A DNA stretch of 64,000 nucleotides, from contig JAIEPK010000479.1 of NCBI GenBank assembly GCA_019749875.1, positions 7,184 through 71,183 of the forward strand. The letters are read 5' to 3'. The first letter of the stretch is position 1, and the number at the start of each line of letters is the position of its first letter. The position numbers and the translations under genes are program-made. Source of the DNA: Candidatus Binatia bacterium (GTDB lineage Bacteria > Desulfobacterota > Binatia > UBA12015). The notes beneath the pieces are model-generated. The model was not told the DNA's origin. It saw only the letters and a program-made list of their open reading frames with translations, and searched no databases. Positions 1 through 64,000 of this stretch are shown here, piece by piece.

Positions 1-286
1 TCAGGCGTCCCGCTAAAGGGAGCGGACTCGGCCTGCCAAGGCGACCGCCCGGGGCGGCGGCGCCCGCACATGCCCCCGCCGCGACAATCGCCACAACCCA
101 CCAAAACCCCGACTGAGACGTCATCACACTAATCGAGCTACCGCGTTTCGCATCCACGTCGGTGTCCTTGACGCGGCGACAATCGAGCAACTCGCACTCC
201 AGCGTCGCGAAAAGCTCTCGCACATCCCGTTTTCGTCGCCGGACCGAGTCCATCGATTTACACGCGCACCATCCAATGCGATCCAA

Positions 287-323
287 ACCTCGGTGGACAT
301 CCCAAATTTGGCCTTCGATGTCG
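287..323 (+). repeat. Copy 1 (diverged) of a ~47-nt repeat family, core acctcggtggacaYcccaRat
   Basis: acctcggtggacatcccaaatttggccttcgatgtcgcc shares a 21-mer with copy 2 with one mismatch, then partial matches. Confidence 0.5.
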
Positions 324-441
324 CCCGATGCCAGATTCACACCAGAGACCGAGTGGGTGTGCACGATCGACACGATGCGCGATCCTCGCCCGCAGGCTGA
401 GGGCAAGAGACGAGTGGCAAGACACAAGAAGCGGCCGTGCG

Positions 442-1089
442 TTAACGAGCAGCAGCGTACACGCTCGGCGCCGAAGCAAACCGCACTACGCACTCAAGCG
501 AGCAGAACCAGAAGTCCCGGTCATCGAAACGCAGGTGTCCGCTCGTCGCACCGGGGACGACGCTCATCCGGCACACCGGGTCGATGACCGTGCTGCCGCG
601 GCTCAGCGCGCCAAGTTCGACAGAAAAGAGTTCCACGGGCTCGACCAGGTTACGCAGTGCGACGGCGCCGAGAGGACTCGTCGCGATTCCGCGCGCTGCA
701 GCGCGCGCCGCCACCACGGCGGTTGCCAGGATCTGCCCGCCACGAGCCTGCCCCGCGACACGCGCAGCAACGTTCACGGCGGTACCGATCCAGCGATCAC
801 CGCGTAGGACGGCGTCGCCGTGGTGGAGTCCCGCGCGGAGAGCGGGAAAGTCCGACTCGAGCTGCGCGCGCTCGAAGATTCGCGCGACGCTCCCGATCGC
901 GCCCTCGGGCATCTCGCTCACAAGAAACGCGGCGTCTCCGATCATGTCGACGACGGCCGCCTCGCCTTCGAGAGCACCTTCGACGATTGCACCGAACCGG
1001 GCGATCAGATCCGCGGCCGCATGGTCGCCGTGTGCTTCCGTGAGCGCCGTGAATCCTGCCAGATCGACGAAGCAGAACGTGGCCTCCAT
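442..1089 (-). CDS. Adenylate/guanylate cyclase catalytic domain protein with C-terminal YHS (TRASH-like) metal-binding domain
   Basis: Class III cyclase motifs (FCFVDLAGFTALTE, GDAAF, GLHHGDAV, RWIGTAVNVAARV). C-terminal DPVCRMSV...FWFCSLEC matches the YHS pattern. Start taken at MEATF, ATG at 1087-1089; the longer ORF N-terminus is Arg/Thr-rich junk. Confidence 0.7.
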   Translation of the reverse strand: MEATFCFVDLAGFTALTEAHGDHAAADLIARFGAIVEGALEGEAAVVDMIGDAAFLVSEMPEGAIGSVARIFERAQLESDFPALRAGLHHGDAVLRGDRWIGTAVNVAARVAGQARGGQILATAVVAARAAARGIATSPLGAVALRNLVEPVELFSVELGALSRGSTVIDPVCRMSVVPGATSGHLRFDDRDFWFCSLECVVRFASAPSVYAAAR

Positions 1090-1135
1090 CCGTCTCGATT
1101 CCCGTCCGAGATGACACCCGAGTCGATGGACGAAG

Positions 1136-2041
1136 TCAACGGTCACCCTCGCGTGCAGCGGGTCGGCGGAACGGCCAGAGGTGTTGACCCAGCCAGTCGA
1201 GTGGCAGGTCCGGCTCGTCGTCCATCCCGACGTCCGGCGGTGCGTCGCCCAGCTTGTGCAACGTGGTGCCGAACAGGGCGTCCCACACGGAGAGCAACGC
1301 GCCATAGTTTCCCTGGACGTCCGCGTAGAGCCGCTGGTGGTGCCAGCGATGGAGTTCCGCGACGGAGAAAACCCGCCGGAGAATACCCGCACGGTAAGCG
1401 ATGTTGGCGTGCTGAAGCATCAGATGGATCGTGATCGTCGCGAAGCCGCAAGCCACTACGTCGACCGGGGCACCGATCAGCCACAGCACGACCAATCCGG
1501 GCGCGCCCTCGATCGCCTCGTGCAACACGTGACGTCGTTGGCCGTTCATCCAATAGACGCGACGGGGCCCGTGATGGATCGCGTGAAGGCGCCACAGCCA
1601 AGGGACCGAGTGGCTCAGTCGGTGCACCCAGTAGAGCCCGAGATCGATGATCCCAAGCCCGAGGAGGAACTGCGCTGGGAATGGCCACTCGTGGGGCCAC
1701 ACCTGCATCGTCGAGTCGCGGGCGCGCAGTGCGGCGCCGTAGGTGAGGATCGCCAGCTGGCTCACGGCGAGGTTCGCCGTGAGATGCATGCGGTCCGCCG
1801 CGACGTCGCCGTGCGGCTCGAGCCAGGCTGCGGCGTACGGCCGACATCGTTCGAGCACCACGACGATCGCGGCGCACAGCAGCACCACCGGAGGTGCGAC
1901 AGCCCAGTACGAGACGCCCTCGGCAACGGAACCGACGACGAGGGCGACGCCTCCTCCGACCACGAGCGGATAGACCGCGCGGTCGGCGAGCGAGTGCAGG
2001 GCCGTCGCCACGGCGAATCGGGATCGTGTCGCAGCTTGCAT
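1136..2041 (-). CDS. Fatty acid hydroxylase / sterol desaturase family membrane protein
   Basis: Histidine boxes HRLSH, HAIHH, HRWHH in a hydrophobic protein of ~300 aa. Confidence 0.75.
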   Translation of the reverse strand: MQAATRSRFAVATALHSLADRAVYPLVVGGGVALVVGSVAEGVSYWAVAPPVVLLCAAIVVVLERCRPYAAAWLEPHGDVAADRMHLTANLAVSQLAILTYGAALRARDSTMQVWPHEWPFPAQFLLGLGIIDLGLYWVHRLSHSVPWLWRLHAIHHGPRRVYWMNGQRRHVLHEAIEGAPGLVVLWLIGAPVDVVACGFATITIHLMLQHANIAYRAGILRRVFSVAELHRWHHQRLYADVQGNYGALLSVWDALFGTTLHKLGDAPPDVGMDDEPDLPLDWLGQHLWPFRRPAAREGDR

Positions 2042-2100
2042 GCACGGATGCGTGCCACGAATGTCGGCGCCCGACTTGAACGAACTTGCTATTTTTCCGC

Positions 2101-2919
2101 CTACTCGCTCCGCGGCGCTGCTGGTGACGAGCGGATCATCCAGTCCACGGACCGCGCGATGTCCGAGGGCACAAGACCGAACATCCGCCGGAACACCCGT
2201 GTCAGGTGGGCGGCGTCAGCAAACCCGGCGGCATGCGCCGCGCTCGTGACGCTCTCTCCCGCGGCGAGAGCAGCGGCGGCTCTCTGCAGGCGAAGCCACA
2301 GCACGTACGGCCGCAGGGGAATCCCGACCTGAGCGGAGAAGACGTGCGAAAGCCGGCTCGTGGAGACTTCCGCATGCCGTGCGAGCGTTGCGAGAGTCGG
2401 GTGCGCCGCATCCTCGTCCAGCAGAGACGGAAGCACTGCGAGCGACGAGCGAACGCCCGGATGCAGCGGCTCGGGGGGAATCCCGGGCGCACCGAGCGCG
2501 TCAAGCAACCCCTCCGTGGCGGCGTCCGCCTCGTCCCAGGACGACGGCAGTGAGGTTGGCGCCGCCACAACGAGCCGCTTTCCCGCATCGACACAACTCT
2601 CGAACGTGCTTCCGGATGCCTTCGCGCGACGCCCGAGCAGCGAGCGAACACGCGAGGTCTGCGGGTCGAGGTAGAGCAGGACGACGGCACGGGATGTCGA
2701 TTCGATCGCGTGAGGCTGATCTGGCGGGATGAGCGCCGCGACGCACCTGCCCGCCGAGCCGTCGCTGGCGCGCAGACCGATCGGTTCGCCGAGCGAAACG
2801 ACGACCTGGACGGCATGATGCGCGTGCATCGAGGTGGGACCGACCGGACCGGCGTAGAGCATCTGCCCGGTGCCAAGAAAGAGCCGACCGCGCCACGGCG
2901 GAACCGAGATGTTCTTCAT
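2101..2919 (-). CDS. AraC family transcriptional regulator
   Basis: C-terminal AraC HTH signature (TLATLARHAEVSTSRLSHVFSAQVG...HLTRVFRRMFG). ATG at 2917-2919. Confidence 0.75.
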   Translation of the reverse strand: MKNISVPPWRGRLFLGTGQMLYAGPVGPTSMHAHHAVQVVVSLGEPIGLRASDGSAGRCVAALIPPDQPHAIESTSRAVVLLYLDPQTSRVRSLLGRRAKASGSTFESCVDAGKRLVVAAPTSLPSSWDEADAATEGLLDALGAPGIPPEPLHPGVRSSLAVLPSLLDEDAAHPTLATLARHAEVSTSRLSHVFSAQVGIPLRPYVLWLRLQRAAAALAAGESVTSAAHAAGFADAAHLTRVFRRMFGLVPSDIARSVDWMIRSSPAAPRSE

Positions 2920-5282
2920 GAAGACCGGTTATCGAGGTGGTGGTTCGGACCTGCCCGGCCCGGCGTATTCTCGTACGTGCCTACATCCGCCACGCGCACG
3001 AGGTGCTCGTCCCCCGTGCGGCATGCGTCGCGACAATCGCACCCGGGGTGCGTGCATCGAAACCGGAACCTCACGCAGCGAGCCTGACTGGGAAGCGGAC
3101 CGAGCTTCACCGAGTGCCGTCGCGAGCCGGCCATCACGCCCCCGACCAGAGCGACCACGTCCGTCGAGATCGGTCCATCGTCCACGCTCCACGACAGTTG
3201 TCCGGGGCAGTTCGTGACGACGGCGAGCTGATCCCCAGGCTGCATCGTCGTCACCAGATTCGTGAACGTCCAGACGGTGACGTGTGGAACCAGGTGACGA
3301 TCGAGATCGAGTGGCGGCGCCTCGCCGACGCCGCGGTAGACATTCTTCAGGTGCGTCCGGAACAAGTCGTCGAACTCCTCGTCGCTGCCCGAGTCCTGAT
3401 CGTCCCCGAACCACCAAAACCAATCACTGCCCTCTGCCGCATAAAGTGCTTCGAAGGCCCAGCTGCATGCGTCCGCATCACAACCCTTTGAGGCGAGAAG
3501 CTCCCGCGCCTTCCGCAACAGGTCCCAGGCACAGTTCTCTTCGGGCTCGCCGATCCACGTTCCCAGATCGACTCCGGATGCAGATCCCGCCTCGTCGATC
3601 CAGGAGCCGGTGAACAGTTCATGGACACGGCGCAATCGATCGGGACGATGTGGCAGTAACCCACGCGCCGGCTCCCCCCGCAGATATTCGGCGAACGTGA
3701 CGGTCTGCAGCTGCTCGTCCGCGGCGAGTGCCTCGTAGAGGGCGTGGAGAAACAGGCGGCCGTCATCGCGATAGGCACCCCAGGCATTCTCGCCATCGAG
3801 GACGACCGTCACGACCCGGTCGGGATCGTCGTCGAGACACTGAATTGTACGGCTCCTCAGCTGAGCCACGAAATCGGCCGCCGCGGAATGCGGATCATCC
3901 CAGCCCTGGTAGCGGAACCCGATGGCATCCGAGAGCTCGTGGTCACGAAAGTACACGACGACCGAGGCTTGCCCCTCCTCTGCCCGGTACGGCCGACACA
4001 GCACGTCCGGATCGCGCACGTCATAACCCCACCGCCCGGAGCGTGCGAGGACCCCGGCGTCGCTCGCGATCCAGCCGATGTCGTGGCGTGCGAACGTCGG
4101 CACGACGAACTGGCTGACCGCACCCTCTGCGGGCCACATGCCCGTCGGACGACGCCCGAACCGGCGTTCGTAGAACTCGACCGCGCGGCGAACCTGAGCT
4201 TCCGCATCCTCCGGATACGAGAACCGTGTCGGGAGGCGAGTCGCTGGACGATCGATCGTCGCGCGATCCGTGTCGACGAGCAGCGGCAGGATGGGGTGAT
4301 AGAAGGGCGTCGTCGAAATCTCGATCTGCCCCCCGTCCTGCAGGGCGCGATGGATCGGAATCACCGCACGCATCACCTCGTATTGCGCGGCCACGATCTC
4401 CTTCACGTCGGCGCTGGTGAAGCCGCACCCGCGCTCGACGAAGCGATGAACCGCGATCCGCACCCCACCCTCCAGCTCGATCTCGCCGTCGCGGAACTCC
4501 TTGCCGAACCACGCGAGATTGAACCACGCCTGGAGGTCGCAGATGTCCTGCTCCGTGAACGGCCGACGCGCCCTTCGCTGCAGAAACAGCTCCTTGTAGC
4601 GCTCGTGCAGAAAGATCTGGTTGTGCCAGTCGGCGTCGAAGAAGCTCGACAGGATCTGCTCGCGTTCGGCCATCATCAAGTCGACGGGTGACCGGAGGGT
4701 GAGCTCGAGTGCTTCGTCCGTCGCTCCGCGCTCGACATAGTCCTCGATCTGCCAGAGCAGCGACGGCGACAAATTGATCGTCAAGTGGATTTCCGGGTGC
4801 TGCGCGACGATGGCCGCCATCGAGTAGTAGTCACGGATCGCGTGCAGGCGTACCCACGGCTGCCGGTAGCTGCCGCGGGGGTCGGAACGTTGCGTGTCTC
4901 TGTAGAGCGGCTGGTGCTGATGCCACAGGATGGCGACGCGGAGCGGCTCGATGCGAAAGGCGAATGCTCCGCTGTCGACCCGACCAGCCGCGGACGAGCC
5001 GCCGACCGCATACTCGACTCGGTCGCCCACCGAGAAGGGACCAAGCGCCGCTTGCCAATAGCTGTTCACACCGTCGTTGTGTTGCCACGTCGCTTCCACG
5101 CGGCCGCTGCTCGACGGGCCGTCCCGGTGGAGCGCTCGCCAGGACACCGAAACGTGCTGGTCCGGTTCGATCGGCCACGTCCCGATGGACAGCACGGCGA
5201 CCTGTCCACCACTCGCGCGCTGCAGCAAGCGCGGTGTGTCGGGATGCAGATGCCAGAGGTTCACGGTTTCGTCCTCGCGCAC
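2916..5282 (-). CDS. Glycoside hydrolase family 57 alpha-glucan enzyme with N-terminal extra domain (amylopullulanase/branching-enzyme-like)
   Basis: GH57 signatures LWHQHQPLYRD and DGENAWGAY; 788 aa. Probable GTG start at 5282. Confidence 0.75.
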   Translation of the reverse strand: MREDETVNLWHLHPDTPRLLQRASGGQVAVLSIGTWPIEPDQHVSVSWRALHRDGPSSSGRVEATWQHNDGVNSYWQAALGPFSVGDRVEYAVGGSSAAGRVDSGAFAFRIEPLRVAILWHQHQPLYRDTQRSDPRGSYRQPWVRLHAIRDYYSMAAIVAQHPEIHLTINLSPSLLWQIEDYVERGATDEALELTLRSPVDLMMAEREQILSSFFDADWHNQIFLHERYKELFLQRRARRPFTEQDICDLQAWFNLAWFGKEFRDGEIELEGGVRIAVHRFVERGCGFTSADVKEIVAAQYEVMRAVIPIHRALQDGGQIEISTTPFYHPILPLLVDTDRATIDRPATRLPTRFSYPEDAEAQVRRAVEFYERRFGRRPTGMWPAEGAVSQFVVPTFARHDIGWIASDAGVLARSGRWGYDVRDPDVLCRPYRAEEGQASVVVYFRDHELSDAIGFRYQGWDDPHSAAADFVAQLRSRTIQCLDDDPDRVVTVVLDGENAWGAYRDDGRLFLHALYEALAADEQLQTVTFAEYLRGEPARGLLPHRPDRLRRVHELFTGSWIDEAGSASGVDLGTWIGEPEENCAWDLLRKARELLASKGCDADACSWAFEALYAAEGSDWFWWFGDDQDSGSDEEFDDLFRTHLKNVYRGVGEAPPLDLDRHLVPHVTVWTFTNLVTTMQPGDQLAVVTNCPGQLSWSVDDGPISTDVVALVGGVMAGSRRHSVKLGPLPSQARCVRFRFRCTHPGCDCRDACRTGDEHLVRVADVGTYENTPGRAGPNHHLDNRSS

Positions 5283-5322
5283 GCTCGCGGCGTCGCCAAC
5301 GGACTGCCTCTCCTGGGCGTCG

Positions 5323-6747
5323 TCAGCCGGGCGCCACGTCGAGCGTACCCATCATGCCCTGATCCTCGTGCTCGGCGATGTGACAGTGATAAACCGTTCG
5401 GCCCGCGAAGTCGCGCAGCGGTACCGCGATCTGAACCGTCTCGCTCCTCCGTACGTTCACGACGTCCTTCCACACGACGGCGCTCTCAGCCACACCGTTC
5501 CTCGACAATACCTGGAACGGATACGTGTGGAGGTGAAACGGATGGTCCATTCCGCCTCGGTTTTCGATCTCCCAGATCTCGAGATTGCCCAGGCGCGACG
5601 CGAGGTCGACCCGCGTGGGGTCGAACTCCTTCCCGTTGATCGAGAAGCGGGCGCCCATCATCGCCTCGCCGAGGACGAGGCCGCGCGTGACGTCGGCCGG
5701 CCGCCCACGAAAATCCTCCACGGTCGCGAGCGCGGTCGGGAGAAGCCTCGGCGCGCGCTCCGTACGGCGAACGAGCGTCATCAGCTGCACGGCCTCGCGG
5801 CCCACGCCTGTCCCTCCCATACCACCCATCATCATCGCGGCACCTCGGTCGTAGGGAAGATCGAGCAGCGCAAAGGTTCCCTGCCGCTCGAGCAACACGA
5901 GCACCTCCGCTCGTTCTCCCGGCGCCAGAAGAATCTCTTCGACGACGACCGGCGTCGCGAGCGCGTGACCGTCGGTAGCGAGGAGGTGGAACGCGTGCTC
6001 CTGCAGAGCGAGGCGATAGTAGCGCGCGTTGCTCGCGTTCAGGATGTGCAGGCGAAGCGCACCGCGAGTTGCAACGAGCACGGGATCGAGAGTCCCGTTC
6101 ACCAGGCGAAGGCTGCCCTCCTTGCCGCGTCGCCAATCCGGGGGAAGGTGCGGTGCCGGACGATCACCGTCCAACTCCAGGTCCTTCAGGACGAGGATGT
6201 GCTCCTCTGCGCCGGACAACGCGAACTCGGCAGTCGCGGGCTCGACCAGGATCGGGCCAGCGAGTCCCGCGAAGAGCTGCCGTGCGACCCGGCCGTGGAC
6301 GTGTGGATGGTACCAGTGCAGGCCCCGCGAGCCGCGAGGGACGTCGAACTCGTATGTCGCCGCCTCGCCTGGGGGCACCGCCAGGAACGGGTTGTCCACG
6401 GCCGGCGGGATGTGGAGGCCATGGAGGTGAAGGTTCGTCTCCTCCGGCAGCTGGTTGGTCAAGCGCAAACGAACACGATCGCCCTCTCGGACTCTGAGCA
6501 GCGGGCCTGGGAACGAGCCACCGTATGTCCACAGCTCCGCCCATGCATCCGCGACCCGAACCGTCGTGGCCGCCGCGGTGAGCTCGGCTTGGACCAATCC
6601 TGGCTCCAGGCGACGGCCCCTTAGCCGGCGCGGTGGTGGGAGCCCGAGTTGCGCCTGCTGCGCAATAGCGCGTCGTGAGACCAGCAGTCCCGCGGCGCCG
6701 GTTCCGAGAACTCGGAGCATCTGCCGCCGTCCGAGATTAGGAGACAT
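5323..6747 (-). CDS. Multicopper oxidase (CueO/CopA-like) with Tat signal
   Basis: Twin-arginine N-terminus SRRAIAQQ. Copper-binding His motifs HLHGLH, HWYHPHVHG, HPFHLH, HCHIAEHEDQGMM. ATG at 6745-6747 with GGAGGAAG RBS upstream. Confidence 0.85.
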   Translation of the reverse strand: MSPNLGRRQMLRVLGTGAAGLLVSRRAIAQQAQLGLPPPRRLRGRRLEPGLVQAELTAAATTVRVADAWAELWTYGGSFPGPLLRVREGDRVRLRLTNQLPEETNLHLHGLHIPPAVDNPFLAVPPGEAATYEFDVPRGSRGLHWYHPHVHGRVARQLFAGLAGPILVEPATAEFALSGAEEHILVLKDLELDGDRPAPHLPPDWRRGKEGSLRLVNGTLDPVLVATRGALRLHILNASNARYYRLALQEHAFHLLATDGHALATPVVVEEILLAPGERAEVLVLLERQGTFALLDLPYDRGAAMMMGGMGGTGVGREAVQLMTLVRRTERAPRLLPTALATVEDFRGRPADVTRGLVLGEAMMGARFSINGKEFDPTRVDLASRLGNLEIWEIENRGGMDHPFHLHTYPFQVLSRNGVAESAVVWKDVVNVRRSETVQIAVPLRDFAGRTVYHCHIAEHEDQGMMGTLDVAPG

Positions 6748-7429
6748 GGCTTCCTCCGGCTCCCGCAGATCGAGCCGTAGGCGGATGCACCCCGCCGCCC
6801 CGAATTCCGGGAATCAACGCTGGGACATTCGCCGCGTAGCGCTCCCATTCGCTTCCGAACTCCTCACGCACTTCGCGCTCCTCGCGGCGGGCGAGCCGGA
6901 AATACATCAGCACCAGCACGGGAAACATGGCCAGCGTCAGGATGGTCGGCCACTGGAGCAGGAAACCGAGGAGCACTGCGACGAATCCGACGTACTGCGG
7001 ATGGCGAATCACCGAGTATGGGCCCGCGGTGGCGAGATGGCCTTGGCGCTGCGCCTCGTAGAGGACTCGCCAGGCCGATGCGACCAGCAGCAGGCCCGAC
7101 ACGATCAGAAGCATGCTCGCGATGTGGATCGGGTTCGAGTGCGGGTCGCCGGAGAGGCCGAGCAGGGACCACCAGAGGTGGCCGGCATCGTGAGAAAGGA
7201 AATCCGTCCCTGGGTAGCGGCGACCGAGCCATCCCGAAAGGAGGTAGATCGTCAGGGGAAAGCCGTACATCTCGGCGAACAGCGCGACGATGAAGGCTGC
7301 GAACGCCCCGAACGATCGCCAATCGCGCCTCGACGTCGGACGGGCAAAGCTGAATGTGAAGATCAAGAACACCAGCGAGTTGATGATCACCAAGCCCCAG
7401 AGCCCATAGGCGGGTACGTCGTGATTCAT
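6737..7429 (-). CDS. Isoprenylcysteine carboxyl methyltransferase (ICMT) family membrane protein
   Basis: Polytopic membrane protein with the ICMT/PEMT-type motif SVIRHPQYVG...EE..L...FG..W..Y. Overlaps the multicopper oxidase gene start by 11 nt, implying an operon. Confidence 0.75.
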   Translation of the reverse strand: MNHDVPAYGLWGLVIINSLVFLIFTFSFARPTSRRDWRSFGAFAAFIVALFAEMYGFPLTIYLLSGWLGRRYPGTDFLSHDAGHLWWSLLGLSGDPHSNPIHIASMLLIVSGLLLVASAWRVLYEAQRQGHLATAGPYSVIRHPQYVGFVAVLLGFLLQWPTILTLAMFPVLVLMYFRLARREEREVREEFGSEWERYAANVPALIPGIRGGGVHPPTARSAGAGGSHVS

Positions 7430-7677
7430 GACCGGACTCCATGGTAGTCGCTCGAATGCTCGTTCGAGCGGTCATGCTCGGGAGTACGTCCGTGATGCCG
7501 CCCGTGTAATAGATGCATGAGCGGGCACAGAAGCAGCAGGACGTATGGAAGCACCCCGAACAGATGCGCACGGTGCTCCGTGAACAGAAAGAAGACGACG
7601 ATTCCGACGAACAACAGCACCGGGAGGTGACCCCACCCGTTTCGGGCGGGGTACTCCTTCGCATCCATTTCAGCCAT
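7426..7677 (-). CDS. DUF2933 family small membrane protein
   Basis: 83 aa, one TM helix, His-rich LMHLLHGRHHG. This type is common next to MCO/ICMT genes. ATG start; 4-nt overlap with the ICMT start. Confidence 0.65.
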   Translation of the reverse strand: MAEMDAKEYPARNGWGHLPVLLFVGIVVFFLFTEHRAHLFGVLPYVLLLLCPLMHLLHGRHHGRTPEHDRSNEHSSDYHGVRS

Positions 7678-7891
7678 GACGAGCCTCCGCGCTGTCTTTC
7701 GACGTCACAGAGGGCGACTGCTCGCTTGACGGTGCCAGGATCTCTCGCTCCGCCTGCAGCCAATCCTCGACTTCACAGCCATTGCCGCCATCGTGCCCTT
7801 CCCAGATCTCGTAGGCTCGGATCCGAATCCGCGCCACGACGTCCTCGTCACGATCCGATGGGACCTTCTCCGGTTGCAGTTGGGTTTCCAT
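7670..7891 (-). CDS. DUF2934 domain small protein
   Basis: RIRIRAYEIWEGHDG...DWLQAEREI matches the DUF2934 pattern. Strong AGGAGGA RBS before the ATG at 7889-7891. Confidence 0.65.
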   Translation of the reverse strand: METQLQPEKVPSDRDEDVVARIRIRAYEIWEGHDGGNGCEVEDWLQAEREILAPSSEQSPSVTSKDSAEARHG

Positions 7892-7900
7892 GATTTCCTC

Positions 7901-8896
7901 CTACTGATGTGGGCGCTCAAGCTCAGCGGGCGCGCCCTGAATTTCACGCCACTCTCGTTGTCCGGCCGGCGCATCCCCTCGGTGCGCGGCAGATGGAATC
8001 AGGTGGCCGAGCCGAGCCAGCGATTCGACGATTCGCTCCTCGCGTCCCCAGTCGCTCCAGTGCACACCGCGCACCGGGATTGCGGCGAGCCGCGACGGAA
8101 GCCGCTCGAACACCGCCTTCGAGAGCGAGCAGCTCGGCATGACGTCGTATGCGGCCCTGATCGTCGGTGCCTCGCCGGACGTCCCCAAGGCGCTCTCGAT
8201 GCGTTCGAATGTCCGGTGCAATCGCGGGACGGCCGCCCGAAAGAGCGCCCACAGGCTCGCGCCCCGTGCGACCGTCACCATCGTGCTCCAGAGATGACCG
8301 TCCTCGTACAGCCGAAGCGCGCACGCCGGTGGAGGCTTTTCCCAGAAGTTGGCGATCGGCAGCACGCAGCTCGAGCGATGTCGGCCGGCGCGCCGAACTT
8401 CGATCCATCCATACTCGGAATCGGGGCGGTCAGCCTCGACGCCGAGAAGCGACACCGTAGGTCGGCCACGGCGCGCCAGCCAGGCGCCGATCTCGACGTG
8501 CTGCATGAAACGTTCTTCCTCCTCGACGAAGTGATCCGATGGCAGCAGGACGACGCTCGCCTCGGGATCGGCATGAAGCACGTGGGCGAGCGGGAGGAGC
8601 GTTCCGGGGCCGGTTTCTCGATTCGCCGGCTGCACGATCACCGTGCCCGGAGCGCGAGCGGAAAGCTGCTCCCGAAAGATGTCCGCGTGGGACGCGTCGA
8701 CGACGGTCAGCACGCGCGCTGGCGGAATGAGGCGCTCCGCCCGTTGCCACGTCTGTTCGAGCATCGTCCGATCGCCGGTGATCGCACAGAACTGTTTGAT
8801 CGGATTCTCGTGCCCCAGCCGTTTCAGGAACGGCTGCAACCGTTGGCCGCTTCCACCGGCCAGGACGATTCCCCAGAGATCGCCCGTGTTCGTCAT
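7901..8896 (-). CDS. Mannose-1-phosphate guanylyltransferase-like sugar nucleotidyltransferase
   Basis: N-terminal GIVLAGGSGQRLQPF...KQF nucleotidyltransferase G-loop. Start taken at MTNTGDLWG, ATG at 8894-8896; the upstream part of the ORF is junk. Confidence 0.7.
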   Translation of the reverse strand: MTNTGDLWGIVLAGGSGQRLQPFLKRLGHENPIKQFCAITGDRTMLEQTWQRAERLIPPARVLTVVDASHADIFREQLSARAPGTVIVQPANRETGPGTLLPLAHVLHADPEASVVLLPSDHFVEEEERFMQHVEIGAWLARRGRPTVSLLGVEADRPDSEYGWIEVRRAGRHRSSCVLPIANFWEKPPPACALRLYEDGHLWSTMVTVARGASLWALFRAAVPRLHRTFERIESALGTSGEAPTIRAAYDVMPSCSLSKAVFERLPSRLAAIPVRGVHWSDWGREERIVESLARLGHLIPSAAHRGDAPAGQREWREIQGAPAELERPHQ

Positions 8897-9087
8897 GATT
8901 TGAACTCCTTGACAACGCGAACCGGCCACCGCCTCGCGGCGGAGCCAGGCTGGGTCCCTCGAGGCATTGGCGCCGTGGCGCCGCGCGATCGCAAACCGAC
9001 TCCGCCGGGGGGTTGAACCAGCACGGCAGGGCCAGTGATGCTCGCAGCAACGCAGCAAGACGCCGCCCTTGGACGGGCGTCAAGGAA

Positions 9088-9531
9088 TCAGATCAGAAGA
9101 CGAGACAAACGCAGGTAGCGGGGGCGATGCTGCGAGGACTCGGCGAGAGTCCATCGCGTACGCACACCGAACGGCGGGTTCGGCGCGTCCAGCGTCGCGA
9201 CTGCTTCGGACACGATCGTGGGGGCAGTGAGCGCCGGCGCTGACGGGATGACCGGACCCGTCGACCGCAGCTCGCAGCAGGTGCTATGGGAATCCCGCGC
9301 GTGGTGACTCACGCCACGGAATGCGACGCTACCCTGCTCCTGATGAACGGCGGCCCAGGAGTCACTTGCATGCTGGCGACCGTAGTGAGCCATCGTGCTC
9401 GAAGAAGCCACGGGGATCGGACACGACGAATCGGACGCGGCGTCGGCACACCGCAGTGCCAGATGAGGGAGGATGGCGATGAGCAACAGCCCTCGCCAAA
9501 CCCGCCCATGCCATGTGGGTCGCATCAACAT
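9088..9531 (-). CDS. Secreted hypothetical protein with His-rich HxxxxCC motif (paralog of 48636..49097)
   Basis: Signal-peptide-like N-terminus. Shares HS(E)H(R)TCC(D/E)L and a C-terminal PRYLR(L/F)..LLI with the 48636-49097 protein. Flanking DNA is also homologous. Confidence 0.45.
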   Translation of the reverse strand: MLMRPTWHGRVWRGLLLIAILPHLALRCADAASDSSCPIPVASSSTMAHYGRQHASDSWAAVHQEQGSVAFRGVSHHARDSHSTCCELRSTGPVIPSAPALTAPTIVSEAVATLDAPNPPFGVRTRWTLAESSQHRPRYLRLSRLLI

Positions 9532-9767
9532 CTTTCTTGCCGCAGAAATCGTGCCACTACTTCAAGGCGCATTTCATGGCTGCGCTTCCCAGAGTCCGGA
9601 AGGCGGCAGGGTCCCGATTCCTACCGTCGCCAAGTCGGCCAATCTCACGACGTCGTCGCTCGGCGCTTGCTCTCGCCAACTCCGGGATCCGAGGAACAGC
9701 TGCGGATGGGGGCGCCGGACAACGCCTCCCATCCGCCCGCTTCAGCGAGCCTCTTTCGCTGACACGA

Positions 9768-10139
9768 TCACTTCACCTGCGCTGTCGCTGCCATCGCGCG
9801 ATATGCCGCAGCCATCTGTTCGTAGTTCGTGGCGAGGTTGCTGGCGTCCTTGGTGATCGACGCGCAGTGCTGGTCCATGTGATACTTCCCGATGGCTGCT
9901 CCACCCATCGATTTCAGGTTCTCACCCATCTTCGTGTGCATCGCGGCACGGCTCTTTTCCTCGGCCGCCATCACGTCGTACTTCTTCGCGATGGCCTCGT
10001 ATTCCGCAGCGGTCTTCGCCTGTGCGACCATTGCCGGGAGACTGTCCTCCTGGCCGGCGCCGGCACGGAATGCCACTGACGCAACTAGGAGCGCGACTCC
10101 CACCAAGATGGTGGCCATCCTGCTTCTGAATCGGATCAT
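9768..10139 (-). CDS. Small secreted hypothetical protein
   Basis: Start at MIRFRSRMATILVGVALLVASVAF, a signal peptide, ATG at 10137-10139. 123 aa, Ala/Lys/Met-rich. Confidence 0.45.
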   Translation of the reverse strand: MIRFRSRMATILVGVALLVASVAFRAGAGQEDSLPAMVAQAKTAAEYEAIAKKYDVMAAEEKSRAAMHTKMGENLKSMGGAAIGKYHMDQHCASITKDASNLATNYEQMAAAYRAMAATAQVK

Positions 10140-10264
10140 CTTTCTCCCTCCTGATTGCGGGCTGCTCCTGATGCGCAGGGCGGCAGTCCGTTGTTGCCGA
10201 AGCTCCGAACACCGGCGGCATGACGCCGGAGCATGCTCGCTCACCGCGGAGTGCGCTGCCCATG

Positions 10265-11011
10265 CTAGCTCGGTGCGCGCCTGGCATGGGCGATCTCCCA
10301 CAGGACAACTTCTCGCGACGTGCGCTCCGTTACGACGCTCCAATCCGTCTGCGATTCAATCCGCCGCCAAGGAGCATCGTCGACAGATACTGCCGCGATC
10401 TGATGCTCTTCGACCACGCGCCTGTAAGCGTCACCATAAGCAAACCCTGGACCGATCGCCACGTTGGCGTCGACGAATTCCGCCAAGGTCGCGCACGCGC
10501 GCCTTCCGAACTTGAACACTCCGAGCACGCTACGGCACTCCATTGCGAGCGGCGTAGGAACGCTCCCGATGGGCACGACGCGCTGATCCACGACGACGAC
10601 ATCTGCGGACGTCGCCGGCCCTTCGCGCGGATCGAATAAGGCGGCACTCTCGTACTCAAATTCAACGAGAATCTTCACCAGTGGGATCGGGAAGAGGATG
10701 CTCGTATCGAGAACTACGATGTCGTCGCACAACTGCGCTCGACCCGCGTACAGGGAGTGCGCGCCGCCCCGCTCGTGATCCGGGTTCATCGCAAGATCGA
10801 TCTCCAGCCTCGGGTTGAAGCGCCGGATATCCGCAACGACCTCCTCCGCACCGCACCCGACCACGCACGTCGCGAACCGAATCCCCGCGTACTGAACGGA
10901 CGTCAGCAGCCTCTCCAGCAGCGTCCTGCCGCGCACCTTCAACAGGCATGATGGCGTGAATCCAGGCGGTTGATGCTGCCAACGGCCGTCAGCGAGGACG
11001 ATCGCCCTCAT
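10265..11011 (-). CDS. Nucleotidyltransferase family protein (NTP_transferase/MobA-like)
   Basis: N-terminal MRAIVLADGR...LL nucleotidyltransferase fold motif. The ATG overlaps the TGA of the upstream GT39 gene (ATGA). Confidence 0.65.
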   Translation of the reverse strand: MRAIVLADGRWQHQPPGFTPSCLLKVRGRTLLERLLTSVQYAGIRFATCVVGCGAEEVVADIRRFNPRLEIDLAMNPDHERGGAHSLYAGRAQLCDDIVVLDTSILFPIPLVKILVEFEYESAALFDPREGPATSADVVVVDQRVVPIGSVPTPLAMECRSVLGVFKFGRRACATLAEFVDANVAIGPGFAYGDAYRRVVEEHQIAAVSVDDAPWRRIESQTDWSVVTERTSREVVLWEIAHARRAPS

Positions 11012-12840
11012 GAGCAATCCCCCTTGGTCGGGATTGCTTCGCCCTTGGACCCGAACGATGGACGGGCGACTGCGGGATCGCCATTGCGTCCTCGAGGCGC
11101 TGACGGCAGCTCGCACGCGTCACCAGCCTCGCATCCAGTAGAGCCTTCCCTGGCTGGGTCGAAGTTGACGAACACGACGCGCTCTGCGTCCCGCAGCAGA
11201 ACTCGCGGCTCGAGATTCAAGAGGGCGCCGAGCTCCTTCTCGAACCTTCGACTGGTTGCGATGAACACCCGCTGGTCCGACCTCCAGGCGTCGGCGATGC
11301 GGGTGGGGTCGCACCAGAAGAACTGCCGTCGGTCCGCGGCGAACCTCTGACCGAACCCGAGTTCGCCGTAGGTCATGGCCTGCACAGCACGAACCTGCGA
11401 ATAGAACGGCAGACCGTGAAGGAGTCGCCGGTACGAGATCACGAGATCGCCCGGGCGATGGAGCGCCTGGATCGCCCGACCGACGTCGCGCGACGTCTTC
11501 ACGACGCCGCGCGCGCCAAGAGAAAGGAAGAGGAAGAGTGCGGTACATGCGGCGACGGTGCCGACACCACGAAGCGACGATGGCGCGAATGACGAATCTC
11601 GAAATCGCGACCATCGGACCAGAGCAGCCGACCCGACCACGCCCGGTCCGCCTGCAGCGAAAAGAAGCGTCGTCGCAACCGTGAGGACGTCGGTGCGGTC
11701 ACGGCCGAGCACGTCGCTCAGAGGCCCCGCGAAGCTCCACCCGACGAACCCCGCGACGGCCAGTACGACCGACGCTGCGACCAGGCCCACGACACTGCGA
11801 TGAGTGGCTGCCGCGACAGAGTCCGTGCGATCCACCAAGTCCAGGCAACCTGCCGACAGGAGAGCAAGAGACGGGAAGGCCGGCAGAATGTACGCTGGCA
11901 GCTTCGCCCGAGCTACGGAAAAGAATACCAGGACCGCGAGCGCCCAAAGGAGAAGGAAGCCACGATCTTCGGAACGCAGCTTACGATACGACGCACGAAT
12001 CCCACCTCGCCACAGCACACCGGGAACGAATACCGTCCAGGGAAGAGCGCCTGCGAGCAAGACCGGGACGTAAAAGAACGGGCCTTCGGGATGCCCGACC
12101 GAAGCGGTCGAGAACCGCTCGAAATGCTGCTTCACGAAGAAGTACTCGACGAACTCGGGGTTCACCCAGGAGACGGCGATGAACCACGGAACAGCGATGA
12201 GCGTGAACGCCATGATCGGCGTCGGCCGGAGAAGACGCCGCAGAGCAGCCCAATCGCGCATCCCGACGAGGAAAAGAAGCGCGACGCCCCCCGGGAGCAC
12301 CAGCGCCACGAGGCCCTTGGCCAGCACGCCAAGTGCAGCGAACACCGCCGCGAGCGTAGGCCAGAGCAGCCCGCGCGGGTGCCGCCGTGCCCCCCAAAGC
12401 GCCGCCAACGTGGCCGTCATGCATGCCGTGAGCAGCATGTCGGTGGTGAGCGCCTGCGAGAAGAGGAAGAACAAGGGGCTGGTCGCAAGCATGATCGCCG
12501 CCATCAGGCCTGCACGCGGACCGAACATCGAACGACCGAGAACGAATGTGATGCAGACCGTCACCACGCCGGCCGCCGCCGGCACAATACGAGCAACACC
12601 CTCGCTCTGCCCGAAGACCTGAAACAGGGCGGCCGTCGACCAGTAGAGCAGTGGCGGCTTGTCGAAGTACTTGACGTAATGCAGGGTTGGCGTCAACCAG
12701 TCGCCGGTGACCGCCATCTCCCGTGCGATCTCGGCGTATCGTCCTTCGTCCGGATCCTGGAGAGGAAATCCACCGATGCGTGCGAAATACAGACCGAGAA
12801 GGAGCAGAAACAGCAGGATGGGCAACGCACGTGCACGCAT
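11008..12840 (-). CDS. GT39 family glycosyltransferase (ArnT/PMT-like polyprenyl-phosphate-sugar dependent transferase)
   Basis: About 12 TM helices. Conserved N-terminal loop motif QDPDEGRYAEIAREM and a YFDKPPL motif typical of ArnT/PMT. Confidence 0.85.
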   Translation of the reverse strand: MRARALPILLFLLLLGLYFARIGGFPLQDPDEGRYAEIAREMAVTGDWLTPTLHYVKYFDKPPLLYWSTAALFQVFGQSEGVARIVPAAAGVVTVCITFVLGRSMFGPRAGLMAAIMLATSPLFFLFSQALTTDMLLTACMTATLAALWGARRHPRGLLWPTLAAVFAALGVLAKGLVALVLPGGVALLFLVGMRDWAALRRLLRPTPIMAFTLIAVPWFIAVSWVNPEFVEYFFVKQHFERFSTASVGHPEGPFFYVPVLLAGALPWTVFVPGVLWRGGIRASYRKLRSEDRGFLLLWALAVLVFFSVARAKLPAYILPAFPSLALLSAGCLDLVDRTDSVAAATHRSVVGLVAASVVLAVAGFVGWSFAGPLSDVLGRDRTDVLTVATTLLFAAGGPGVVGSAALVRWSRFRDSSFAPSSLRGVGTVAACTALFLFLSLGARGVVKTSRDVGRAIQALHRPGDLVISYRRLLHGLPFYSQVRAVQAMTYGELGFGQRFAADRRQFFWCDPTRIADAWRSDQRVFIATSRRFEKELGALLNLEPRVLLRDAERVVFVNFDPAREGSTGCEAGDACELPSAPRGRNGDPAVARPSFGSKGEAIPTKGDCS

Positions 12841-12847
12841 CGCGGAC

Positions 12848-13855
12848 CTACGAGCCGGCGACAGCGACAGGCTCGCCCACCGCCGACGACGTGGATTCGG
12901 AATCCCACGCGACCAGGTACGCAGGACGAGCCCTCACCCCTTCGAGCACTTGCCCCAGGTAGATTCCGAGAACGCCCAGAACGACGAGATGCCCGCCGGA
13001 AAACAGCGACACTGCGGAGATGACGAACAGACCGGAGCGCGGCAGCCAGCCATCGAGACCGCCTGCCAGAGCGTAGACACCCAACGCGGCGCCGAACAAG
13101 CACTCTACCACGCCAAGAACCGCGGGGACATGGAGCGGCCACTTCGCGCTGGACGTGACCCCGCGAAGGGCCAGCGCAGCAAGCTTCCCGTAGGTAAACT
13201 TCGATCGCCCAGCAAAGCGCGCGGGCCTCGCGTAAGCGACCGTGGCCTGCCGAAATCCCGCCCACGACACGAGGCCACGAAGATACTTTTCCGTTTCCGG
13301 AAGGGAATTCAGAACATCCAGGACACGCCGATCGAGTAGCCTGTAATCACCAACATCCACCGCAACAGGCTGGTCGGAGATACCGACAAGGACACGATAG
13401 TACAGCTTGATCAGGAACTTCCGCAGCCACCACTCTCCCTGACGCGCAACACGCCGCGCCGCCACGACATCGTAGCCTGCGTGCCACTCGGCGACGAGTT
13501 GCGGAATCAGCTCGGGCGGATCCTGCAGGTCCGCATCCATCGTTACGACCGCAGCGCCGTCCGCATGCTCGATACCGGCCATGATCGCCGCTTGGTGACC
13601 GAAGTTCCGGCTCAACGCCAGGATGCGAATACCGCCCTCCTTCGCGAGAGCACGAAGGAGCGCGAGCGACCGATCGGTAGATCCGTCATCGACGTAGATG
13701 ACTTCGTATGCGAGTCCCGTACGATCGAGTGTATCGATCAAGCGCCGATGCAGGATTTCGAGAGTCCCTTCCTCATTGTGAATGGGAAGTACCACAGAGA
13801 GATCCAACGGTTGGTCGCTCCGCAAGCTCCGTGCTGGCCGCCCCGGACTTCTCAT
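12848..13855 (-). CDS. GT2 family polyprenyl-phosphate glycosyltransferase (DPM1/ArnC-like)
   Basis: LSVVLPIHNEE, YEVIYVDDGSTD, VTMDADLQDPP motifs plus C-terminal TM helices. Confidence 0.85.
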   Translation of the reverse strand: MRSPGRPARSLRSDQPLDLSVVLPIHNEEGTLEILHRRLIDTLDRTGLAYEVIYVDDGSTDRSLALLRALAKEGGIRILALSRNFGHQAAIMAGIEHADGAAVVTMDADLQDPPELIPQLVAEWHAGYDVVAARRVARQGEWWLRKFLIKLYYRVLVGISDQPVAVDVGDYRLLDRRVLDVLNSLPETEKYLRGLVSWAGFRQATVAYARPARFAGRSKFTYGKLAALALRGVTSSAKWPLHVPAVLGVVECLFGAALGVYALAGGLDGWLPRSGLFVISAVSLFSGGHLVVLGVLGIYLGQVLEGVRARPAYLVAWDSESTSSAVGEPVAVAGS

Positions 13856-14649
13856 CGACGCTCCAGTTTCGATGCTCGGCTAGCCGTCGCGAGCGCAACG
13901 GCTTCGCGCAGCTCCAGGTCGGCGATGCGCGGGGCGATCGACTTCACCGCCATGGCGAGGTCTTCCGACGTGTCGATCTCCATCCACGGCTCTCCGGCCG
14001 CCGACAGAAAGCCGACGTCGTGGCTGTCGAAGACCGGTTGGTACGCAACCTCGTAGTCCGCACGGGAGCAACGGGCTCCGATTGCTGCAGAGACGCTGTC
14101 GCGGAGAGTTCGCGCCGCGCTCCGGTCGAACTTGGCCAGACCGAGCGATTCGCCGACCAGATCCCAGCTTCCCTGTTCGACCTCGCGCCCCACGCTCAAC
14201 ACCCGGTCACCGCGCGTCATCAGCATCATCTCCTCGCCTCTCGATGTCGACTGCGGATCGAGCAGGCACGCATTGGGGAGACTGCTCTGAACGAGCCGCG
14301 ACACGAGAAACAACGGGAGCAGGACATCCGCGTCGAGGATCAGGACGTCGTCATCGAGAAAGTCCCGCGCGGCTCCGAGGGAGAAGATGCTGCCAGAGCT
14401 GTAGCGGTCGTTGACCACCAAACGGATCGACAACCGAAAGCACACCGCATCGAGTGCTTGACGGATCTGCCCACGGAGGTGGCCGACGACGCAGACCAGG
14501 CGATCGACACCAGCCAGCTCGAGAGCCATCACCAACCGGATCAGCGTGCAACCACCCGCCAAGGGTAGGGGCAGCAGGCACTTCGGGTGCTCGGCGGTCA
14601 ATGGCCAGAGCCTGCGTCCGATTCCTGCAGTCAACAAGATCGCCGTCAT
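13852..14649 (-). CDS. Sugar-phosphate nucleotidyltransferase (NTP_transf_3-like)
   Basis: N-terminal MTAILLTAGIGRRLWPLT G-loop. The ATG overlaps the upstream cytochrome c TGA (ATGA) and its own stop overlaps the GT2 ATG. Confidence 0.7.
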   Translation of the reverse strand: MTAILLTAGIGRRLWPLTAEHPKCLLPLPLAGGCTLIRLVMALELAGVDRLVCVVGHLRGQIRQALDAVCFRLSIRLVVNDRYSSGSIFSLGAARDFLDDDVLILDADVLLPLFLVSRLVQSSLPNACLLDPQSTSRGEEMMLMTRGDRVLSVGREVEQGSWDLVGESLGLAKFDRSAARTLRDSVSAAIGARCSRADYEVAYQPVFDSHDVGFLSAAGEPWMEIDTSEDLAMAVKSIAPRIADLELREAVALATASRASKLERR

Positions 14650-15314
14650 GAACCCGCGCCGTGGTCACCGTGGTCGTGGTCGTCGTCGTGGTCCGAATGG
14701 GCGTGAGCACCCTCGTCGTGATGGTGCGCCCCGCTGTCACCGTCGTGCTGGTGACCACTCTGCGGCATCAGCAAGCGCACCTGCTCAATGTCTTGTCGCG
14801 TGAATTCCGGCATCCGGCGAATCAGGCGCACGAGCTTCCAACTGTCCGTACCTTCGCCAGTCTCACCGTGACTCCACGCAGGCATGCCGGTGAATCGAAT
14901 GCCGTTCTCGATGATGAAGAACAGCTCGCCGTCGGAAAGTCGTTGCGTTTCGGCGGCACGCATGTCCGGAACCTTCGGGTAGAGATTCTCTCCGACCTGC
15001 GTCCGACCGCTGCCGTCGGCGCCGTGGCAGCCGGCGCAGTGGTCGGCATAGTGGGCCCGTGCGTCGGCAATGACGTCCGTCGACTCCTGGACCGGGTTCG
15101 GCGTCAGCCGGGCACCAGCCGGGATCGATGCCACCCGCAACCGGCGTGCGATGAATGCCTCCAGCGCGGACGGACGCTCGCGCGCACTGAAGCCATCCGA
15201 CCGGAGCAGGACCATCGTGACGAAGAGCAGTGCGCCACCCAGCGCCAGCGCTCCAACGACACCGAGCCCGCCGACAACTGTGCGCCTCCAACCGGTGTTC
15301 GCGTTGGCGATCAT
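14646..15314 (-). CDS. Monoheme c-type cytochrome with His/Asp-rich C-terminal tail
   Basis: CAGCHG heme motif and an N-terminal TM/signal. C-terminal tail HQHDGDSGAHHHDEGAHAHSDHDDDHDHGDHG. Start at MIANANTGW, ATG at 15312-15314. Confidence 0.7.
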   Translation of the reverse strand: MIANANTGWRRTVVGGLGVVGALALGGALLFVTMVLLRSDGFSARERPSALEAFIARRLRVASIPAGARLTPNPVQESTDVIADARAHYADHCAGCHGADGSGRTQVGENLYPKVPDMRAAETQRLSDGELFFIIENGIRFTGMPAWSHGETGEGTDSWKLVRLIRRMPEFTRQDIEQVRLLMPQSGHQHDGDSGAHHHDEGAHAHSDHDDDHDHGDHGAGS

Positions 15315-15316
15315 CT

Positions 15317-16780
15317 CTAGACCTCGATTCCGTCGCGTCGCAGGTCCGCCGCGCCGGCGACACCGGCAACGGTTCCCTTCGGATGCTCGTACCAGCCGGG
15401 ATCCTCGTCGTAGGTGTCGAGCCGATCCCGCACCTTGAGAACGTTGACGAGGCCACCCATGGAGATGAATGCGAAGGGGCCCCGCCCCCCCATCATCGGG
15501 ATGCTGTTCGGCGGAACCGCCATGTGCATCGAATCCCCCATGCCGCTCGTTCCCATGGTCATGTACTGCGGCAGCAGCGGTGTGATCTTGCGGTCGAGGC
15601 CATCGGCGTCGACCCCGAGCATGTTCGGGAAGTCGTGCCCCATCTGATTCATGACGTGATGGGTCATGTGACAATGCAGGGCCCAGTCACCGGGGGCATC
15701 GGCGATGAACTCGATCTCGCGCGTCTGCCCCACTGCTACGAGCACGGTCGTCTCGGGCCATTGCGCCGACAACGGAATCTGCTCCCCGTCGGTCGCGGTC
15801 ACGCGGAAGTGGACGCCGTGCAGGTGCATCGGGTGATGGTCCATCGCACTCAGGTTCCCGAAGCGGATTCGTACCTTGTCGTTGGTCTTCACGATCAGCG
15901 GCCACGTTGCGGGAAAGACCTTGCCGTTCATGGTGAGCACGTTGAAGCCCTGGTCCTTGATGGGGTTCGGCCGCGAGGTACCGACGCGGACGAAGAACTC
16001 ACCGGTCAGGATCGAGAAATCGCGGTCGACGTGCTGCTCCGGGGCGGGATGCCGCGGATGGACGACCAGCATCCCGGTCAGCCCCATCGCCATCTGCGTC
16101 ATCTCGTCGTGATGCGAGTGGAACATGAACGTCCCGTGCTGGCGGAACGTCCACTCGTAGAGAAACGTCTCACCGGGAGCGATCAGCGGCTGATTGAGCC
16201 CGCCCACCCCGTCCATTCCGTTCGGGAGGTAGACGCCGTGCCAGTGCACGCTGGTCTCCGCCGGGAGACGGTTCGTCACGTAGATGCGGACGCGCTCGCC
16301 CTCGACCGCCTCGATCGTGAGGCCGGCGACCTGACCGTTGAACGCCCAGCACGTGGTCTTCAGCCCGGGTGCGAACTCGTGCTCGATCTCGCCGAGCACG
16401 AGATGGAAGACCTTCGCGCCGTCGACGATCTTGAATGGCAGTGTGGCGCCGTTCGGCACCACGACGGGTTGGTAGTCCTTGCCCGGCAAACCCGGCGGCA
16501 GCGGCGCGACGTCCAGAGGGCCGCCGCTGTAGCTCTTCTCCCACCAATCGAGGTTGGTCTGTTTGATCCCCCCACCGGCAGGCGCGGGCGGCGGGCTCGC
16601 CGCGTCGGCCGGCGCGGGCGGCGTACTCCCCGCGGCGCCGGGCGCGGACGGCGTACTTTCCGGGTCGGCGGGCGCCGCGGGCTCGGCCGCACCGGCCCGC
16701 GCCGCCATCACACCGACGAGCGAGCCTCCGACCGCCGCGGCGCCCGAGAGCAACACCGTTCGTCGCGTAGCTTTCTTCAT
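15317..16780 (-). CDS. Multicopper oxidase with Tat signal, Pro/Ala-rich linker and Met-rich segment
   Basis: RRTVLLSGAAAVG Tat signal. Copper-binding motifs HWHG, HSHHDEMTQMAMG, HPMHLHGVHF, HCHMTHHVMNQM. Met-rich MTMGTSGMGDSMHM segment. Confidence 0.85.
   Translation of the reverse strand: MKKATRRTVLLSGAAAVGGSLVGVMAARAGAAEPAAPADPESTPSAPGAAGSTPPAPADAASPPPAPAGGGIKQTNLDWWEKSYSGGPLDVAPLPPGLPGKDYQPVVVPNGATLPFKIVDGAKVFHLVLGEIEHEFAPGLKTTCWAFNGQVAGLTIEAVEGERVRIYVTNRLPAETSVHWHGVYLPNGMDGVGGLNQPLIAPGETFLYEWTFRQHGTFMFHSHHDEMTQMAMGLTGMLVVHPRHPAPEQHVDRDFSILTGEFFVRVGTSRPNPIKDQGFNVLTMNGKVFPATWPLIVKTNDKVRIRFGNLSAMDHHPMHLHGVHFRVTATDGEQIPLSAQWPETTVLVAVGQTREIEFIADAPGDWALHCHMTHHVMNQMGHDFPNMLGVDADGLDRKITPLLPQYMTMGTSGMGDSMHMAVPPNSIPMMGGRGPFAFISMGGLVNVLKVRDRLDTYDEDPGWYEHPKGTVAGVAGAADLRRDGIEV
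16565..16690 (-). repeat. Imperfect ~30-bp tandem repeats (3-4 units) inside the multicopper oxidase gene encoding a Pro/Ala-rich linker
   Basis: The units ggcgcgggcggcgggctcgccgcgtcggcc, ggcgcgggcggcgtactccccgcggcgccg and ggcgcggacggcgtactttccgggtcggcg encode PAPAD(A/S)xSxP repeats. Confidence 0.5.
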
Positions 16781-16783
16781 GAC

Positions 16784-18238
16784 TCAACGACCTCCACCTT
16801 GGATCGTGGGGAATGGGAACCGGCGCGCAGCCTCGAGCGGAGCCGTCGGCTGCACGAGCGCATCGGACGGAGGCACCCGTCCGGCGAGGATCATCGACAT
16901 GTCGGCACGCGCGAGCCAGTACTCGCGCAGGCTGTCGACGTAGCGCGCCGCCGACTCGATCTGCTGCTCCTTGGTCCGCAGCACGTCGATCGGGCTGATC
17001 TGCATCGCGTTGTATTGGAGCATCGCCTGCTGGACCACCTGCGCTCGGACCGGAAGCTGGACGTCGCGGTAGTACAGGGAGCGCTCCCCATATCCCTGGA
17101 CGCGGTCGCGCGCTGCTCTGGCCAACGCTCGAATTCGCACCGCCAGGGCGTATCGCGCATCCAAAGCGCGCTGCAGCTCTGCTTGCGCGCGCGCGGCGCG
17201 AGCCTGCCCCTGATCGAAGATCGGAATCGGGATCAGAAGAGACGGACCCGGCTCCCACTCGGGCGCGTCGCGATCTCCGCGCGCACCCACGAGGATTTCC
17301 GGAAAGAGGCCACTCGTGCGATCGAGGCCGAGCTGCTCGCCGAGAGCGACGATGCGGCTCGCGTCCGCCTTGAGATCGAGGCTGGATTCGATGGCACGAG
17401 CTTCGACGCGGTCCAGGTCCATCGGCTGCTCCGGAGGATCGGACATTCGCGAAGCCTTCAGCTTCCAGCCCGCCTCCGTTCCCCACAGACCGAGGATCGC
17501 GTTCAGCTGCTCGCGGCTCGTCCGCACGTCGACTTCCGCGAGTCGAACGTCGAGCTTCGATTCCTCTGCGAGCGCCTGCTCGCTGGAGAGGTCCAGCTGC
17601 GTGATGTTTCCTGCCTCGCGAAGGCGACGGGCGAAGTCGAACGCGGCCATGGTCGATGCGGCGATCTGCCGACGCATCTCGAGCATCTGCTCGTCGGCCT
17701 GGTGGCGGTAGAATGCCGTCTCGGCGCGCCATGCGAGGTCGAGGACCGCGCTCGCGACGCGCAGCTGCGTTTCTTCCAGAGCCGCAGCGGTGACCCGCAT
17801 GCGAAGCGGCGTGTAGAGAAAATCGATCACGTCCATGGCCACGCCGAGTGCGACGTCCACGCCGCCGCCTCCCACCGGCAACCCGACACCGGCGTCGAGG
17901 ACCGGGTTGTGCAGCAGGCTCGACTGCACGAGGTCTGCCTGGGCCACACCGAGATCCGCGTAGACGGCACGGAGATCGCGGCTGTTCATCAGCGAGATCT
18001 TGACCGCCCCCTCGGCATCGAGGCCGCCGTCGAGCAATGAGCGCACGGCATCCACCGTTGCCGGGTCGTCGCCGGCGCCGGGAGTCCATGAAACCTCCTG
18101 CGTCGTGCGCTCCTTCACGATCGACGCAACGGTGGGAAACCCGCCTTGTGGATCGACGGCAACGGCCGTGCATCCCCCGAGCGCCAAGGCGAGCAGAGCC
18201 AGGAGCCCGGCTAGAGACTCAGGTCGGCGGCGCATCAC
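16784..18238 (-). CDS. Outer membrane efflux lipoprotein, TolC/OprM/CusC family
   Basis: Lipobox LALGGC after the signal, then two repeated TolC-type coiled-coil halves. Confidence 0.8.
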   Translation of the reverse strand: MMRRRPESLAGLLALLALALGGCTAVAVDPQGGFPTVASIVKERTTQEVSWTPGAGDDPATVDAVRSLLDGGLDAEGAVKISLMNSRDLRAVYADLGVAQADLVQSSLLHNPVLDAGVGLPVGGGGVDVALGVAMDVIDFLYTPLRMRVTAAALEETQLRVASAVLDLAWRAETAFYRHQADEQMLEMRRQIAASTMAAFDFARRLREAGNITQLDLSSEQALAEESKLDVRLAEVDVRTSREQLNAILGLWGTEAGWKLKASRMSDPPEQPMDLDRVEARAIESSLDLKADASRIVALGEQLGLDRTSGLFPEILVGARGDRDAPEWEPGPSLLIPIPIFDQGQARAARAQAELQRALDARYALAVRIRALARAARDRVQGYGERSLYYRDVQLPVRAQVVQQAMLQYNAMQISPIDVLRTKEQQIESAARYVDSLREYWLARADMSMILAGRVPPSDALVQPTAPLEAARRFPFPTIQGGGR

Positions 18239-18552
18239 TGACCTCCATGCATGTGGTGCTCGTGACCCCCATGGCCTGACATCGCGTCGGCGGCGGAAGG
18301 GGTCGCGGCTTGAGTCGGCTGCGCTGACCCACGCTTGAGAATGTTTGACGATTCGAGCGATGGCGCGGCGACAGCCTCAGGGTTCGCCGGATTGGTCAGC
18401 GCAATCGGAGGCGGTTGATAAGCCGCGCATCCCGTTCCCAGGACTGAAACAGCCATCGCCATCAGAGCGAAGCTGGATCGCACACCATTCGTCGTCGACC
18501 ATCGGCCGATTCGTCGATGCGCGCGGACATTCCGCGCTGCGTTCGGGGCCAT
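18235..18552 (-). CDS. Small putative lipoprotein with C-terminal His/Met metal-binding motif (start uncertain)
   Basis: C-terminus ADAMSGHGGHEHHMHGGQ. Possible signal MAMAVSVLGTGC. The stop overlaps the downstream outer-membrane-factor ATG (ATGA). Which in-frame start is used is unclear. Confidence 0.4.
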   Translation of the reverse strand: MAPNAARNVRAHRRIGRWSTTNGVRSSFALMAMAVSVLGTGCAAYQPPPIALTNPANPEAVAAPSLESSNILKRGSAQPTQAATPSAADAMSGHGGHEHHMHGGQ

Positions 18553-18862
18553 CGTCAGCGAAATCCGCCACCATGGCATCTTGTCGCCCTCCACCGATTC
18601 AAAGATGAACATCCGCCAGGCGGAACAGCCTGACCCAATTTCAACAACGAGCTCCGCGCATGCTAGAGTGGACGACGACCCCGAGGGTCGATCGTCTCGC
18701 CCGGGCACCACGTGTACGAACGCGTGGGCGCGTCGACTGGAGGACGCACTGGCGAGCTCCGCGTTACAGGCGCAAGGCGCACCTCCGGGGACGGAAGTCT
18801 GCTTGCGCTCGACGCTCGCGCGGTCGTGGCGCGCGGTCACCTAGCCCAATGGGCGGGACCGC

Positions 18863-19312
18863 TCAGACGAGGATCGTGCGGAATGTGAGATGCGAGCGCA
18901 GGCCAGGAAACCGGCTACGCTGCCGACCTTCGTCACGTGCGCGGCCCGGAAGGGGATCGCCGGGCCCGCCGAACACTGTCAGGCCCGACGCCTTCACACG
19001 CAGCGGAAACGCGGGCCCAGAGGTCATCGTCGACGCAACGGTGGCCTTCAGAGAAGGGAGCGCGACGATCGCTGCCATAGGACCGCAGCAAGCAGGCGAC
19101 TGCTCGTTCTGCGGCTGGCGATCAGCTGCCGAAGAGCCGCCATGCTTCGGACATTCCGGCGCAGCGACCGTCCGGGTCCGATCGGGACCATGGTCGGCGA
19201 TCTGGCAAAGATTCCGAGAGTGTTGTGCCGCCGCGACGACGAGCGCCAAGGCCAGAACGCTCGCGGTCGGCATGAGAACGCGCCTGAGCGGTCCTGTCGC
19301 AAACATTTTCAT
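18863..19312 (-). CDS. Hypothetical secreted Cys-containing protein
   Basis: [29 protein letters not shown] signal-like start, ATG at 19310-19312. Divergent from the 19491 gene. Weak support. Confidence 0.3.
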
Positions 19313-19490
19313 CCAGGAGAGCCCTCTGCATAGCTCAATACGCGGCGCGCGTCCAACCGTAACACCAGAGCTCGTCGCCGGGCCGCCGATTGTGCGAGTG
19401 AGCAAACACGACGGGCCGTCGACCACCGCCTGCACATCGAGCGAAAGCCGAGACTCGCAACCCCACGCGCCGATCGAGTATGGTCTGCAC

Positions 19491-20777
19491 ATGGAAGAGG
19501 CCCAGTTCGTCACCCTCCTCGACCGGTGGAAGCAGGATGCCGGGGGCACCTACAGATCGTGGTTCCTGTGGGACGAGCGCCTCAAGAACTTCCGCTCCAT
19601 CCGTGCAGGGATCGCGGAGGTCGTGCGGGAGATCGAGGCAGGGACCTTCGGGAACCAGTACAAGGGCTCGTCACTGGAGACCATCGTCGGGGCAATCGCG
19701 GAGCAGCGACAGATCTTCAAGGGCGCCGACCACGCGTTTCTCTGGAAGCCGAAGCTTCGCATCCCCGACATCTACGAGAGCGTCGACAACCAGCGTGCCT
19801 TCGGCCGCTTCCTCGCCGCTTGCGCGTGCTGTGACGACGAGGCGGGCGTCGTGGGTGCAATCCGACGCCTGAGCGATTGCAGGATCAAGGGTCTCGGTCC
19901 GGCAGCGGCAAACCTGCTCTACTTCCTGCATCCGACCCTCGTGCCGCCCTTCAACACCGCGATCGTGAAGGGTTACAACGCCCTCACGGGAGCGCGCGTC
20001 AAGCTCGGAAGCTGGGACGAATATCTGGCCATGCGGGCCGGCGTTCTCCGTCTCAACGCGGAACATCGCAGGCTGCTCTCGAACGACCTGGGTGCCGTCG
20101 CTGGCTTTCTCTTCGACATCGGCACCGGGCGCTATGCGCTGCCGCCGAGAAGCAACGACGCAGCCGCGCTCGCTGCATGGAACGATGACCTGACCCGAGT
20201 GCGCGACGAGACGGCGGCAGATCGCAAGCGGCTGGAGCGGGAGCGCGAAGGCGACGCGACGCATACCCTGATCCAGGGCTGGCTGCGGGACCTCGGAACG
20301 GCGCTGGGCTTCGAAGTTCACATCGCCGTCAATGACCGGAGTCGAGAATACGCCGGCGGACGACTCGGTGACCGCTGCTGCGAGCTGCCGACGTCCCTTT
20401 CCGAACGGCCTGGCATCGATGCAATTCGCCTGATCGACGTCCTCTGGCTCCATACCGGCCCGGACAGCAAGGGCGAGCACAGCATCGCAGCCGCGTTCGA
20501 GGTCGAGCACACGACGTCGATCTATTCCGGCATCGTGCGGCTGCTCGATCTCGCCCTGGGTGCGCCGAGTGGATCCGCGACCGGTCTCTATTTGGTGGCG
20601 CCCGATGCACGTAGGGAAGACGTCTCCCTGCAGCTCTCGCGTCCCGCATTCACCCGTGTGCGGGACCTCCGAGTACGATTCCTGCCGTACAGCGCATTGC
20701 GGGAGAACCGGGATGCGATGGCGAGGTTCGGGAGTGGGCTGAAGGCGATCGAGGCGGTGGCGCATACGCTGACGTAG
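19491..20777 (+). CDS. Restriction-endonuclease-like (PD-(D/E)xK-type) hypothetical protein, solitary
   Basis: 428 aa from the ATG at 19491; the upstream part of the long ORF is Arg-rich junk. The C-terminal region has an IDVLWL ... AAFEVEHTT pattern resembling a D...ExE/K nuclease core, as in BamHI-type ExE variants. No methyltransferase neighbour. Confidence 0.55.
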
Positions 20778-20883
20778 ACCGCCGGCTCCAACTTCGACCG
20801 CAGCCCTCCAATCGGCAGGAGCTGCACCAAATCAACTTCGCGCACTCTCGAGGGATTGACACCTGAGATTCTCGAGTGGACGG

Positions 20884-22311
20884 ATGGAAACCATCATGCT
20901 GACCCGCCACGACCCGACGCCGATGTTCGCAGGAAACACCCTTCGCAGCCTTCCCGGTCGACGAAGCTCGGTGCACCTCGCAATCGCCACCCTGATTGCA
21001 GTCGGGTTCACGTCTTTCACCGGATGTGCACGACGCCCAGAGGTGAAGAGCTTCGAGATCATCGCGGCGCCGACGACCGTTCCGCTTTCGAGCGGCAGGA
21101 CGATTCAGGTGTGGGCCTACAATGGTCAGGTGCCCGGGCCTACACTGCGGATCCGCCTGGGCGACACGTTGCGCGTGACGTTCACGAACCGCCTGCCGCA
21201 GCCGACCACCATCCATTGGCACGGGGTGCGGGTACCCAACGCGATGGATGGCGTTCCGGGCGTCACGCAGCGGCCGGTCGAGCCCGGTCAGACCTTCGTC
21301 TACGAGTTCACGCCGAAGGACGCGGGCACGTTCTGGTTCCATCCGCACGTCCGTGCCAGTGAGCAGGTCGAGCGCGGTCTGTATGGCGTACTCATCGTCG
21401 ACGATCCCGAGCCACAGCCGTTCGCACGCGACGAGCTATGGGTGATCGACGACCTCCTGTTGGATCCGAGCGGCGAAATCGCACCCGAGTTCAACACGCG
21501 GCACGACCTCGCGCACGACGGGCGTTGGGGCAACTTCGTGGTCGTCAACGGCAGATCTCGCCCCGAGCTTCGTGCGGCGCCGGGAGAGCGGTTGCGTTTG
21601 CGACTCCTGAACGTGGCCAACGGCCGCATCTTTGTACCGGACTTCGGTGCTCTTCAACCGCAGATCATTGCGGTCGATGGCCTCTACGTGACCGCTCCGG
21701 TCGACGCTCGAGGCTTCGAGCTGGCACCCGGAAATCGGGTCGACCTCGATCTCGTCGTACCTGCCGCGCTCGCCGGTAGCCGAGTCTCGGTAGTTGATCG
21801 CTTCACGCGTCAAGCGATCGGCCTGGCCGACATCCTCGTGTCGCCAGATGCGGCGACGGATCCTCCGCGCTTCTCCATCCCTGTGGGTTCGCGCATGCCC
21901 GATGCCCCGTCCACCGGGTCCGCCCCGCCGTCGCTCGACCTTCGCTTGAACGCGGAGCCCGGAGGTCCGTTCGGGATCGCCTGGACGATCAACGGCACTG
22001 CGATGAACCCGCTCGACCACGCATCGGGCAGTGAGCACTATGCGCTTCCGTTGAACGAGCCGAGTCGGGTTCGATTCGTCAACGAGTCCTATCGGCTCCA
22101 TCCGATGCATCTTCACGGAATGTTCTTCCGGGTGGTGTCACGAAACGGGCGTCCGATCGACGAGCCGTTTACGCGAGACACGGTCCTCGTTCATCCGAAG
22201 GAGACGGTCGAAGTCGTGACGCTTCCAACCGAGCCGGGTCTGTGGATGGCTCACTGCCACGTCCTGGAGCACGCGGAAGCCGGCATGATGACGTTACTTG
22301 ATGTTCACTGA
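20884..22311 (+). CDS. Multicopper oxidase (lipoprotein-like signal)
   Basis: Copper-binding motifs HWHGVRVPNAMDG, HPHV, HPMHLHG, HCHVLEHAEAGMM. N-terminal TM/lipobox-like FTGC. Confidence 0.8.
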   Translation: METIMLTRHDPTPMFAGNTLRSLPGRRSSVHLAIATLIAVGFTSFTGCARRPEVKSFEIIAAPTTVPLSSGRTIQVWAYNGQVPGPTLRIRLGDTLRVTFTNRLPQPTTIHWHGVRVPNAMDGVPGVTQRPVEPGQTFVYEFTPKDAGTFWFHPHVRASEQVERGLYGVLIVDDPEPQPFARDELWVIDDLLLDPSGEIAPEFNTRHDLAHDGRWGNFVVVNGRSRPELRAAPGERLRLRLLNVANGRIFVPDFGALQPQIIAVDGLYVTAPVDARGFELAPGNRVDLDLVVPAALAGSRVSVVDRFTRQAIGLADILVSPDAATDPPRFSIPVGSRMPDAPSTGSAPPSLDLRLNAEPGGPFGIAWTINGTAMNPLDHASGSEHYALPLNEPSRVRFVNESYRLHPMHLHGMFFRVVSRNGRPIDEPFTRDTVLVHPKETVEVVTLPTEPGLWMAHCHVLEHAEAGMMTLLDVH

Positions 22312-22319
22312 TGACGAGC

Positions 22320-22378
22320 CCCCTGACCTGCTGCAACACCGCGGTTATCTGCTCGACGGAAAAGCGCTTCTTCTTCAC
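22320..22378 (-). mobile_element. IS3-family transposase OrfA N-terminal remnant (~19 codons only)
   Basis: Translation MKKKRFSVEQITAVLQQ is the conserved start of IS3-family OrfA. Similarity is lost after ~20 aa. Confidence 0.3.
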
Positions 22379-22632
22379 GGCACGTCCTCCCGGCCGACTG
22401 GCCGGATTGTACCGCGAGACTCACTCCCGAGATGGTCTGAAAAACCCGGGGCCCCTCACCAGAGAAGTCAAGTCTGGCTAGCTAGTGTCGTTACCAGCAA
22501 TGACGGAACGGCTCCGCGCACACCCTACGGCGGCTCTCTGACAACGGCGTCGACTGGCTCGTTCTGCATGCGCGCGGACCGCGGCCTCATGCCGTGCATC
22601 TGCGCGCACACGTGTTCGCGGCGCACGACCTC

Positions 22633-22679
22633 GGTGGACACCCCAAATCCGGCCAATGATCGACAGCTGAAAACCGGCC
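22633..22679 (+). repeat. Copy 2 of the ~47-nt repeat
   Basis: ggtggacaccccaaatccggccaatgatcgacagctgaaaaccggcc. It matches the reverse complement of 28923-28969 with 3 mismatches over 47 nt. Confidence 0.65.
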
Positions 22680-23027
22680 ATAGGAGAGCGGCCGGGACGG
22701 GGGTTCAGTAGTCGATGTTCTCCTTCGCGATCAAGCGGCGGTCGGTGTCGTCGCGTTGAGGCGCGTCCTCCAGCTCCGTGGTCCGCGCATTTCAGCACGT
22801 GCCTCAGGAGCACAAGGGTCGGTCGCAGAAGCGACGCCGGTACGGAGGGTAGCCCGGTCGGCCGACGCATCGCGAGGATTTCAGGCGGATCTACGGGGCG
22901 ACGCGAACGCCAACCCGAGGCGCCGGGGGCAAGACGACCTGGTCGAGACTCCCTCTCGTGCGCTCTGAGCGGCTCACGGGGGGAGTTCCGCTTTTGGACT
23001 CCCGGAATTGTCAAACCGCTGCTGCCT

Positions 23028-23044
23028 CCCCGGCGGAGCCGGGG
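23028..23044 (-). terminator. GC-rich hairpin downstream of flhB (weak terminator candidate)
   Basis: ccccggc-gga-gccgggg, a perfect 7-bp stem ~40 nt after the flhB stop; no U-tract. Confidence 0.25.
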
Positions 23045-23081
23045 GGACTCCCTTGATGTGCCAGTCGTTTCGTTCGCATCG

Positions 23082-24152
23082 TCAGCTCATCCGCTGCGCT
23101 TGAAGGCCGTAGATGTAGGCGAGCACCTCGGCGACGGCCCGATACAAGCCGTACGGGATTTCGCTGCCTACCTTGACGGTACGGTAGAGCGCGCGCGCGA
23201 GGGTGCGACGCTCGACGATCGGCACGCCGCCCGCGCGCGCCAGCTGCTTGATGCGCTCGGCGACCTCGTCGACGCCCTTCGCGACCACGCACGGTGCACC
23301 CTGCTCGTCGCCGCGATAGCGCAACGCCACAGCGAAATGCGTCGGGTTGGTGATCACCACGTCGGCGGTCGCGACCTCGCTCAGCATGCGGTTGTTGTTA
23401 AAGTCGCGGTATGCGCGCTTCATCCGCTGGCGGAGCTTGGGATCGCCCTCGGATTGGCGCATCTCGTCCTTGATCTCCTGCCGCGACATGCGGAGGCTCT
23501 GCTGGTGCGTGCGCCGTTGCCAGATGTAGTCGAACGCCGCCAACACAGCGAGCGTCGAGCCCACCCATAGCATCATTCGCACCAGCTCGGCCCCGCCTAC
23601 GGCGAGAATTTCGCTCGCCGACAATAACCCGACAGACCGTAGGCGATCTAGCGTCGACAACACCACCTTCCACGCCACCCACGACACCAGTACAATCCTG
23701 ACGATATTCTTGATTAGCTCGACGAAGCCGCGCAGCGAGAAGATGCGCTTCAGGCCGGTGCTCGGCGAGATGCGCGATCCCTTCGGGAGGAGCAGCTGCG
23801 GATAGAGCCCGACGCCGACCTGAGCGAGGTTGCTTGCGACGCCGGCGAGCATCATCGCGAGGATCACCGGCAGGGTCGCGGAGACGATCACGGCGCCCGC
23901 GTCGTAGAATGCCTGTCCCACCTGCGCCGGTGTCAGGTCAGCACGCGCGACCTGCATCAGGCCGTGCCGCATCGCCTCGCGCAGATCGCGCGACGTCGTG
24001 CCACCCCACTGAGACATCGCGATCACCGCGGTAAGCAGCACCGTCGCCGATGTGACATCCGACGAACGCGCTACCTGGCCCTCCTCGCGAGCTTTCTCGG
24101 CGCGCCGTGGTGTAGGCTCTTCGGTTTTGTCGGAGAGATCTTCTTCCGCCAT
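23082..24152 (-). CDS. flhB: Flagellar/T3SS export apparatus switch protein FlhB (YscU/EscU family)
   Basis: N-terminal MAEEDLSDKTEEPTPRRAEKAREEGQVARS, four TM helices, NPTH autocleavage motif in VVITNPTHFAVAL. ATG at 24150-24152. No other flagellar genes in the window. Confidence 0.85.
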   Translation of the reverse strand: MAEEDLSDKTEEPTPRRAEKAREEGQVARSSDVTSATVLLTAVIAMSQWGGTTSRDLREAMRHGLMQVARADLTPAQVGQAFYDAGAVIVSATLPVILAMMLAGVASNLAQVGVGLYPQLLLPKGSRISPSTGLKRIFSLRGFVELIKNIVRIVLVSWVAWKVVLSTLDRLRSVGLLSASEILAVGGAELVRMMLWVGSTLAVLAAFDYIWQRRTHQQSLRMSRQEIKDEMRQSEGDPKLRQRMKRAYRDFNNNRMLSEVATADVVITNPTHFAVALRYRGDEQGAPCVVAKGVDEVAERIKQLARAGGVPIVERRTLARALYRTVKVGSEIPYGLYRAVAEVLAYIYGLQAQRMS

Positions 24153-24904
24153 CGCTTCAGACCCGTGCGTCGAGCAGGTCGTCAAACCATGCGATGCTTC
24201 CGAACGCCGGCGCGAACGCGCGCACCGCGGACAGCGCGGCACGCGCCACGAGAGTCAGTACGGCGGCTGAGACACTCGGGTTGCCGTTCATATTATTGCG
24301 TTCGCGCTCATGTTTCAGCTGCAGCCGGACCTTGGACCTTGACATTTTGCTGCGGTCACTCGTCGGCGAGACGCGCGTGCAGCGCGTCGCGATCCGCCGT
24401 CGAGTACGCGGCCAGGGTCGCGACGCCGAGCTCGCCACACGCGCGGCGCACCTGGTTGCTGCGCTGCTCCACGTCCTCACCACAATCACCGCAGCTGCTG
24501 CGAACAGAGCAGCGTCCGAAACCAACCGCGGTATTTGGGTGAGCCTGTCGTGGCGTTCTCCTCCCGCGCAGAACGGGCCTCACGTCTTGAAGACGCACGC
24601 CTGGGAAGGTCGTTACACCTTCCGCGTTCGCGTGCGACCGTCGGTCGGGCGAGCGCACGAGCTCTGCCAGAACCGAAGTGCGGGAGGTGCGAGGAACGCT
24701 TGCGGAGCCGCATGGCGCCGAGCCTTGAGCTTGCGCATCGGGTCATTCCGTTCCGAGACCGGGCGAGCGCTCATCTGCGGATTCCGAGCGATCCCGAACA
24801 CACGTTCCGATTGAAGCCGAACACTGTCTGAGAGAGGCGGTCCGGTTCGCGTCGACGCGTTGACGGCGCTGGGTAGCGAAGGGCCCCATCGCACCGAGGA
24901 GGTG

Positions 24905-25930
24905 ACGATGGCGGCGGAGAGGCTACCCTTTCGGAAAACCAGGGAGAGCCTGCGGCTGACGCTGCAGGCCGGGCTCAGCCAGCGAGCGATCGCGCGCAGC
25001 GTGAAGGTCTCGCAGAGCACGGTGAACGACTACGTGGGGCGCGCGGTGGTGGCGAAGCTGACGTGGCCGCTGCCGCCGGAGCTCGACGACGAGGCGCTCG
25101 ATCGGCTGCTGTTCGCTGCCGAGCACCACCAGCCGAAGGCGCACCGGCCGGAGCTGGACTGGGCTCACCAGGCGGCACTGCCGCGCTCGGGTCTTGGCAA
25201 GGCGGTCGGCTACGCGCTCACGCTGTGGGACGGCCTCGTGCGCTTCGTCGACGACGCGCGGATACCCATCGACACCAACCTCGTCGAGCGCGGCATGCGG
25301 CCGCTCGCCGTCGGGCGCAAGAACCACTACGACTCGAAGTCCGAGCGCGGGACGCGCGTCGCGGCAATCTTCTACACGCTGATCGAAGCGGCGAGCTCGC
25401 TGGCGCCGAGCCGGCCGGCCATGTCGCCGAGGCGACGCGGCGCGCGATCGACAACGCCGGTACCGTCACGCTGCCGCGCGATCTCCCGCCGGCCTGATCC
25501 GTTCGTCGCTCGCATTCGCGGCGAACATCGCGCAGATCACGACGCCGCGCGAGACGGGGTCCGGCGAGCACTTACCGTAAGGACTCGCCGGACCCCATCT
25601 GGTCGAGCGCTGGCCTGACGTTAGAGCGCGATGACGAGAGATGCAGGAGAACTTCGGCGAAGCGAGATGGTGCTCGGCCGCCAGACGCGCGGCGCGCGCA
25701 TTCCCGAGGATCTCCGCGTGGAGGTCGATCGCGCACCGCGTGGCGTCGGCGACATGGCCGGCGGGCTCGCCGCTGGCGCACTTCGCCGACTCGATCAGCC
25801 GCGAGCTTCTCAAGATGTGCAGCAGACGATCGCGCAGCAAAGCGCGGAGATCCTCGCCTTCCGGAACATCCTCGAGCAGCACGGCGCGGACTGATCTGCA
25901 GTGGAATCGGTAGGGCGCGAGCGGTTGCAT
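24905..25930. mobile_element. Degenerate IS remnant mosaic: IS21-like IstA N-terminal HTH fragment fused to IS66-family transposase C-terminal fragment, with internal inverted duplication
   Basis: ORF 24860-25618 encodes an IstA-like N-terminus (SQRAIARSVKVSQSTVNDYV...LTWPLPPELDDEALDRLLF). It is followed by an IS66 TnpC-like LGKAVGYALTLWDGLVRFVDDARIPIDTNLVERGMRPLAVGRKNHYDSKSERG...IFYTLIEAA. No intact transposase is present. Confidence 0.5.
25400..25786. repeat. ~53-bp near-perfect inverted repeat arms (25400-25452 and 25734-25786) centred on a 13-bp-stem hairpin (approx 25556-25600)
   Basis: Arm 1 is ctggcgccgagccggccggccatgtcgccgaggcgacgcggcgcgcgatcgac. Arm 2, read as its reverse complement, matches with ~5 mismatches. 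Central hairpin is ggggtccggcgag(N15)ctcgccggacccc. Confidence 0.6.
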
Positions 25931-25968
25931 CCGCTTGCGCCGGGGGAGAGAGAGCGCGCCGCGCGACG

Positions 25969-28383
<2,415 letters not shown>

Positions 28384-28922
28384 CGACTCCCTGATCGGTT
28401 GCCCGCTCGGCCCCGGCTAGAGGGACGCGAGTCGTTGCCAAAAAGCTGGCCCCGCGGGTCGTCGATCGAGCACAGTCCATGATCGTCGACGCGACAGGGT
28501 CGTGACGCGGTAGAAGGCTTCGAGATCGTGCCGGCCCATCAGCATCGCGCGAGCCGACGAGAGAGCCGCATTCAGTACCAGACACGCACTCCGAACAGGA
28601 ACCACACGTCGTCGACCAAGCTCGCCTTCGTCGCGAACGAGTCGACGGGTGTGTCCGAACTGTCCCGTGTACAGCCGTCCGGGCGCGGAGTCGAGGTGGT
28701 ATCGAACACCGCATCCCGGTCGAAGTATCGAGGAATGCGGATCCGGCGCGAACTCCGGCCACGTGAGCCGGTCGTCGTCGACCCATTCTGGCGCGAAGCC
28801 TTCTGACTTGAGCCCAGATGCGGATGTAGTCCGTCCCGACCCGCACTTGCCTTCACGTCGCAGGTCCGGCCCTCGAGCTGATCGAGGAGAACGTGCCCGA
28901 ACACCGCCTCGTCCGCGACGGG

Positions 28923-28969
28923 GGCCGGTTTTCAGCCGTCGATCATTGGCCGGATCTGGGATGTCCACC
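28923..28969 (-). repeat. Copy 3 of the ~47-nt repeat (inverted relative to copy 2), overlapping the 3' end of the Fur-family gene
   Basis: Reverse complement reads ggtggacatcccagatccggccaatgatcgacggctgaaaaccggcc. Weaker similarity continues ~60 nt beyond the core. Confidence 0.65.
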
Positions 28970-29458
28970 AGGACTTCCAACGGGAACCGTCCCGGGCGCA
29001 GACCGCGCCGATGGACGCGTCCTGCGCGCGGACCGACAGCGCTCGCATTTTCCACGGATCAGCACCTCTGACACCTGCCCAACGTGGACGCGTCGAGCCC
29101 GTATTTCCACCTTCACTTCGCGATCGCTCAGACACCAGGCGTTCCCGCACCCCGTACACACGAAGTGCGGATGACCCTGCGCTGCGCCGCGTGCGCGTAC
29201 CTCGTAGCGGCGAACGTGATCACCGAGGTCCAAGCACACCACGATCGAGACGTCCGCGAGATCCTTGAGGTTTCGGTAGATCGTAGTGCCGTCGAATCCG
29301 AGCGGCATCAGGGCGGCAACGAGTCCCTTGCGGGTGATGGGTGCTGCGATTTGTCGCAGGCGGTCCAAAACTGCGACCCGCGGCGCGGTGCATCGCAGGC
29401 CTGCCGTGCGGATTGCAAGCCGAATTGCCGCGAGCTCGACCTGTCTCGCTGGGGTCAT
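28943..29458 (-). CDS. Fur family metalloregulator (Fur/Zur/PerR-like)
   Basis: Winged-helix region LRCTAPRVAVLDRL, HPHFVC and CTGCG motifs. Start at MTPARQVEL. The 3' end overlaps copy 3 of the 47-nt repeat. Confidence 0.65.
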   Translation of the reverse strand: MTPARQVELAAIRLAIRTAGLRCTAPRVAVLDRLRQIAAPITRKGLVAALMPLGFDGTTIYRNLKDLADVSIVVCLDLGDHVRRYEVRARGAAQGHPHFVCTGCGNAWCLSDREVKVEIRARRVHVGQVSEVLIRGKCERCRSARRTRPSARSAPGTVPVGSPGGHPRSGQ

Positions 29459-29755
29459 CTGCTTCACCGCCCCGAGAGAGTCGCCGAGCGAATCCGCCGC
29501 CAGTCTTGGCAGGCACACAGCGATGTCGACAGGATGAGGGCCCCGGCCGCGACCCCAATGTCTGTCGGACCGAGAGGGAGATCCAGGCGGCAGGCGACGC
29601 AGAAGTCGATGAAGCTGCTCGCCACGCCAATCACGGAGGCCGCCAGGCACAGCGCCAAGGCCCCCCGCACGAGCCGGGGGGCAGCAGGAGCAGCTCGCCC
29701 CCCCGATCGCAACTCCTTCGTCAAGGCGTTGTCGTTCGGGCGGAGCCGTGTCCGC

Positions 29756-30517
29756 TCAATGGTGCTTGTAGACGCCGACACCGCGAATGTCGTTCCAGCT
29801 GGTGGTCTGATGGCAGAGGAAGCACTGGCTCACGTCGGCCTGCTCGCGCCCCACGACCTTCATCGAGACCATCTCGAAATGCTCCATGAAATGGCTCGGC
29901 GGGGCCTGGTGACACTGCGCACAGTCGACGGAGCTCGGAGAAGGGTGTCGGAACTCCGCGATCGCCCACTTGCTCGTGCCGTGACAGGCGCTGCAATCGG
30001 CGCCAAAGAGGCCCCAGTGTCGATCCTTGCTTGCGTGGCAGCTCGCACAGTCCAGCAACCTCTCGTCGGGAACGAGAGCCGACCCGCTGGCGGAGAGATC
30101 CCGGAGCCACGCCACGGTCTCGGCGTACGGGCTTCGCGCCTCCTTGCCAGACTCATCGGCGCGAATGCGGCGCAGGCCGACGCGGATCAGCGTACCGTGC
30201 TCCATGGTGGTGGGCGAGACGTCGCGGCCGAGGTGCTCGACGTGGCATTCAGAGCAGGCTCCGATGCTGGAGTGAAACGCAGTGGACTGCCGCTGGAGCA
30301 GAGCCGTCGCGTTCGCATGGCAAGCGATGCACTTCGCCGGTTCGGCACCAACGAGTGCCGTGTGGCAGTTCGAGCAGTCGTCTTCGTACAATGCGTGCGC
30401 GGTGGAGAGGGGACCCGGGCGCGCCGCTCGCTGCCAGAAGGAGACCTCCACGAGTCGCGAGCCAGGCAGCAGCAACGCGCCACTGGTGACGCCAAGTGCG
30501 AGCGCGACCATGAACAT
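29756..30517 (-). CDS. Multiheme c-type cytochrome (7 CxxCH motifs)
   Basis: CSNCH, CIACH, CSECH, CASCH, CSACH, CAQCH, CFLCH. N-terminal signal/TM MFMVALALGVTSGALLL. Start codon uncertain; an earlier GTG is possible. Confidence 0.7.
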   Translation of the reverse strand: MFMVALALGVTSGALLLPGSRLVEVSFWQRAARPGPLSTAHALYEDDCSNCHTALVGAEPAKCIACHANATALLQRQSTAFHSSIGACSECHVEHLGRDVSPTTMEHGTLIRVGLRRIRADESGKEARSPYAETVAWLRDLSASGSALVPDERLLDCASCHASKDRHWGLFGADCSACHGTSKWAIAEFRHPSPSSVDCAQCHQAPPSHFMEHFEMVSMKVVGREQADVSQCFLCHQTTSWNDIRGVGVYKHH

Positions 30518-30542
30518 GAAAAACCGGCGCACGTCGTCTCCC

Positions 30543-31217
30543 TCAGCGGAACCAGCGCAGCCCGAACTCGAGCGCAGCCCAGACGTGCAGGCCGAGAAGC
30601 ACGTAGAACCCGCTCGAGACGAGCACGTGCCATTTGAGCCACAGCGCGAAGAAGGACCGGATTCGTTCTTCGCCGCGAATCGCATGCTCGAGATCCGCCA
30701 TCGATTCGACGAGGGGAACGGCGCGCGACGCGGCATCCGATGCGACCCCCTCGTTCGTCGCGGCCCCCGCGAGACGATCGTATTGTGCCCAGAGCGTGGC
30801 TAGCTGAGCCTGCTTCGCGCGCGTACCCTCGGCAATAAACCCGAGAAGGTACCGTCCGACGTAGCCGCTCAGGACGACGATCAGCATCGTCGCCGTCAGC
30901 ACGATCCCCAGCGTGCTCTCGAACTTGTGCCCCGTATGCAACAGCGCGAGGATCGCCCCAGCCAGACCGGCATAGATGTGCACCCCGAGAAGCGTGCGCA
31001 TCGACGATCGGCGCGTGACGACCACGCGCAGCGCCCGGACTCGCTTCACCGCCGAGTACGCGAGCGGAACCAACATGAGTGCCGCGCCGGAGACCGCGAG
31101 CATGCCACCCGTCAAGCTTCCGGCGAACCCGGACGATCGATGGACCAGGAACCCGAGCCAGAGCACGAGCATCAGGCCCACGATCCCCGAAACGACGACG
31201 CGCTCGCTCTCGCGCAT
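30543..31217 (-). CDS. Integral membrane hypothetical protein
   Basis: About five hydrophobic helices. It lies between the oxidoreductase and the multiheme cytochrome with 3-25 nt spacers. Confidence 0.55.
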   Translation of the reverse strand: MRESERVVVSGIVGLMLVLWLGFLVHRSSGFAGSLTGGMLAVSGAALMLVPLAYSAVKRVRALRVVVTRRSSMRTLLGVHIYAGLAGAILALLHTGHKFESTLGIVLTATMLIVVLSGYVGRYLLGFIAEGTRAKQAQLATLWAQYDRLAGAATNEGVASDAASRAVPLVESMADLEHAIRGEERIRSFFALWLKWHVLVSSGFYVLLGLHVWAALEFGLRWFR

Positions 31218-31220
31218 GGT

Positions 31221-33089
31221 TCAGGCGTCCACGCTCACATCGGCCTCGGACTTGGCCTGGCACGCGAGGATCCAACCACCGGTCTTCTCGGACGAGCTCA
31301 GGCCATCGTCCACCGCCATCGAGACGTGTCCCTCCAGCAGGCGGACCTTGCACGCCCCGCAGAAGCCCTGACGGCAGGAATAGTCGATGGCAACTTCGAT
31401 CTCGTCAGCGACCTCGAGGATCGTACGCTCGGGCGGAAGCGGCGCCTTCTTCTCGGACCGAGCGAAGGTGCACGTTGCGGCGCTGGGCACACCCGAAGGC
31501 GCAGGAACGAGCGGGGCCTCCTTGACCTCGGGGCTCAAGAAGAGCTCCATCTTGACGGCGTCGGAAGGGACCCCGAGCTCTGCGAGCGCGGCTTTCATCG
31601 CATCCATCATGGGAGGAGGGCCGCACACGTGAACGCGTCGTGCCGCGAGCTCCGGTATAGTGGCCTGGAGGAGCTCGCGCGTGATTCGCCCGCGCGCTCC
31701 CGTCCAACCTTGTGAAGGCTCGGCAGTCAGAGAAATCGTCACATGCAGGTTCGGATGACGCTTTGCGAGATAATCCAGCTCCTCGCGAAAGATCACTTCG
31801 TCGAGCTGCGAAGTGCCGTAGACGAGATAGATGTCGCCGGCCCAGCTCTGGTCCGTCAGAAACCGGATCGAGCTCATGAGTGGCGTGATCCCCACGCCAC
31901 CGGCGATCATCACGACGCTCGACGCCTCACGGCCGCGGAAGGTGAAGCGGCCGAATGGGCCGGCCACGTCGATCGTGTCCCCGACTTGCATTCGCTCGTG
32001 CAGCACAGCCGAGACGGCCCCGCCGGTCACATGCCGCACCGTGATCTCACACCAGCCCTGACAGCACGGCGAGGATGCGATCGAGTACGAGCGCTTGACC
32101 TGTCGGCCGTCGACCGCAACACGGACCGCAAGGAACTGTCCCGGCTCGAACGTGAACGGCAAGTTCTCACCCAGGAGAGGTGCCAGCCGGAACGTCTTCG
32201 TCGTCGGCGTTTCCTGGAAGATGCGCGCGATCCTGAGCTGTCCGGACCACGCGCCGGTCGTCGACGGGACCTGCGTGACGACCGGTTCATGCGCCTGCGC
32301 TGCGACCGCCCGGCCCGTTGTCGCCGCGGTCTCCGGTGTCACGACCGGGCCGCGACGACCGACTGCCGGGGCCAGGCGATCGGCAAGCTCGCGAGCTCGG
32401 CGAATCCGCGCCATCTGGACGGCGCCCAGAATTGCCGCGCATCCCCCCAGCACGAGCATCGCGAAGTAGTGAAAGCCGGATGCCCTCGTCCGCTGCTCCC
32501 CCTCGTACGGGGTCACCGGCAAGTGCATCTCGCGCTTGAACCAGCGCAGTGCGACGTTCCGCGGCGACTGGCCCTCGACCAGTGCGCGCTCGGCAGCCAG
32601 ACCGCTGTCGAATTCGGCAAGCCCCTGGCCGATTCCTTCGGTGGCCTGCTGCATGGCCGCGTAGTCGTGCCGCTCTGCCGCAGACGCGAGGGCGGCGACC
32701 GCGCTCGAGACTCGATCCAGGCCGCTGCTCATGCGTCCGCGCGCGCGCGCTGCGACCTCTTGCCTCTGCTCGGGTGGCAGATCGGGAAGCTCCATCAGGG
32801 CGGGATAGAGCTCCTTCTGCGGCGGGCGACCGTGCGACTCCATCATCCGCCCCATGTCGCCCATCATGTCCTTCGCGCCGGGATCGGGAGCCGGCCCAGC
32901 CCCGCCCGCGGCATGGTGCTGTGCATGGGCATCGCTGGTCGTCGCCTGTGCGGAGCTCGGGACCGGAAGCACGACGGTGACGCACAACGCACAAGTCAGC
33001 GCTGCGGCGGCTGCATGGATGACGCGATTCTCGATCGATCGGCGAGGTCGGGGCGCCGCGTCCGGGTCAAACATAGGCGTTTGCCGCAT
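31221..33089 (-). CDS. Membrane-anchored FAD/NAD(P)-binding oxidoreductase with C-terminal 2Fe-2S ferredoxin domain
   Basis: FAD motif RSYSIAS, NAD-binding GGVGITP, 2Fe-2S ferredoxin cysteines CRQGFCGACK. N-terminal signal/TM and a Met/His-rich segment MMGDMGRMMESHG. Confidence 0.75.
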   Translation of the reverse strand: MRQTPMFDPDAAPRPRRSIENRVIHAAAAALTCALCVTVVLPVPSSAQATTSDAHAQHHAAGGAGPAPDPGAKDMMGDMGRMMESHGRPPQKELYPALMELPDLPPEQRQEVAARARGRMSSGLDRVSSAVAALASAAERHDYAAMQQATEGIGQGLAEFDSGLAAERALVEGQSPRNVALRWFKREMHLPVTPYEGEQRTRASGFHYFAMLVLGGCAAILGAVQMARIRRARELADRLAPAVGRRGPVVTPETAATTGRAVAAQAHEPVVTQVPSTTGAWSGQLRIARIFQETPTTKTFRLAPLLGENLPFTFEPGQFLAVRVAVDGRQVKRSYSIASSPCCQGWCEITVRHVTGGAVSAVLHERMQVGDTIDVAGPFGRFTFRGREASSVVMIAGGVGITPLMSSIRFLTDQSWAGDIYLVYGTSQLDEVIFREELDYLAKRHPNLHVTISLTAEPSQGWTGARGRITRELLQATIPELAARRVHVCGPPPMMDAMKAALAELGVPSDAVKMELFLSPEVKEAPLVPAPSGVPSAATCTFARSEKKAPLPPERTILEVADEIEVAIDYSCRQGFCGACKVRLLEGHVSMAVDDGLSSSEKTGGWILACQAKSEADVSVDA

Positions 33090-34959
33090 ACTGCTGGACC
33101 ATCCGATGCGTATTGAAGAACGACGCGTTGAAGGCGATCGTCCTTCGCATCACGTCGATCCACCCGTCGCGGTCATCATAGTACAGCGGCACGATGACGT
33201 CGGTGAGCTTCTCGTAGAGTCGGGATGCGTCCGCTCGGTTGGCCTCGTCCGCGGGCACCGACCCGTCATCCAGATCCTCCCCGATTGACCAGCCCGTCAC
33301 CCCTTCCATGTGGCCCTCGATCCACCAGCCGTCGAGGACGCTCAGGCTCGGAATGCCATTGTGCGCCGCCTTCATCCCCGAGGTACCGGACGCCTCGAGC
33401 GGGCGAAGTGGCGTATTGAGCCAGAGGTCCACTCCCGAGGTGAGCAAGCGAGCAAGCTCCAGGTCGTAGTTTTCGAGGTAGACCACCGTTACCCTTCCAG
33501 CGAGTGCCTTCGCAGCTTCGAAGATGCGCCTGATCATCTCCTTGCCGGGCTCGTCCTTCGGGTGTGCCTTGCCAGCGAAGACGAATTGCAGTCGCCCGAC
33601 CTGGCTCGCAATCTCCACGAGCCTCGCCGGATCGAAGAACACGAGATCGGCGCGTTTGTACGCGGTCGCCCGACGAGCGAAGCCGATCGTCAGACAATCA
33701 GGCGCCAGATTCTGCGACGTCGTTCGTCGGATCTCGTGGAGCAGCGCCGTCTTAGCCTCTGCGTGCGCCGACCAGATCTCGTCGCGCGGGATCCTCACCG
33801 CATGGCGCAGCGAAAACGGGTCTCGAGCCCAGCCTGGGACGTAGCGGTCGTACCTCCGCCTGAACGCATCGCACGTCCAAGCGAAGGAGTGGACCCCGTT
33901 CGTAACCGCGTCGATCGCGTAGCCCGGAAAGAGATGCTGGGACACCTCGCCGTGCCGCTTGGCGACGCCGTTCACGAAGTGAGCCAGGTTCAGCGCCAGG
34001 AACGTCATGTTGAGCTGTTCTGATCCCGCGAGCATTCGCAGCTCGTCCAATGGCACGAAATCGCCGAGCACGTCATGGACCAGCTCGTACGAAAAGCGAT
34101 CGTGCCCCGCAGGCACCGGGGTATGCGTCGTGAAAACGCATTGCCGCTTCACCTGCTCGATCGCCTCGGCCAGGGGCGTTTGCTCCTGTCGTTCACGAAG
34201 CAGCTCGAGAGCCAACAGGCTCGCATGCCCTTCGTTCAGGTGAAATCGCTCGAGCCCTCGGTGGCCCAGCGCTCGCAACATGCGGATGCCGCCGACGCCG
34301 AGGACGACCTCCTGCGCCAGACGGTAACGCTCGTCGCCTCCGTAGAGACAGGCCGTGATCGTGCGATCCGATGACGCGTTCTCCTCGACATCGGTATCGA
34401 GCAAGATCAACGGCACCGTGTAACCGCTTGCGCCGCGCACGTCGTATCGCCATGCGCGAACGGCGACCGATCGACGCTCGATCGTGACGTGCACGACCGG
34501 TGCTACAAGCGCCGCAATCTCATCTGCCTTCCATTCGACGGGGTGCTCCCGCTGCTTTCCCGGCTGCTCGATGGTCTGGTCGAAATAGCCCCGCCCGTAC
34601 AGGATGCTGACGCCCACGACCGGAATCTTCAGGTCCGCGAATGATCGGAGCGTGTCTCCGGCGAGCACCCCGAGCCCGCCACTGTAGATCGGCAGACGCG
34701 GGTCTACCGCGACCTCCATCGAGAAGTATGCGATCCTGCGCACCGCCGGGTCCAGCGCCGCGTCTGGCGGACTCGGCGTATGCGCGAAAACGTCCGGCCC
34801 CAGCCGGAACACGTCGGAGCAGTAGGAAGAGCAGAAGAAGAAGTTCCGCCCTTCAAAGACCGACGAGCGAGCGTCCCGCCGGTCGACCGCCATTCCACAG
34901 ACTGGGTCCCGAGCAAGCCCGGAGTTCTCGGCTGCCGTCACCGGTTCTGAATCTTCCAT
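33067..34959 (-). CDS. Alpha-glucan phosphorylase (GT35, small maltodextrin-phosphorylase-type) with N-terminal YHS metal-binding domain
   Basis: N-terminal DPVCGMAVD...FFFCSSYC YHS pattern, then IAYFSMEVAVDPRLPIYSGGLGVLAGD, the alpha-glucan phosphorylase core. Confidence 0.8.
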   Translation of the reverse strand: MEDSEPVTAAENSGLARDPVCGMAVDRRDARSSVFEGRNFFFCSSYCSDVFRLGPDVFAHTPSPPDAALDPAVRRIAYFSMEVAVDPRLPIYSGGLGVLAGDTLRSFADLKIPVVGVSILYGRGYFDQTIEQPGKQREHPVEWKADEIAALVAPVVHVTIERRSVAVRAWRYDVRGASGYTVPLILLDTDVEENASSDRTITACLYGGDERYRLAQEVVLGVGGIRMLRALGHRGLERFHLNEGHASLLALELLRERQEQTPLAEAIEQVKRQCVFTTHTPVPAGHDRFSYELVHDVLGDFVPLDELRMLAGSEQLNMTFLALNLAHFVNGVAKRHGEVSQHLFPGYAIDAVTNGVHSFAWTCDAFRRRYDRYVPGWARDPFSLRHAVRIPRDEIWSAHAEAKTALLHEIRRTTSQNLAPDCLTIGFARRATAYKRADLVFFDPARLVEIASQVGRLQFVFAGKAHPKDEPGKEMIRRIFEAAKALAGRVTVVYLENYDLELARLLTSGVDLWLNTPLRPLEASGTSGMKAAHNGIPSLSVLDGWWIEGHMEGVTGWSIGEDLDDGSVPADEANRADASRLYEKLTDVIVPLYYDDRDGWIDVMRRTIAFNASFFNTHRMVQQYAANAYV

Positions 34960-35047
34960 CGGCCTAGCCTCGCTTCCGCCCGACCACCGTCGGAACGAAC
35001 GCCGCGCTCGTGTTCCGACCTCGCGCCGCGACGCGCACCGGTGGCAA

Positions 35048-35491
35048 CTAAAGCCTCTCGTTCTCCCGAATGAGCCTCGGGCGCGGACCGAATCGGAGCA
35101 GAACGAACACCAACATCGCCGTCGCGAAGGCCATCGTCTTCATGCCGACGCCAACAGCCATCCCGATGGCGGCGGTGACCCAGAGGCTCGCGGCGGTCGT
35201 GAGTCCCTGCACCGACGCGCCTTCGTGGAGAATTGCGCCGGCGCCCAGGAAGCCGATGCCCGTCACCACCTGAGCGGCAATTCGAGCCGGGTCGCCGATC
35301 GAGCCAAAGCCGAATACCGAGATCACCGTGAAAAGCGCTGATCCCAACGCGACCATTCCATGAGTGCGCACACCGGCCGGCTTGCCGACGCGCTCGCGCT
35401 CATAACCTACGAATGCACCGAGACCAGCCGCGAGAGCGAGACGCAGCAGCATGACTGGGTGAAGATCAGACCGCAGCGCATCCATACTCAT
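35048..35491 (-). CDS. MgtC/SapB family membrane protein
   Basis: 147 aa, four TM helices, LAAGLGAFVGYEREREVGKPAGVRTH-type MgtC signature. Confidence 0.75.
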   Translation of the reverse strand: MSMDALRSDLHPVMLLRLALAAGLGAFVGYERERVGKPAGVRTHGMVALGSALFTVISVFGFGSIGDPARIAAQVVTGIGFLGAGAILHEGASVQGLTTAASLWVTAAIGMAVGVGMKTMAFATAMLVFVLLRFGPRPRLIRENERL

Positions 35492-35591
35492 TCGATCACC
35501 CGAAGCACCCTCGCATTCGCCACGATCGGACAGCGCGCACGCCGCCCGCCAACCGTACGATCGATCATCAGCCCGACGCAGTGCTGCGCAC

Positions 35592-38500
35592 TCACGCGCC
35601 TCGCGGGGATCCCCCGCCCTCGAGTGTGGGTTTGACCTCCCAGTGCCACTTCCAGATCGTGAAGATGACGGGATAGATGAGCAACTCGAGAATGAAAGAC
35701 GTGATGACCCCTCCCACCATCGGCGCCGCGATCCGCTTCATGACGTCGGCGCCCGCACCATGGCCCCACATGATCGGCAGCAAACCGAGGAGGATTGCCA
35801 TGACTGTCATCATCTTTGGCCGCACGCGCTGGACCGCGCCCTCCTCGACCGATGCCTCGAGATCCTCCAAGCTGCTCATCCGTCCTTCGCGCACGGACTT
35901 CTCGTACGCGTGATCGAGGTACAGCAGCATCACGACGCCCGTCTCCGCATCGACCCCGGCGAGCGCGATGATTCCGACCCAGACGGCGACGCTCAGGTTG
36001 TAGCCGAGAAGGTAGATCAACCAGAATGCGCCGATCAGCGAGAACGGAACGGCCAGAAGCACGATCACGATCTTCGTCGGATTTCGCGTATTGAAGTACA
36101 GCAGGACGATCACCAGGAGCAGCGTCACCGGAATCACCACGCTCAGGCGATCCTTCGCCCGAAGCATGTATTCGTACTGTCCGCTCCACTCCAGGTAATA
36201 GCCCTCGGGAACCTTCACCATCTCGCCGACGACCCGCTTCGCCTCGTCGACGTAGCCGCCGATGTCGCGGTCGGCCACGTCCACGTACACGTATCCGAGC
36301 AACTGAGCCTGCTCGGTCCGTATCACCGTGGGCCCCGTACTGAGCGAGATCTCAGCGACCTGCTCGATGGGAATCTGGATGCCGCGTGGCGTCGAGATCA
36401 GCGTCCTGCGGATCGCGTCGATGTCACTCCGGTACTCACGCTGATACCGGACGTTGACGGGAAAGCGCTCGCGGCCCTCGATCGTCGTCGTAACGTTGGC
36501 TCCGCCGATGGCCGACTCGATGACCATCTCGACGTCCTTGATCTTGAGGTCGTAACGCGCGATCTGATCTCGCTTGATCTTGAAGTCGACGTAATAGCCA
36601 CCCGTCACACGCTCGGCGAAGACGTTTCGGGTACCGCGCACACTGTTCAGGGCACCCTCGATCTGGGCGCCGATTTCGTTGATCCCATCGAGCTTGGGAC
36701 CGAAGATCTTGATTCCGACAGGCGTGCGAATTCCCGTCGACAACATGTCCACCCGTGCCTTGATGGGCATCGTCCACGCGTTGGCGACGCCCGATACGCG
36801 GACGAGTCGATCGAGCTCACCCTCGAGCTTCTCCGGCGTCATTCCCGATCGCCATTCGGACTCGGGCTTGAGATTGATGACCGTCTCGATCATCTCGAGA
36901 GGTGCGGGATCGGTGGCCGAGACGGAACGACCGGCTTTTCCGAACACCGACTCGACCTCCGGCACGGTCTTGATGAGCTTGTCCTGCACCGCGAGGATCT
37001 GCTGTGCCGTCTGCACCGATGCACCCGGCAGGGTGATCGGCATGTACAGCAAGGTCCCCTCATAGAGCGGCGGCATGAATTCGGAACCCAGCTTCAGGAA
37101 CACCGGGATGGTGCTCGCCATGAGGATGATGGCCGCAATGATCGTGATGGCCCGATGCCGGAGCACGAACCTCACGAACGGGTGGTATGCCCAGATGAGG
37201 AAGCGGTTGATCGGGTTTCGCTCTTCGGGGGTGATCTTGCCGCGGACGAACAGCACCATCAGGAACGGCACGACCAGGACCGACATCAGGGCCGCAAAGC
37301 CCATCGCGAAGGTCTTGGTGAACGCGAGCGGCCGGAACAGCCGGCCTTCCTGCGCCTCGAGCGTGAAGATGGGCAGGAACGAGACCGTGATGATCAAGAG
37401 TGAGAAAAAGAGCGGCCGGCCAACTTCCTGTGCCGCCTCGATGAGAACGTCCCGACGCGGCCGTTCCCCGGTGTCGTGCTCCAGGTGCTTGTGTGCATTC
37501 TCGATCATGATGATCGCCGCGTCGATCATCGCGCCGATCGCGATCGCGATGCCGCCCAGGCTCATGATGTTCGAGCCGAGCCCGATGTACCGCATCGCCA
37601 CGAACGAGAGCAGGATGGAAAGAGGGAGCGTCAGGATCGCGACCAGCGCACTTCGGAAGTGCCACAGGAACACGATGCAGACGAGCGACACGATGATCGC
37701 TTCCTCGACAAGCTTCTCGCGGAGCGTCTCGATCGACCGCTCGATGAGATCGGATCGGTCGTACGTCACGACGACTTCGACACCTTGCGGAAGCGCGGGC
37801 TGAATTCGTTCCTTGATCGCCTTCTTGATGTTCTCGATGACGCTGTAGGTGTCGACTCCGTACCGGATGACGACGATACCGCCCGCCACGTCGCCCTCGC
37901 CGTTGAGCTCGGCTACCCCGCGGCGCATGTCGGGGCCGAGATGAACGCGGCCGACGTCCTTCACCAAGATGGGAGTCCCGTCGGGTTTCGCACCGAGGCC
38001 GATCTGCTCGACGTCGGCGACGCTTTGGATGTAGCCGCGGCCACGCACCATGTACTCGCGCCCCGTCCACTCCACCACGCGACCGCCGACGTCGTTGTTG
38101 CTCTCGCGAACCGCGGACGTGACCGCGTCGATCGGAATCCCGTAGGCAAGAAGCGCCTTCGGGTCGATCTCGATCTGATATTGCTTGACATAGCCCCCGA
38201 CGGGCGCGACTTCGGCCACTCCGCTGATGCTGCGGAGCCAGTACTGTACGTACCAGTCGTTGAGCGTCCGGAGGCGCGACAGATCGTATTGGCCGGTTCG
38301 GTCCACGAGCGCGTACTCGAAGCCCCAACCGACACCCGTGGCATCCGGGCCGAGGACCGGGGTCACTCCGCTCGGAAGGCGCCCCTGGAGCCCGTTCAGG
38401 TACTCGAGCACACGGCTGCGCGCCCAATAGAGGTCGGTTCCATCCTCGAAGATCACGTAGACGAACGACACGTCGAAGTACGAGAAGCCGCGCACCACCT

Positions 38501-38738
38501 TCACGCGTGGAGCCGAGATGAGCGCCGTGACGATCGGATATGTGACCTGATCCTCGATCAGAGGCGGGCTCCGGCCCTCCCACGTCGTGGTGACGATCAC
38601 CTGCACGTCGGACAAGTCGGGGATGGCGTCGATCGGAGTGTTCCGGAGTGCCCAGATGCCGCTTCCGACGATCCCCAGCATCAAGAGGAGGACGACGAAC
38701 GCGTTCCGCCCACTGAAGTCGATGAGCTTCTCGATCAT
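35592..38738 (-). CDS. cusA: Heavy-metal efflux RND transporter, CusA/CzcA family
   Basis: 1049 aa from MIEKLIDFSGRNAF, 12-TM RND architecture. The Cu(I)/Ag(I) HME clade is implied by context. ATG at 38736-38738. Confidence 0.9.
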   Translation of the reverse strand: MIEKLIDFSGRNAFVVLLLMLGIVGSGIWALRNTPIDAIPDLSDVQVIVTTTWEGRSPPLIEDQVTYPIVTALISAPRVKVVRGFSYFDVSFVYVIFEDGTDLYWARSRVLEYLNGLQGRLPSGVTPVLGPDATGVGWGFEYALVDRTGQYDLSRLRTLNDWYVQYWLRSISGVAEVAPVGGYVKQYQIEIDPKALLAYGIPIDAVTSAVRESNNDVGGRVVEWTGREYMVRGRGYIQSVADVEQIGLGAKPDGTPILVKDVGRVHLGPDMRRGVAELNGEGDVAGGIVVIRYGVDTYSVIENIKKAIKERIQPALPQGVEVVVTYDRSDLIERSIETLREKLVEEAIIVSLVCIVFLWHFRSALVAILTLPLSILLSFVAMRYIGLGSNIMSLGGIAIAIGAMIDAAIIMIENAHKHLEHDTGERPRRDVLIEAAQEVGRPLFFSLLIITVSFLPIFTLEAQEGRLFRPLAFTKTFAMGFAALMSVLVVPFLMVLFVRGKITPEERNPINRFLIWAYHPFVRFVLRHRAITIIAAIILMASTIPVFLKLGSEFMPPLYEGTLLYMPITLPGASVQTAQQILAVQDKLIKTVPEVESVFGKAGRSVSATDPAPLEMIETVINLKPESEWRSGMTPEKLEGELDRLVRVSGVANAWTMPIKARVDMLSTGIRTPVGIKIFGPKLDGINEIGAQIEGALNSVRGTRNVFAERVTGGYYVDFKIKRDQIARYDLKIKDVEMVIESAIGGANVTTTIEGRERFPVNVRYQREYRSDIDAIRRTLISTPRGIQIPIEQVAEISLSTGPTVIRTEQAQLLGYVYVDVADRDIGGYVDEAKRVVGEMVKVPEGYYLEWSGQYEYMLRAKDRLSVVIPVTLLLVIVLLYFNTRNPTKIVIVLLAVPFSLIGAFWLIYLLGYNLSVAVWVGIIALAGVDAETGVVMLLYLDHAYEKSVREGRMSSLEDLEASVEEGAVQRVRPKMMTVMAILLGLLPIMWGHGAGADVMKRIAAPMVGGVITSFILELLIYPVIFTIWKWHWEVKPTLEGGGSPRGA

Positions 38739-38748
38739 GCTCGTGCCT

Positions 38749-40095
38749 TCAGTGGGCCGCCGCGCCTTCGTCGTCGGGTCGCACCGTATGCTGCGAGTGA
38801 CCGCGCTCGTCAGCGGGCGCGGCACTGCCGGTGGCTGCCGGGTCGGACACGCCCTCGCCCTTCATCCCGCCGCCGCCCTCGCCCATGTCCATGCCCGGCA
38901 TGCCCATCGACATGGCCTGCATCGCCGCCTTCAGGTTCGTCTCCGAGTCGACGAGGAACAACGCCGACGTGACGACCTGGTCTCCCTCGTGCAGCCCCTC
39001 GATCACGGGATAGACATCGTCGACCGGCTCGCCGAGCGAGACGTCTCGCGGTTCGAAGTAACCGTTGGGACGCGCCAGGATGGCGTAGCGGCGTGCCCCC
39101 GTGTCGATGACCGCCTCGCGAGGCACCGCCAGCGCCTTGCCTCCCGCGCTCGAGATCACCAGCGTCACGTACGTCTCCGGCTTGAACTCGAATCCGGGGT
39201 TCGTGAACTCGGCGCGGAGCTTCACGCGCCTGGTCTGGGGATCGACCTCGGGATAGATGAACGTGATCTTGCCGTGCAGAGTTCGGCTGGTCTGACCGTA
39301 GGGAAACTCGATCTCCACGGTCTGGCCCACCGCGACTCGCCCCATCTCGTACTCGAAGACCTGCCCGATCACCCAGATGGTCGAGAGGTCGGCGAGCTTG
39401 AAGATGGTCATCTCCGGGTTGATGTACTGGCCGGCGAACACGTTGCGCTCGAGCACGACGCCGTCGAACGGAGCCTGCAGCGTCAACGTCTTCTCGACCT
39501 TGCCGGTACGCTCGAGGCGCTTGATCTGGGCTTCGGAGATGTCCCACAGCTCGAGCCGATCGCGTGTCGCGGAGAGCAGCGATCTGGCACCCGCCTGGGG
39601 CTCGGGGAACCTCTCGTCGTACGGCTGTTGCTCCCACGCCTTGAGAGCCAGAAGATATTCCGTCTGGGTGGCCACCAGCGCCGGGCTGTAGAGCGACAGC
39701 AGCGTCTCTCCCTGCCGGACCGCCTTGCCGACGTAGTCGACGAAGACGCGATCCACCCAGCCGGCGATCTTGGTATTGATGTTCGTGACCCGCCTTTCGT
39801 CGTACGCGAGCGTGCCGACGGTTCTGATCGTCGAGTCCAGAGGACGCACCTGGACGGTGGCGGTCCGGACTCCGATCAGTTGCTGCCGCGCCGGCGAAAT
39901 GTAGATGCCCTTCGTTGCCGACGCTTCTGGAGACGTGCGTCCCATGCCTGGCATGTCGGGCGCCGACACATCCCGGGATGCCTCGGTGGGCACCTCAGCG
40001 GCGAGTTTGAATGGCACCTTCCCGGATCGAACGACGACCAGGGTCCCAGCGACGCCCGCCGAGAGCGAGAGCAGCGCAACCGTGCCATAGATCAT
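38749..40095 (-). CDS. cusB: RND efflux periplasmic adaptor (membrane fusion protein), CusB-like, with Met-rich C-terminal tail
   Basis: Membrane-fusion-protein barrel/lipoyl motifs. C-terminus AMSMGMPGMDMGEGGGGMKGEG. Start at MIYGTVALLSL, ATG at 40093-40095. Confidence 0.8.
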   Translation of the reverse strand: MIYGTVALLSLSAGVAGTLVVVRSGKVPFKLAAEVPTEASRDVSAPDMPGMGRTSPEASATKGIYISPARQQLIGVRTATVQVRPLDSTIRTVGTLAYDERRVTNINTKIAGWVDRVFVDYVGKAVRQGETLLSLYSPALVATQTEYLLALKAWEQQPYDERFPEPQAGARSLLSATRDRLELWDISEAQIKRLERTGKVEKTLTLQAPFDGVVLERNVFAGQYINPEMTIFKLADLSTIWVIGQVFEYEMGRVAVGQTVEIEFPYGQTSRTLHGKITFIYPEVDPQTRRVKLRAEFTNPGFEFKPETYVTLVISSAGGKALAVPREAVIDTGARRYAILARPNGYFEPRDVSLGEPVDDVYPVIEGLHEGDQVVTSALFLVDSETNLKAAMQAMSMGMPGMDMGEGGGGMKGEGVSDPAATGSAAPADERGHSQHTVRPDDEGAAAH

Positions 40096-40109
40096 CAGCG
40101 CGCGACCAC

Positions 40110-41411
40110 TCACGGCAGGCGACCTCCTCCCGCCGCTTCTGACAGGATACCGGCTGCCTCCTCGAGGCGGGCGAGAGCCTTCTCGAAGTTTGCGCGCTCC
40201 TCGTAGTAGCGAAGCTGGTACTCGTTCAGCACGGTGAAGCTGTTGAGGACCGTCAGGAAGTCGACGTCTCCGACCTGATAGCCGGCGAGCGCCGACGTCA
40301 GCGAGCGATCGGCTTGCGGAACCACTGCGCTGCCGTACAGGCCGACGAGGCGATCCGCGCTGGTGGCTTGCGCGTGGAATTCCTTGATCTTCGCCAGAAC
40401 GTCCTGGACGGCGCTCTGACGGCCCGCTCTTGCCTCGCCTACCCCGGCCGCCGCCTCGTCGACGCCGAACGTCTGCTTGCGCCAGAAGTACAGCGGAACG
40501 CGGATGCCGGCACCGATCTCCCATTCGGGTACGAGTGCAGCCTTGTTGTAGTAGTCCGCCCGGACGACGAAATCCGGATAGTATTGACGCTCGGCGAGAT
40601 CGAGGCTCGATTCGGCTCGGTCTACATCGTACCGCGCCGCTTCGAGATACGGCGAACGCTCCCGGGCCAACCGCTCGAGGTCATCGAGCGAATACGTCAA
40701 GGACGATTTCTCGATCGGTGCAGGGCTGCCGAGAGCATCGAACGGCGGGCGATTCATCACCGCGTTCAGCTCCGCGGCACGAGCCTGTCGGGCCTGCTCC
40801 AGACTTGTCAACCGACCCAGCAACGTGGACAGCTCCACCTGCGCCCGCAGCACGTCCTGCTGAAGGCCGTTGCCGACCCGGTAGCGCGCCTCCGCAGCGT
40901 GCGTCAGCTTCTCGAGGAGCTGCTTGTTCTTTCCGATGATCTCCAGCGATTTGAACGACACAAAGTAGTCGCTGTAGGCGACGCGCAGACGGGTCAGGAC
41001 GTTCAAGGTTGTCGCGCGATACATGGCTCCCTCGCGATCGGCGACGTGAGTGGCGACCTCCTCCTTGAGCGACAGCTTGCCCGGGAAGGGGATCTCCTGC
41101 TCGATGCCAAAGCGCAGCCATGAGAAGTCGCTGCCCCCTTGCGTGAAGCGATCAAAGCTCTCGTTGTGATAGGCGGTATTGACCATCGGATCGGGCAGCG
41201 ACCCCTCCTGGGACGGACGCGCCTGTGCTGCCCGCCACCGCTGCTCGGCAGATCGTATGTCGGGATTGTTCTCTAATGTGTACGATCGGAGATCGGAAAG
41301 ATTCACCGTTCCGTCGAATCCAGGCCTGTCCTCTGCTCCGGCGACCGGCAGCGATGCCCGGACCGAAAGGACGACGACGAAAGCGATGGCCCTAATGTTG
41401 GACGGCTTCAT
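40110..41411 (-). CDS. cusC: Outer membrane efflux protein, CusC/TolC family
   Basis: Signal MKPSNIRAIAFVVVLSV, then the duplicated TolC coiled-coil/beta repeat pattern. Confidence 0.8.
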   Translation of the reverse strand: MKPSNIRAIAFVVVLSVRASLPVAGAEDRPGFDGTVNLSDLRSYTLENNPDIRSAEQRWRAAQARPSQEGSLPDPMVNTAYHNESFDRFTQGGSDFSWLRFGIEQEIPFPGKLSLKEEVATHVADREGAMYRATTLNVLTRLRVAYSDYFVSFKSLEIIGKNKQLLEKLTHAAEARYRVGNGLQQDVLRAQVELSTLLGRLTSLEQARQARAAELNAVMNRPPFDALGSPAPIEKSSLTYSLDDLERLARERSPYLEAARYDVDRAESSLDLAERQYYPDFVVRADYYNKAALVPEWEIGAGIRVPLYFWRKQTFGVDEAAAGVGEARAGRQSAVQDVLAKIKEFHAQATSADRLVGLYGSAVVPQADRSLTSALAGYQVGDVDFLTVLNSFTVLNEYQLRYYEERANFEKALARLEEAAGILSEAAGGGRLP

Positions 41412-42927
41412 CACGCAACCCCGGGTCCGGGCCTTGCTCGCTCCCCCGCATGGCGGGCAGCAGCCGCTCCCTTCGAAGGACGCAGAAGCGCGCCGTGATC
41501 TTCGGGGGGTCGTAATTGCGTTGAACGGCGCAGAGGTCTTCGCCTCCCCCGTAACGAACATCTCCGCCGACGAGAGCGAGCAGGTTCAGGTCTCGCGCCA
41601 GCTGGTAGCCGTCGAAGTGCGTCCACAGTCGCTCGCGCCCCCACCCTCGGGAGGGCGCGAGCCTGCAGTAGACATCGAACGGGATGCACGCGAGCGTGAA
41701 CTCGAAAGGATCCAGCCCGAGGCCTTCCACGATCCGCGCACCATGAACGCGCGTCGCGTCCTCGATCACGAGCCGCGGCAAGGCACGTCGCTGGCTGAGA
41801 CCGAGTTGGGTCAGGAGTGTCGTACGCGCGTCGGGGTCGTCCTCAGGAAAGGTCTCCACAAGAACGGTTTCCTCGTCGAAGCACGGCAGATACCGGCTTC
41901 CCGCCGACGTCATGAAAGGATGAAGCAGAAGCAGGTCGAGATTCTCCCGCAGCAGCGAGCTGACTCCGGGCGGTCCCGCATGCCCGCACGTCCGACAGGT
42001 GCCGACCCGTCGGCTGCCCTCGCTCAATGGTCGCTCCGGGAAGGTCGGACAATCGCCACAGGCACACGTCAAGTAAGCGAGAATCAGCGGTGCGGCTGCA
42101 ACCGTCTCGGGCGCAAGCCCGAGGTCGTGTCCAATGCGCACGACCGGCTCCGGCAGCGCGTTCGCCAGCTTCCGGCTGCCTGATTTCACCGGGTGGAGAC
42201 GGCCCAGCGAACCTGCCCGCGGCGTGCGGGCCAGCAATTGCGTCAGCCGGCGCACCTCGCCGAAATTCGACTCGTCGACCGCCTGGCTGAGTCTCGTCAC
42301 GAGTTCCTGAGGGTCGACCAGGAGCGATTCGTCGCCCGCTGTCACCCTGAGCCGGTCGAAATACTGCGCTCGCGCGATGTACAACGCTCTCCATTCGGCA
42401 TCACGGTCGGCGAGCACGCGCAAGCTTTCGCACAGGGTCGCGCGCTCCCGCTCCAACGCCACGCCCGGGTGGGAAGTGAGCCCGTTGAGGGCCAACGTGA
42501 CAGGACTCACGGCGAAATTGCGTGGGCCGTAGATCGAACCCGCCAGCTCCGCGATGGACCCGAGACGCGATACTCTTGCCAAGCTCGACTCTGCGGCTTC
42601 CGCCAAGGATTGCGCATCCTCCCACTTGGTTTTCTGAATCGCGTCTCGAAGCGCAGTCCGGAGCTCGGGCAACGCTGCGCGCTCACGCTCGAGACCTTCG
42701 AATTCCCTCCGAGAGAGGAGCGGTGCGAGGAACCTCTCCGCTCTGCACAGGTAGAGGTCGGCAAAGGCGGGATCGGCTTCGCCGAGCGCTCGAAGTGCAA
42801 CGATGACCTCTATGGACGAACTACTCGCTGGCGATTCCGGCCCGTCAGACCTCGCCACTCCGATCTTCATGATCACATCATCCAACGTTGAACGTGCCAG
42901 AAGCCTTCTTCTGTACCGCGATGCCAC
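41392..42927 (-). CDS. Hypothetical protein with CxxC...CxxC zinc-ribbon-like cluster, first gene of the cus operon
   Basis: 511 aa soluble protein with CACGDCPTFPERPLSEGSRRVGTCRTCGH. Overlaps the cusC start by 20 nt. GTG start at 42927; ATG alternative at 42870. No family recognised. Confidence 0.45.
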   Translation of the reverse strand: MASRYRRRLLARSTLDDVIMKIGVARSDGPESPASSSSIEVIVALRALGEADPAFADLYLCRAERFLAPLLSRREFEGLERERAALPELRTALRDAIQKTKWEDAQSLAEAAESSLARVSRLGSIAELAGSIYGPRNFAVSPVTLALNGLTSHPGVALERERATLCESLRVLADRDAEWRALYIARAQYFDRLRVTAGDESLLVDPQELVTRLSQAVDESNFGEVRRLTQLLARTPRAGSLGRLHPVKSGSRKLANALPEPVVRIGHDLGLAPETVAAAPLILAYLTCACGDCPTFPERPLSEGSRRVGTCRTCGHAGPPGVSSLLRENLDLLLLHPFMTSAGSRYLPCFDEETVLVETFPEDDPDARTTLLTQLGLSQRRALPRLVIEDATRVHGARIVEGLGLDPFEFTLACIPFDVYCRLAPSRGWGRERLWTHFDGYQLARDLNLLALVGGDVRYGGGEDLCAVQRNYDPPKITARFCVLRRERLLPAMRGSEQGPDPGLRDEAVQH

Positions 42928-43026
42928 ACTTCAGCAGCAAGAAGACGGCGTGCGGCTCTGGACGCCAGGCCGTGAGTACGGCAGACATCCCGACGGTCAC
43001 CGAACTTTCGAGAAAGGGTCAAGTCC

Positions 43027-43299
43027 TCACCGTGCCTTCAGGTACTCGAGCAACGCGCGCGCGTCCTCCGCTGGCAAGTTTGCGCGGACTCGCATGTGGA
43101 GCATGATCGTGTCCCATTCAGCGGGGGAACGTTCCGAAGCCGGCCTCGCATTGTGGCAGGCCCCACAGTAGGGCGACCAGAGACGAGCCCCGCGACGAAC
43201 GAGCGCTCTCCGCTCCGCCTCCTCCTCCGCTGCGAGCGCAGGTGGTCCGAATTTCCCGAGCACCAGTGCGGCGACGAGCAACAGGGTCCAGGGTCGCAT
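43027..43299 (-). CDS. Small monoheme cytochrome c (90 aa)
   Basis: Signal MRPWTLLLVAALVLG, CGACHN heme site, GGAGGG RBS ~12 nt upstream of the ATG at 43297-43299. The rest of ORF 43027-44280 is an Arg-rich shadow frame. Confidence 0.6.
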   Translation of the reverse strand: MRPWTLLLVAALVLGKFGPPALAAEEEAERRALVRRGARLWSPYCGACHNARPASERSPAEWDTIMLHMRVRANLPAEDARALLEYLKAR

Positions 43300-43319
43300 T
43301 CTTTGCACGGCTACCCTCC

Positions 43320-44621
43320 TCAGAAGCCCACCGCGATCTGCGTGCGAATCGCGTCGTCGTTCGGAGCGTCCTCCGGGAGATCCCGATCGTATTCGAGCTT
43401 CCACGCAACGGAGGGAGTGAACCAGTAGTCGAGACCGAGGGCGACTTGTCGCGGGTGGGGGACCAGCTCTTCGTCGGTGACCGCGCGCTGGTTCACGCCG
43501 GCGTAGCGCCCAACCAGCTCCAGCCGGTCGAGGTACGGCACGGCGATCCGCGCCAGCTTGTAGGCGGCTTGCACGTACCACCCCTCCCGGTCGTCTGCGC
43601 CGACGTCGCTGGGCATCTCTCGCTTCGTTCGAATGTACTCGGCACGAACCTCGAGCTCCGCGACCTGATAGGTCAGGTCGAGGCCCCACGACGTGAACCA
43701 GAAGTTCCCGCCGTCGTCCCACTTTCCGTCGAACGTCGAGGCCCCGAACATCACGCGGCCGATCGGGTTGTCCAACGGCAACGGGTAGAGGGCGAGACGC
43801 GCTCCGTAGCCCTTGCCACGGTTGTTGTCGATGTTGTTGGGATTCAGCAGTGCTCCCACTTCGTCGGAGTCGAAACGAGGCCCGTTGGCGATATAGGCAC
43901 TGTAGGCGAGATTGAGTCCTTCCCAGTCTCCGATGCGCGCACCTCCGCGGAGTTGGAATCCCGTGTTGCTGTAGGGCAGCAGCCCTCCCTCCTCGGGCTC
44001 GCGGAACGGAAGAGGAGCCGACACCATCTTGTTGATCCAAGCAGGATGCAGCTGCTCGATGAACTGTCCGAAGGGCACAAGAAATTTGCCCCCGACCGCC
44101 GTCACGTAATCGTTCAGAACGATGTCGGCCTGTGCGTACTCGAGGTTGACCTCGGTATCTCCGTCGTCCTTCAGCTCGAACTCGGGCTCGGCCTCGAACA
44201 GGATCCAGTCCGCCATCCGATAGAGAAAGATGGGAGCCAGCGTTGCCGTGAATGTGTTGCTGTTGGCATTGCGCTGCCATTCATAGGCCCCCGCACCCCA
44301 GCCGGTCAGTACGAAGCGGCCATCACCGAAGTAACGATCGAGGTAACGGCGTGGTGCTGACGCCGCCTGCTTCTCGACCTCCTGGGTTACCTTCGCTTCG
44401 AGCGCATCCTGCTTCTTCTCTTCTTGCACCTGGATGGTCTCGAGCTTGCGCTCGAGATCTTCCATCCGTTGCCGGTTGCGCTCGTTCTCTGCCCGAAGTC
44501 GCTGCATCTCCTCGCGCAGCTGGCGAACCTCGCTCGCGGAGTCGGCGGCGGCCCGCGGTACCCAGAGGAGCGTTGCGGTGGCGAGAAGCACCAGAGCGGC
44601 CAGAATTGCACGCACCCGCAT
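43320..44621 (-). CDS. Outer-membrane porin-like protein with N-terminal coiled-coil (phosphate-selective-porin O/P-like)
   Basis: Signal MRVRAILAALVLLATATLLW, coiled-coil LREEMQRLRAENERNRQRMEDLERKLE, then beta-rich Gly/Tyr/Asn-rich sequence ending in aromatic F. GGAGGG RBS. Confidence 0.65.
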   Translation of the reverse strand: MRVRAILAALVLLATATLLWVPRAAADSASEVRQLREEMQRLRAENERNRQRMEDLERKLETIQVQEEKKQDALEAKVTQEVEKQAASAPRRYLDRYFGDGRFVLTGWGAGAYEWQRNANSNTFTATLAPIFLYRMADWILFEAEPEFELKDDGDTEVNLEYAQADIVLNDYVTAVGGKFLVPFGQFIEQLHPAWINKMVSAPLPFREPEEGGLLPYSNTGFQLRGGARIGDWEGLNLAYSAYIANGPRFDSDEVGALLNPNNIDNNRGKGYGARLALYPLPLDNPIGRVMFGASTFDGKWDDGGNFWFTSWGLDLTYQVAELEVRAEYIRTKREMPSDVGADDREGWYVQAAYKLARIAVPYLDRLELVGRYAGVNQRAVTDEELVPHPRQVALGLDYWFTPSVAWKLEYDRDLPEDAPNDDAIRTQIAVGF

Positions 44622-44622
44622 G

Positions 44623-46341
44623 TCACCCTCCGTTCGTTTCCGATCCCGATCCGCTGCTCGACGGCTCCGAGACATCCCGCGATTGGGATGGCGTGGCTCG
44701 CTGCGCGGCGAGATAACGTGCGATATCTTCGATCTGCGCATGCGTGAGTGGCCCATCGGGTGCCAGGAAGCCGGGCATTTGCGAGTTACCGATGAGGCTC
44801 TTCGGGTCCTCGATGTAGCGATGGATGAACGAACGTGATCGCGCGTCTCCGATGCCGCTCAGGTCGGGGCCCTTGTCGCCGCCACGTCCGGCAATGCGAT
44901 GGCATTCCGAGCAGTAGCGACGGGTCATGCGAGGCGCCTGATCGCCGTAGGGGCCGCCGCCCCGGAGCTCGTCGACGTACGCGATCAAGGCATCGATCTC
45001 AGCGTCGCCAAGTCCCAGCGGCGGCATCAATGAGCCAGGAACGACGGCCTGTGGATTCCGGAAGTGAATCCGCATCCACGCACCGTCATGCGCTGGCATC
45101 GAGAGAGCCAGGTCGGGACCAACGAGACCACCTTGTCCGCGTACGCTGTGACAATGTGCGCAGTGGAGCTCGCGAGCGAGCCGCATGCCGTCATCGACAA
45201 GACGCGGGCGCGGGACGTAGGGACTGACCAGTGGCGACCGAGCGCCGGCAACCGTCAACCAGACGATCGCGACCGCCGTCAGGACGACAGCTGCGGTCGC
45301 GAGCGGTCGGTCGAGGGGATGGCGGCGCAGTCGGGAATCGAGAAGGGGAAGCGCAAGCAGAGCCAGGATCCCGAGGGACGGCAGCACGACCGCCGCGACC
45401 GATTCCAAGGATCCTGGAAAGTACTTGAGAAGCTGGAACAAGAACAGGAAGTACCACTCCGGGCGCGGGTTGAAGCTCGTCTCCGTCGGATCGGCGATGT
45501 CGCCGACTTCCGGCGGCGAGTGCCACGCCAGCAGCAGCAGGACCACGAAGACGACGAGGATGGCGATCGCGTCCTTGGCGAGACTGAACGGGTAGAACGG
45601 GTCGCCGGCCTCCTTGGCATCCTGGTAGCGTTCTCGAACCATCCGCCGGGCCGTCACGGGATCGTCGGGAAGCTGCTCCCCCCGGATGGGCGGCGCAGAG
45701 ATGCCCTGGCGAACGACCACAAACAGGTGGAACCCGACGAGCAGCAGCAGCACGGCCGGAAGCAGCAGCACGTGGAACGCGTAGAAGCGGGTCAGCGTCT
45801 GGGCACCGAGGTCGTCCCCGCCTCGCAGCACCTGGGCGATGGCGGGTCCCACGAACGGAGCTTGCTCTGCGATCTTCGTTCCGACCTGTGTCGCCCAGTA
45901 CGCCTTTTCGTTCCACGGCAGAAGGTAGCCCGTGAAACCGAGGCCCAGCACGACCAGCAGCAGCAGAACGCCCGAGATCCACGTCGCCTCACGCGGATAC
46001 TTGTACGCGCCCGTCAAGTATGTCCGCAGCATGTGAACGGACACCACGAGGACCATCGCACTGGCGCCCCACACGTGCAGCCCGCGCACCATCGCTCCCA
46101 TGGGCGCCTGCTCCATGATGAATCGCACGGAATCGAACGCGTGGTCCGGGGTTGGCGCATAGCTCATCGCGAGGAATGCGCCTGTCGCGGCCTGTACGAG
46201 GAACAGGAACAGACTGATGCTGCCGAGCGTATAGATCCAGCCCACTCCCCGCGGGATCTTGCGCGCGAACAGCGCCCGACCCACAGCTCGTGTTCCGATC
46301 CGCTCGTCGAACCAATCGGCGAGCGCGCGGCCCGTGAACAT
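44623..46341 (-). CDS. Cytochrome b (bc-complex type) fused to C-terminal diheme cytochrome c domain
   Basis: N-terminal cytochrome b core with multiple TM helices and conserved His. C-terminal CAHCH and CSECH heme-binding motifs. Confidence 0.8.
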   Translation of the reverse strand: MFTGRALADWFDERIGTRAVGRALFARKIPRGVGWIYTLGSISLFLFLVQAATGAFLAMSYAPTPDHAFDSVRFIMEQAPMGAMVRGLHVWGASAMVLVVSVHMLRTYLTGAYKYPREATWISGVLLLLVVLGLGFTGYLLPWNEKAYWATQVGTKIAEQAPFVGPAIAQVLRGGDDLGAQTLTRFYAFHVLLLPAVLLLLVGFHLFVVVRQGISAPPIRGEQLPDDPVTARRMVRERYQDAKEAGDPFYPFSLAKDAIAILVVFVVLLLLAWHSPPEVGDIADPTETSFNPRPEWYFLFLFQLLKYFPGSLESVAAVVLPSLGILALLALPLLDSRLRRHPLDRPLATAAVVLTAVAIVWLTVAGARSPLVSPYVPRPRLVDDGMRLARELHCAHCHSVRGQGGLVGPDLALSMPAHDGAWMRIHFRNPQAVVPGSLMPPLGLGDAEIDALIAYVDELRGGGPYGDQAPRMTRRYCSECHRIAGRGGDKGPDLSGIGDARSRSFIHRYIEDPKSLIGNSQMPGFLAPDGPLTHAQIEDIARYLAAQRATPSQSRDVSEPSSSGSGSETNGG

Positions 46342-46847
46342 CAGCTCCTCCGCTGCGCCAAGGGCACGACGAAGAGCTCGCCACCCTCGATCGTAGCCGG
46401 ATAGACGTCCAGCGGTCGCGGAGGAGGGCCTCCGATCACACGGCCGTCAATGTCGTACAACCCGTCGTGGCAGGGACAAAGAAAACGGTTCTCCTTCACC
46501 TGCCAATGATAGGCGCAGCCGAGATGTGTACAGCGCGGGTCGAAGACCAGAACATCGTCGGTGCTGCGCTTGACGACCCAGGCAGCGTGCCGACCTTCTT
46601 CGGTTACCCAGCCGTCACGCTGCCGCAGGACGAACTCGACCTTCTGAGGCTGGTTGGCTTGAAAGTCGCTCACGGCCCCGAGCCGTACGCGCAACGTCTC
46701 GCGCCGCCGGAGGAGCGGCCCGAGGAAATAGCCAACCAGCGGCGCCGCGAGGCCAAGACCAACCAGGGTGATGATCGACCAGAAGCAGCGCGCGAGCCAT
46801 TCTCGCCTGTCGACCGAGTCGCCCGCCCCCTGGATCACTTCGGACAT
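46341..46847 (-). CDS. Rieske 2Fe-2S protein
   Basis: CTHLGC and CPCHDG Rieske boxes with an N-terminal TM anchor. Confidence 0.85.
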   Translation of the reverse strand: MSEVIQGAGDSVDRREWLARCFWSIITLVGLGLAAPLVGYFLGPLLRRRETLRVRLGAVSDFQANQPQKVEFVLRQRDGWVTEEGRHAAWVVKRSTDDVLVFDPRCTHLGCAYHWQVKENRFLCPCHDGLYDIDGRVIGGPPPRPLDVYPATIEGGELFVVPLAQRRS

Positions 46848-47200
46848 AGACCACGAATGAATGCGAGCGTGTCGCGAATCTCGCTGTCGTCGAGCGCATC
46901 GGCGTATGGCGGCATATCCTTCGACAGCCCCCCCGCCGGGCCGCCGTCCTTGATCACGCGAAGTAGCTGCTCGTCGGTGAATGACGACATGCGCGCGCAG
47001 TCGGCAAGGTCCTTTGGCTTCGTTGCGAGCGTCGCGGCTTCTTTCCCATCGCCCTTACCTGCGGCGCCGTGGCACTTCGCGCACAGTTCGGCATACGTGG
47101 ATTTCCCGCGCGCGACATCTGGCTCGGCTGCGCGTGCCGTCAGCGCCGCCATGCCGATTCCCACCGCACACGCTGAAATCAAGAGAGCGTATCGCCTCAT
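46835..47200 (-). CDS. Periplasmic monoheme cytochrome c
   Basis: Signal peptide plus CAKCHG heme motif; distal Met likely in DMPPYA. Confidence 0.8.
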   Translation of the reverse strand: MRRYALLISACAVGIGMAALTARAAEPDVARGKSTYAELCAKCHGAAGKGDGKEAATLATKPKDLADCARMSSFTDEQLLRVIKDGGPAGGLSKDMPPYADALDDSEIRDTLAFIRGLCPK

Positions 47201-47351
47201 GTGGATCTCCCGAACTCGTGGCCGGAAAGCTCTCGCTTTGCCCCGGCAAGATCGTGTCGGCCAAAGCGGCGAGTGCGCTGCGACCGGGCGCGACTGTGAA
47301 GGCCGGACGACCTAGCGCCCCGCACCATCAGTCGCGCACCGGCCGGGCAGC

Positions 47352-47762
47352 TCACATGTCGCCGCTTGGCTTGCTGTCGCCTTGGCTGCCACCCTTCGCG
47401 CCGTCAGAGGGCTGGTGCATGTGGTCCATGTGACCTTGCATGTCATGCCCCATGCTTCCGGGAGTCGGCTTCGCGGCTGCTCCGTGAGTGTGCGCGCCGT
47501 GATCCGGCGCGGGGTTGGCCGCGGTGCCGCCGCTACCCATCCCATCCGCTCCCTTCTGGTCCTGCTTGCTGCCCATCCCGCCCGAACCCATCTCATCCAT
47601 GTCCGCGAGCAGGACGCCGGTCGTGCCAGCCGCAGGCTGAGCGGAGGTTGATCCCGGCAGCGCGCCGCCGACGGACGCCACAGAAGACGTGCCGCTCGCA
47701 ATGACGGCCCCAGCGCAAAGCAAGAACCCCCGGAACAAGAAACGTATTCCGAACCCTGTCAT
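47352..47762 (-). CDS. Secreted His/Met-rich low-complexity protein (putative periplasmic metal-binding protein)
   Basis: Signal MTGFGIRFLFRGFLLCAGAVIA. Repeats of GMGS, HxH and MxxM: MDEMGSGGMGSKQDQKGADGMGSGG...HGAHTHG...MGHDMQGHMDHMH. Confidence 0.5.
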   Translation of the reverse strand: MTGFGIRFLFRGFLLCAGAVIASGTSSVASVGGALPGSTSAQPAAGTTGVLLADMDEMGSGGMGSKQDQKGADGMGSGGTAANPAPDHGAHTHGAAAKPTPGSMGHDMQGHMDHMHQPSDGAKGGSQGDSKPSGDM

Positions 47763-47831
47763 GACACTCCCTTTCACCGCGCGATCGCGCAGTTATCCCT
47801 CGGTCGAAAAGACGCACGACCCTTCAACGCG

Positions 47832-48500
47832 TTACAGCTCTCGCCTATCGGGACAGGATGCCGACTGGGCTCTCCTGCAAGAACCCGCACTTTGGCACCT
47901 GCAAGGAGCACAGTTGTCGGCGGCGGATCCGCCGCACACGTCAACGAGACGGGACCGCAGACTGCCGCGCGCCCGATGCAGCCGCACACGAGCGTTCGTT
48001 GTCGAGATCCCCGCCTCCCGCGCTGCCTGGTCAATCGTCGACCCGTCGAGGTCTATCCGGCGAATGATCGCGGCGTAAGCGGGACTGAGCGTCAAGAATG
48101 CCCGACCAACACACCCGCATGACTCCGGGGTGGGGTCGGCTTCATGCCTCACCGCTTGAGCTTCATGCGCGAATCGTCCCAGTACCCGCTGATAGGCATC
48201 GCTGCGACGCCTGAAGTCGATCGAGGCGTTCTTCAGCACGCGGAGGAACCACCATGGAAACCGCTCCGGGGACCGCAGCTCGCCTGCCCGTACGAGTGCA
48301 CTCAGACATGCATTCTGCAGCACGTCCTCCGCTGCTTTTCGATCGCCCACCAGCCGCGTGGCCATCCCAAGCCAGCGGGCCTTGTCGTCGTAGACGGCAG
48401 TCAGTAGTGCTGCCGTCTCCTCCGAACGACGGATCGGGGCCGGTGCCGATGCCGGCCGACTTGACGTCGTCATCGTCTCTCGCCCCATCGCTCCGGACAA
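47832..48500 (-). CDS. ECF (sigma-70 family) sigma factor with C-terminal Cys-rich extension (CorE-like)
   Basis: Sigma region 2 (FPWWFLRVLKNASIDFRRR) and region 4 (IDLDGSTIDQAAREAGISTTNARVRLHRARGSLR). C-terminus DVCGGSAADNCAPCRCQSAGSCRRAQSASC has 8 Cys in 30 aa. The start may be one of several in-frame Met codons. Confidence 0.75.
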   Translation of the reverse strand: MSGAMGRETMTTSSRPASAPAPIRRSEETAALLTAVYDDKARWLGMATRLVGDRKAAEDVLQNACLSALVRAGELRSPERFPWWFLRVLKNASIDFRRRSDAYQRVLGRFAHEAQAVRHEADPTPESCGCVGRAFLTLSPAYAAIIRRIDLDGSTIDQAAREAGISTTNARVRLHRARGSLRSRLVDVCGGSAADNCAPCRCQSAGSCRRAQSASCPDRREL

Positions 48501-48635
48501 GTCCGGAAATATGCGCCTAGGGATCTCGCGGCTGCTGCTGCCCGTGTTGTTCGGGCAGGCGGCAATAGCCGCGGGCGAAGCGCTGCTCAGCCTCGCGACC
48601 GAGGAGCAGCGCGTTCCGCGCGACGGGTCAAGAGA

Positions 48636-49097
48636 TCAAATCAGAAGCGTTGCGAAACGGAGGTAACGCGGCGGGGCGTGGGCGGACGCAACCAGATCCG
48701 CGCGCCTGTCGAGATCGGCGACCCGATGCCACGACTCTCGGTCGTACACGGTCGCTACCACGATGCTCACAGGCGCAGTGGATGGGGGAGTCGAGTCGTG
48801 GGCAAATCTATCCTTGCCGGTGAGGTCGCAGCACGTGCGATGCTCCGAATGGGGCGTGGTTGCCGAGTCGTGCTGTTCTCCGTGATGCTGGTGACCAACG
48901 TGCACGTCTGCGCGCATAGCCTGGTGGGCGACGGACCGGGACGTACGCTGAGCTGCGTCCGTTATCGGACAGTTCGTGGCGGCATCCGCGAGACAACGCG
49001 TCGATGAGTACGGCAGGACGACAGACACGAACAGCGCGACGAGAACACGCAACCACTGCCTTGCTGGGCCCAGCAAGATTCGCCGCAAGAAAATCAT
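48636..49097 (-). CDS. Secreted hypothetical protein with HxxxxCC motif (paralog of 9088..9531)
   Basis: Signal MIFLRRILLGPARQWLRVLVALFVSVV. Motif HQHHGEQHDSATTPHSEHRTCCDL. C-terminal PRYLRFATLLI mirrors the paralog. Confidence 0.5.
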   Translation of the reverse strand: MIFLRRILLGPARQWLRVLVALFVSVVLPYSSTRCLADAATNCPITDAAQRTSRSVAHQAMRADVHVGHQHHGEQHDSATTPHSEHRTCCDLTGKDRFAHDSTPPSTAPVSIVVATVYDRESWHRVADLDRRADLVASAHAPPRYLRFATLLI

Positions 49098-49617
49098 CAG
49101 TTGTGCTACATCTACTCCGATGGAATCGAGAGATCAAGGCGTCGAGGAACGACCGCATCACCCAGACGCGCAGCTGTTGGTGCCGAGCGTCCGCCTGGTG
49201 GTGTTTACGGCAGGCGCCACGGCGGACAACCCCAAATCCGGTTTGGTGTCGCCCGAGGGGGCGGCCCTGCCCAGCGGAATGCGAAATATGCGAGTGACAG
49301 CGAAGTCGTCCCGGCACCAATGCCGGCCAAGCAGGTGGTTCGGAAGTCGGGGAAGTGATTTCGGCGAGACCGAGCGGTGACTGCCGCTGGCTCACCCGGT
49401 TGCAGCAAGGCGAGGAAGGCATTCCCAAGGTCGAGGCCGACTATCTCGAGATCATTCGCGCTACTCCGTAGCGGTCGCGCTCGCAGTTCGGCGTGTTCGA
49501 CGTGCTGATTGCGCTCTCCTCTTCGACGACGCCGTGGTCGTTGGCTCCGGCAGCGTGACGACCCTGGGGCTTCGGCCGTAGCAGCGTGCCCACCGTGAGG
49601 TAGCGCCGCACGACGGC

Positions 49618-50150
49618 TCACTCGTCAAGCTGCTCGGCCAGTACCGCTCCCACGAGACGGATGATCGCATCGCGGTTCGGGAAGATCCCGACGACGTCGG
49701 TCCGCCGCTTCGGCTGGCGGTTGAGCCGCTCCGCGGGTTGTTCGACCAGATCTGTCGCCGGTGCTCCTTCGGCAAGCTTGCGAAGCCCAGCAGATCCGCC
49801 TCTCCGTCGCGCAGCAGCTCGGCAGCCGTAGGCCAGCGCGCTTCGAGCTGCTCGACGACACGCGCGTGCTGAGCCCGTGTGAGCTCCGCATCCGGTTCGG
49901 CGAAGACCATCCGCACCAGCGTCGCGACGAGCCCCTGTGCGCTCTTCGTCAGCAGGTTGCGCATGAAGTGCGTCCGACAGCGCTGCCACGCAGCCCCAGG
50001 CAGCGTCGCCGCGATCGCATCTCGGAGCCCGGCGTGCGCGTCCGAGATCGCGAGCTGCACGCCGCGCAGTGCGTATTCCGGCCGAGTCGATCGCCAATTC
50101 CGGTCGAAGCCGATCAGCGATGGTGTCGACCGGGCAGTTCGTCCGAGGAC
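49618..50150 (-). pseudogene. IS256-family (Mutator-type) transposase, C-terminal fragment, frameshifted and truncated by the IS481 insertion
   Basis: Frame A gives [28 protein letters not shown]...IWSNNP. Frame C then gives [37 protein letters not shown]. Together these match the IS256 Tnp C-terminus. The upstream part is missing at the IS481 boundary. Confidence 0.6.
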
Positions 50151-51542
50151 ATGGGTGACAGCTGTCCGGTCCACATAGGTGACAGCTTGCCCGATCCTGC
50201 TTCTTCCGTGTTCCTAATTCACCTCTTGCTTGATGGCGCTGCGAGTCCGATGCGGCGACAGAAGCGTTCTCTCACTTCACTCGCGCCCAGCACGTGACCG
50301 GTGGGCGAATCAGGCCGAGTTTGGAGCGTTCGTCTAGGAAGCCGAGCCGGACGGCTGCGAAGAAGACGTGGTGCATTTGGTTGGCCGTCTCGATGCCGAT
50401 CCATTCCCCTTCCAAGGCATGCCCGATCGTCACCATCGCGCTCTTCCAGCGGATGCGTCCGCTGGCCGCGACCTTTCGCATCTCGAAGTGCTCGGGGTAA
50501 TGCACGTCGGGCAGTCGGCGTGGGTACGATCGCGGGGATGGGCGGTAGCGCGACGACGGCGTCCCGTTTTGGAGAGCTTCGTGTGGCCGCTCCTCGTTGT
50601 ACTCTCGCTGGAACGCGTCGAATCGGAGCTGCTGGCGGCGCAGTGTGGCCGCAGGCGGACGAACGGTCTCTTGCTTGAGCGTGCGATGCATCCGCTCATG
50701 CCGTCCGTTCTGCTCGGGATGGCCGGGCTCGATGCGTTCGTGCCGAATTCCGAGCTTCACCCACCAGATCGAGAGCTGCGATAGTCCTCCCGCTCCACGG
50801 CTCGCGAATGGCGTACCGTTGTCCGTGCGGATGCGTTCGGGCAGACCGTACTCCCGAAACACATCCTCGAAAACCGGGCGGACGCGGATCGTCTTCGTCG
50901 ATCGAAGTGCCGTGCAGCGAAGCAGCGTGCGGCTGAAAGCATCGGTCACTGTGAGCGGATAGCATCGCCGCGCGTCGCCTGTCTTGAAGTCGCCCTTGAA
51001 GTCGGCACACCAGAGGCGATAGGGTTCGTCCGCCTCTGCAAAAGGATCCGTGTACGGAGGCGTTCGGCGTCGTGCCTGGCGGGCTCGTGAGCGAAGAGAG
51101 CGCTCACCGTGCTCGCGACTGGCAATTCGAGCCGTGGTTGCTTGACGGCGAGCCAGGCGAGAATCTCGCGCCCCCCCCAGTGCGGGTGCGAACGCCGCGC
51201 CTGGATCAACGCCTCGATGACAGCCGCATCGACCCTGCTCGGGTGCGTGATTGGCGCTCGCGAGCGATCTACGAGCCCGCTCGGCCCCTCTTCGTTGTAG
51301 CGAGCGACCCATTTGTAGGCCGTCTTGCGGCTCACACCGAACTGGCGAGCAAGCTCGCTCATCGGCTCCTCGCCCTTCATGTACGCACCGATCAGCACAA
51401 TTCGTTCGTCCACCCGTGACCGCTCCTTCCAGACCATCGATCGTTCCTCCCCGGAACGACCGAACCCGTCTGCCTTCAGCGTGTCACCTATGTGGGTCGG
51501 ACCGTTGTCGCCGATGTCGACCGGGCAGACTGTCACCCATGA
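50151..51542 (-). mobile_element. IS481-family insertion sequence (~1.39 kb) with imperfect terminal inverted repeats; transposase frameshifted
   Basis: Terminal repeats catgggtgacagctgtccggtccacataggtgaca (left) and tgtcacctatgtgggtcggacc...cagactgtcacccatg (right). The transposase N-terminus (HTH, ELARQFGVSRKTAYKWVARY) is in ORF 50946-51536. The DDE integrase core (LWCADFKGDF...TDNGTPFAS...HPEQNGRHERMHRTLK) is in ORF 50272-51312 in another frame. Confidence 0.7.
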
Positions 51543-52528
51543 TGCCGGGCGTTACCGGAATCAGTGATCGGCTCGCGCCGGAATCGGCGATCGGCTTGGG
51601 CCGGAACACGCCGACGCGAGTCCGCTGCCCGAGCGTGCCATCGTGTCCCTGACGGTCGTGAAGCCCATGTCGTCGCGATCGATCCCGTGGGCAGAGTTCA
51701 AGGGCTTTGACGCATGCGACACGATCGCTGCCACCAGCGTCGAGAACCTGATAATCACGACGGACTAACGGGCGCCTCGCTCTAGTCGACTCCTGCAACA
51801 TCGAGAATGGCTTCGCGCTCCGTCGACATCTTGACCTGCACGCGCTGCGGATCGCGTCAGACCCAGTCCGCGGCGGTTGCTCATGCCGCCGGCACGTCCT
51901 GGACTCGGCAGCTGACGCGGTCGGTCGTGCTCGGCGGTAGCCTCTGGCGCGGCGAGGGAGGAGGCACGTGGTCATCGACCGAGGAGACGGCGAGCGTATC
52001 CGAGACGCGGAGCGGCATCGCCGACATGGTAGAGCTGCCCGCACCGCCGGCGCGGCAAGACGTGCGGCGGGACGTCATCAAGCGGCTGCGCGCACTGCGA
52101 GCATCAAACGAGTGGCAGCGTGATCCGTCCTGCTTCCGCCAGCGGTTTGGCTTCGTGCTCATCGACCACACGAAGGCCTCCGCTCGAGCCGACGCTGAAT
52201 TCCAGCGTCGGCTCCGAGTCTAGAACTCCTTTGCACCAACTGGCGCAGGCTGATGCTGTGCTTGCAGTGCGGCAACATCTACGCCCCCTACCTGTACGGC
52301 GAGCTCGTCGCCGAAGGACGGCGACTCTACGAAGCGGGCGATCTTCGCACCGGGTCGCAACACCTCGACGAAACGCTTGCCGACTACGAGGAGCGCGTGC
52401 AGAACTTCGAGCCGCGCCTCTACCTTGCGACCTCGACCTCGTTCCTGCGCAAGACGCACGAACGAACGAGGTCGAGGAGCCCCACCGATTCGACGTCGAG
52501 CTCTCGACCCGAACGTGACAGAGCATCC

Positions 52529-52753
52529 TCAACTGCGTTTCATCTCACGCTCCAGCAGTTCGCGGATGAGCGCGCTCGCGTCAGGCCTTCCCCCTTCGGC
52601 GCCGACCAAGTCGAGCGCGCGCCGCCGGAGCCAGCTGTGCTGGTCGGGCGTCAGTAGGACCGTCACGGCGCGCAACCCCGATCGGCGCGACAAGCGCGCT
52701 TCCTGTCCCGAGACCTTACCCGTTGCCACTCCCCTCTTCCTCACCGTTGCCAT
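52529..52753 (-). CDS. Ribbon-helix-helix (CopG/ParG-like) DNA-binding protein
   Basis: 74 aa; VTVLLTPDQHSWLRRRALDLVGAEGG...ASALIRELLEREMK is typical of RHH fold proteins. Immediately downstream of the integrase. Confidence 0.5.
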   Translation of the reverse strand: MATVRKRGVATGKVSGQEARLSRRSGLRAVTVLLTPDQHSWLRRRALDLVGAEGGRPDASALIRELLEREMKRS

Positions 52754-52776
52754 GGTCTTCCTGCGCCTCGTCGCCG

Positions 52777-53817
52777 TTAGCTCGCGGCTCCACACCTCCT
52801 ATACGGCACGACCAACATCGCTGCAGCCTTCCGTTTGGCGGTCTCTCCTCGATGGTCGTAGCGCGCGGTCGTCGTGAGGCTCGCGTGTCCGGCGAGGCGC
52901 TGTACGAGGGCGAGGTCGACCCCCGCCTCGAGCAGGTCCGTGATGAAGGTTCGCCGCAGGTCATGCGGGGAAAAGCGCCGCCCGCCTGCAGCCACGCGTC
53001 GGCGATCGAGCGCCGCATAGATCGCCTGATCGGTCATCCCACGGAGCTCGAGGCGCCCTCCCTTCCGGACGCGGACGAACAGCCGGCCGGGGCCCATACC
53101 CCGCACGACGAGCCAGTCATCGAGCGCTGCCGCGGTGCCTCCGAGCGCGTAGACGACCCGCTCCTTGCGCCCTTTGCCGACTCGCACCCGGAGCTCGCCC
53201 GTGACGCGCGCGTAGTCGGATACATCGAGTCCGGCAGCCTCCGATCGCCGAAGGCCGCAGCCCACGAGGACCGCCAAGATCGCAGCGTCTCGGGCTCCTG
53301 CGGGCGTCCTGTCGTTGCCGCAGCATGCGAACAGCGCCTCGACCTCCTCGCGCGCGAGTCGCCGGCCGCGTGGCAGTTGGCTCCCTGTGACGAGCGCGAT
53401 GTCAGCCGCCTGCTGGTACTCCTCGGCTGTCATCTGACCGAGCCGCCATGCTTCGCGCAGCACTCCGCGGAGAGCCGCGATGAAGCGGTTCGCGGTTGCG
53501 CGGGCGCGCCGCTGCTCGATCAGCAGCGCGCGCACTCCGCTCGTTTGCCGGTACCGGAGCGAAGCCCACGGGATCATGTCCACGTCGTGGCTGCCACCCG
53601 AGAGCATGCGCGCGATCTCGGCAAGCGTCGCCCCCATTACACGCCGCGATGCGGGCGAGGTGAGCTGATGGAGGTAGACGCGGGCTGCGTTGGGGGTGGC
53701 CGGCGGATCCGGACAACCCGCGAGCGGTGAGCGATCGAGGCTCAGCGCCTGGGGCGACGTGGGACCTTGCTTCTTATCACGTTCGCAAAGTCCCACTTCC
53801 AAGGATTGTGCGCCCAC
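52777..53817 (-). CDS. Tyrosine-type site-specific recombinase/integrase
   Basis: Catalytic R..HDLRRTF..LGHASLTTTARYDH with Tyr in TARY. N-terminal SAM-like domain. Probable GTG start. Confidence 0.85.
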   Translation of the reverse strand: MGAQSLEVGLCERDKKQGPTSPQALSLDRSPLAGCPDPPATPNAARVYLHQLTSPASRRVMGATLAEIARMLSGGSHDVDMIPWASLRYRQTSGVRALLIEQRRARATANRFIAALRGVLREAWRLGQMTAEEYQQAADIALVTGSQLPRGRRLAREEVEALFACCGNDRTPAGARDAAILAVLVGCGLRRSEAAGLDVSDYARVTGELRVRVGKGRKERVVYALGGTAAALDDWLVVRGMGPGRLFVRVRKGGRLELRGMTDQAIYAALDRRRVAAGGRRFSPHDLRRTFITDLLEAGVDLALVQRLAGHASLTTTARYDHRGETAKRKAAAMLVVPYRRCGAAS

Positions 53818-54086
53818 GCCGCCATCATGTCAATACGTACGTACATCAATACAACAAGACTGTGATCACTTTCGCAAACGAGTGTTTTCATAAACGATCG
53901 GACCTGGCGGTAGCGCTTGGGCGGCTGTCCGGCTCGTCGCTGGCGATCAAAACCGGCCAACGAGGTGTCCACCAAATCCGCGGCGGACTCGACGTAGCTC
54001 GTACCGGCCGCACAGCGACGGCGAGTGTCTGCCAGTCGATCAACGCGAGCGCGGAATCACGAGCTTCTCCCGACGTACTCCGGCGC

Positions 54087-56606
54087 TCAGACCGCGATGA
54101 CCACTGGCACCTCGACGCGCGGTTCGATGACCTCGTAGACGCCCGGACCGAAGACGGAGACGATGAGCGAGAAGCGCATAACCTGCTCCTTCAGGTGGCG
54201 GCGCTGATCCCACCACCCGAGCACCGGGATGACTGCGAGGAGCTTGTCCCCGGCGAGCTCGGACATCTTGCCGCGCCACCGGTCGCTCTGGACCGTGCCG
54301 CGACTTCGAAGCTGCACGCCAAGATCCCACGGAAAGGACTTCGTGACGGCCACCTTCTGTCGCTTTCCATCTGGTCCCGTGGGGCGTTTCAGGGCGTTGA
54401 TGCGCTGCAAGAACGCGCTCTCCGATTCCTGTGGCCCCTGCATGTCCCACTTGAGATCGAGCCCGTGGAAGACGGTTCGTCCAAACTTGTTCGGCTCGGT
54501 GAAGTACGAGAGCGTCACGCGAAGCTCGACGTCGGGGTCGGTGTCGCCGAGCTGCTCGTTCGGGATCGGGAGACGAAAGACCATTAGCTTCCGCCGCAGC
54601 TTGGGTTCCGTCGTCCTCGTCGTGGGGCGCTTGGGCGGTTTCTTCTTCGGCTCGTCCTCGATCACCCCGTTCGGCATCGCATCCTCGACGACGACGGTCG
54701 CGCGCTCCTGGGCGCACTCGGATGCGAGCCGCTCGTCGGGCACACCGTATCCACAGGCCAGGACGCGATCGTTCATCCCACCGAACTGCTGAATCATCTC
54801 CTGGGTCCAGCTCGCCGAGTGCACGATGAGCCCGCGTATTGTCTCTGGCTGGAGCTTGGGCTCGACCGCCCAGATGCGCGCGGCGAGGTGGGCAGCTCGA
54901 GCGGTGGCTTCGCTCGTCATGGAGATCTGTCCAAGCGGTTGCCCGAGGGTATGCCGATGGCTCGTGGTCAGCGCGCTCAACGTCGGAACGCTCGCGTCTG
55001 GCAACGAACCCGAAATCGCCAGATTCCCGCCCTCCATCACGACATCCGGCTTGATCGGCCACTCGTTTCCAGCGAGCCCCGTGCTCGTGAACGGCGAGAT
55101 GCCACCTGGGCGCCTCGCTACGAGCTGCGCTTCCGCGTAGTCCTCCGAGGCCGGAAGCTCGACTCGAGCGGTGAACGCGCCCACCGTCAACGCGTTCGCT
55201 GCCTGAGCGGGTTGATGGATCTTCTCCGAGAGTTGAAGCTGCGGATGCTGCTCCGCGAGCGCCAGCCACAGCTCGTACCTGGCGTTTCCCGCGGAGACGA
55301 CAATCAGGCGCCCGTGGCCCTCGTGATGGGCGATTTGATCGATGGCGTGGCTCCAGAGCGTCGGTACCAGACCCTGCAGCGGCGGCTCCTGCATCGTTCT
55401 CGTGATCGCGAGGGCGAACACTCGACCGCGCGGGCGAGGATCGGCGTCCTCGGCCGAACGAACCGCTCCGAGCGTGAGGACCGGCCATTTCTCGTAGTTG
55501 TCATCCGACGCGGTGCCTTCGCCGGGCTGGACGAGCAGGCGGCTGCTCTGGAGCCAGTGCATCGCCGAGGCGCCGCCACGCTCAATCGCCGCGCCGAGAT
55601 CGCGGTAGAGGGCCACGCCAGCCATCTTCGTACCATGGCCGTGCGTATCTTCGGGCGATGGGATCAGATCGCCCGCCGTTGTCGCAGAGAGGATCGCCGG
55701 CTTCAGCAGCGGGTGGCCGGTTGCGATGCCCGTGTCGAGAATGACGACCGCGGGCGCGTCCGCGTCCGGCGCCTGCAAGAAGAAGTCCTTCACGTCCTTC
55801 GTGGTGACGTCCTCGAGCAGCCGGAGATCTCGCAGCGGCGGCGGAGCGAGCTCCACCTCGTAGATGCAGTCCGTCGCGGCACGCAGCGCTTCGAGCTGCG
55901 GCTGCGTGAGTCTCACGAAGAAGTAGACCTGCTCCGGCCCGATGAATTCATCGAGCCGCTCGTGGGGTGCACCCGCCCGGTACAGTTGACGAGCGATCTG
56001 CGCGCGGCTCTCTTCTGTCTCGGAGAGCGGACGGCGATAGCCACCGCGACAAGCGACCTCGAACCAGTACGGGCGATCGGCGACGAGGGCTTCCGCTCGA
56101 AGGCGCGGTCCACGCATGTCGTCGAGCTGGGCCAGGCCGATCGCGTCAACGGGGGCAATCGCGCGTTCCTTGTCACGATGGACGGTCGTGGTCCCGTCCT
56201 TCTCGGTCTTGCTTCGTGAGCGCGCATCATCGCCGAAGGCATCGACCTTGTCGCGAAGGTAGCCGAGGTGCGGTTTGGCGACGTCCAGAAGAACGGTACC
56301 TGTCTCCTGAACCACACCGATGAGGCGAGCATCTTCCCGGACGTCGTCGAGCTGCTCGGGTGTCAGCTTCGTGCCGGGCGAAGGGTGCACTGCGACGATC
56401 TCACGAGTCGCCAACTCGTCACGAGCAGTCTCCGCGCGCCCCTGAACCTGGCGCTCGATCGTGTCGAGCTGGGCGACGAGGCGAGCCCTAAGCGCCTGTG
56501 GATCGAGAGACGGGAGTTTCGGTGGTGCGCCGCCGCGCTGCGGCGCCTCGTAGGTGTCGACCGCGGAGACACGTCCGCGAAGAAGCGGTAGTCGCTCTTC
56601 GGCCAT
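54087..56606 (-). CDS. S8 family subtilisin-like serine peptidase with long N- and C-terminal extensions (839 aa)
   Basis: Catalytic Asp in VVILDTGIATGHP and His in HGHGTKMAG. Oxyanion Asn in VVSAGN. Probable Ser in ISMTSEATARAAHLAA. About 270 aa of extension before and ~250 aa after the core. Confidence 0.85.
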   Translation of the reverse strand: MAEERLPLLRGRVSAVDTYEAPQRGGAPPKLPSLDPQALRARLVAQLDTIERQVQGRAETARDELATREIVAVHPSPGTKLTPEQLDDVREDARLIGVVQETGTVLLDVAKPHLGYLRDKVDAFGDDARSRSKTEKDGTTTVHRDKERAIAPVDAIGLAQLDDMRGPRLRAEALVADRPYWFEVACRGGYRRPLSETEESRAQIARQLYRAGAPHERLDEFIGPEQVYFFVRLTQPQLEALRAATDCIYEVELAPPPLRDLRLLEDVTTKDVKDFFLQAPDADAPAVVILDTGIATGHPLLKPAILSATTAGDLIPSPEDTHGHGTKMAGVALYRDLGAAIERGGASAMHWLQSSRLLVQPGEGTASDDNYEKWPVLTLGAVRSAEDADPRPRGRVFALAITRTMQEPPLQGLVPTLWSHAIDQIAHHEGHGRLIVVSAGNARYELWLALAEQHPQLQLSEKIHQPAQAANALTVGAFTARVELPASEDYAEAQLVARRPGGISPFTSTGLAGNEWPIKPDVVMEGGNLAISGSLPDASVPTLSALTTSHRHTLGQPLGQISMTSEATARAAHLAARIWAVEPKLQPETIRGLIVHSASWTQEMIQQFGGMNDRVLACGYGVPDERLASECAQERATVVVEDAMPNGVIEDEPKKKPPKRPTTRTTEPKLRRKLMVFRLPIPNEQLGDTDPDVELRVTLSYFTEPNKFGRTVFHGLDLKWDMQGPQESESAFLQRINALKRPTGPDGKRQKVAVTKSFPWDLGVQLRSRGTVQSDRWRGKMSELAGDKLLAVIPVLGWWDQRRHLKEQVMRFSLIVSVFGPGVYEVIEPRVEVPVVIAV

Positions 56607-56609
56607 GGA

Positions 56610-57593
56610 TCACCCCCTGGCCGGCAACTCGCGTCGCTTCAGCTCCTCGAGGGCGTGGACAACATCGTGTTCGCTGATCTCTTCGCGGTCGTCGAGAGCC
56701 ATCGTCCGAACCGAGTCGTCGCACGCCCGCACGACATCCGCGAAGCTCCAGCCATCCGCTTGTGAGGCGAGCTGCTCCGCCTGTGCCTCCGTCAGCCCGA
56801 TCGTTCCCAAGCGCAAGTTGAGGAGGTCGACGATCTGGTCTCGCGTCGGCCTCTCGAAGGGGACGATCACGTCGAACCTACGGAACACCGCGCGGTCGAG
56901 CAGCTCGACGTGGTTCGTGGCGGCCACGAGAATGCTCCCGCTGACGTCCGCGTCGACGAGCTGAAGGAACGCTGTGACGACACGATTCATCTCACCGACG
57001 TCCTGCGAGTCACCTCGGGCCTTCGCGACTGAATCGAACTCGTCAAAGAGATAGACACCGGGGCGACGCGGCATCTCGGCAAAGATCGCCCGCAGCTGAA
57101 CCGCCGTCGCGCCCAGGAAACGCGAAAAGAGTGCGTCGAAGCGCACGGTCATCAGCGGAAGACCCATCTCGCCGGCGAGCACAGCCGCCGCCAGCGTCTT
57201 CCCGCAACCCGGAGCACCGTGGAACAGTAAACGGCGCCTTGGCGAGACCCCAAACCGTTCGAGGCGACTGCGCGACCGATTCTCTGAGATCACCCTGAGC
57301 AGAAGATCGCGAACGTCGGCCCGCAAGACGATGTCGCGCAGCCGCTCGTCGCGATGTCCGCCCTCGAGGATGTCCGCAAGCTCGCCACGAGGGCTGGCGA
57401 TGTCGACGATGGGGCCAGGCTTCCGAGCACCAGCCGCGGGCATCTTCGCGACGATCGCTCGGATCTCATCGGCAACTCGGACGTGGCCGGCAGTGCTCTC
57501 GGCCGCGGCAAGTTGCAACGCGGCCTTTCGAAACGACGACTCGTCGCCCTCGGCATGCGACTGTAGCAGCACCTTGAGGATGTCCGCCTTCAT
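56610..57593 (-). CDS. AAA+ ATPase (classical AAA, SpoVK/CbbX-like single-domain) with ~110-aa N-terminal domain
   Basis: Walker A LLFHGAPGCGKT, Walker B VYLFDEFD, sensor-1 ILVAATN, Arg finger LDRAVFRRFD. Start MKADILKV, with an AAGGGAAG RBS. The ATG overlaps the upstream TGA (ATGA). Confidence 0.85.
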   Translation of the reverse strand: MKADILKVLLQSHAEGDESSFRKAALQLAAAESTAGHVRVADEIRAIVAKMPAAGARKPGPIVDIASPRGELADILEGGHRDERLRDIVLRADVRDLLLRVISENRSRSRLERFGVSPRRRLLFHGAPGCGKTLAAAVLAGEMGLPLMTVRFDALFSRFLGATAVQLRAIFAEMPRRPGVYLFDEFDSVAKARGDSQDVGEMNRVVTAFLQLVDADVSGSILVAATNHVELLDRAVFRRFDVIVPFERPTRDQIVDLLNLRLGTIGLTEAQAEQLASQADGWSFADVVRACDDSVRTMALDDREEISEHDVVHALEELKRRELPARG

Positions 57594-57799
57594 CTCGCTG
57601 CTTCCCTTGGCGCGAGAATCTGCCGCCTCAGGTTCAGGACTAGTTTTCGCTGATAGAGCCGGTACCCGTTCATCGGGTGCCGGCGGGCACGCAGCTTGCC
57701 GGCCTTGTCCCACCGCCGAAGGGTCTGCTCGCTGACGCCCAGCAGCTCGGCTGCAGCCTTGATCGTGAGAACGTCGGGGACTGTCGCTTCGCGGGCCAC
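57590..57799 (-). CDS. Excisionase/AlpA-like MerR-superfamily HTH DNA-binding protein (start uncertain)
   Basis: LTIKAAAELLGVSEQTLRRWDKAGKLRARRHPMNGYRLYQRKLV matches the HTH_17/Xis pattern. Possible GTG start at 57799; the longer ORF runs to 57931. The stop overlaps the AAA ATPase start. Confidence 0.55.
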   Translation of the reverse strand: MAREATVPDVLTIKAAAELLGVSEQTLRRWDKAGKLRARRHPMNGYRLYQRKLVLNLRRQILAPREAAR

Positions 57800-58278
57800 T
57801 CGCGCGAGGGCTATACAACCTTGATCATGGACGCAAGATCTCGTCGGGCTCTCGTGGCGTGTGGCTCCCGGGAGGATCCTCTGAGGATCTTCCCGGAGTC
57901 GCCACCTGAGCGGCCGATCGCGGTGTGCCACTCGGCGTCGCTCAAGAGTGGGCTCTGCGGCTCGCCGTACCTCTGCTCGTTGGCTGCGTGCTCTTCATGC
58001 CGCTCATCAAGTATCTCGAGCTGTTACGCCGTGGTGCGAATGGCTCTCGCGGGAGGCCCCTGACGAGGCCGACGGCAAGTCTCTCGCCCCGACTCGGCAT
58101 TTGACCTCGTCGCCGCGACAGCGAGCATGCCGGCGTTGGATTCCCGGACCGAGAACCCCTTGACCAGATCGCTGACAAGGATCAACCGCGGCGAGCGCTG
58201 CTCCCACCTTCAGGCGGCCGACCGGCACGGGGATCTCGGGCGGGGGAGCCGGGCGCAACAGCCGACGAGGGTCGACCT

Positions 58279-58440
58279 CTAGAGAGCGGCCGCGATGCTG
58301 ACCAGCATCGCGAGGGACAGGGTCGTCCGCGCCCGCTCGACCTCCTGAATGGACCGTGGGCAACCTGCGCCTCGCGAGCCAGCTGCTCTTGCGTCACGCC
58401 GCGCCGCTCGCGGAGCCGACGAACGTTCGTCGCCCAAGGA
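58279..58440 (-). pseudogene. XRE-family HTH gene disrupted by a frameshift
   Basis: Frame 3 gives NVRRLRERRGVTQEQLAREAQV. Frame 2 gives AGCPRSIQEVERARTTLSLAMLVSIAAAL. Together they reconstruct a Cro/C1-type HTH (ELA..AGVSRS.IS.IERG...L..L..IA.AL) split by a 1-nt shift near gaggcgcaggttgcc. Confidence 0.35.
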
Positions 58441-58478
58441 ACGCGCCCATCTTCCCGTCGATCCGTCCGTCGATCCGT

Positions 58479-58973
58479 TCACAGCGCCTCGATGAACAGC
58501 CGCGGATCTATTCCAAAGAGCTGGGCCAACTCCAGTGCAGCGGTATGGAACGCCTCGCCGTGCTCATCAGGCTCAAAATGTCGGTGCAGCGTACGGTCCG
58601 CCGCAAGAGCTGCGCCTTCCGGGGTGACATTACCGGCAACGATTTTGTCCTCGTACTCGTGCACGAACTCGTGATGGAGATCGCGCTCCCAGATAGGATA
58701 GCCATCGGGAGGAGGCGTCGAAGGAAGGTCCGTCGTTGAAGGAGTGGCCGGCACCTGGTCGAGGTCGAGGCCCGTCGCTATCCCAAGGATGATCTCATTC
58801 CTGCTCGATCGGTAACCCGACGTGATCGCGGCGTCGAGGACCAGCAGCGTCGCCTTCACACGACCCGCGCCACGGCTCCCTATGGCCTTGTCCCACATTC
58901 GGTCGTATCGCTTCCGTACGCTGGCAAGCTTGTCAGCGGGAATGAACGGATACCCATACGCGCTCGTTCGCAT
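58479..58973 (-). CDS. Hypothetical protein with HExxH motif (possible small Zn-metallopeptidase, ImmA/IrrE-like)
   Basis: 164 aa from MRTSAYGYPF, with a GGAGTGGAGG RBS upstream. Contains DLHHEFVHEYED, i.e. HEFVH. No confident family. Confidence 0.45.
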   Translation of the reverse strand: MRTSAYGYPFIPADKLASVRKRYDRMWDKAIGSRGAGRVKATLLVLDAAITSGYRSSRNEIILGIATGLDLDQVPATPSTTDLPSTPPPDGYPIWERDLHHEFVHEYEDKIVAGNVTPEGAALAADRTLHRHFEPDEHGEAFHTAALELAQLFGIDPRLFIEAL

Positions 58974-59857
58974 CAACCTCCACTCCCCGAAGCGCGCGCG
59001 TAGGCCTGTCGCGTCCCCCTCGGACGCGCTCACCACGAGCCCCTTGCTCCGACCGACCACTCAGCCCGGCCTACTCCGAATACTGCGGCAGAGTGGTCGC
59101 TGGTTGCGTACCGCATCAACGCAATAGTTGGCAAGCGAATTCTCCTCATCCTCCCCTGTTCGCAGGCTCTAGTACGAGGTCTGGGTCATCGCGACCCTTC
59201 CCGTTTCTCGAGATGAACGCACTTCCTCCCTTGCTTGACTCACAGTGTTGGGCTGCAGCCGCAACCGTCGATAGCGGCAGCTCGGTATTCTCGGGAGCGC
59301 CGGATCGACCGATCGGCACGTTCGGGCTGAACCACGGTCGCGTCGAGAGTCGCATCCAGAATGGCGGGACAGCTCGTCTGCGAACACGCGTCGAGATACT
59401 CAAAGGTTCCCTTGCCCTCGAGGTGGAGGGTCGGCTCTGCAGCGCTTGCCGCGCCTATCCTTCCCAGGCACACGACGACGCTCACAATAGCGACCAGGTC
59501 GGCCGTCCAGCGGTACATGGCGGCGGCTATCGCGCGACGGTCCACCCTGATCAAGTCGCCAAATCATGTGCTGCTCGCGTGTTGCCCTCAGCAGCGCTGT
59601 GTGGTCGACGATCGGTGCCAGCCAGTACGCTCGATCGACGCCTTCGCGCTGTAGGTCGGCATTCGGGAGGAAGCGTCCCTCGGGACGAACGTTCCGCCGC
59701 AGTCGGCGTTTCATCCCGCGTGATGCCCCGACGCTGAAACCCGACGACAGCGGCGATCTTTATTCCTCGGCGCGTTCATCTTCTCGCGATGACGTATCAC
59801 CACCGCGGTCGCCCGACTTCTCGAGGACCTCGCGTCACGGCCGAGCAGTGAGCTGGG

Positions 59858-60244
59858 CTATGCGTGCGCGAACCTGGCCACGATGAAGCCGGTGAGTAAC
59901 AGCGCGCCGACCCACAGCAGGACGATCACCACGGCTGCCGCGGTGCTCACTGGCCGGCCGTTCGCGAACGCCTCGCCTGCGCGCGCCCGGCAGTCCTCCA
60001 TGATCTCGGCCGGAACGAGGCGGACAGCGAGCGCGATCCCGAGCGGGACAAGAAGCAGGTCGTCGACGTAGCCGAGCACTGGGACGAAGTCGGGGATGAG
60101 ATCGATCGGGCTGAGCGCGTAGGCAGCCACGACGGCGACGAACACCTTCGCGTACCACGGGGTGCCGGGGTGGCGCGCTGCCAAGTAGAGCGCAAGCGTC
60201 TCGTGCTTGAGGGCTCGGATGCGCTCTCTCCAGGATTGCTGCAT
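59858..60244 (-). CDS. DUF1232 (YkvA-like) membrane protein
   Basis: [44 protein letters not shown] is the DUF1232 signature. Confidence 0.65.
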
Positions 60245-62319
60245 AGCTGGTCCAGGACGCATCCTAGTCGCTCACCGCGCCTGCCGGGTGAAGCGGATGA
60301 CGCTACGCCGGAGTCGGCGATCTCCGCATCCACGACTTGAGGCACGCGGTCGGAAGATAGCTCGGCTCGGCGAGAACGCGTTCGTGATCCGTCGGCGCCC
60401 TCGGCCGTAGGGATAGGGACCGCGAACCTCGAGCTCGAGGCGACACGCCCGCTCATTCGGGCGCCTCAGGAGTCTTCGCATCGACGGCGTCCTTCCTGCG
60501 TCGCGCCGCGTGCGGATCGCGGTCCATCAGCTTCGCGTGGTTCGCCTTGAAGGGCTTGCAGAGGAGGCATCCCGCGCGGCGGTTATTCAGGCGCGCGTCG
60601 CTTGTGGTGCATCTGTTCTCTCCGAAGGCGGTGCGCCTCGACTCGCCGGGCCTCGATGCGTCAAGCTGCGTTCCGGCCCCAGCGGACGGCCGTCATGCGG
60701 CGATGGATTGCCGGCAGCTTACACACCGTTCCGTGCGAACGAACGCGTTCCATCTCGGCGCTACACTCTTGCTCCCGACTTCCGCGCTCGGTCAAGCGTC
60801 GCCAAGGAGTGCGCCGCCAAGCGACCCCCGCGCGCCACCGGTTCGAGCTGACCTCGCTCTGACAGCGCCGGGCACACCAACGGCGGTGTGCGGCGTCCGT
60901 GCAATCGTGATGCGCTGTCCGTGCGACGGCAGCCGCGAAGGGTACGACCATTGCGTCGTCCGCAGAATCGACCGGGCGATCACGAACAGCGTCGTGCCGC
61001 GCTCGTGTCGTTCGCGGCTCATGGCGTTGCTCCGTCATACGCGCCGTGGGCGCCCCAGCGCGGCGACGTGCTGCCGCACCAGCGCCGATGGAACGCCGAA
61101 GGCCTTCATCGCGCGCGACGCGGAATCGTGCCGCCCCAACGTCAAGGACAGGCAGGATGTCCCGCGCAACGACGACGCACCGCGCATGCTGGTCGCAGAT
61201 CGATCTAGCGTTCGGGGGAGTCCGCATGCGTCACGTCCCCGCCGTGCGGCAACGGCAAGCTGGATCCGGGAGAAGTGCGAAGCAGATCGTTCTCGTCTTC
61301 TAGGAGATCGCGCGCGCAACAGGCGAAGGATCCCGGCGACGGGGCGGCCGATGCCGGCCGCCCACCGCGACGAGCGAGCTGAGCGGCGCAACGACGCGGC
61401 CCAGCCGCGACCGTCGCCCGAGCCCGTTGTACGCGGGCCGATCCGATCTTCGAGGTGAGGCTTGTACGTGCGAGGATCGAGGACTTGTTCGCGCTTCTCC
61501 TTGCTCAAGACATTGGCCGGCGTGGGTTTCACTCCCGTCGCCGCCGTCAACGTCCCGGCGCGCTAAGCCCCGTTGGCCGGTTTCAGGCGTCCATCGATGG
61601 CCGATCTTGGGTGTCGCCGCGGCGCGCGTCGCGAACCAGTTCAGGAGTCAGGCTGCGCTCCAAGGCCGGACCTTCAAGGATGTGCTGGATGAGGCGTTGC
61701 GTGACTGGCTGAAGACGAGTCGCCGCCGGGGCAAGATCGCCGATCGATAGCCTGTCCCGGGCTGCCGTCCCAGCGGCCGCCTACAGCAGCGATCTCACCA
61801 TGCGCGCGATTCTGGGCCGGCACACGCCTCAGGAGGACGTCGATGCCCGTCCCGTGGCACCGCGGAGAGCACCCGAGGAAACCGCTTCCCGTGTGCGCTG
61901 CGGCGTCCACCGCCGGATTGAGGCTCCGGGGCCCTCGACCACGTGAAGAGTTCACCAATGGGCACTCCCAGCGACACCGCACTCCGCGCTACGTTCGCAT
62001 TCGACGCACCGCTCCCCTTCCTAGACGTAGCGAGCCGCGTCAGCTGCGCGAGCGCAGTCCTCCCGGCTTACACCTCGACGCGCGCGTCACGCCCCGCACG
62101 TGCCGGCGCGAGCACCATACCCCGCACGCACTGACGTGCATCTCGTCGCCGCTCGACACGACTACGCCGCCTGCAGCGGTTTCCGAGGCGTCCTTCGTGC
62201 GCCGCACGCCCCACTGTTGCACTTGATGCGCCAACCCCGGCCGCACGCCGAAGACTATTCGATTTTGGGTTATTCGATCCGAGGATGCTCAGTGCTCCCC
62301 GCGCGCGACGGCCGGGGCG

Positions 62320-62568
62320 ATGGGCAGCGTTCATTCACGAGAATACCAGGAGTTCCTCCGGTGCTTGAGACGCGCTCGCGAGGAGGCGCAGCTCACCCAG
62401 GTCGAGGTGGCGATACGCCTGCGAAAACCGCAGTCCTACGTATCCAAGTCCGAGGCGGGCGAGCGGAGAGTAGACGTGATCGAGCTGCTCGAATTCCTGC
62501 ATGTCTACGGCAAGAACCCTGCCGCGTTCGTGCGATCACTGACGCACCCGAAGCGCTCTCCGCGCTGA
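62320..62568 (+). CDS. XRE-family (Cro/C1-type) HTH transcriptional regulator
   Basis: LTQVEVAIRLRKPQSYVSKSEAGERRVDVIELLEF is a classic HTH_3 pattern. 82 aa. Confidence 0.75.
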   Translation: MGSVHSREYQEFLRCLRRAREEAQLTQVEVAIRLRKPQSYVSKSEAGERRVDVIELLEFLHVYGKNPAAFVRSLTHPKRSPR

Positions 62569-62588
62569 ACCCAGAGGTTCTTGGCTAG

Positions 62589-62605
62589 TATCCCAAAATG
62601 GGATA
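62589..62605. promoter_or_regulatory. Perfect 7-3-7 palindrome tatcccaaaatgggata between the XRE gene and downstream zinc-ribbon genes (candidate operator)
   Basis: Read directly from the sequence 21 nt after the XRE stop. An AT-rich stretch with a tattcgat direct repeat also lies upstream of the XRE gene (62255-62285). Confidence 0.35.
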
Positions 62606-62847
62606 CCCTGCGGACGGACCCGATCAGGGCCCGACGTGCCAATGACCTCCACCTCGCCCCCCATCAACCGCACTTGCCGCGTCCGCAGCCAGAACGACGC
62701 AGCTCAACTCGCGTGGGTGGTCGCCGCAGAGTTCTCGCTAGCGCAGCGGTGCTTCTCGCAACGCATCGCTAGCAGGCACCGGAGAACGACGAGCCCGGCC
62801 GTGGCTCCACGTCGGTCGGCATGACGAACCGGGCCACGTCCATCGCG

Positions 62848-63192
62848 ATGCATCCCACAGTCCAGCATCCGGTGTGCCGCCGCTGCGGCCAACAGGTTCC
62901 AGCTCGAGCTCACTTCTGCACGGCATGCGGCACTCCGCTGGAACCCGTTTCCTCGCCGTGGCTCTCGAAGCTCGAGGCCCGGCTAGTGCCGGCCAGCAAG
63001 GTGTTCACATCGGTCGGCATCCTGAGCCTGATCGTATGGCCCGCCGTCATGGCCAGTCCCTTGTACGTGCCGGGCGAGCATCCCGAGTTCGGCCTCCTCG
63101 TGACGCTCGCCTGCGCCCTCGGAGGCCTCGCCCTTCCGCTCGGCCTCCGCCTCAGAGAGACAACACAGGCGGAACGCGAGGCGACGCGATGA
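62848..63192 (+). CDS. Double zinc-ribbon domain membrane protein
   Basis: CRRCGQQVPARAHFCTACGTPL, then two TM helices. The earlier start at 62821 is also in frame. Confidence 0.55.
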   Translation: MHPTVQHPVCRRCGQQVPARAHFCTACGTPLEPVSSPWLSKLEARLVPASKVFTSVGILSLIVWPAVMASPLYVPGEHPEFGLLVTLACALGGLALPLGLRLRETTQAEREATR

Positions 63193-63986
63193 CGTGCCCC
63201 GGCTGCAGCCACGAGGTCGTGCTGGAGACGGCGAAGCACTGCCCAGAATGCGGCTCACCTCTTCCGATCCTATGTGGGGCGTGCGGATCCGAGAATCCTG
63301 CCGGATCGAGGTTCTGCGCCGAGTGCGGGCGGCCGCTTCGCCAAGCCTCCGCCGATGCCGGCGCCACCGCCCTCGCGCCGCCTAGCAACGCGCCCTCACG
63401 GGAGACGGCCGGGGTGATCTTGAAGGCGGCAGATGCGCAGGCGGCCCATCATGGCGATCAGCGGGCGGAGATCGCGGCGCCAACGAGTCCGACCGTTCGG
63501 AACGACGCGACCGAAGCGGGAAGCGAGCCACCCAACCCCCAGGGGCTGGTCACTGCCTCCTACGTGTGCGCCGTCGTCTTCCCCCTCGCGGGATTCGTAC
63601 TGTCAATCATCACTCTCGTCCGCGGAAGACTGGGGCACGGCCTCGCGGCGCTCGCTCTGTCTCTCTCGATGGCGCTCTTCTGGATGGGCATCCTCCAAGG
63701 GTTCATCAGCGCCGTCGACGTCCAGACGTACGTCAGCTGTCAGCCGTCACTCGCCGGGATGAGCTGCGCGGTCGAGCGCCGCTCCGGCGATGCGCCCGCG
63801 ACGGTTTGTTGGGACGTGACAATCACGTGCCACAATGGGGTCACGGCAGTGGCGAGCGGCTGCCATCCCGTTCCGCCCGGCGTGGGATCAAAGTCCAGTC
63901 GAACGATCGGGTACTCCGACATCCGACGCTGGAACGACTGCGACGCGGTAGAGACGATGGCGGTCGCCAACCTGCGACTCTCATAG
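63189..63986 (+). CDS. Double zinc-ribbon domain membrane protein (tandem partner, ATGA-coupled)
   Basis: CPGCSHEV...CPECGSPLPILCGACGSENPAGSRFCAECGRPL, then two TM helices and a Cys-containing C-terminal domain. The ATG overlaps the previous stop. Confidence 0.6.
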   Translation: MTCPGCSHEVVLETAKHCPECGSPLPILCGACGSENPAGSRFCAECGRPLRQASADAGATALAPPSNAPSRETAGVILKAADAQAAHHGDQRAEIAAPTSPTVRNDATEAGSEPPNPQGLVTASYVCAVVFPLAGFVLSIITLVRGRLGHGLAALALSLSMALFWMGILQGFISAVDVQTYVSCQPSLAGMSCAVERRSGDAPATVCWDVTITCHNGVTAVASGCHPVPPGVGSKSSRTIGYSDIRRWNDCDAVETMAVANLRLS

Positions 63987-64000
63987 GACGACCGAGAGCG

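What the first reader, a model, noticed from the sequence alone, without database searches (positions are those of the whole stretch)
19491..20777. Solitary restriction-endonuclease-like protein inserted between two copper-resistance modules
This 428-aa plus-strand protein interrupts an otherwise minus-strand copper locus. It has no adjacent methyltransferase or specificity gene.

Its C-terminal ~130 aa carry a PD-(D/E)xK-like pattern: hydrophobic-D (IDVLWL), then ~20 aa later AAFEVEHTT (an ExE variant as in BamHI-like enzymes). This is preceded by [14 protein letters not shown].

The N-terminal ~280 aa, with [30 protein letters not shown], are not a domain I can name.

It could be a Type IV/Mrr-like modification-dependent nuclease or a novel defence effector.
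Basis: partly seen in the sequence, partly recalled or inferred. Interest (0 to 1): 0.6.

Follow-up and report, generated by a model that had tools for sequence, protein, structure and literature searches.

The report
CopL: copper-island nuclease, glycosylase-like domain
The gene is an orthologue of copL, a named but never characterised member of bacterial copper-resistance gene clusters, and it encodes a stand-alone DNA-cutting enzyme made of a restriction-enzyme nuclease domain joined to a domain shaped like a DNA-repair glycosylase.

Summary

**What it is**
- It is not a foreign insertion. It is 62% identical, end to end, to CopL (Rmet_6120) of the 21-gene cop cluster on Cupriavidus metallidurans pMOL30.
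- C-terminal part (aa ~255-428): the NmeDI_C restriction-nuclease module. D316, E337 and E339 are invariant in 82/82 orthologues.

**Context**
- No DNA methyltransferase family recurs among 291 neighbouring genes.
- There are no phage homologues and almost no defence-gene neighbours.
- 31 of 42 fully flanked species loci, and 10 of 11 annotated plasmid contexts across about seven phyla, have copper or heavy-metal genes nearby.

**Function**
- Identity and architecture: about 0.9 confidence.
- Function is unproven. My best guess (~0.4) is an endonuclease directed by a damaged or flipped base, serving copper-stressed cells.
- A Type IV restriction role is a weaker rival.
- Four cysteines conserved only in the CopL clade suggest a metal site.

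The gene is a new member of a named but uncharacterised family.

The parts
19491..20777 (+). copL orthologue, 428 aa plus stop codon
   Evidence: Translation is intact. 62% identical over 421 aa to pMOL30 CopL/Rmet_6120. More than 7,000 homologues.
19491..20135 (+). N-terminal all-helical domain (aa 1-215) with an HhH-GPD glycosylase-like fold
19743..19778 (+). Invariant loop W85[11 protein letters not shown]96, basic and acidic, modelled with low confidence
   Evidence: Invariant in 70 diverse sequences; W85, K86, R90, D93 and E96 are 82/82 among orthologues. pLDDT is below 50 at residues 87-91. A role in DNA contact or as a wedge is inferred only.
19821..19832 (+). C111-x-C113-C114 motif, specific to the CopL clade
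   Evidence: C111 82/82, C113 81/82, C114 78/82. Absent from the Firmicutes clade. The literature calls CopL a 'cys-rich cytosolic protein' (PMC7563307).
19881..19961 (+). Helix-hairpin-helix (R131[13 protein letters not shown]) plus a Pro-rich loop ending in N155-T156, where HhH-GPD enzymes carry the catalytic Asp
   Evidence: G134, G136, P137, N141, P153, N155 and T156 are invariant or nearly so. hhalign pairs this segment with the EndoIII HhH (residues 113-126), but not significantly (E 0.5).
20157..20303 (+). Long connecting helix (aa 223-271). Its C-terminal end carries invariant H258 and Q262 and belongs to the NmeDI_C homology region
   Evidence: Secondary structure of the model. The BLASTP alignment to the NmeDI-type enzyme starts at aa 219. 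Linker identity is only 48%.
20304..20774 (+). PD-(D/E)xK nuclease domain of NmeDI_C type (aa 272-428)
20376..20378 (+). C296, the fourth conserved cysteine of the CopL clade
   Evidence: Conserved in 80/82 orthologues. Replaced by Ser in the Firmicutes clade.
20436..20438 (+). D316, putative catalytic Asp at the start of strand beta2 (IDVLW)
   Evidence: Invariant in 70/70 and 82/82 sequences. Aligns to LIDCIW of the NmeDI-type enzyme.
20499..20510 (+). E337-V-E339-H340, putative catalytic ExE at the end of strand beta3
   Evidence: E337 and E339 are invariant. Position 340 is His in the CopL clade and in the NmeDI-type enzyme, and Lys in the Firmicutes clade.
15317..18238 (-). Multicopper oxidase (15317-16780) and TolC/OEP outer-membrane factor (16784-18238), upstream and divergent from copL
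   Evidence: Pfam Cu-oxidase_3/_2 and OEP. The same arrangement occurs on the Variovorax WDL1 plasmid and in L001.
18235..19312 (-). Two small exported ORFs between the TolC gene and copL. One is lipoprotein-like with a C-terminal His/Met-rich tail
   Evidence: Translations and gene calls in L001. No Pfam hit. Two small hypotheticals sit at the same place in Variovorax.
20884..22311 (+). Multicopper oxidase, 107 nt downstream of copL on the same strand
   Evidence: Pfam Cu-oxidase_3/_2. No plus-strand terminator-like site was found in 19200-21000.
25969..28383 (-). CopF-type P1B copper ATPase with YHS and HMBD N-terminal domains
   Evidence: 57% identical to pMOL30 CopF. Pfam E1-E2_ATPase, YHS and HMBD.

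Best explanation
The ORF is copL, a conserved accessory gene of copper-resistance islands.

**Shown.** It encodes a cytoplasmic two-domain DNA enzyme.
- The N-terminal domain has the HhH-GPD glycosylase fold, closest to Ogg2 8-oxoguanine glycosylases. It keeps an invariant helix-hairpin-helix but lacks the canonical catalytic Asp and Lys.
- The C-terminal domain is the NmeDI-type PD-(D/E)xK cleavage module with an intact, invariant D316...E337-x-E339 site.
- The gene has no cognate methyltransferase and no fixed partner gene.

**Inferred mechanism.**
- The glycosylase-like domain binds DNA through its HhH and probes or flips a damaged or otherwise aberrant base without excising it.
- This positions the attached nuclease to incise the DNA nearby. 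The logic resembles nucleotide-incision repair, or NucS/EndoMS and Vsr.
- The target would be a lesion rather than a sequence, so the host needs no protective methylation.
- Copper islands would carry the gene because copper and redox stress raise the load of such lesions.
- In the CopL clade, four conserved cysteines (C111, C113, C114, C296) may add a metal- or redox-sensitive element.

**Confidence.** Identity and architecture about 0.9; the mechanism as stated about 0.35-0.4. The confidence value given for this explanation refers to the whole statement, mechanism included.
For: **Identity**
- 62% identity over the full length to pMOL30 CopL.
- The pMOL30 gene spans the published copL antisense TSS at 181,548. 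It starts 14 bp downstream of the published copL TSS assigned to Rmet_6120.
- Window CopF is 57% identical to pMOL30 CopF, a similar level of divergence.

**Nuclease domain**
- Family and fold evidence.
- Catalytic residues are invariant in 70 diverse and 82 orthologous sequences, and all 82 copies are intact.

**Glycosylase-like domain**
- The HhH residues are invariant.
- It is the most conserved part of the protein: 75% against 63% for the nuclease domain. It is 43-56% identical between Proteobacteria-type and Firmicutes members. That rate is typical of housekeeping repair enzymes, not arms-race genes.

**Solitary**
- No DNA methyltransferase family recurs among 291 neighbours.

**Copper link**
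- 45 of 80 species loci have a core copper/metal gene within 10 kb, and 31 of 42 loci with full flanks do.
- 50 of 80 loci have a homologue of another pMOL30 cop protein.
- 10 of 11 annotated plasmid contexts are metal-related, spanning Bacillota, Deinococcota, Actinomycetota, Cyanobacteriota, Bacteroidota and Alpha-/Betaproteobacteria.

**Expression**
- In CH34, copL has its own promoter with the putative CopR-type motif (PMC7563307).
- It is among the cop genes listed for the response to a metal mix (PMC11647585).
Against: - There is no biochemical or genetic evidence for any activity. I found no copL mutant phenotype in the literature.
- copL was one of only two cop1 genes not induced by acute copper, and a copper-induced antisense RNA lies inside it. 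Both sit awkwardly with a protein needed during copper stress.
- From my own background knowledge, not tested here: copper overload in E. coli has been reported not to raise oxidative DNA damage.
- Chromosomal copies in Lentilactobacillus, Paenibacillus and Bifidobacterium lie in non-metal contexts. The core function is therefore not copper-specific.
- The enrichment of copper genes was not compared with a matched random-locus control.
Confidence: 0.4

Rival explanations
1. A solitary modification-dependent (Type IV-like) restriction nuclease. The glycosylase-like domain reads a modified base in incoming phage or plasmid DNA, and the NmeDI_C domain cuts. The gene travels on the same mobile elements that carry copper islands.
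For: - It is a solitary nuclease without a methyltransferase.
- It has the modular reader-plus-cleavage architecture typical of Type IV enzymes.
- It is frequent on plasmids: 184 records, 85 of them conjugative.
- In Niallia it lies beside AbiH, ParE/RelB and a TnsD fragment.
Against: - There are no homologues in 50,697 phage records.
- PADLOC finds almost no defence genes among 150 adjacent genes, whereas copper families dominate.
- The putative reader domain is the most conserved part, the opposite of what arms-race diversification would give.
- The association is specifically with copper genes, not with cargo in general.
Confidence: 0.2
2. A metal- or redox-responsive DNA-binding protein or nuclease. 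The four conserved cysteines of the CopL clade bind Cu(I), Zn or an Fe-S cluster. This switches DNA binding or cleavage, giving a regulatory or signalling role within the cop regulon.
For: - C111, C113, C114 and C296 are conserved in 78-82 of 82 orthologues and absent from the Firmicutes clade.
- The literature labels CopL a 'cys-rich cytosolic protein'.
- The gene often sits where a regulator would, upstream of HMA and P1B ATPase genes on the same strand: 12 of the 19 ATPase genes within 3.5 kb.
- Background knowledge: HhH-GPD enzymes such as EndoIII and MutY carry a 4-Cys Fe-S cluster.
Against: - Enterococcus and Listeria plasmid copies lack these cysteines yet still sit in copper clusters.
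- The invariant catalytic triad argues for an enzyme, not a pure regulator.
- No shared upstream operator motif was found.
- Whether the cysteines lie close together in 3D could not be checked.
Confidence: 0.15
3. A selfish or maintenance nuclease of the mobile elements that carry metal islands, for example post-segregational killing, island or plasmid stabilisation, or homing-type spread. It would have no role in copper physiology.
For: - It has no fixed neighbour or orientation: 135 and 158 Pfam families among 150 and 141 neighbours.
- Transposases and integrases are often nearby.
- Some plasmids carry several copies.
- Identity is 62-72% across many phyla, which suggests horizontal spread.
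Against: - There is no antitoxin-like or immunity partner.
- The chromosomal position is stable and identical across Lentilactobacillus hilgardii strains.
- The deep Firmicutes/Proteobacteria split with all motifs retained indicates long-term purifying selection for a cellular function.
Confidence: 0.1
4. An orphan classical Type II restriction endonuclease of the NmeDI family that has lost its methyltransferase, as the database label 'type II restriction endonuclease' implies.
For: - Annotation by NCBI and JGI.
- PADLOC REase_II hit.
- PF27126 NmeDI_C tag.
Against: - Only the cleavage module is shared. The NmeDI N-terminal half (profile positions 1-175) is replaced by an unrelated domain.
- No methyltransferase accompanies it at any locus examined.
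- An active sequence-specific enzyme without protection would be lethal. Yet 82 of 82 copies are intact with perfect catalytic residues.
Confidence: 0.03

Closest known systems
CopL (Rmet_6120) of the cop1 cluster copVTMKNSRABCDIJGFLQHEW on Cupriavidus metallidurans CH34 plasmid pMOL30
   Same: - Full-length orthologue: 62% identity over 421 aa.
- Same Cys motif and the same catalytic and HhH residues.
- Same kind of locus, with a CopF-type ATPase and multicopper oxidases nearby.
- GT39 and GT2 glycosyltransferase homologues lie next to both clusters.
   Different: - Gene order differs. In pMOL30, copL is divergent from copO-copF. In the window it is divergent from two small ORFs, TolC and a multicopper oxidase, and is followed by another multicopper oxidase.
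- CopL itself has no demonstrated function. The literature only calls it a 'cys-rich cytosolic protein' or 'type II enzyme restriction'.
R.NmeDI, a Type II restriction endonuclease of Neisseria meningitidis (Pfam PF27126 NmeDI_C; PADLOC REase_II PDLC03534)
   Same: - The C-terminal cleavage module is homologous: E=8.5e-10 to the profile, and 30% identity to a full-length family member.
- H258/Q262, NDR, IDxxW, ExEH(S/T)T, VAPD and RP motifs all align.
   Different: - NmeDI is 351 aa, recognises RCCGGY, cuts on both sides of the site, and overlaps its cognate methyltransferase gene (PMC2095814).
- CopL has a different N-terminal domain and no methyltransferase.
- CopL is far more conserved across phyla.
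HhH-GPD DNA glycosylases, especially Ogg2-type 8-oxoguanine glycosylase Tm1821 (PDB 3n0u), and also EndoIII, MutY, AlkA, Mag1 and OGG1
- A helix-hairpin-helix with the h-G-h-G-x-x-x-A-N signature, followed by a Pro-rich loop.
   Different: - No Pfam HhH-GPD hit.
- No acidic residue at the catalytic Asp position (N155/T156).
- Ala in place of the lyase Lys.
- No C-terminal 4-Cys Fe-S loop of the EndoIII/MutY type.
- It is fused to a nuclease.
Lesion- or mismatch-directed PD-(D/E)xK repair nucleases (NucS/EndoMS, Vsr, MutH) and modular Type IIS/Type IV restriction enzymes (FokI, R.BspD6I, MspJI-type)
   Same: - A separate recognition domain coupled to a restriction-fold cleavage domain.
- NucS and Vsr likewise work without a methyltransferase.
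   Different: - The recognition domain is of a different fold from all of these.
- No substrate is known for CopL.

Membership tests
CopL (pMOL30 cop-cluster gene family) | Full-length sequence orthology to Rmet_6120 | tested here: met
   62% identity and 76% positives over 421 aa with no large gaps. The pMOL30 gene is identified as copL from published TSS coordinates.
CopL (pMOL30 cop-cluster gene family) | Location within a copper-resistance gene cluster | tested here: met
   The window has multicopper oxidases, TolC, cytochrome c and a CopF-type ATPase within 8 kb.
CopL (pMOL30 cop-cluster gene family) | Cys-rich cytosolic protein | tested here: met
   C111-x-C113-C114 and C296 are present in the window protein and conserved in 78-82 of 82 orthologues. 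No signal peptide or transmembrane segment is evident in the sequence or model.
CopL (pMOL30 cop-cluster gene family) | Metal-responsive expression | not testable with these tools
   Only literature data for CH34 are available: not induced by acute Cu, listed with the metal-mix response, Cu-induced antisense RNA.
NmeDI-type Type II restriction endonuclease | NmeDI_C cleavage domain | tested here: met
   PADLOC PDLC03534 E=8.5e-10 on aa 256-407. PF27126 tag on close homologues. Motif-by-motif alignment to a full-length member.
NmeDI-type Type II restriction endonuclease | NmeDI N-terminal (recognition) half | tested here: not met
   Only profile positions 176-324 of 351 are matched. The N-terminal 250 aa alone give no PADLOC hit. 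BLASTP finds no N-terminal similarity.
NmeDI-type Type II restriction endonuclease | Adjacent cognate DNA methyltransferase | tested here: not met
   None in the window. No DNA methyltransferase family is among the 25 most frequent families of 291 neighbours. None in the annotated plasmid contexts; the methyltransferases listed there are annotated as class I SAM/UbiE-type (pMOL30), TIGR04325 family (Variovorax) or untyped (Burkholderia, Streptomyces), and none lies next to the gene.
NmeDI-type Type II restriction endonuclease | Sequence-specific cleavage (RCCGGY, both sides) | not testable with these tools
   Requires enzymology.
PD-(D/E)xK nuclease superfamily | Restriction-endonuclease-like alpha/beta core fold | tested here: met
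PD-(D/E)xK nuclease superfamily | Catalytic D...(D/E)xK motif on strands beta2 and beta3 | tested here: met
   The D316...E337-V-E339 variant (ExE, followed by H or K at 340) is invariant in 70/70 and 82/82 sequences. Its placement at strands 317-320 and 332-338 matches the model. Geometry was not measured because no coordinates were available.
HhH-GPD DNA glycosylase superfamily | Two-lobed helical fold | tested here: met
HhH-GPD DNA glycosylase superfamily | Helix-hairpin-helix motif | tested here: met
   [10 protein letters not shown], with G134, G136, P137 and N141 invariant. hhalign pairs it with the EndoIII HhH, but at E 0.5, which is not significant.
HhH-GPD DNA glycosylase superfamily | Catalytic Asp about 20 residues after the hairpin (the 'GPD' Asp) | tested here: not met
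   In the hhalign register, EndoIII D138 falls at N155/T156, both invariant. The CopL clade has no Asp or Glu in 147-160. The register rests on a non-significant alignment and was not confirmed by superposition.
HhH-GPD DNA glycosylase superfamily | Profile-level sequence membership (Pfam HhH-GPD) | tested here: not met
   No Pfam or NCBIfam hit at E<=1. The PDB profile search gave only spurious hits.
Type IV (modification-dependent) restriction enzymes | Solitary nuclease with a separate reader domain and no methyltransferase | tested here: met
   Architecture and lack of a methyltransferase.
Type IV (modification-dependent) restriction enzymes | Recognised modified-base reader domain or match to a defence-system model | tested here: not met
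Type IV (modification-dependent) restriction enzymes | Defence-island or phage-associated context | tested here: not met
   Very few PADLOC hits among 150 adjacent genes. No phage homologue. Only the Niallia locus looks defence-like.
Type IV (modification-dependent) restriction enzymes | Cleavage dependent on DNA modification | not testable with these tools
   Requires enzymology or restriction assays.

The most novel reading that the evidence does not exclude
CopL would define a previously unrecognised class of DNA endonuclease. In it, a catalytically disarmed HhH-GPD (Ogg2-like) domain acts as the target reader for a restriction-type cleavage module. In the copper-island clade, a four-cysteine site would couple the enzyme to intracellular copper or redox state. 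That would give a direct molecular link between metal stress and DNA processing (repair incision or programmed cleavage), spread by horizontal transfer across at least seven phyla.
Probability: 0.15. Interest if true: 0.75.

Novelty: new member of a known kind. Interest (0 to 1): 0.5.

Why it matters
copL has been listed in copper-resistance clusters since the pMOL30 cop cluster was described, yet I could find no published function.

**What this analysis adds**
- It gives copL a concrete, testable biochemical identity: a glycosylase-fold DNA reader fused to an NmeDI-type nuclease.
- The family is widespread.
- Its association with copper and heavy-metal genes recurs across distant phyla.

**If the protein acts on DNA during metal stress**
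- It would add a DNA-level component to copper resistance, which is otherwise explained by efflux, oxidation and sequestration.
- It would be relevant to plasmids that co-select metal and antibiotic resistance.

**For annotation**
- The database label 'type II restriction endonuclease' is misleading for this family.
- The gene should not be counted as an R-M system or defence gene without evidence.

Tried and rejected
- **Local Pfam and NCBIfam scans of the protein:** no hit at E<=1. PF27126 is evidently newer than the local copy.
- **PDB sequence searches:** single sequence and profile gave only helical-composition matches to gp41 and coronavirus spike HR1, rejected as spurious.
- **PHROGs:** nothing.
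- **Copper-regulator operators:** the single TACANNTGTA in each of the Enterococcus and Listeria loci is at chance level and not in the promoter.
- **Shared upstream motifs:** a k-mer search over 78 upstream regions found nothing above the shuffled controls. No sigma-70-like promoter in the window.
- **Conserved partner gene:** rejected. There are 135 and 158 different Pfam families among the first and second neighbours.
- **copL-copO (DUF2933) pairing:** seen in pMOL30, Enterococcus, Listeria and Niallia. tblastn could not detect DUF2933 in the 80 loci because the proteins are too short, so this is left open.
- **GT39/GtrA/GT2 glycosylation trio as a recurrent neighbour:** not found in the 80 loci.
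- **hhalign of the family profile against E. coli EndoIII:** only the 14-residue HhH aligned, at E 0.5. I use it as a register hint, not as evidence of homology.
- **N-terminal domain in other architectures:** the exhaustive search found only 575 representative clusters. The listed hits are ~420-aa proteins or fragments.
- **Original Monchy et al. 2006 paper:** not held in the library.
- **Matched random-locus control:** not run for the copper enrichment. The chance expectation of a few percent rests on general knowledge of gene copy numbers.
Full report
**1. The observation**

The open frame extends upstream to 18660. Homologues are 420-430 aa and align from residues 1-9, and a 99%-identical 428-aa protein is called with the same start on an independent assembly that has the same neighbours. 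So the coordinates are right. GC content is about 65% and unremarkable across the region.

**2. The family**

The protein has more than 7,000 relatives in the word-indexed database. The top 120 are 68-99% identical and come from Planctomycetota, Betaproteobacteria, Nitrospira, Myxococcota, Gemmatimonadota and others. They are often labelled 'type II restriction endonuclease' and are tagged with Pfam PF27126, which names NmeDI_C.

A second clade is 37-47% identical and covers Lactobacillales, Bacillales and Bifidobacterium.

184 plasmids carry the gene. No phage does.

**3. The C-terminal domain**

PADLOC's REase_II model PDLC03534 is 351 positions long, the same length as R.NmeDI. It matches aa 256-407 at E=8.5e-10, but only through its positions 176-324.

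A 353-aa Enterobacter plasmid protein matches that model end to end (E=4e-123). It aligns to the window protein over aa 219-405 at 30% identity, with these motifs in register:

| Window protein | NmeDI-type enzyme |
|---|---|
| THTLIQ | RHAQIQ |
| NDR | NDR |
| LIDVLW | LIDCIW |
| FEVEHTT | MEIEHST |
| VAPD | VAPD |
| RP.F | RP.F |

D316, E337 and E339 are invariant in 70 diverse sequences and in 82 orthologues, all of which are intact.

**4. The N-terminal domain**

Sequence libraries do not recognise it.

The sequence shows a textbook helix-hairpin-helix ([12 protein letters not shown]) with G134, G136, P137 and N141 invariant, followed by a proline-rich loop. A profile alignment to E. coli EndoIII pairs exactly this segment with the EndoIII HhH, though without significance (E 0.5).

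In that register the lyase Lys120 corresponds to Ala138. The catalytic Asp138 falls at the invariant N155/T156. The CopL clade has no acidic residue in 147-160.

So the fold and the DNA-binding motif are those of a glycosylase, but the canonical catalytic residues are missing. This is also the slowest-evolving part of the protein: median 75% identity, against 63% for the nuclease domain and 48% for the linker.

An exhaustive search of 1.84 billion representatives finds the domain in only 575 clusters. The listed hits are CopL-length proteins or fragments.

**5. Genomic context**

In the window the gene is divergent from two small exported ORFs, a TolC-type gene and a multicopper oxidase. A second multicopper oxidase follows 107 nt downstream on the same strand. 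A CopF-type P1B ATPase lies 5 kb further on.

Annotated plasmid contexts in distant hosts show the same theme:
- **E. faecium:** P-type ATPases, CopY, DUF2933, Lgt
- **Listeria:** CopY, multicopper oxidase, DUF2933, YdhK
- **Deinococcus:** between two P1B ATPases
- **Burkholderia:** an HMA protein adjacent
- **Hymenobacter:** DUF305 and DUF4396
- **Leptolyngbya:** ATPase immediately upstream
- **Streptomyces:** DUF305 twice and a CopY-like regulator
- **Variovorax:** the same block as the window
- **Sphingobium:** a four-helix-bundle copper protein and copCD
- **Pseudarthrobacter:** the only context that is not obviously metal-related

Numbers from the 80 species loci:
- 29 have a P1B ATPase and 29 a multicopper oxidase within 10 kb. 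45 have at least one core copper/metal gene.
- Among the 42 loci with at least 8 kb on both sides, the figure is 31, or 36 when RND, OEP and CDF genes are counted.
- 50 of 80 carry a homologue of some pMOL30 cop protein other than CopL.
- Gene density does not fall off with distance, and there is no fixed neighbour. The link is therefore at the level of the island, not of an operon.
- From general knowledge of copy numbers (a few such genes per genome), chance would give a few percent at most. I did not run a matched control.

Chromosomal copies in Lentilactobacillus, Paenibacillus and Bifidobacterium are in ordinary contexts. The Niallia copy is in a mobile or defence-like patch next to a DUF2933 gene.

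No DNA methyltransferase family recurs among 291 neighbours. Defence-model hits among adjacent genes are rare.

**6. It is copL**

pMOL30 carries a 421-aa 'hypothetical protein' at 180,704-181,969, divergent from DUF2933 (copO) and the copF ATPase.

It spans the published antisense TSS 'in copL' at 181,548 (PMC7563307). It begins 14 bp downstream of the published TSS assigned to copL/Rmet_6120 (PMC9045368).

The window protein is 62% identical to it over the full length. That is comparable with 57% for the two CopF proteins.

The literature I could reach says only the following:
- It is a 'cys-rich cytosolic protein'.
- It was not induced by acute copper.
- Its promoter carries the putative CopR-type motif.
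- It contains a copper-induced antisense RNA.
- It is among the cop genes listed for the response to a metal mix (PMC11647585).
- It is glossed as 'type II enzyme restriction' in a genome paper (PMC12029693).

I found no mutant or biochemical data.

**7. Clade-specific feature**

Four cysteines are conserved in the CopL clade: C111 82/82, C113 81/82, C114 78/82 and C296 80/82. They are absent from the Firmicutes clade.

Position 340, next to the catalytic ExE, is His in the CopL clade and in the NmeDI-type enzyme, and Lys in the Firmicutes clade. I could not test whether the cysteines come together in space.

**8. How it most likely works**

*Shown:* a solitary cytoplasmic protein with a glycosylase-fold DNA-binding domain and an intact restriction-type nuclease. 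It is under strong purifying selection, is horizontally spread, and is enriched in copper islands.

*Inferred:* the glycosylase-like domain supplies target recognition by probing or flipping an aberrant base, and the nuclease then incises nearby. That would explain why no methyltransferase is needed and why the reader domain is so conserved. Copper islands would carry it as a DNA-protecting accessory. I put this at about 0.35-0.4.

Evidence against it: the weak copper induction and the antisense RNA in CH34; the non-metal contexts in Firmicutes; the missing catalytic residues; and the lack of any experiment.

Rivals:
- a Type IV-like restriction enzyme (0.2)
- a cysteine-based metal or redox switch with a regulatory role (0.15)
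- a mobile-element maintenance nuclease (0.1)
- an orphan classical Type II enzyme (0.03)

**9. Comparison and novelty**

The gene is a member of the CopL family. All testable criteria for that are met.

It is not a member of the NmeDI restriction-modification family in the full sense. It shares only the cleavage domain; the recognition half and the methyltransferase were tested and are absent.

It has the HhH-GPD fold but fails the catalytic-residue and profile criteria.

The window's gene is therefore a new member of a known, named but functionally uncharacterised kind. As far as my searches go, the domain assignment and the cross-phylum copper association are not in the literature I could access. 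That literature was limited to open-access papers.

Interest is moderate. It turns an orphan cop gene into a testable enzyme and corrects a misleading annotation. Nothing here yet shows a new mechanism.

Noticed in passing
window 18235-18582(-) and 18863-19312(-): Two small ORFs with no Pfam hit lie between the TolC gene and copL. One is lipoprotein-like and ends in a His/Met-rich tail (MSGHGGHEHHMHGGQ), typical of periplasmic copper binders. The other has a signal-peptide-like N-terminus and several Cys. Two small hypotheticals occupy the same position on the Variovorax WDL1 plasmid (L102 5338-6188).
   Followed up: partly
window 11008-14649(-); L097 142-3247; L092 6237-7638: GT39/PMT-type and GT2 glycosyltransferases (plus a nucleotidyl transferase) sit beside the window's copper genes. 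They are 35% and 41% identical to the GT39 and GT2 next to the pMOL30 cop cluster. In L. hilgardii, GT2 and GtrA lie immediately upstream of the CopL homologue. The trio was not found in the 80 species loci.
   Followed up: yes
window 23082-24242(-) and 24860-25618(+); L103 5626-6078: A lone FlhB-family export gene and an IS66-family transposase fragment sit between the multicopper oxidase and the CopF ATPase. The IS66 fragment suggests a mosaic, mobile-element-shaped island. A lone 'FliE' annotation also sits near copL on a Sphingobium plasmid.
   Followed up: no
L097 10132-10404; L004 11617-12023; L005 9843-10249; L098 10404-10607: A small DUF2933 gene (copO in pMOL30) lies within about 0.2-2.5 kb of the CopL homologue in four very distant hosts: Cupriavidus, Enterococcus, Listeria and Niallia. 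In Niallia no other copper gene is nearby. It is too short for tblastn to trace in the 80 loci.
   Followed up: partly
window 19821-19832 and 20376-20378 (aa 111-114 and 296): Four cysteines are conserved in 78-82 of 82 CopL-clade orthologues but absent from the Firmicutes clade. This may be a metal or Fe-S site bridging the two domains. Their proximity in 3D was not checked.
   Followed up: partly
window ~5845-6741(-), 34795-34911(-), 46802-47140(-): There are further copper-type features elsewhere in the window. These are a third multicopper-oxidase-like gene, a short HMA-like match to the CopF N-terminus, and a cytochrome c similar to CopJ/CopT. The metal region may extend well beyond the finding.
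   Followed up: no
pMOL30 (NC_007971.2) 180,704-181,969: According to PMC7563307, a copper-induced antisense transcript of about 500-700 nt starts inside copL at 181,548, while copL mRNA itself is not induced by acute copper. Antisense control is common for potentially toxic genes such as nucleases.
   Followed up: no
plasmid hits (Methylocystis rosea, Ralstonia, Sphingobium cloacae, Gluconobacter): Some plasmids carry two or three copies of the gene (column 'places_in_record').
   Followed up: no

Follow-up and report, generated by a model that had tools for sequence, protein, structure and literature searches.

CorE-like ECF sigma factors have been studied in two cases so far, CorE and CorE2, both from one organism, Myxococcus xanthus. 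The family is defined by a strictly conserved CxC motif in the linker (PMC4937300, PMC6851896, PMC8999054), which is essential in both proteins (PMC4937300), and by a C-terminal Cys-rich domain of 21-50 residues that directly follows sigma4. In CorE, the linker cysteines are C120 and C122, and the C-terminal pattern is C181-x2-C184-x4-C189-x2-C192-x-C194 (PMC3107203, PMC9023288); in CorE2, the linker pair is C108/C110, and the first tail cysteine is C169. C181, C184, C192 and C194 were described as "absolutely conserved" in 21 family members in the 2011 CorE paper. Individual positions have been assigned distinct roles: C184 is needed for the Cu(I)-dependent switch-off of CorE, the presence of C189 correlates with copper-gene synteny, and the metal specificity of CorE versus CorE2 is set by a single residue (CorE A185 / CorE2 C174). 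Both corE and corE2 are reported to be expressed independently of their own activity.

We analyzed a window, i.e., the whole stretch of 64,000 nucleotides of Candidatus Binatia DNA introduced above, in which a first-pass annotation had described a CorE-like ECF sigma factor gene adjacent to copper genes (Table 1). The likely true start of this gene is ATG 48473, which gives a protein of 213 aa, because the 99%-identical relative P0001 begins there and an upstream ATG is out of frame in locus L005. Sigma regions 2 and 4 are intact, as had been noted: both Pfam domains score above their gathering cutoffs, and the Pfam search found no third domain. The cysteine pair CGCVGRAF that had been placed between the two regions is indeed there (SCGCVGRAF, residues 127-135 of the open reading frame, ORF). 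Cysteines occupy ORF positions 65, 128, 130, 189, 197, 200, 202, 208 and 216. The Cys-rich domain, placed in the last ~35 aa, is a 34-residue extension that follows sigma4; the "8-Cys" description of this extension has to be corrected, because the tail holds six cysteines (VCGGSAADNCAPCRCQSAGSCRRAQSASC, ORF residues 188-216), and the count reaches eight with the linker pair and nine for the whole protein.

Table 1. Positions of the sigma factor gene, its domains, candidate promoters and neighboring genes in the window
Feature	Position	Strand	Details
ECF sigma factor gene	47832..48500	-	222-aa ORF from TTG 48500; stop codon TAA 47832-47834
Sigma region 2	48198..48371	-	Residues 44-101 of the 222-aa ORF; Pfam Sigma70_r2 PF04542, 36.8 bits, cutoff 24; AF2 pLDDT ~90
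Sigma region 4.2	47964..48113	-	Residues 130-179; Pfam Sigma70_r4_2 PF08281, 34.5 bits, cutoff 25.7
Linker CxC	48111..48119	-	C128-G-C130 of the ORF, C119/C121 counted from M10; invariant in 235/235 relatives
Conserved core of Cys-rich domain	47895..47936	-	C-G-G-S-A-A-D-N-C-A-P-C-R-C; equivalents of CorE C181, (Ser for C184), C189, C192, C194
Distal tail, two non-conserved Cys	47835..47894	-	Final codons overlap the promoter of the next gene
Candidate promoter site 1	47811..47836	-	TGTAACGCGTTGAAGGGTCGTGCGTC; -35 GTAAC includes the sigma TAA stop, -10 CGTC
Candidate promoter site 2	18743..18768	-	TGTAACGCGGAGCTCGCCAGTGCGTC; matches the extended motif exactly
Putative target operon of site 2	15317..18552	-	His-rich lipoprotein candidate ~18235-18552; outer-membrane efflux protein 16784-18238; multicopper oxidase 15317-16780
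Candidate promoter site 3	24592..24617	-	TGTAACGACCTTCCCAGGCGTGCGTC; next clear gene a FlhB-like ORF ~350 nt downstream; IS66 fragment upstream
His/Met/Gly-rich secreted protein	47352..47777	-	Probable start ATG 47762 after GGGAG Shine-Dalgarno; predicted direct sigma target
Upstream His-CC protein	48636..49097	-	His-rich, with a signal or anchor sequence; invariant TCC(D/E)LTGK, C-terminal PPxYLRFxxLLI
His-CC paralog	9088..9531	-	31% identity; without an adjacent sigma gene; next come NTP-transferase, methyltransferase, multicopper oxidase

The best NCBIfam similarity of the protein is to SigZ (TIGR02959), with 62.8 bits, below the equivalog cutoff; SigZ is an ECF238 member (10.1101/2019.12.11.873521). 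In reference genomes, the closest relatives of the protein share ~41% identity with it, and no relative above 41% identity was found among GTDB species representatives. We mapped the residues of CorE and CorE2 by their published numbers and spacing; in this mapping, the distance from the second CxC cysteine to the first tail cysteine is 59 residues in the window sigma, CorE and CorE2 alike. An architecture of sigma2 and sigma4 only, the linker CxC, a Cys-rich tail in register, the absence of a neighboring anti-sigma gene and the metal-resistance genes around the locus all agree with the CorE-like reading, and the protein sequence supports its assignment as a new member of the CorE-like family (former ECF44, now within ECF238).

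We estimate a probability of roughly 0.75 that this protein is a CorE-like ECF sigma factor with a metal sensor of its own, activating nearby copper genes without an anti-sigma factor. In the proposed mechanism, the thiolates of C119/C121 and of the tail cysteines C180, C188, C191 and C193 (numbering from M10) would bind a metal ion in the cytoplasm, most likely copper, and binding would turn the inactive sigma into a form that directs RNA polymerase to its promoters, with no anti-sigma factor taking part. We infer direct metal sensing and copper specificity from homology and gene context. Of note, the AF2 model of the sigma, which was built from a 7-sequence alignment (pTM 0.41), has pLDDT below 50 in the linker and the tail, so that a composite metal site has no structural support; a search of the PDB found no CorE-like structure, the best match being M. 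tuberculosis SigL.

The cysteines proposed as ligands are those that are conserved. Among 235 relatives, C180 is as invariant as the linker pair (235/235), and C188, C191 and C193 are present in 197, 229 and 228 sequences, respectively. The equivalent of C184 is Ser183 in the window sigma and Cys in 213/235 relatives; given this count in a larger sample, the C184 position is not truly invariant, with Cys missing in ~9% of relatives, the window's own clade among them. Thus, three of the four cysteines reported as invariant are present here, and C184 is replaced. Conservation of the tail in orthologs, whose absence would have counted against the first-pass reading, was found for the core C-x7-C-x2-C-x-C but not for the last two cysteines, both of which are missing in the 77%-identical P0002; the dN/dS of the distal tail is 0.59-1.16, and relative P0003 has a frameshift in the tail. 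Invariant cysteines would be equally expected of a structural Zn or Fe-S centre that is not a sensor, with activity set by the amount of sigma alone, and a separate regulator could act at the conserved TTGATCTCT together with a hairpin 5' of the cassette genes. We regard this explanation as highly improbable, given that CorE and CorE2 overproduced without metal are inactive and that individual Cys mutants alter metal responsiveness.

Assuming the sensor reading, the identity of the metal has to be considered. At the specificity position (CorE A185 / CorE2 C174), the window sigma has Ala, and the combination of Ser at the C184 position with Ala at the A185 position leads to the prediction of a copper-type response that would be sustained rather than a transient pulse; the sustained kinetics are the predicted effect of Ser183. 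An effector other than copper in the same family and mechanism, i.e., Zn/Cd, to which CorE2 responds, Ag, or the oxidation of thiols under redox stress, is unlikely, although CorE itself responds weakly to Cd and Zn, one residue swaps the specificities of CorE and CorE2, the absent C184 equivalent alters the ligand set, and Cus/Czc-type RND/OEP systems export several metals. The Ala is the residue of the copper-responsive CorE, C188 (equivalent to CorE C189, linked to copper-gene synteny) is present, and the genes predicted to be under its control comprise an operon with a multicopper oxidase and a gene for a Met/His-rich periplasmic protein, all of which favor copper.

The sigma gene lies, as annotated, between a secreted His/Met-rich protein (downstream) and a His-CC protein (upstream), and the surrounding copper genes include a CusCBA-like system, a P-type ATPase that carries YHS/HMBD domains, and three multicopper oxidases. 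An integrase and IS fragments are located directly upstream. Four lineages share the cassette of His-CC, sigma and His/Met-rich protein at sigma identities of 49-77%, with His/Met-rich orthologs 3' of the sigma gene in L005, L006/7 and L091. The His/Met-rich protein has a signal peptide and the motifs MDEMGSGGMG and HDMQGHMDHMH, has no Pfam match at E<=0.01, and resembles a periplasmic copper sponge by composition. It may be compared with PcoE/SilE-type periplasmic Met/His-rich metal-binding proteins, with which it shares a length of ~140 aa, a signal peptide, Met/His motifs, a location in a copper island and predicted induction by metal; the likeness lies in composition only, with no Pfam or NCBIfam match. 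The His-CC protein has no match in Pfam or NCBIfam.

A canonical ECF sigma/anti-sigma pair has a co-transcribed downstream gene with an N-terminal cytoplasmic anti-sigma domain and a transmembrane helix, which is not the case here: the next gene encodes the secreted His/Met-rich protein instead, and both neighbors start with signal peptides and lack an anti-sigma domain in Pfam, so that the claim of no adjacent anti-sigma gene stands. Neither the window nor 10 related loci with called genes (L001-L007, L088-L091) contain anti-sigma genes, although one could be encoded elsewhere in the genome. Could either neighbor act as an unconventional anti-sigma factor or an obligate co-sensor that relays periplasmic copper status? 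The joint travel of the three genes in four lineages would fit such a role, as would the precedent of a lipoprotein encoded beside corE2 that affects CorE2-dependent induction, though it is no anti-sigma factor. Nevertheless, we consider this very unlikely: both proteins carry a signal peptide and no cytoplasmic segment or anti-sigma domain, the His/Met-rich gene lies behind a sigma-type promoter and so looks like a target, and neither partner is present in 80 distant CorE-like loci. Furthermore, His-CC homologs occur without any sigma gene, i.e., in front of cusCBA, behind cytochrome genes, and as the paralog in the window; His-CC as an anti-sigma factor was rejected for its signal peptide, the lack of an anti-sigma domain and these sigma-less homologs.

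We propose that the sigma would recognize TGTAAC(G)-N16-CGTC, with the extended form TGTAACG-N12-GTGCGTC within the window, a candidate ECF-type promoter newly described here. The extended form has three exact matches in the window, all on the coding strand; allowing up to two mismatches, there are five matches versus 0.54 expected, a number reached in 0/100 shuffles. Site 1 has this extended form, overlaps the sigma stop codon, lies 5' of the His/Met-rich gene, is kept in L005, L006/7, L088 and L091, and is found at the same position in the distant loci L055 and L060; site 3 is without a sensible target gene. Within -10 to +100 nt of the sigma stop codon, GTAAC-N16-CGTC occurs in 7/86 non-redundant loci versus 0.14 expected (Poisson 2e-10), although these seven loci are not fully independent because four belong to one clade. 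Genes found behind the motif in distant loci are a heavy-metal ATPase, a metallothionein-like ORF and the sigma gene itself. The version with one mismatch is not enriched (9 versus 12.3 expected); therefore, only exact and extended matches were used. An ECF promoter upstream of local copper genes, as the first-pass annotation had envisaged, was detected for the His/Met-rich gene and the efflux/multicopper oxidase operon, but not for cusCBA or the P-type ATPase in the window.

From these positions we infer which genes may be transcribed from the sigma promoter. Site 1 would drive the downstream His/Met-rich gene, behind which cytochrome c/Rieske/cytochrome b genes may be co-transcribed, and site 2 would drive the operon of the His-rich lipoprotein, outer-membrane efflux protein and multicopper oxidase. 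GTAAC-N16-CGTC is present upstream of neither the sigma gene nor the His-CC gene, suggesting that expression of the sigma is probably independent of its own activity. Other promoter candidates were considered and dropped. TTGATCTCT has just two exact sites, one upstream of the His-CC gene and one at the stop codon of that gene, and its matches with one mismatch (9 versus 9.3 expected) led us to abandon it; a GGAAC/TGACCC-type promoter in the spacer between the His-CC and sigma genes was rejected because its spacing is inconsistent between loci. A scan of the cassette for sigma70 promoters and terminators produced nothing useful. The published description of the CorE promoter gives AAC for the -35 element and, 16-18 nt from it, a conserved G for the -10 element (PMC3107203). 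ECF16 (SigF/EcfF-type) promoters, tGTAACc-N16-CGAA (PMC3420878), share the -35 GTAAC and the 16-nt spacer and differ in the -10 (CGAA versus CGTC here); another sigma encoded elsewhere in the genome could read the window promoters. ECF16 sigmas use NrsF-type membrane anti-sigma factors, in contrast to the window sigma, which has none nearby.

The mobile setting raises a different explanation, namely that the sigma gene has lost its function and is decaying as a passenger of a mobile island. The IS fragments and integrase and the frameshifted tail of P0003 point in this direction. This explanation is scarcely credible, however, because the ORF is intact, the dN/dS of the sigma core (0.14-0.36) indicates purifying selection, the promoter and cassette are kept across lineages, and another assembly contains the sequence at 99.4% identity over 2.4 kb (L088, GCA_034286135.1).

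Beyond the assignment of the single protein as a sigma with an on-board metal sensor, a more specific and rather doubtful possibility is that the window clade (this sigma, P0002, P0004 and the L091 sigma) is a distinct CorE-like sub-type, combining a lost off-switch, a portable copper-alarm module and a family-wide promoter. Two changes may define it: (i) the Cu(I) off-switch cysteine C184 may have been lost, and (ii) the sigma may have become locked in a module of three genes, the other two of which encode secreted His-rich proteins. The presumed cognate promoter closely follows the sigma gene, within a short gap, and overlaps the last sigma codons in 3/4 lineages. If the sub-type is real, the module would be a portable, self-contained copper alarm with a sustained response, in which the periplasmic partners buffer or relay copper, and TGTAAC-N16-CGTC would be a general CorE-like promoter, from which regulons could be predicted in Nitrospira, Myxococcota, Acidobacteriota, Verrucomicrobiota and Alphaproteobacteria. 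More generally, the residue on which the switch-off of CorE depends is naturally different in the window sigma, and the locus adds a gene cassette that is conserved and a candidate promoter that is sharply defined and recurs near family members in several phyla. Confirmation of the promoter would make it possible to predict regulons for hundreds of single-protein metal sensors that are still uncharacterised and could provide compact metal-responsive parts for biosensors. For annotation of the window, the sigma is a candidate regulator of part of a large mobile copper-resistance island.

The comparison with described systems places the window sigma closest to CorE. SigZ of Bacillus subtilis (ECF238) shares the short Cys-containing C-terminal extension and likewise lacks an anti-sigma factor, but has two C-terminal cysteines only (10.1101/2019.12.11.873521), and most ECF238 members are without the linker CxC (PMC8999054), whereas the window sigma belongs to the CxC-bearing ECF44-type minority. 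OrbS, the iron-starvation sigma of Burkholderia cenocepacia, also has an on-board C-terminal Cys-based metal sensor; it differs in belonging to another ECF group, in its motif C-x2-C-x3-C-x5-C, and in that Fe(II) inhibits rather than activates it. CorE2 (MXAN_5263, M. xanthus) has the same architecture, CxC and Cys-rich domain with the same spacing, no anti-sigma factor, and an adjacent exported protein that influences signalling; its C173-C174 doublet, which gives Cd/Zn specificity, is S-A in the window sigma, and its targets, a CDF pump and a glyoxal-oxidase-like protein, are unlike those predicted here. Compared to CorE (MXAN_3426, M. xanthus), the founding member, the window sigma has Ser for C184, different distal Cys positions, and a small secreted His-rich protein encoded on either side, for which no counterpart beside corE is reported. 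The two share the sigma2 and sigma4 architecture, the linker CxC, the equivalents of C181, C189, C192 and C194, an Ala where CorE has A185, the 59-residue spacing from CxC to tail, the lack of an anti-sigma factor and probably of autoregulation, and the location in a copper island. As in the candidate promoter here, the -35 of the CorE promoter contains AAC, and its -10, ~16-17 nt away, is G/C-rich; the CorE target MXAN_3424-cuoB is an OEP and MCO pair (PMC3107203), like the predicted target of the window sigma.

The ECF sigma factor is a CorE-like, anti-sigma-independent protein encoded within a copper island, a reading of the first-pass annotation that we found to be essentially right, and it therefore belongs to an already known family. 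This reading holds on the linker CxC, the core of the Cys-rich tail, their 59-residue spacing and the lack of an anti-sigma gene. Our analysis adds an exact Cys map, in which the equivalent of CorE C184 is missing and the distal Cys appear dispensable, and a cassette of three genes kept in four lineages, plus a candidate promoter.

Sigma regions 2 and 4 were described as intact, and both Pfam domains, Sigma70_r2 (residues 44-101) and Sigma70_r4_2 (residues 130-179), exceed their curated cutoffs; Pfam finds no third domain in the ORF. In NCBIfam, the protein passes the generic ECF model TIGR02937, and its top similarity is to SigZ (TIGR02959, 62.8 bits, under the equivalog cutoff). Translation likely starts at ATG 48473, giving a product of 213 aa, because the 99%-identical relative P0001 begins there and, in locus L005 (77% identical), the ATG further upstream does not share the reading frame. 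There is no second sigma gene in the window. In an AF2 model from a 7-sequence alignment (pTM 0.41), pLDDT is ~90 for sigma2 and sigma4 and below 50 for linker residues 106-117 and tail residues 184-213; the predicted model is neutral on a metal-dependent fold, speaking neither for nor against it. The PDB holds no CorE-like entry.

The 222-aa ORF has nine Cys (65, 128, 130, 189, 197, 200, 202, 208 and 216), i.e., C56, C119, C121, C180, C188, C191, C193, C199 and C207 in numbering from M10. Relatives were collected by a word-indexed search (seven proteins), by an exhaustive profile search (450 cluster representatives, E<=1e-30) and by a scan of GTDB species genomes (80 loci, the best match being just 41% identical). 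The GTDB loci belong to Nitrospira, Myxococcota, Acidobacteriota, Verrucomicrobiota, Gemmatimonadota and Alphaproteobacteria, largely in agreement with the phyla reported in 2011 for sigma factors with a Cys-rich domain: Proteobacteria (alpha and delta), Acidobacteria, Verrucomicrobia and Nitrospira (PMC3107203). In the alignment of relatives, C119, C121 and C180 are Cys in 235/235 sequences, C191 in 229/235, C193 in 228/235 and C188 in 197/235, while C56, C199 and C207 are unconserved. The earlier Cys pair CGCVGRAF, placed between regions 2 and 4, is this invariant linker CxC, and the core of the Cys-rich tail is likewise kept in orthologs. The proposed eight-Cys C-terminal extension stands as a Cys-rich tail but not as a count: the tail has six Cys, and eight are reached only with the linker pair added.

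The distal Cys are probably dispensable. The last two are missing from the 77%-identical relative P0002, in which a one-base indel shifts the frame of the final codons, and dN/dS is 0.14-0.36 for residues 20-193 (versus L005, L006 and L091) and 0.59 (L005) and 1.16 (L006) for residues 194-213. At the DNA level, this stretch is conserved because the candidate promoter overlaps the sigma stop codon. Separately, the 88%-identical relative P0003, an ENA metagenome protein, is frameshifted directly after sigma4, so that alternative-frame residues stand in place of the Cys-rich domain; this reflects an assembly error or else a loss-of-function allele that arose naturally.

The location of the sigma gene between the His-CC gene and the gene for a His/Met-rich secreted protein was confirmed. 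No anti-sigma gene lies beside it, as noted before: the flanking products are signal- or anchor-bearing and His-rich, have no Pfam or NCBIfam match and leave no room for a cytoplasmic anti-sigma domain. The downstream gene, where a cognate anti-sigma factor might be expected, encodes instead a secreted protein that begins with a signal peptide and is rich in Gly, Met, His and Asp thereafter (MDEMGSGGMG ... HDMQGHMDHMH). His-CC carries the invariant motifs LPY.STRC, TCC(D/E)LTGK and a C-terminal PP.YLRF..LLI, and its homologs form a 22-member family without Pfam match, all annotated as unnamed or hypothetical. The same gene order is found in L005, L006/L007 and L091 (sigma identity 77%, 49% and 49%), and in L005 cytochrome c and Rieske genes likewise come after the cassette; the cassette is conserved in four lineages. 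Both partners are missing from the 80 distant GTDB loci. Homologs of His-CC also turn up where there is no sigma gene, namely before cusCBA in L093/94, after the cytochrome c, Rieske and cytochrome b genes in L095/96 and, as a paralog, in the window itself, so His-CC is an accessory gene of copper islands rather than a dedicated anti-sigma factor.

Two further elements were observed around the cassette. In four loci, a conserved (T/A)TGATyTCy element precedes the His-CC start codon by ~27-42 nt; the window has a second copy at the His-CC stop codon, and so, one base off, does L005. The element, which shows no statistical enrichment in the window, could serve metal-independent expression of the cassette, either as a regulator site or as a -35-like box. 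A conserved inverted repeat, CCGGA-(4-7 nt)-TCCGG with AGCGATG after it, is found immediately upstream of the sigma start in three loci whose proteins share only 49-77% identity, and may be a hairpin or operator acting on sigma translation or transcription.

An alignment of the sigma-to-His/Met spacers from the window, L005 and L006 showed CTGTAACG ... GCGTC overlapping the sigma stop codon, a putative ECF-type bipartite element (-35 GTAAC, 16 nt, -10 CGTC). The window has five copies of GTAAC-N14-19-CGTC versus 1.5 expected, and three coding-strand sites have the 14-base form TGTAACG-N12-GTGCGTC, which with <=2 mismatches gives 5 matches versus 0.54 expected (0/100 shuffles reach 5). Site 1 ends 48 nt upstream of the His/Met-rich start codon. 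Behind site 2 lie genes for a lipoprotein candidate whose end is His-rich (MSGHGGHEHHMHGGQ), for an outer-membrane efflux protein (OEP) and for a multicopper oxidase (MCO). For site 3, downstream of an IS66 fragment, no target is convincing: the first clear gene after it is a lone FlhB-like ORF 350 nt off. That ORF, of the FlhB/YscU export family (Pfam Bac_export_2, E 1.6e-117), has no further flagellar or T3SS genes near it.

A GTAAC-N16-CGTC motif located -10 to +100 nt from the sigma stop codon, on the same strand as sigma, is present in seven of 86 non-redundant loci versus 0.14 expected (Poisson 2e-10): the window, L005, L006, L091, L029, L055 and L060, of which four are from one clade. 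The TAA stop codon again falls within GTAAC in two alphaproteobacterial loci, L055 and L060 (31-32% identity). The motif precedes a heavy-metal ATPase in L029, a 56-aa Cys-rich metallothionein-like ORF in L084, the sigma gene itself in L086 and a small protein ending ...RPLLI in L023. The L084 ORF, from a Polyangiaceae MAG, has 17 Cys (MSDTNPCQCKSCGPTCGC...) and sits between the motif and the CorE-like sigma gene. A one-mismatch scan for GTAAC-N16-CGTC showed no enrichment. This candidate promoter is well supported and marks out a predicted local regulon; it may be general for the CorE-like family.

The window is a large metal-resistance island, nearly all on the minus strand, and the reported adjacency of sigma to copper genes is borne out by Cus-like genes, a P-type ATPase and three multicopper oxidases.

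Features of the window and of related loci (window coordinates unless a locus is named)
Feature	Position	Strand	Remark
ECF sigma factor ORF	47832..48500	minus	222 aa from TTG
His/Met-rich protein gene	47352-47777	minus	downstream of sigma; start ATG 47762 probable, after GGGAG
His-CC gene	48636-49097	minus	upstream of sigma
His-CC paralog	9088-9531		without sigma gene
Promoter sites 1, 2, 3	47811-47836, 18743-18768, 24592-24617	coding	TGTAACG-N12-GTGCGTC
(T/A)TGATyTCy	49129-49137, 48631-48639; L005 266-274; L006 237-245; L091 ~600	minus (window)	
Inverted repeat	48490-48515; L005 ~880-900; L006 ~872-895	minus (window)	
P-type ATPase	25969-28383		YHS and HMBD domains
CusA-, CusB-, CusC-like genes	35592-41561		
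Multicopper oxidases	5323-6747, 15317-16780, 20884-22311		
Cytochrome c, Rieske, cytochrome b/di-haem c	44623-47200; L005 2240-3099; L095/L096 2326-4867	minus (window)	
MgtC, porin-like genes			in window
Mutator-transposase fragment, IS481-type element, tyrosine integrase	49461-53817	minus	directly upstream of cassette
YHS/sugar-enzyme genes	33067-34959	minus	
NTP-transferases	7901-9058, 10265-11116, 13852-14649		
GT2	12848-13855		
PMT/ArnT-like gene	11008-12840		
FlhB/YscU-family gene	23082-24242	minus	
IS66 fragment	24860-25618	plus	
Subtilase (S8), AAA ATPase	54087-57818	minus	
Metallothionein-like ORF	L084 ~4640-4810	plus	
157-aa protein	L028 3104-3650; L083 3132-3680	plus	

The Mutator-family transposase adjoining the cassette is truncated, and the same junction occurs in GCA_034286135.1 (L088; 99.4% identical to window 47651-50016); the island arrangement is therefore common to both assemblies. 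The cytochrome/Rieske cluster, with a cytochrome b/di-haem c fusion, is conserved beside the cassette or beside His-CC homologs, is accompanied by a porin-like gene and MgtC, and resembles an electron-transfer module dedicated to the copper island. This lineage's copper islands (the window, L089, L090, L091, L095/96 and L001) repeatedly carry metal-binding YHS domains fused to, or adjacent to, sugar-metabolism enzymes, e.g., an N-terminal YHS on a glycogen-phosphorylase-like protein, NTP-transferases followed by YHS proteins, patatin-YHS and TreT/GT1-YHS. The mutually adjacent subtilase and AAA ATPase genes beyond the integrase are unrelated to the copper genes; they may be cargo of another mobile element.

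Copper sensing by the sigma factor we infer from homology and context. Reviews define CorE-like sigmas by the linker CxC (PMC4937300, PMC6851896, PMC8999054) and the C-terminal Cys-rich domain, the CxC being restricted within ECF238 to the former ECF44 part (PMC8999054). CorE promoters have AAC in the -35 and, 16-18 nt from it, a conserved G within the -10 (PMC3107203), a description compatible with GTAAC-N16-CGTC; a caveat is that ECF16 sigmas use tGTAACc-N16-CGAA (PMC3420878). The genes behind site 2 include the same OEP and MCO pair as MXAN_3424-cuoB, activated by CorE in M. xanthus (PMC3107203). The motif was not found upstream of the window sigma or His-CC genes, a purely negative observation that fits reports of family members not being fully autoregulated. 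In the alphaproteobacterial L028 and L083, GTAAC-N17-CGTC precedes a 157-aa protein with a Cys-rich N-terminal half and only its C-terminal half sigma4-like, recalling MXAN_0974, the third M. xanthus Cys-rich-domain protein, similar to sigma4.2 only.

Mapped via published numbering (PMC3107203, PMC9023288), CorE has C120-x-C122, C181-x2-C184-x4-C189-x2-C192-x-C194 and C206, and CorE2 has C108-x-C110 and C169 ... C173-C174-x3-C178-x2-C181-x-C183; the first tail Cys comes 59 residues after the second linker Cys in CorE, CorE2 and the window protein. The CorE pattern is reproduced in the window core, C180-x2-S183-x4-C188-x2-C191-x-C193, except for one substitution, at a position that is Cys in 213/235 relatives. 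The C184 equivalent is missing in ~9% of relatives, the highest-scoring matches among them, and C184-less top relatives (P0009, P0010, P0017, P0048) share CGGxPxxxCxPCxC, also present in Minicystis rosea (L072). In CorE, C184A makes the protein constitutive and abolishes rapid shut-off; the residue chiefly responsible for activation is C189, which also correlates with copper-gene synteny, and metal specificity (copper or Cd/Zn) is set by A185, the counterpart of CorE2 C174. With Ser, Cys and Ala at the C184, C189 and A185 positions, the window sigma factor is predicted from the CorE mutants to give a response that would be copper-type yet sustained.

Follow-up and report, generated by a model that had tools for sequence, protein, structure and literature searches.

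The genes on the minus strand between positions 57799 and 54087 of the 64-kb window, by which we mean the whole stretch of DNA that was analysed, are predicted from their sequences to form a three-gene anti-phage operon of the IetAS type, comprising an HTH gene, IetA and IetS. In the reading that we consider moderately probable, this operon would be the functional core of a mosaic accessory segment in a high-GC environmental bacterium, and the genes encoding a tyrosine integrase (int) and a small RHH-like protein would constitute a cassette directly downstream of it that is transcribed separately from its own promoter/operator. The AT-rich stretch in front of the integrase gene is, with respect to its sequence features, best read as this promoter/operator rather than as an att site. 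The coordinates of all features are compiled in Table 1.

Table 1. Features annotated in and around the analysed interval, with positions given in window coordinates.
Feature	Position	Strand	Evidence or remark
IS256-family transposase fragment (IS debris)	49461-50174	-	Pfam Transposase_mut; IS256 annotations of similar plasmid DNA
IS481-family element (IS debris)	50148-51518	-	Pfam rve, LZ_Tnp_IS481; 37-nt inverted repeats
Homology breakpoint, candidate left edge of transferable block	52528	.	blastn of L002/L003 versus window
Small basic RHH-like protein, 74 aa from ATG at 52753 (probable start)	52529-52753	-	ORF extends to GTG at 52795
Tyrosine recombinase, phage/integrative-element family, intact	52777-53817	-	PF00589 1.7e-30; phrog_1 integrase 1.7e-41
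Hairpin, 12-bp stem and 14-nt loop	53756-53799	-	Inverted repeat and RNA fold
14-nt direct repeat, copy 2	53776-53789	-	Downstream of -10 hexamer, within hairpin
AT-rich integrase promoter/operator region (predicted)	53795-53921	-	GC minimum, promoter-like match, repeats, relatives
14-nt direct repeat, copy 1	53865-53878	-	About 30 nt upstream of -35 hexamer
IetS-type S8 subtilase, 839 aa	54087-56606	-	PADLOC IetS PDLC02198 2.3e-40, profile 187-739 of 795
IetA-type AAA+ ATPase, 327 aa from ATG at 57593	56610-57593	-	PADLOC IetA PDLC02196 1.4e-74
MerR/excisionase-type HTH gene, 69 aa, first in operon	57590-57799	-	PF00376 1.8e-13; HTH_17 6e-09; PADLOC mad1 7.8e-13
XRE-family HTH pseudogene	58279-58450	-	Inactivated by loss of 1 nt each in G/C runs at about 58445 and 58358
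Zincin-like HExxH protein, 164 aa, undescribed family, intact	58479-58973	-	Motif HEFVHE; family conserved

The genes of the putative defence operon are tightly packed, as the IetA and IetS genes are separated by 3 nt and the stop codon of the HTH gene overlaps the start codon of the IetA gene (ATGA). IetAS, also written IteAS, is an anti-phage system that was reportedly described by Gao et al. in 2020. In the PADLOC alignment of IetA, residues 76-395 were matched to profile positions 3-323 of 374, and the protein contains the Walker A motif GAPGCGKT and the Walker B motif DEFD. The longer IetA reading frame that extends to 57818 represents a shadow extension. The subtilase IetS matched PF00082 at 3.9e-42, contains the catalytic triad D291 (DTGI), H324 (HGT) and S565 (TSEA), and showed a dN/dS ratio of 0.09. 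The exact 327-aa IetA sequence was detected on 14 public contigs, and an exact look-up of the 839-aa IetS sequence yielded no match. Both proteins missed the NCBIfam equivalog cut-offs by far, with 211 versus 510 bits for IetA (NF042959, IteA) and 64 versus 900 bits for IetS (NF042956, IteS), indicating a divergent branch for which the equivalog names are not justified. The defence module recurs with 69-85% nucleotide identity in about 15 other loci, mostly from Myxococcota metagenome-assembled genomes and always without an integrase, and the homology with these loci is restricted to positions 54103-57840. The closest of them, L084 and L012, have ordinary genes on their flanks and likewise lack an integrase. 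The HTH gene is retained upstream of IetA in 8 of the approximately 17 closest loci (L004, L011, L084-L087, L090 and L092). This operon makes up the main content of the interval and had been missed by the original prediction, whose integrase, RHH-like and HExxH features were all recovered at or near the positions that it had given.

The deduced integrase carries the catalytic residues R190, K215, H285, R288, H311 and Y320, which are invariant in the family alignment. Its translation probably starts at the GTG codon at 53796 or at the TTG codon at 53802; approximately 38 N-terminal residues are unconserved, and the dN/dS ratio was 0.26 for the core and 4.6 for the N-terminal tail of the protein. 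An identity as Xer or integron integrase was rejected, since the scores remained under the curated cut-offs of XerC (124 versus 335), XerD (93 versus 330) and IntI (59 versus 265). PF00589 was the only domain detected in the integrase by Pfam analysis, and an arm-binding domain was not found. Relatives of the integrase are located at the end of integrative elements carrying Prim-Pol or D5-primase genes, and more than 40 IMG/VR contigs carry such relatives (59 matches by profile query), while a single-protein query of IMG/VR yielded no close relatives.

The RHH-like gene is located 24 nt downstream of the integrase stop codon. Its product is 96% identical in amino acid sequence in the related loci L002 and L003 and is subject to strong purifying selection (dN/dS 0.06), and searches of Pfam, NCBIfam, PDB and Foldseek provided no match. 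A single-sequence AF2 model predicted a strand and two helices for residues 28-73 with pLDDT values of 72-86. A beta-alpha-alpha secondary structure, predicted with moderate confidence, is the sole basis of the putative RHH assignment.

The integrase and RHH-like genes appear to mark one edge of a conserved block. The loci L002 and L003, which represent a 92%-identical relative, share with the window the 3' end of the IetS gene, the spacer, the integrase gene and the RHH-like gene, and diverge directly after the RHH-like stop codon at 52528. Similarity past this break was absent also at the protein level, and the outer flanks of L002 and L003 were not found anywhere in the window. An explanation of the break as an IS end, with the IS256 fragment resuming past the IS481 insertion, was rejected, as no transposase signal was detected in positions 51519-52528. 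The original prediction of an integrase-bounded island is upheld in part: the accessory nature of the segment and a position of the integrase at the apparent edge of a transferable block are supported, whereas neither flanking repeats nor a compositional boundary were found. A comparison of the junction at 52470-52590 with the region 53.8-64 kb, with seeds down to 9 nt, revealed only chance-level 10-mers, and the candidate att repeat GCGTTTCATC, present at 52535 and 59706, was rejected because the sequence shared with L002 runs 7 nt beyond it. The GC content, GC3 and codon adaptation of the int, IetS and IetA genes equal those of core genes and the GC skew is flat, so that the proposed use of GC skew and codon usage as boundary markers was not informative. 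As had been noted before, the window is devoid of tRNA genes, and this extends to tmRNA genes over its whole length; known RNA families were not detected between 51 and 60.5 kb. A right boundary of the block was not recognised in the window and may lie outside it.

The proposed comparison with related genomes likewise provided neither an empty site nor direct repeats among the contigs compared. All near-identical public contigs, which belong to the same population, carry the block in the same arrangement and include no empty site, and the mobility of the block is thus inferred rather than demonstrated. Metagenomes that contain this population include SRR25280074-76, SRR26348422, SRR30616677 and SRR29398966. 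Relatives of the core genes with an 80%-identical cytochrome b showed no synteny past cytochrome c (to the right of about 47.2 kb) among the matches listed, and neither these relatives nor those of a 153-aa protein of the left flank provided an informative contig for an empty site among the matches listed. A megablast search of PLSDB with the region 52-60 kb gave no plasmid match. Since the junction of IetS, int and the RHH-like gene is common to the 92%-identical relative and homology then breaks, the int-RHH cassette may be regarded as the left arm of a block that would have been moved as a unit.

A rather unlikely alternative is that the int-RHH pair represents the stranded remnant of a Prim-Pol/D5-primase-type element that came to lie beside IetAS in a graveyard of mobile DNA and plays no role in moving the defence genes. 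The primase and helicase genes that accompany the relatives of the integrase are absent here, IetAS modules occur elsewhere without an integrase, IS256 and IS481 debris and a pseudogene are located nearby, and att repeats were not found. Moreover, the synonymous divergence of the integrase gene from L003 amounts to 0.24 and is more than twice that of the neighbouring IetS and RHH-like genes (0.10), which hints at a separate history of the integrase gene. On the other hand, the architecture of the IetS-spacer-int-RHH junction is identical in a second lineage with 92% nucleotide identity and a different outer flank, indicating that IetS and the int-RHH pair travel or persist together. The integrase and RHH-like genes are furthermore intact and under purifying selection, and the breakpoint coincides exactly with the cassette's outer end, where an element would be expected to terminate.

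The spacer between the 3' end of the IetS gene and the 5' end of the integrase gene contains the AT-rich stretch that had been highlighted as unusual. This observation is fully confirmed, as the region constitutes the most extreme GC minimum and the sole place in the 64-kb window with an 83-nt GC content of at most 0.47 (0.02% of all such windows), the GC content of positions 53818-53900 being 0.42; the background is 65.5% instead of the supposed value of about 70%. The original prediction had named a promoter of the S8 operon as the refuting alternative, but the orientation makes this impossible, since the stretch is located downstream of the S8 gene. It contains the only sigma70-like promoter match in the region 52.3-59.4 kb, facing the integrase gene and consisting of the minus-strand hexamers TTGACA (53833-53828) and CACAAT (53810-53805) with a 17-nt spacer, to which the AT-richness of the stretch can be ascribed. 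Both hexamers are conserved in L002, L003 and L168-L172, and AT-rich -10-like regions followed by a palindrome are present upstream of related integrase genes in L173, L174 and L176. The promoter is a consensus match only, with a weak -10 hexamer. It is located inside the longest integrase reading frame, which forces a downstream and nearly leaderless start.

Several repeated motifs surround this promoter. A perfect 10-bp palindrome, TACGTACGTA, is located at 53834-53843 and the heptamer TCAATAC occurs twice within the AT-rich region. The direct repeats of ttcgcaaa that had been reported are indeed present in two copies, but they lack significance on their own, as at least two matches occurred in 29 of 100 shuffled sequences; the genuine repeat is the 14-nt sequence TTTGCGAAnGTGAT, which is present in two copies on the minus strand (0.03 expected) and occurred twice in none of 100 shuffles. 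Copy 2 is invariant across all related contigs and copy 1 shows a single T/C variant in L002, L003, L169 and L171. The motif TTTGCGGAAGCGAT is also located at the same position at the 5' end of a 65%-identical integrase gene in L001, internal to the L001 element. The hairpin that encloses copy 2 starts at the candidate GTG start codon, where the transcript is also predicted to begin, and its folding energy of -25.6 kcal/mol (z -3.2) was equalled by none of 200 shuffled sequences. Its stem is invariant in relatives and the sequence immediately downstream is hypervariable, and a hairpin upstream of the integrase gene was not a general feature of 24 viral loci in which it was sought. Taken at face value, these elements suggest that a sigma70-type -35/-10 pair drives the integrase gene, with the copies of the 14-nt motif bracketing the promoter and a stable hairpin at the start of the transcript. 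The repeats and the hairpin would most likely be sites at which a small DNA-binding protein holds integrase expression low. The obvious candidate for such a binder is the RHH-like protein encoded on the same transcript, which would imply autoregulation.

It is improbable that the AT-rich stretch is instead a recombination site of the integrase, as had been proposed originally with an att/arm-type site. In this reading the site would be similar to attP or attL, with TCAATAC-GTACGTAC-ATCAATAC as core and the 14-nt repeats as accessory or arm-type sites. The stretch adjoins the integrase gene, as attP often does, and contains short direct repeats as well as a perfect palindrome. The 14-nt repeat is furthermore non-random, and the 65%-identical integrase locus shares it at the level of DNA despite a lack of conservation of the overlapping codons; the polymorphism between strains is concentrated in the stretch and the 5' half of int. 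However, the stretch lies within the block that L002 and L003 have in common with the window, is collinear in all relatives and is thus not a junction, and a second or even partial copy of its core is absent from the 64 kb. Moreover, the flanking heptamers are direct repeats, whereas core-type sites are inverted, the motif shared with L001 is located between the integrase gene and the rest of that element and not at an end, the integrase consists of the catalytic and core-binding domains and lacks an arm-binding domain, and the promoter hexamers account for the AT-richness. A more far-reaching proposal, to which we likewise attach a low probability, is that a minimal integrase-mobilised defence cassette begins with the RHH-like gene and extends either over about 5.3 kb to include the HTH gene or over about 6.5 kb to include the HExxH gene. 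One anti-phage operon would then be moved solely by a self-regulated int-RHH module whose 14-nt motif is shared with the integrases of primase-bearing elements. If true, this would suggest that integrase modules of one family exchange their cargo between satellite-like elements and bare defence operons.

On the far side of the operon, the frameshifted XRE gene of the original prediction was corroborated. The HTH sequence is spread over two frames in a three-frame translation, and a 57-aa protein resulted when a single base was put back near 58445 and another in the C-run at about 58358. The repaired protein matched HTH_3 at 6.5e-11 and, at 1e-9, repressor families of phrog, while the unrepaired fragments matched nothing. 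As three independent metagenome contigs (L167-L169) contain the split sequence without any difference, the frameshifts do not represent a sequencing error of this window. The adjacent HExxH protein belongs to a family of about 54 representatives; HExxHE and a distal GH are invariant, and neither this protein nor its 33 relatives matched Peptidase_M78/DUF955 or any other Pfam or NCBIfam model. With its SprT-like fold, it belongs to the small zincins and is neither by sequence nor by fold an M78-type ImmA protein. The assumption that both genes are the decaying remains of a switch of the ImmA/ImmR type, by whose protease and repressor the island was formerly controlled, is very improbable: the genes are adjacent, co-oriented and 27 nt apart, the repaired XRE protein resembles phage repressors and the neighbour has a zincin fold with invariant HExxH and distal H, but M78 similarity is missing in the protein and its 33 relatives, the order of protease and repressor is opposite to that of immR-immA, the HExxH gene is followed by a Ser/Thr kinase gene in L166, the one further context seen, and the pair was found neither with the integrase in contigs of the L002/L003 type nor at any other IetAS locus. 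The split XRE gene and the zincin-like gene may rather be separate neighbours.

The location of IetAS beside an integrase gene corresponds to the usual layout of an accessory "defence island", and the current understanding, according to which defence systems beside integrases are the rule and not the exception, remains unchanged. The data add a divergent three-gene HTH-IetA-IetS branch from uncultured soil bacteria to a poorly understood defence system. They also include one lineage in which the defence operon is physically joined to an intact integrase cassette and which thus provides a handle on the movement of individual defence operons. With the 14-nt repeats on either side of the promoter and the 5' hairpin, the region in front of the integrase gene furthermore represents a compact example, amenable to testing, of how an integrase is controlled.

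With respect to known systems, the HExxH protein can be compared with zincins of the SprT/Spartan/Wss1 type and with minigluzincins, to which it shows 5-15% identity and no Pfam SprT-like match; its third ligand is apparently the distal GH, about 33 residues past HExxH. The ImmR/ImmA pair of ICEBs1 and the IrrE/DdrO pair, each consisting of an XRE repressor and an M78 HExxH protease, resemble the present locus in that a HExxH gene is located beside an XRE-family HTH gene, whereas here the protease is non-M78, the two genes stand in reverse order, the XRE member of the pair is a pseudogene and the pairing is absent in the one other context available (L166).

The integrase shares its catalytic signature and size with the tyrosine integrases of phages and integrative elements (PF00589; PHROG 1), which occur terminally in prophages, satellites and genomic islands, and it resembles them in its position at a block edge with the 3' end outward and in its relatives in IMG/VR and in primase-carrying elements. 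It differs from them by the absence of an arm-binding domain, of a tRNA or other recognisable target and of att repeats, by the small RHH-like gene that follows it and is absent from its relatives, and by a block without replication or transfer genes. The defence operon, which belongs to an uncultured high-GC host and is known here from sequence alone, is distinguished from the IetAS prototypes of E. coli by the additional, translationally coupled MerR/excisionase-type HTH gene upstream. It resembles them in the succession of an AAA+ ATPase gene and a large S8 subtilase gene, adjacent and on one strand, in strong PADLOC matches over most of both profiles and in intact Walker motifs and catalytic triad. 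The setting in variable DNA associated with mobile genetic elements is likewise that of E. coli, in which ietAS has been observed inside prophages and other integrated elements (bioRxiv 10.1101/2022.08.21.504612).

All genes in the interval under study are located on the minus strand and are listed in the table. The integrase, AT-rich stretch, split XRE gene and HExxH gene of the original prediction were all recovered, and the 64 kb contain neither a tRNA gene, in agreement with the initial reading, nor a tmRNA gene. The overall GC content of the window is 65.5%, not the background of about 70% that had been assumed.

Positions of genes and intergenic segments in window coordinates
Feature	Coordinates	Strand	Length
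HExxH ORF	58973-58479	minus	
Split XRE reading frame	58450-58279	minus	
Gap between XRE frame and HTH gene			480 nt
MerR/excisionase-type HTH gene	57799-57590	minus	69 aa
AAA+ ATPase	57593-56610	minus	
S8 subtilase	56606-54087	minus	
Spacer between S8 subtilase and tyrosine recombinase			270 nt
Tyrosine recombinase	53817/53796-52777	minus	
Small basic ORF (RHH-like)	52753-52529	minus	

The ATPase and the subtilase matched the PADLOC models of the anti-phage proteins IetA (1.4e-74) and IetS (2.3e-40), respectively, and the NCBIfam models IteA and IteS ranked best, with scores well below their equivalog cut-offs. Both the Walker A and B motifs of the ATPase and the Asp-His-Ser triad of the subtilase are retained. 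The IetA family models start at Met76 of the long ATPase ORF, the stop codon of the HTH gene overlaps the IetA start codon (ATGA), and the exact 327-aa IetA product is present on 14 public contigs; codons 1-75 of the long ORF are shadow sequence. The HTH gene product matches PF00376, HTH_17 and the PADLOC model mad1. Since this gene also precedes IetA in eight related loci, the HTH, IetA and IetS genes constitute a three-gene operon.

Nucleotide homology to approximately 15 loci, for the most part from Myxococcota MAGs, is limited to positions 54103-57840 (69-85% identity), and the integrase, RHH-like, XRE and HExxH genes are absent from all of these loci. The neighbouring genes in the two closest ones (L084 and L012) encode a GDSL lipase, an NHL-repeat protein, a SLAC1 channel and a formyltransferase. 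As the homologous loci lack the integrase and the closest ones lie among ordinary genes, the defence module is a cassette that is distributed on its own. The closest genome matches of the operon (54087-57799) were Myxococcota MAGs (80-87% amino acid identity), whereas the named homologues of the cytochrome b/c fusion (44623-47185) belong to Candidatus Binataceae (55-60%; unnamed homologues up to 98%). This taxonomic mismatch is consistent with a lateral transfer of the defence module.

The deduced recombinase contains PF00589 as its only domain and keeps all catalytic residues; an identity as XerC, XerD or IntI was rejected, as the scores remained under each cut-off. Thousands of homologues share about 55% identity. 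Four genomic contexts of related integrase genes were inspected, three of which (contigs L001, L173 and L174) place the gene at the end of a small element with a Prim-Pol or D5-type primase/helicase, and the fourth (L176) amid core genes. A profile scan of IMG/VR yielded 59 relatives, more than 40 of them with 42-55% identity and many close to contig ends. In two JGI contigs, L002 and L003, identity to the window is 92% over a segment that starts within IetS and runs through the spacer and the integrase to the RHH-like gene. Comparison with L003 yielded dN/dS values of 0.06 for the RHH-like gene (dS 0.11), 0.09 for the IetS 3' end (dS 0.10), 0.26 for the integrase core (dS 0.24) and 4.6 for the N-terminal 31 codons of the integrase (dS 0.04), which are effectively free of constraint. 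This hypervariable N-tail (residues 8-38; 53704-53796) differs from L003 by 12 non-synonymous changes and one synonymous change. Polymorphisms among near-identical populations are mostly found in the 5' half of the integrase gene and the spacer (53250-54000), and IetAS is nearly invariant. At 2.4 times the value for its neighbours, the integrase dS suggests allelic recombination. The integrase thus looks functional, with a history somewhat separate from that of its neighbours. The designation of the small basic ORF as RHH-like has a beta-alpha-alpha prediction of moderate confidence as its sole basis, and profile and fold searches provided no support for it.

The AT-richer stretch upstream of the integrase is real and exceptional, as positions 53795-53921 are the sole place with an 83-nt window at a GC content of 0.47 or less (minimum 0.40). 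The ttcgcaaa repeats noted there are not significant as 8-mers, but they belong to a longer direct repeat of 14 nt, TTTGCGAAnGTGAT, which is confined to 53776-53789 and 53865-53878 (0.03 expected). A function as promoter of the S8 operon, once considered as the refuting alternative, is impossible because the stretch is located downstream of IetS. Between 52.3 and 59.4 kb there is a single sigma70-like promoter match, TTGACA (53833-53828) and CACAAT (53810-53805) separated by 17 nt on the minus strand, and it falls into this region. One repeat copy precedes the -35 hexamer by about 30 nt and the other is located just 3' of the -10 hexamer, within a hairpin (53799-53756; 12-bp stem, 14-nt loop, -25.6 kcal/mol, z -3.2) that starts at GTG 53796. 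The hexamers, the second repeat copy and the hairpin stem are unchanged in the 92% lineage as well as in the same-species contigs, and the next 70 nt are hypervariable. An AT-rich segment is also found upstream of the integrase genes of L173, L174 and L176; it has a good -10 hexamer followed by the palindrome TGAGAAT-N5-ATTCTCA, with a perfect TTGACA-17-TATTAT match in L174. In L001, with an integrase of 65% identity, TTTGCGGAAGCGAT occupies the position equivalent to the second repeat copy. In these four contigs the motif separates the integrase from the rest of the element and is never at the element end. An att/arm-type site, as suggested originally by the AT-richness and the repeats beside an integrase, is an unlikely reading that has no positive support. 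Since the window contains no second copy of the stretch and the integrase lacks an arm-binding domain, we interpret the stretch as the promoter of the integrase, with putative operator sites and a hairpin at the 5' end. The likely autoregulator of the integrase would then be the RHH-like protein that is co-transcribed with it. A family-wide hairpin was not shown among 24 viral loci. The palindrome, in the form (ACTTA)TGAGAAT-N4-6-ATTCTCA, is found directly 3' of a -10-like hexamer and upstream of or overlapping the integrase start in several relatives (L173, ~7975-8010; L174, ~7965-8000; L176, ~7950-7980; also L192 and L204) and is absent from most IMG/VR integrase relatives.

The XRE coding sequence is broken across two frames, and restoration of two single bases, both in G/C runs, yielded a 57-aa protein matching HTH_3 (6.5e-11) and phage repressor PHROGs. 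As the identical split sequence occurs in three independent public contigs, the frameshifted gene is a genuine pseudogene, and its split is not due to a read error. The HExxH protein falls into a small and as yet undescribed family of ~150-aa proteins (54 representatives at E <= 1e-3 among 1.84 billion) with an invariant HExxHE motif and distal GH. The two genes had been interpreted as a possible ImmA/ImmR-like pair in decay. As the gene next to a 51%-identical HExxH homologue on contig L166 is, on the downstream side, a Ser/Thr kinase gene, the protein could not be assigned to ImmA/IrrE and this interpretation is unlikely. At 58455-58478, the HExxH stop codon and the ATG of the XRE pseudogene are separated by a spacer that consists of a perfect 12-nt tandem duplication (ACGGATCGACGG x2, minus strand).

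The proposed integrase-bounded island is partly supported. L002 and L003 diverge from the window directly after the stop codon of the RHH-like gene (52528), past which no protein-level similarity to the window was detected, and their outer flanks were not found anywhere in it. This breakpoint, the MGE-type integrase family and the autonomy of the IetAS module argue for an island, as do the IS256 and IS481 debris at 49.5-51.5 kb and the lack of synteny right of ~47.2 kb, the end of the cytochrome bc genes, in two relatives with an 80%-identical cytochrome b. On the other hand, no att repeats flank the block, the suggested mapping of GC skew and codon usage revealed no compositional or codon-usage step, and neither an empty site nor a right boundary was found among the matches listed. 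Between 52312 and a point beyond 64000, and also on the left flank, every same-population contig is collinear with the window. In the same population, five independent short-read contigs end within 57881-58463, a 580-nt interval that includes the gap separating the HTH gene from the XRE pseudogene. Three of them (L170, L171 and L172) approach it from the left and two (L164 and L165) from the right, and three others read through; these ends are a weak hint that a strain-variable junction could be present. L164 is 98% identical to 58463-60905, and its first 38 nt (1-38) are unlike the window beyond 60905; this mismatch at 60905/60906 is possibly a second variable junction or an assembly artefact.

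In the region 49461-51611, an IS481-family element (50148-51518) with 37-nt inverted repeats (84%) lies directly against a truncated IS256-family transposase gene (49461-50174). Since in the public contigs L184 and L186 from the same population the IS256 fragment is joined to the opposite end of an IS481-like copy (95-96% identical), the arrangement is polymorphic or inverted among samples. To the left of the RHH-like gene, an uncharacterized stretch of 1 kb contains (51670-52223) a paralogous copy of the right-end gene pair (63189-64000 plus ~250 nt past the window end, L167 1-254). A remnant in it resembles the C-terminus of the double-zinc-ribbon protein (32% over 34 aa), and the N-terminus of ORF 51807-52223 (MASRSVDILTCTRCGS...) shares 65% identity over 37 aa with the next gene past 64 kb. 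These direct-oriented paralogues, ~12.3 kb apart, are too diverged for att duplications. RND efflux genes (OEP, MFP, AcrB; up to 95% amino acid identity) and an NTP-transferase gene immediately precede the cytochrome bc cluster in the related contig L179 and are located elsewhere in the window (35592-41561 and 8009-8890), a placement that indicates a core-region rearrangement between the lineages.

The IetAS system reportedly goes back to Gao et al. 2020. In E. coli, ietAS is located within integrated elements (preprint 10.1101/2022.08.21.504612). The known systems closest to the locus are IetAS and ordinary integrase-associated defence islands; in comparison with known IetAS systems, the locus is divergent, equipped with an HTH gene and, in at least two lineages, linked to an integrase-RHH cassette.

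Follow-up and report, generated by a model that had tools for sequence, protein, structure and literature searches.

The stretch of DNA analysed here (the window; 64,000 nucleotides of Candidatus Binatia bacterium, GCA_019749875.1 JAIEPK010000479.1:7184-71183) carries three co-oriented genes, which encode a small helix-turn-helix (HTH) protein, an AAA ATPase and an S8-family protease. The latter two are called IetA and IetS throughout, after the system that they resemble.

57799 (GTG) to 57590 (stop), minus strand: HTH gene, 69 aa
57593 (ATG) to 56610 (stop), minus strand: ietA, AAA ATPase, 327 aa
54087-56606, minus strand: ietS, S8 protease, 839 aa

As had been described in an earlier reading made from the letters of the DNA alone (the sequence-only reading), the three minus-strand genes are tightly packed. 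The TGA of the HTH gene (57590-57592) overlaps the ATG of ietA (57591-57593) as ATGA, a 4-nt overlap, and the ietA TGA (56610-56612) is followed by the 3-nt spacer 'tcc' and the ietS ATG at 56606. A 3-nt spacer also separates ietA from ietS on pMP90, a disarmed pTiC58, and in the related loci L082, L083, L084, L167, L168, L169 and L170. A longer ATPase reading frame of 402 aa, starting at TTG 57818, was rejected as an over-extension because homologues have 320-335 aa (119 clusters), mostly 327-328 aa among those listed.

Profile searches, which the sequence-only reading had proposed as a check, matched both large proteins to IetAS, a named toxin-antitoxin and anti-phage system. IetA matched the PADLOC profile PDLC02196 (E = 1.1e-74; residues 4-320 against profile positions 6-323 of 374) and IetS matched PDLC02198 (E = 2.3e-40; residues 215-794), with the NCBIfam families IteA and IteS as the best-named matches. 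The features that define PADLOC ietAS and DefenseFinder Gao_Iet are present: a full-length IetA including its N-domain, IetS homology beyond the catalytic domain, ietA followed by ietS on one strand, and intact catalytic and ATPase motifs. The original description of IetAS is of a plasmid stability/incompatibility toxin-antitoxin on Agrobacterium pTiC58 (Yamamoto 2009, as cited in PMC13069673). Compared with this founding pair on pTiC58/pMP90, IetA is 41% identical over 321 aa (E = 6e-77) and IetS is 32% identical over residues 116-818, including the C-terminal domain (E = 3e-65), the first ~115 IetS residues not being alignable. The pairs are also alike in size (327 + 839 aa here, 328 + 836 aa on pMP90), in the order ietA-ietS with its 3-nt spacer, in their catalytic and ATPase motifs, and in a C-terminal domain with TLSYF-EP and GWW motifs. 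Absence of co-occurrence in other genomes had been named as an outcome that would refute the proposed conflict system; instead, ietS lay next to ietA at 133 of the 141 related loci that could be evaluated (25/26 in the near clade and 108/115 among distant loci). Together, these data show that the pair is a divergent copy of IetAS, and it is very probable that the locus holds a divergent, intact IetAS in the form of a self-contained 3.7-kb promoter-HTH-ietA-ietS cassette that moves horizontally. The expectation of an NTPase-plus-protease type of conflict system thus held through homology to IetAS. The system is already known, and only its HTH-bearing three-gene form is unreported.

The mobility of the cassette, also proposed earlier, is visible in its boundaries. 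DNA similarity to relatives is confined to 54103-57840, and as it ends at the cassette edges, the 3.7-kb unit appears to move on its own. The flanks differ in every relative, the distribution over phyla is patchy, and IetA identity reaches 80-93% between Myxococcota, Binatia and Acidobacteriota assemblies with unrelated flanks. Mobile surroundings of relatives include a serine recombinase with phage-like genes (L083), a P4-type integrase (L165), an rve transposase (L168), IS91 (L170) and HipA (L082). In the window, the tyrosine integrase of the sequence-only reading adjoins the cassette:

52777-53817, minus strand: XerC/D-like tyrosine recombinase (Pfam Phage_integrase, 1.7e-30), 270 nt downstream of the cassette
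53833-53805, minus strand: promoter-like site of the recombinase, TTGACA-17-CACAAT, from a promoter scan

This recombinase (124 bits against NCBIfam XerC, under the cut-off) is a neighbour only and lies outside the conserved cassette. Such a neighbourhood would suit a cassette that is mainly an addiction (post-segregational killing) module stabilising the integrase/IS island, with phage defence secondary or absent. That reading draws on the original plasmid-stability role of IetAS (Yamamoto 2009, cited in PMC13069673), on the adjoining recombinase and IS elements, and on the frequency of IetA homologues on plasmids (matches in 1367 PLSDB records, with 492 covering at least 80% of the query). 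However, none of the near-clade IetA copies (>60% identity) lies on a sequenced plasmid in PLSDB, and with its changing flanks the cassette is bound to no particular element. Unlike the pTiC58 pair, the window copy is not on a known plasmid and has chromosomal genes nearby as well as the integrase and IS elements; genes for RND efflux, cytochrome b/c and an ECF sigma factor lie to the left, at 31-48 kb. A predominantly addictive role is therefore possible but doubtful, and it would be compatible with defence, as toxin-antitoxin and abortive-infection roles coexist in the IetAS family.

Upstream of the HTH gene, an alignment of 14 HTH loci revealed a conserved promoter-like block:

57806..57840, minus strand: conserved promoter-like block
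57836-57831, minus strand: -35-like TTGCGT, inside the block
57822-57812, minus strand: invariant core AAGGTTGTATA, inside the block
57815-57810, minus strand: -10-like TATAGC, inside the block

All HTH loci (19/19) carry the motif AAGGTTGNNTA at a distance of 227-237 nt before the IetA ATG, and 1.68 Mb searched on both strands gave only 23 matches. The HTH GTG follows the -10-like hexamer at 10 nt, so that any 5' leader would be very short. A generic sigma-70 scan did not call the 57806-57840 block, and in the search for a palindromic operator a perfect dyad was seen in L082 only, the other loci being not above shuffled sequence. We infer that the block functions as a promoter and is bound by the HTH protein. 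That protein matched Pfam MerR (1.8e-13) and HTH_17 (6e-9), PADLOC mad1 (2.4e-13), the BldC family (5.8e-6) and the NCBIfam excisionase-family domain TIGR01764 (29.5 bits against a cut-off of 28.8); its PDB matches were MerR-like (3qao, 6amk/6ama), with a weak match to mycobacteriophage Gp37 (4j2n). It covers MerR profile positions 1-38 and MerR_1 positions 2-48 of 69, and its 69 aa comprise the HTH part only, the C-terminal coiled-coil dimerisation and effector domain of classical MerR proteins being absent. In this it is like the BldC family, phage Xis/excisionase-family proteins and mad1 of the MADS defence system, which are also a MerR-type winged helix alone of ~70 aa; like mad1, it heads a defence operon. 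A MerR dimerisation helix and effector domain are missing, and the gene shows no linkage to a recombinase.

An HTH homologue preceded ietA in 13/27 near-clade loci and in 0/120 distant loci. The HTH belongs to a small family (263 matches). Seven places were reached through HTH homologues or one IetA homologue, and in all of them (7/7) the AAA gene comes directly after the HTH gene, overlapping it by 4 nt. The HTH protein therefore appears to be a dedicated upstream partner of one IetAS clade, presumably a transcriptional regulator of the operon and perhaps an autoregulator. As half of the near-clade loci lack it, some copies at least can dispense with the HTH. No HTH gene overlaps the start of the pTiC58 pair, and the upstream gene on pMP90 encodes a DUF6088 protein ~250 nt away. 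A closer parallel is ietHAS (Liu-DS4), an IetAS variant with a SNF2-type helicase that contributes to toxicity control (PMC13069673): there too, an IetAS core has acquired a third upstream gene, a helicase rather than the 69-aa predicted DNA-binding protein seen here. It is tempting to regard HTH-IetA-IetS as an undescribed three-component IetAS subtype in which the HTH, with its AAGGTTGNNTA promoter block and almost leaderless start, is functionally required and which spread recently between Myxococcota, Binatia and Acidobacteriota, and we hold this as a tentative idea that is rather unlikely to be correct in full. If true, the HTH could tie protease expression or activation to infection, or could control toxicity as the ietHAS helicase does.

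The sequence-only reading had classed the HTH protein as AlpA/excisionase-type and as Xis-like. The domain assignment stands (HTH_17, TIGR01764), whereas the partnership with the integrase does not: a homologue of the window integrase was present in the fetched flanks of 0/31 near-clade loci, yet the 4-nt overlap between HTH and IetA is kept in loci lacking it. A role of the HTH as excisionase (recombination directionality factor) for the adjoining tyrosine integrase, with its position next to IetA due to chance, would agree with the Gp37 match and with the co-oriented integrase 3.8 kb further downstream. It is nonetheless very unlikely, given the constant HTH-AAA order in seven independent places, the position of the integrase outside the conserved DNA block, and the L165 relative, in which an AlpA distinct from the HTH accompanies a P4-type integrase of its own.

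Turning to the two core proteins, IetA is a classical-clade AAA+ ATPase with an N-domain, a single AAA module and a lid, and by analogy with its homologues would be the antitoxin or regulatory subunit of IetAS. The Pfam AAA match (E = 3e-25) spans residues 122-247 and is preceded by a conserved N-domain of ~120 aa. Across 131 IetA sequences, the Walker A residues G126, P128, G129, G131 and K132 were invariant and T133 was present in 98%; Walker B D184-E185, sensor-1 N227 and R238/R239 (Arg fingers) were also conserved, in agreement with the intact single-domain AAA ATPase reported earlier. Pore loop 1 reads (K/R)-(F/Y)-(M/L)-G161, with an aromatic residue at position 159 in 130/131 sequences, and the closest solved structures are AFG2/p97/VAT (~1e-45). 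The AAA core of IetA is ~99% identical over 119 sequence clusters of this clade, compared with values down to ~72% for IetS.

IetS consists of three regions:

55767..56501, minus strand: N-terminal region, residues 36-280, modelled as a long helix and strand-helix modules
54792..55754, minus strand: catalytic S8 domain, residues 285-605 (Peptidase_S8, E = 3.9e-42)
54090..54701, minus strand: C-terminal beta-rich domain, residues ~636-839, conserved throughout the IetS family

The catalytic residues D291, H324, N441 and S565 were identical in 104/104 sequences, and the non-catalytic extensions amount to ~284 residues at the N-terminus and ~234 at the C-terminus, so that the complete D/H/N/S set and the ~500 aa of extensions noted before are both real. 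In the C-terminal domain, TLSYF-EP at 698-705, W760 and P794 with G797-W798-W799 were invariant in the 104 sequences; IetS varies most, and has diverged most strongly, in its N-terminal region. Structure prediction, likewise proposed by the sequence-only reading, models the extensions as propeptide-like N-terminal modules and a C-terminal β-sandwich, the last N-terminal module (residues ~180-253) having a predicted beta-alpha-beta-beta-alpha-beta topology like that of subtilase propeptides. No signal peptide or transmembrane segment was detected in IetS (top Kyte-Doolittle 19-residue value 1.47; N-terminus -0.02), as expected for a cytoplasmic location. IetS models as a zymogen-like, kexin-style protease retained inside the cell, and by analogy this intracellular S8 subtilase would act as the toxin, or effector, of IetAS. 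In its architecture, with a prodomain-like module before the S8 domain and a beta-sandwich at the C-terminus, it resembles secreted subtilases and kexins, and the AAA module of IetA resembles Cdc48, PAN and FtsH, as might be expected of a housekeeping protease whose partner ATPase serves as chaperone or in maturation, for instance of a secreted subtilase, or in quality control. Such a role is highly improbable in the face of the missing signal peptide and membrane segment, the patchy phyletic spread with close IetA copies across phyla between unrelated flanks, the mobile surroundings of relatives, and the toxicity and defence seen experimentally for homologues.

An uncharacterised, unnamed defence system, which the sequence-only reading had seen in this AAA-S8 pairing, is exceedingly improbable given the full-length homology to the founding IetA and IetS and to the PADLOC models in an identical operon layout, even though NCBI labels the proteins only 'S8 family peptidase' and 'AAA family ATPase' and both score under the NCBIfam equivalog cut-offs (IetA, 212 bits against 510 for IteA_antiphage, NF042959; IetS, 64.4 bits against 900 for IteS_antiphage, NF042956). 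The generic labels follow from these low scores. They also indicate that the pair is not of the E. coli-type subfamily tried for defence: it belongs to the same two-protein family as the E. coli and B. subtilis anti-phage IetAS by PADLOC and NCBIfam models, and to a different subfamily. The main value of the IetAS assignment is therefore corrective, in that a seemingly new 'AAA + subtilase' conflict system is a known one.

What is said here of toxin and antitoxin roles, of abortive infection and of a phage-protein trigger comes from the literature on homologues. For IetAS of pTiC58, the serine protease is the toxin and the ATPase the antitoxin; protease activity is required for defence, and an ietA mutant was not constructible (PMC13069673). 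Anti-phage activity has been assayed with E. coli and B. subtilis as hosts (Gao et al. 2020; bioRxiv 10.1101/2022.08.27.505566; bioRxiv 10.1101/2022.08.21.504612), and published work found the protease catalytic residues and ATPase motifs necessary for function. IetAS acts by abortive infection and is toxic when co-expressed with SPbeta yosG, and the escape mutations against it are listed among core replication proteins of phages (bioRxiv 10.1101/2022.08.27.505566). The same logic of protease effector, ATPase antitoxin and abortive infection would be expected here. In the model that we favour, IetS is a cytoplasmic subtilase with propeptide-like modules and a β-sandwich that serves as the toxic effector, and IetA, a classical AAA+ ATPase of the single-ring kind whose substrate-threading pore loop is intact, would hold it harmless in an ATP-dependent manner, most likely by acting directly on IetS and possibly on its prodomain. 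A phage-encoded protein or infection state would tip the IetA/IetS balance, and freed IetS would cleave cellular or phage proteins such that the infected cell stops growing. The toxin-antitoxin logic of the pair may also stabilise the carrying mobile element, and the likeliest role of the clade-specific HTH is to bind the conserved promoter-like block and to set how strongly the three translationally coupled genes are expressed. The HTH gene and cis element, which occur in a large environmental clade, may help to study how IetAS works, as may the conservation of IetA against the divergence of IetS, the kept pore loop and the zymogen-like IetS; together, these features suggest a testable model of an unfoldase controlling an intracellular pro-protease.

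Beyond the cassette, the typical defence-island setting that had been proposed was not recovered, as a PADLOC search of 51.8-64 kb gave no further system. None of the cassette's relatives shares the integrase, the IS elements or the XRE and HExxH genes. The supposedly frameshifted XRE gene does show a split reading in the translations, though the fragment has no Pfam match, and the HExxH reading frame matched nothing in any library searched. The IS481/IS256 nest is present as described, with a Transposase_mut (IS256-type) fragment adjoining the IS481-family element:

50148-50184 and 51482-51518: 37-nt terminal inverted repeats of the IS481-family element, which matches rve/rve_3 and LZ_Tnp_IS481

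The cassette comprises three co-oriented genes on the minus strand, as the sequence-only reading had described, and open reading frames, strand reading and Pfam domains all agreed with that description. A promoter-like block lies upstream of these genes and a tyrosine recombinase gene downstream:

52777-53817, minus strand: tyrosine recombinase ORF (the window integrase), with Phage_integrase at residues 153-323 (Pfam, E=1.7e-30)
54087-56606, minus strand: S8 protease (IetS) ORF, 839 aa, with Peptidase_S8 at residues 285-605 (Pfam, E=3.9e-42)
57593 (ATG) to 56610 (stop), minus strand: ATPase (IetA), 327 aa, with AAA at residues 122-247 (Pfam, E=3e-25)
57799 (GTG) to 57590 (stop), minus strand: HTH gene, 69 aa, with MerR at residues 12-49 (Pfam, E=1.8e-13) and HTH_17 at residues 10-49 (Pfam, E=6e-9)
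57806-57840, minus strand: promoter-like block, motif AAGGTTGTATA

The stop codon of the HTH gene and the start codon of the ATPase gene share an ATGA at 57590-57593 (minus strand: …GCG AGA TGA AGG…), and a spacer of 3 nt separates the ATPase stop from the protease ATG at 56606 (…GGG TGA TCC ATG GCC…). The HMM searches that the sequence-only reading had proposed were run with Pfam, PADLOC and NCBIfam and identified the ATPase and protease as IetA and IetS. PADLOC IetA models matched the ATPase over essentially its full length (best E=1.1e-74), and IetS models matched the protease (best E=2.3e-40, with six more IetS models also matching). In NCBIfam, the best-named match was 'anti-phage ATPase IteA' for the ATPase and 'S8 family anti-phage peptidase IteS' for the protease; the two scored far under the equivalog cut-offs, which explains the generic protein names at NCBI. 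Searching plasmids by tblastn brought up Agrobacterium fabrum pMP90, the disarmed derivative of pTiC58. On it, a gene for an 'ATP-binding protein' (328 aa) precedes, with a 3-nt gap, one for an 'S8 family peptidase' (836 aa), in agreement with the founding ietA/ietS pair. Compared with these pMP90 proteins, the window ATPase shows 41% identity across 321 residues (E=6e-77) and the window protease 32% across residues 116-818 (E=3e-65). No copy more than 60% identical to the window IetA was found in the plasmid and phage collections. Because of the PADLOC and NCBIfam matches and the homology to the pMP90 pair, the pairing, not recognised as a named system in the sequence-only reading, belongs to a named and studied system; the earlier interpretation was right about the kind, a conflict system, but not about its novelty. 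Judged by these homologies, the cassette is a new divergent member of IetAS. A dedicated HTH gene with its promoter block, in one widespread clade, appears to be the only unreported feature, and a literature search for an HTH partner of ietAS returned nothing.

Published work shows that protease activity is critical for ietAS defence, that construction of an ietA mutant failed, and that a helicase-bearing variant, ietHAS, exists (PMC13069673). The ietAS system of B. cereus acts as an abortive-infection system and is toxic on co-expression with SPbeta yosG, and mutations in phage core replication proteins are an escape route from listed systems that include ietAS (bioRxiv 10.1101/2022.08.27.505566). 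E. coli ietAS has been used for synergy tests (bioRxiv 10.1101/2022.08.21.504612). In 104 IetS sequences, D291, H324, N441 and S565 were invariant, as were motifs in the C-terminal part, among them L699-S700-Y701-F702 and G797-W798-W799. In 131 IetA sequences, Walker A/B, N227 and R238/R239 were invariant or nearly so, and pore loop 1 read (K/R)-(F/Y)-(M/L)-G in 130-131/131. No solved structure of IetA or IetS was found; among solved structures, the AAA module of IetA is closest to AFG2, p97 and VAT (E ~1e-45). As these three are protein unfoldases, IetA probably threads a polypeptide. IetS has no signal peptide and no membrane segment, and we interpret it as an intracellular subtilase with a pro-like module (tentatively assigned as a propeptide), a catalytic domain and a P-like domain. 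In the near clade, defined by IetA identity of at least 55%, residues 121-240 (the IetA core) were 98-100% identical to the query across 119 clusters. Near-clade IetS averaged 72% identity, with the N-terminal 240 residues and the extreme C-terminus least conserved. This asymmetry in sequence would fit a diversifying effector or sensor paired with a constrained ATPase. We propose a model in which ATP-driven IetA would hold the pro-protease IetS inactive, presumably by acting on its N-terminal module; a phage factor would upset this hold, IetS would then proteolyse its targets and infection would be aborted. For the assignment of toxin and antitoxin and for abortive infection, this model draws on the literature on homologues. 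The data would also agree with the cassette serving as an addiction module for the surrounding island, a role that does not exclude defence.

We analysed 164 loci by tblastn (160 from two IetA collection scans, the pMP90 locus and three look-up loci), comprising the near clade and a distant clade with IetA 37-47% identical. IetS lay directly downstream of IetA in 25/26 evaluable near-clade loci and 108/115 evaluable distant loci; the two genes co-occur across genomes, and the ATPase-S8 neighbourhood, whose conservation the sequence-only reading had marked for checking, is maintained. An HTH homologue was present upstream in 13/27 evaluable loci of the near clade and in 0/120 of the distant clade. 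Nucleotide similarity between the window and near-clade loci was confined to ~54103-57840 (for example, 84.5% identity with the related locus L001), with no nucleotide match outside this interval. According to these alignments, the moving unit is exactly the cassette plus ~40 nt upstream. The window IetS matches a protein labelled 'Candidatus Binatia bacterium' at 100% identity. Many close relatives are Myxococcota (Archangium, Sorangium, Stigmatella, Kofleriaceae, Polyangiaceae), together with one Thermoanaerobaculia and one Geothermincolia assembly; as they belong to several lineages, this distribution indicates horizontal transfer, with the usual caution on metagenome-assembly binning. GC content showed no anomaly.

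The HTH protein belongs to a small family (263 matches, all ~70 aa) and is, judged by sequence, a bare MerR-type winged helix. PDB matches were the MerR-like regulator 3qao, SkgA 7cla, a 'putative DNA-binding protein' (6amk and 6ama) and Gp37 4j2n; NCBIfam returned the excisionase-family domain TIGR01764 and, under cut-off, the BldC family, and the PADLOC mad1 model also matched. Seven HTH places were inspected, six reached via four HTH homologues and one via an Archangium IetA, and all seven showed a 4-nt overlap between the HTH and AAA genes. The S8 gene came next wherever the contig permitted judgement, except at locus L165, where the gene after IetA had no S8 match. That the HTH protein might be the excisionase of the window integrase is ruled out, because 0/31 near-clade loci contained a homologue of this integrase in the flanks retrieved (2/133 in the distant clade) and L165 carries its own P4-type integrase and AlpA besides the HTH gene. 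HTH-less near-clade loci had no consistent alternative upstream gene, candidates being mostly spurious high-GC ORFs. In locus L005 (~7860-8000), DNA resembling part of the HTH gene aligned to window position 57737, with no tblastn HTH match, and loci L083 and L084 (~9790-10000) gave a tblastn HTH match with no called gene and a differing longest frame; these three copies may be decayed or frameshifted.

Upstream of the HTH gene, 14 aligned loci shared the block cTTGyc…GATCAAGGTTGTATAAgc. Its core, AAGGTTGNNTA, preceded the IetA ATG by 227-237 nt in 19/19 HTH loci and occurred only 23 times in 1.68 Mb. The block resembles a -35/-10 promoter, with the start codon ~10 nt past the -10-like hexamer, and we infer from this layout a promoter whose leader would be very short and whose activity the HTH protein would regulate. 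A generic sigma-70 scan did not call the block, and its only site was in front of the integrase. Around the -10 element of locus L082 lies a perfect inverted repeat of 14 nt; a palindromic operator at this position is unsupported, as a symmetric-arm test of 17 loci mostly gave scores not above shuffled sequence (window, 6/12). In L094, an HTH-less near-clade locus, AAGGTTGNNTA lies 81 nt upstream of IetA; this locus may have lost the HTH gene while retaining the promoter block. The window also has a 14-nt inverted repeat at 57868-57896 (CCGGGAGGATCCTC / GAGGATCTTCCCGG, 1-nt loop), a short way upstream of the conserved block and outside the DNA common to relatives. This repeat may terminate or insulate the gene upstream, or may mark a junction where the cassette inserted.

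Further features surround the cassette in the window:

31221-47315: left flank, ordinary chromosomal functions
33067-34959: glycogen-phosphorylase-like protein with a YHS domain
35592-38825, 38749-40524 and 40110-41561: RND efflux trio (ACR_tran, HlyD and OEP, respectively)
44623-46341: cytochrome b/c fusion
49461-50174: truncated IS256-type (Transposase_mut) ORF, abutting the IS481 element
50148-51518: IS481-family element, ~1.37 kb (rve, rve_3, LZ_Tnp_IS481)
58182-59060, minus strand: 193-aa ORF with HEFVHEYE, followed directly by an XRE-like gene

The IS481 element has 37-nt terminal inverted repeats (50148-50184 and 51482-51518, 84% complementary) and a transposase split between different frames (HTH/LZ_Tnp_IS481 ORF 50946-51536; rve ORF 50272-51312), and its junction with the IS256-type ORF suggests that one IS inserted into another. 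The XRE-like gene is likewise broken between two reading frames (58279-58482 and 58182-58397). The HExxH ORF had no match in Pfam, PADLOC or NCBIfam; by analogy, the arrangement recalls ImmA/IrrE-type metalloprotease/repressor pairs of mobile elements. These neighbours were mostly as first described. The proposed 'defence island' setting is unsupported, because ten ORFs between 51.8 and 64 kb, scanned with PADLOC, gave only a weak HTH_VI match on an XRE protein and the left flank, which also contains a sigma-factor gene, has ordinary chromosomal functions; the mobile region accordingly starts only at ~49 kb. A housekeeping or secreted protease is contradicted by the missing signal peptide of IetS, the patchy distribution across phyla, and the unrelated flanks and mobile surroundings of relatives.

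The relatives' surroundings were varied, mobile or defence-like: a 1481-aa ORF stops ~100 nt before IetA in locus L092 (1455-5900), a phage-like block of L083 (1-9700, 18659-20984) includes Amidase_2, a RhuM-like gene and a serine recombinase, and the integrase and AlpA of L165 (2210-3673) adjoin alaS and csrA. No tRNA or tmRNA was found within the window, and no convincing direct repeats were seen on either side of the integrase and cassette. Within 53.7-58.5 kb, the sole consensus sigma-70-like site, TTGACA-17-CACAAT (53805-53833, minus strand), overlaps the GTG annotated as the start codon of the tyrosine recombinase gene, whose true start may therefore lie further downstream.
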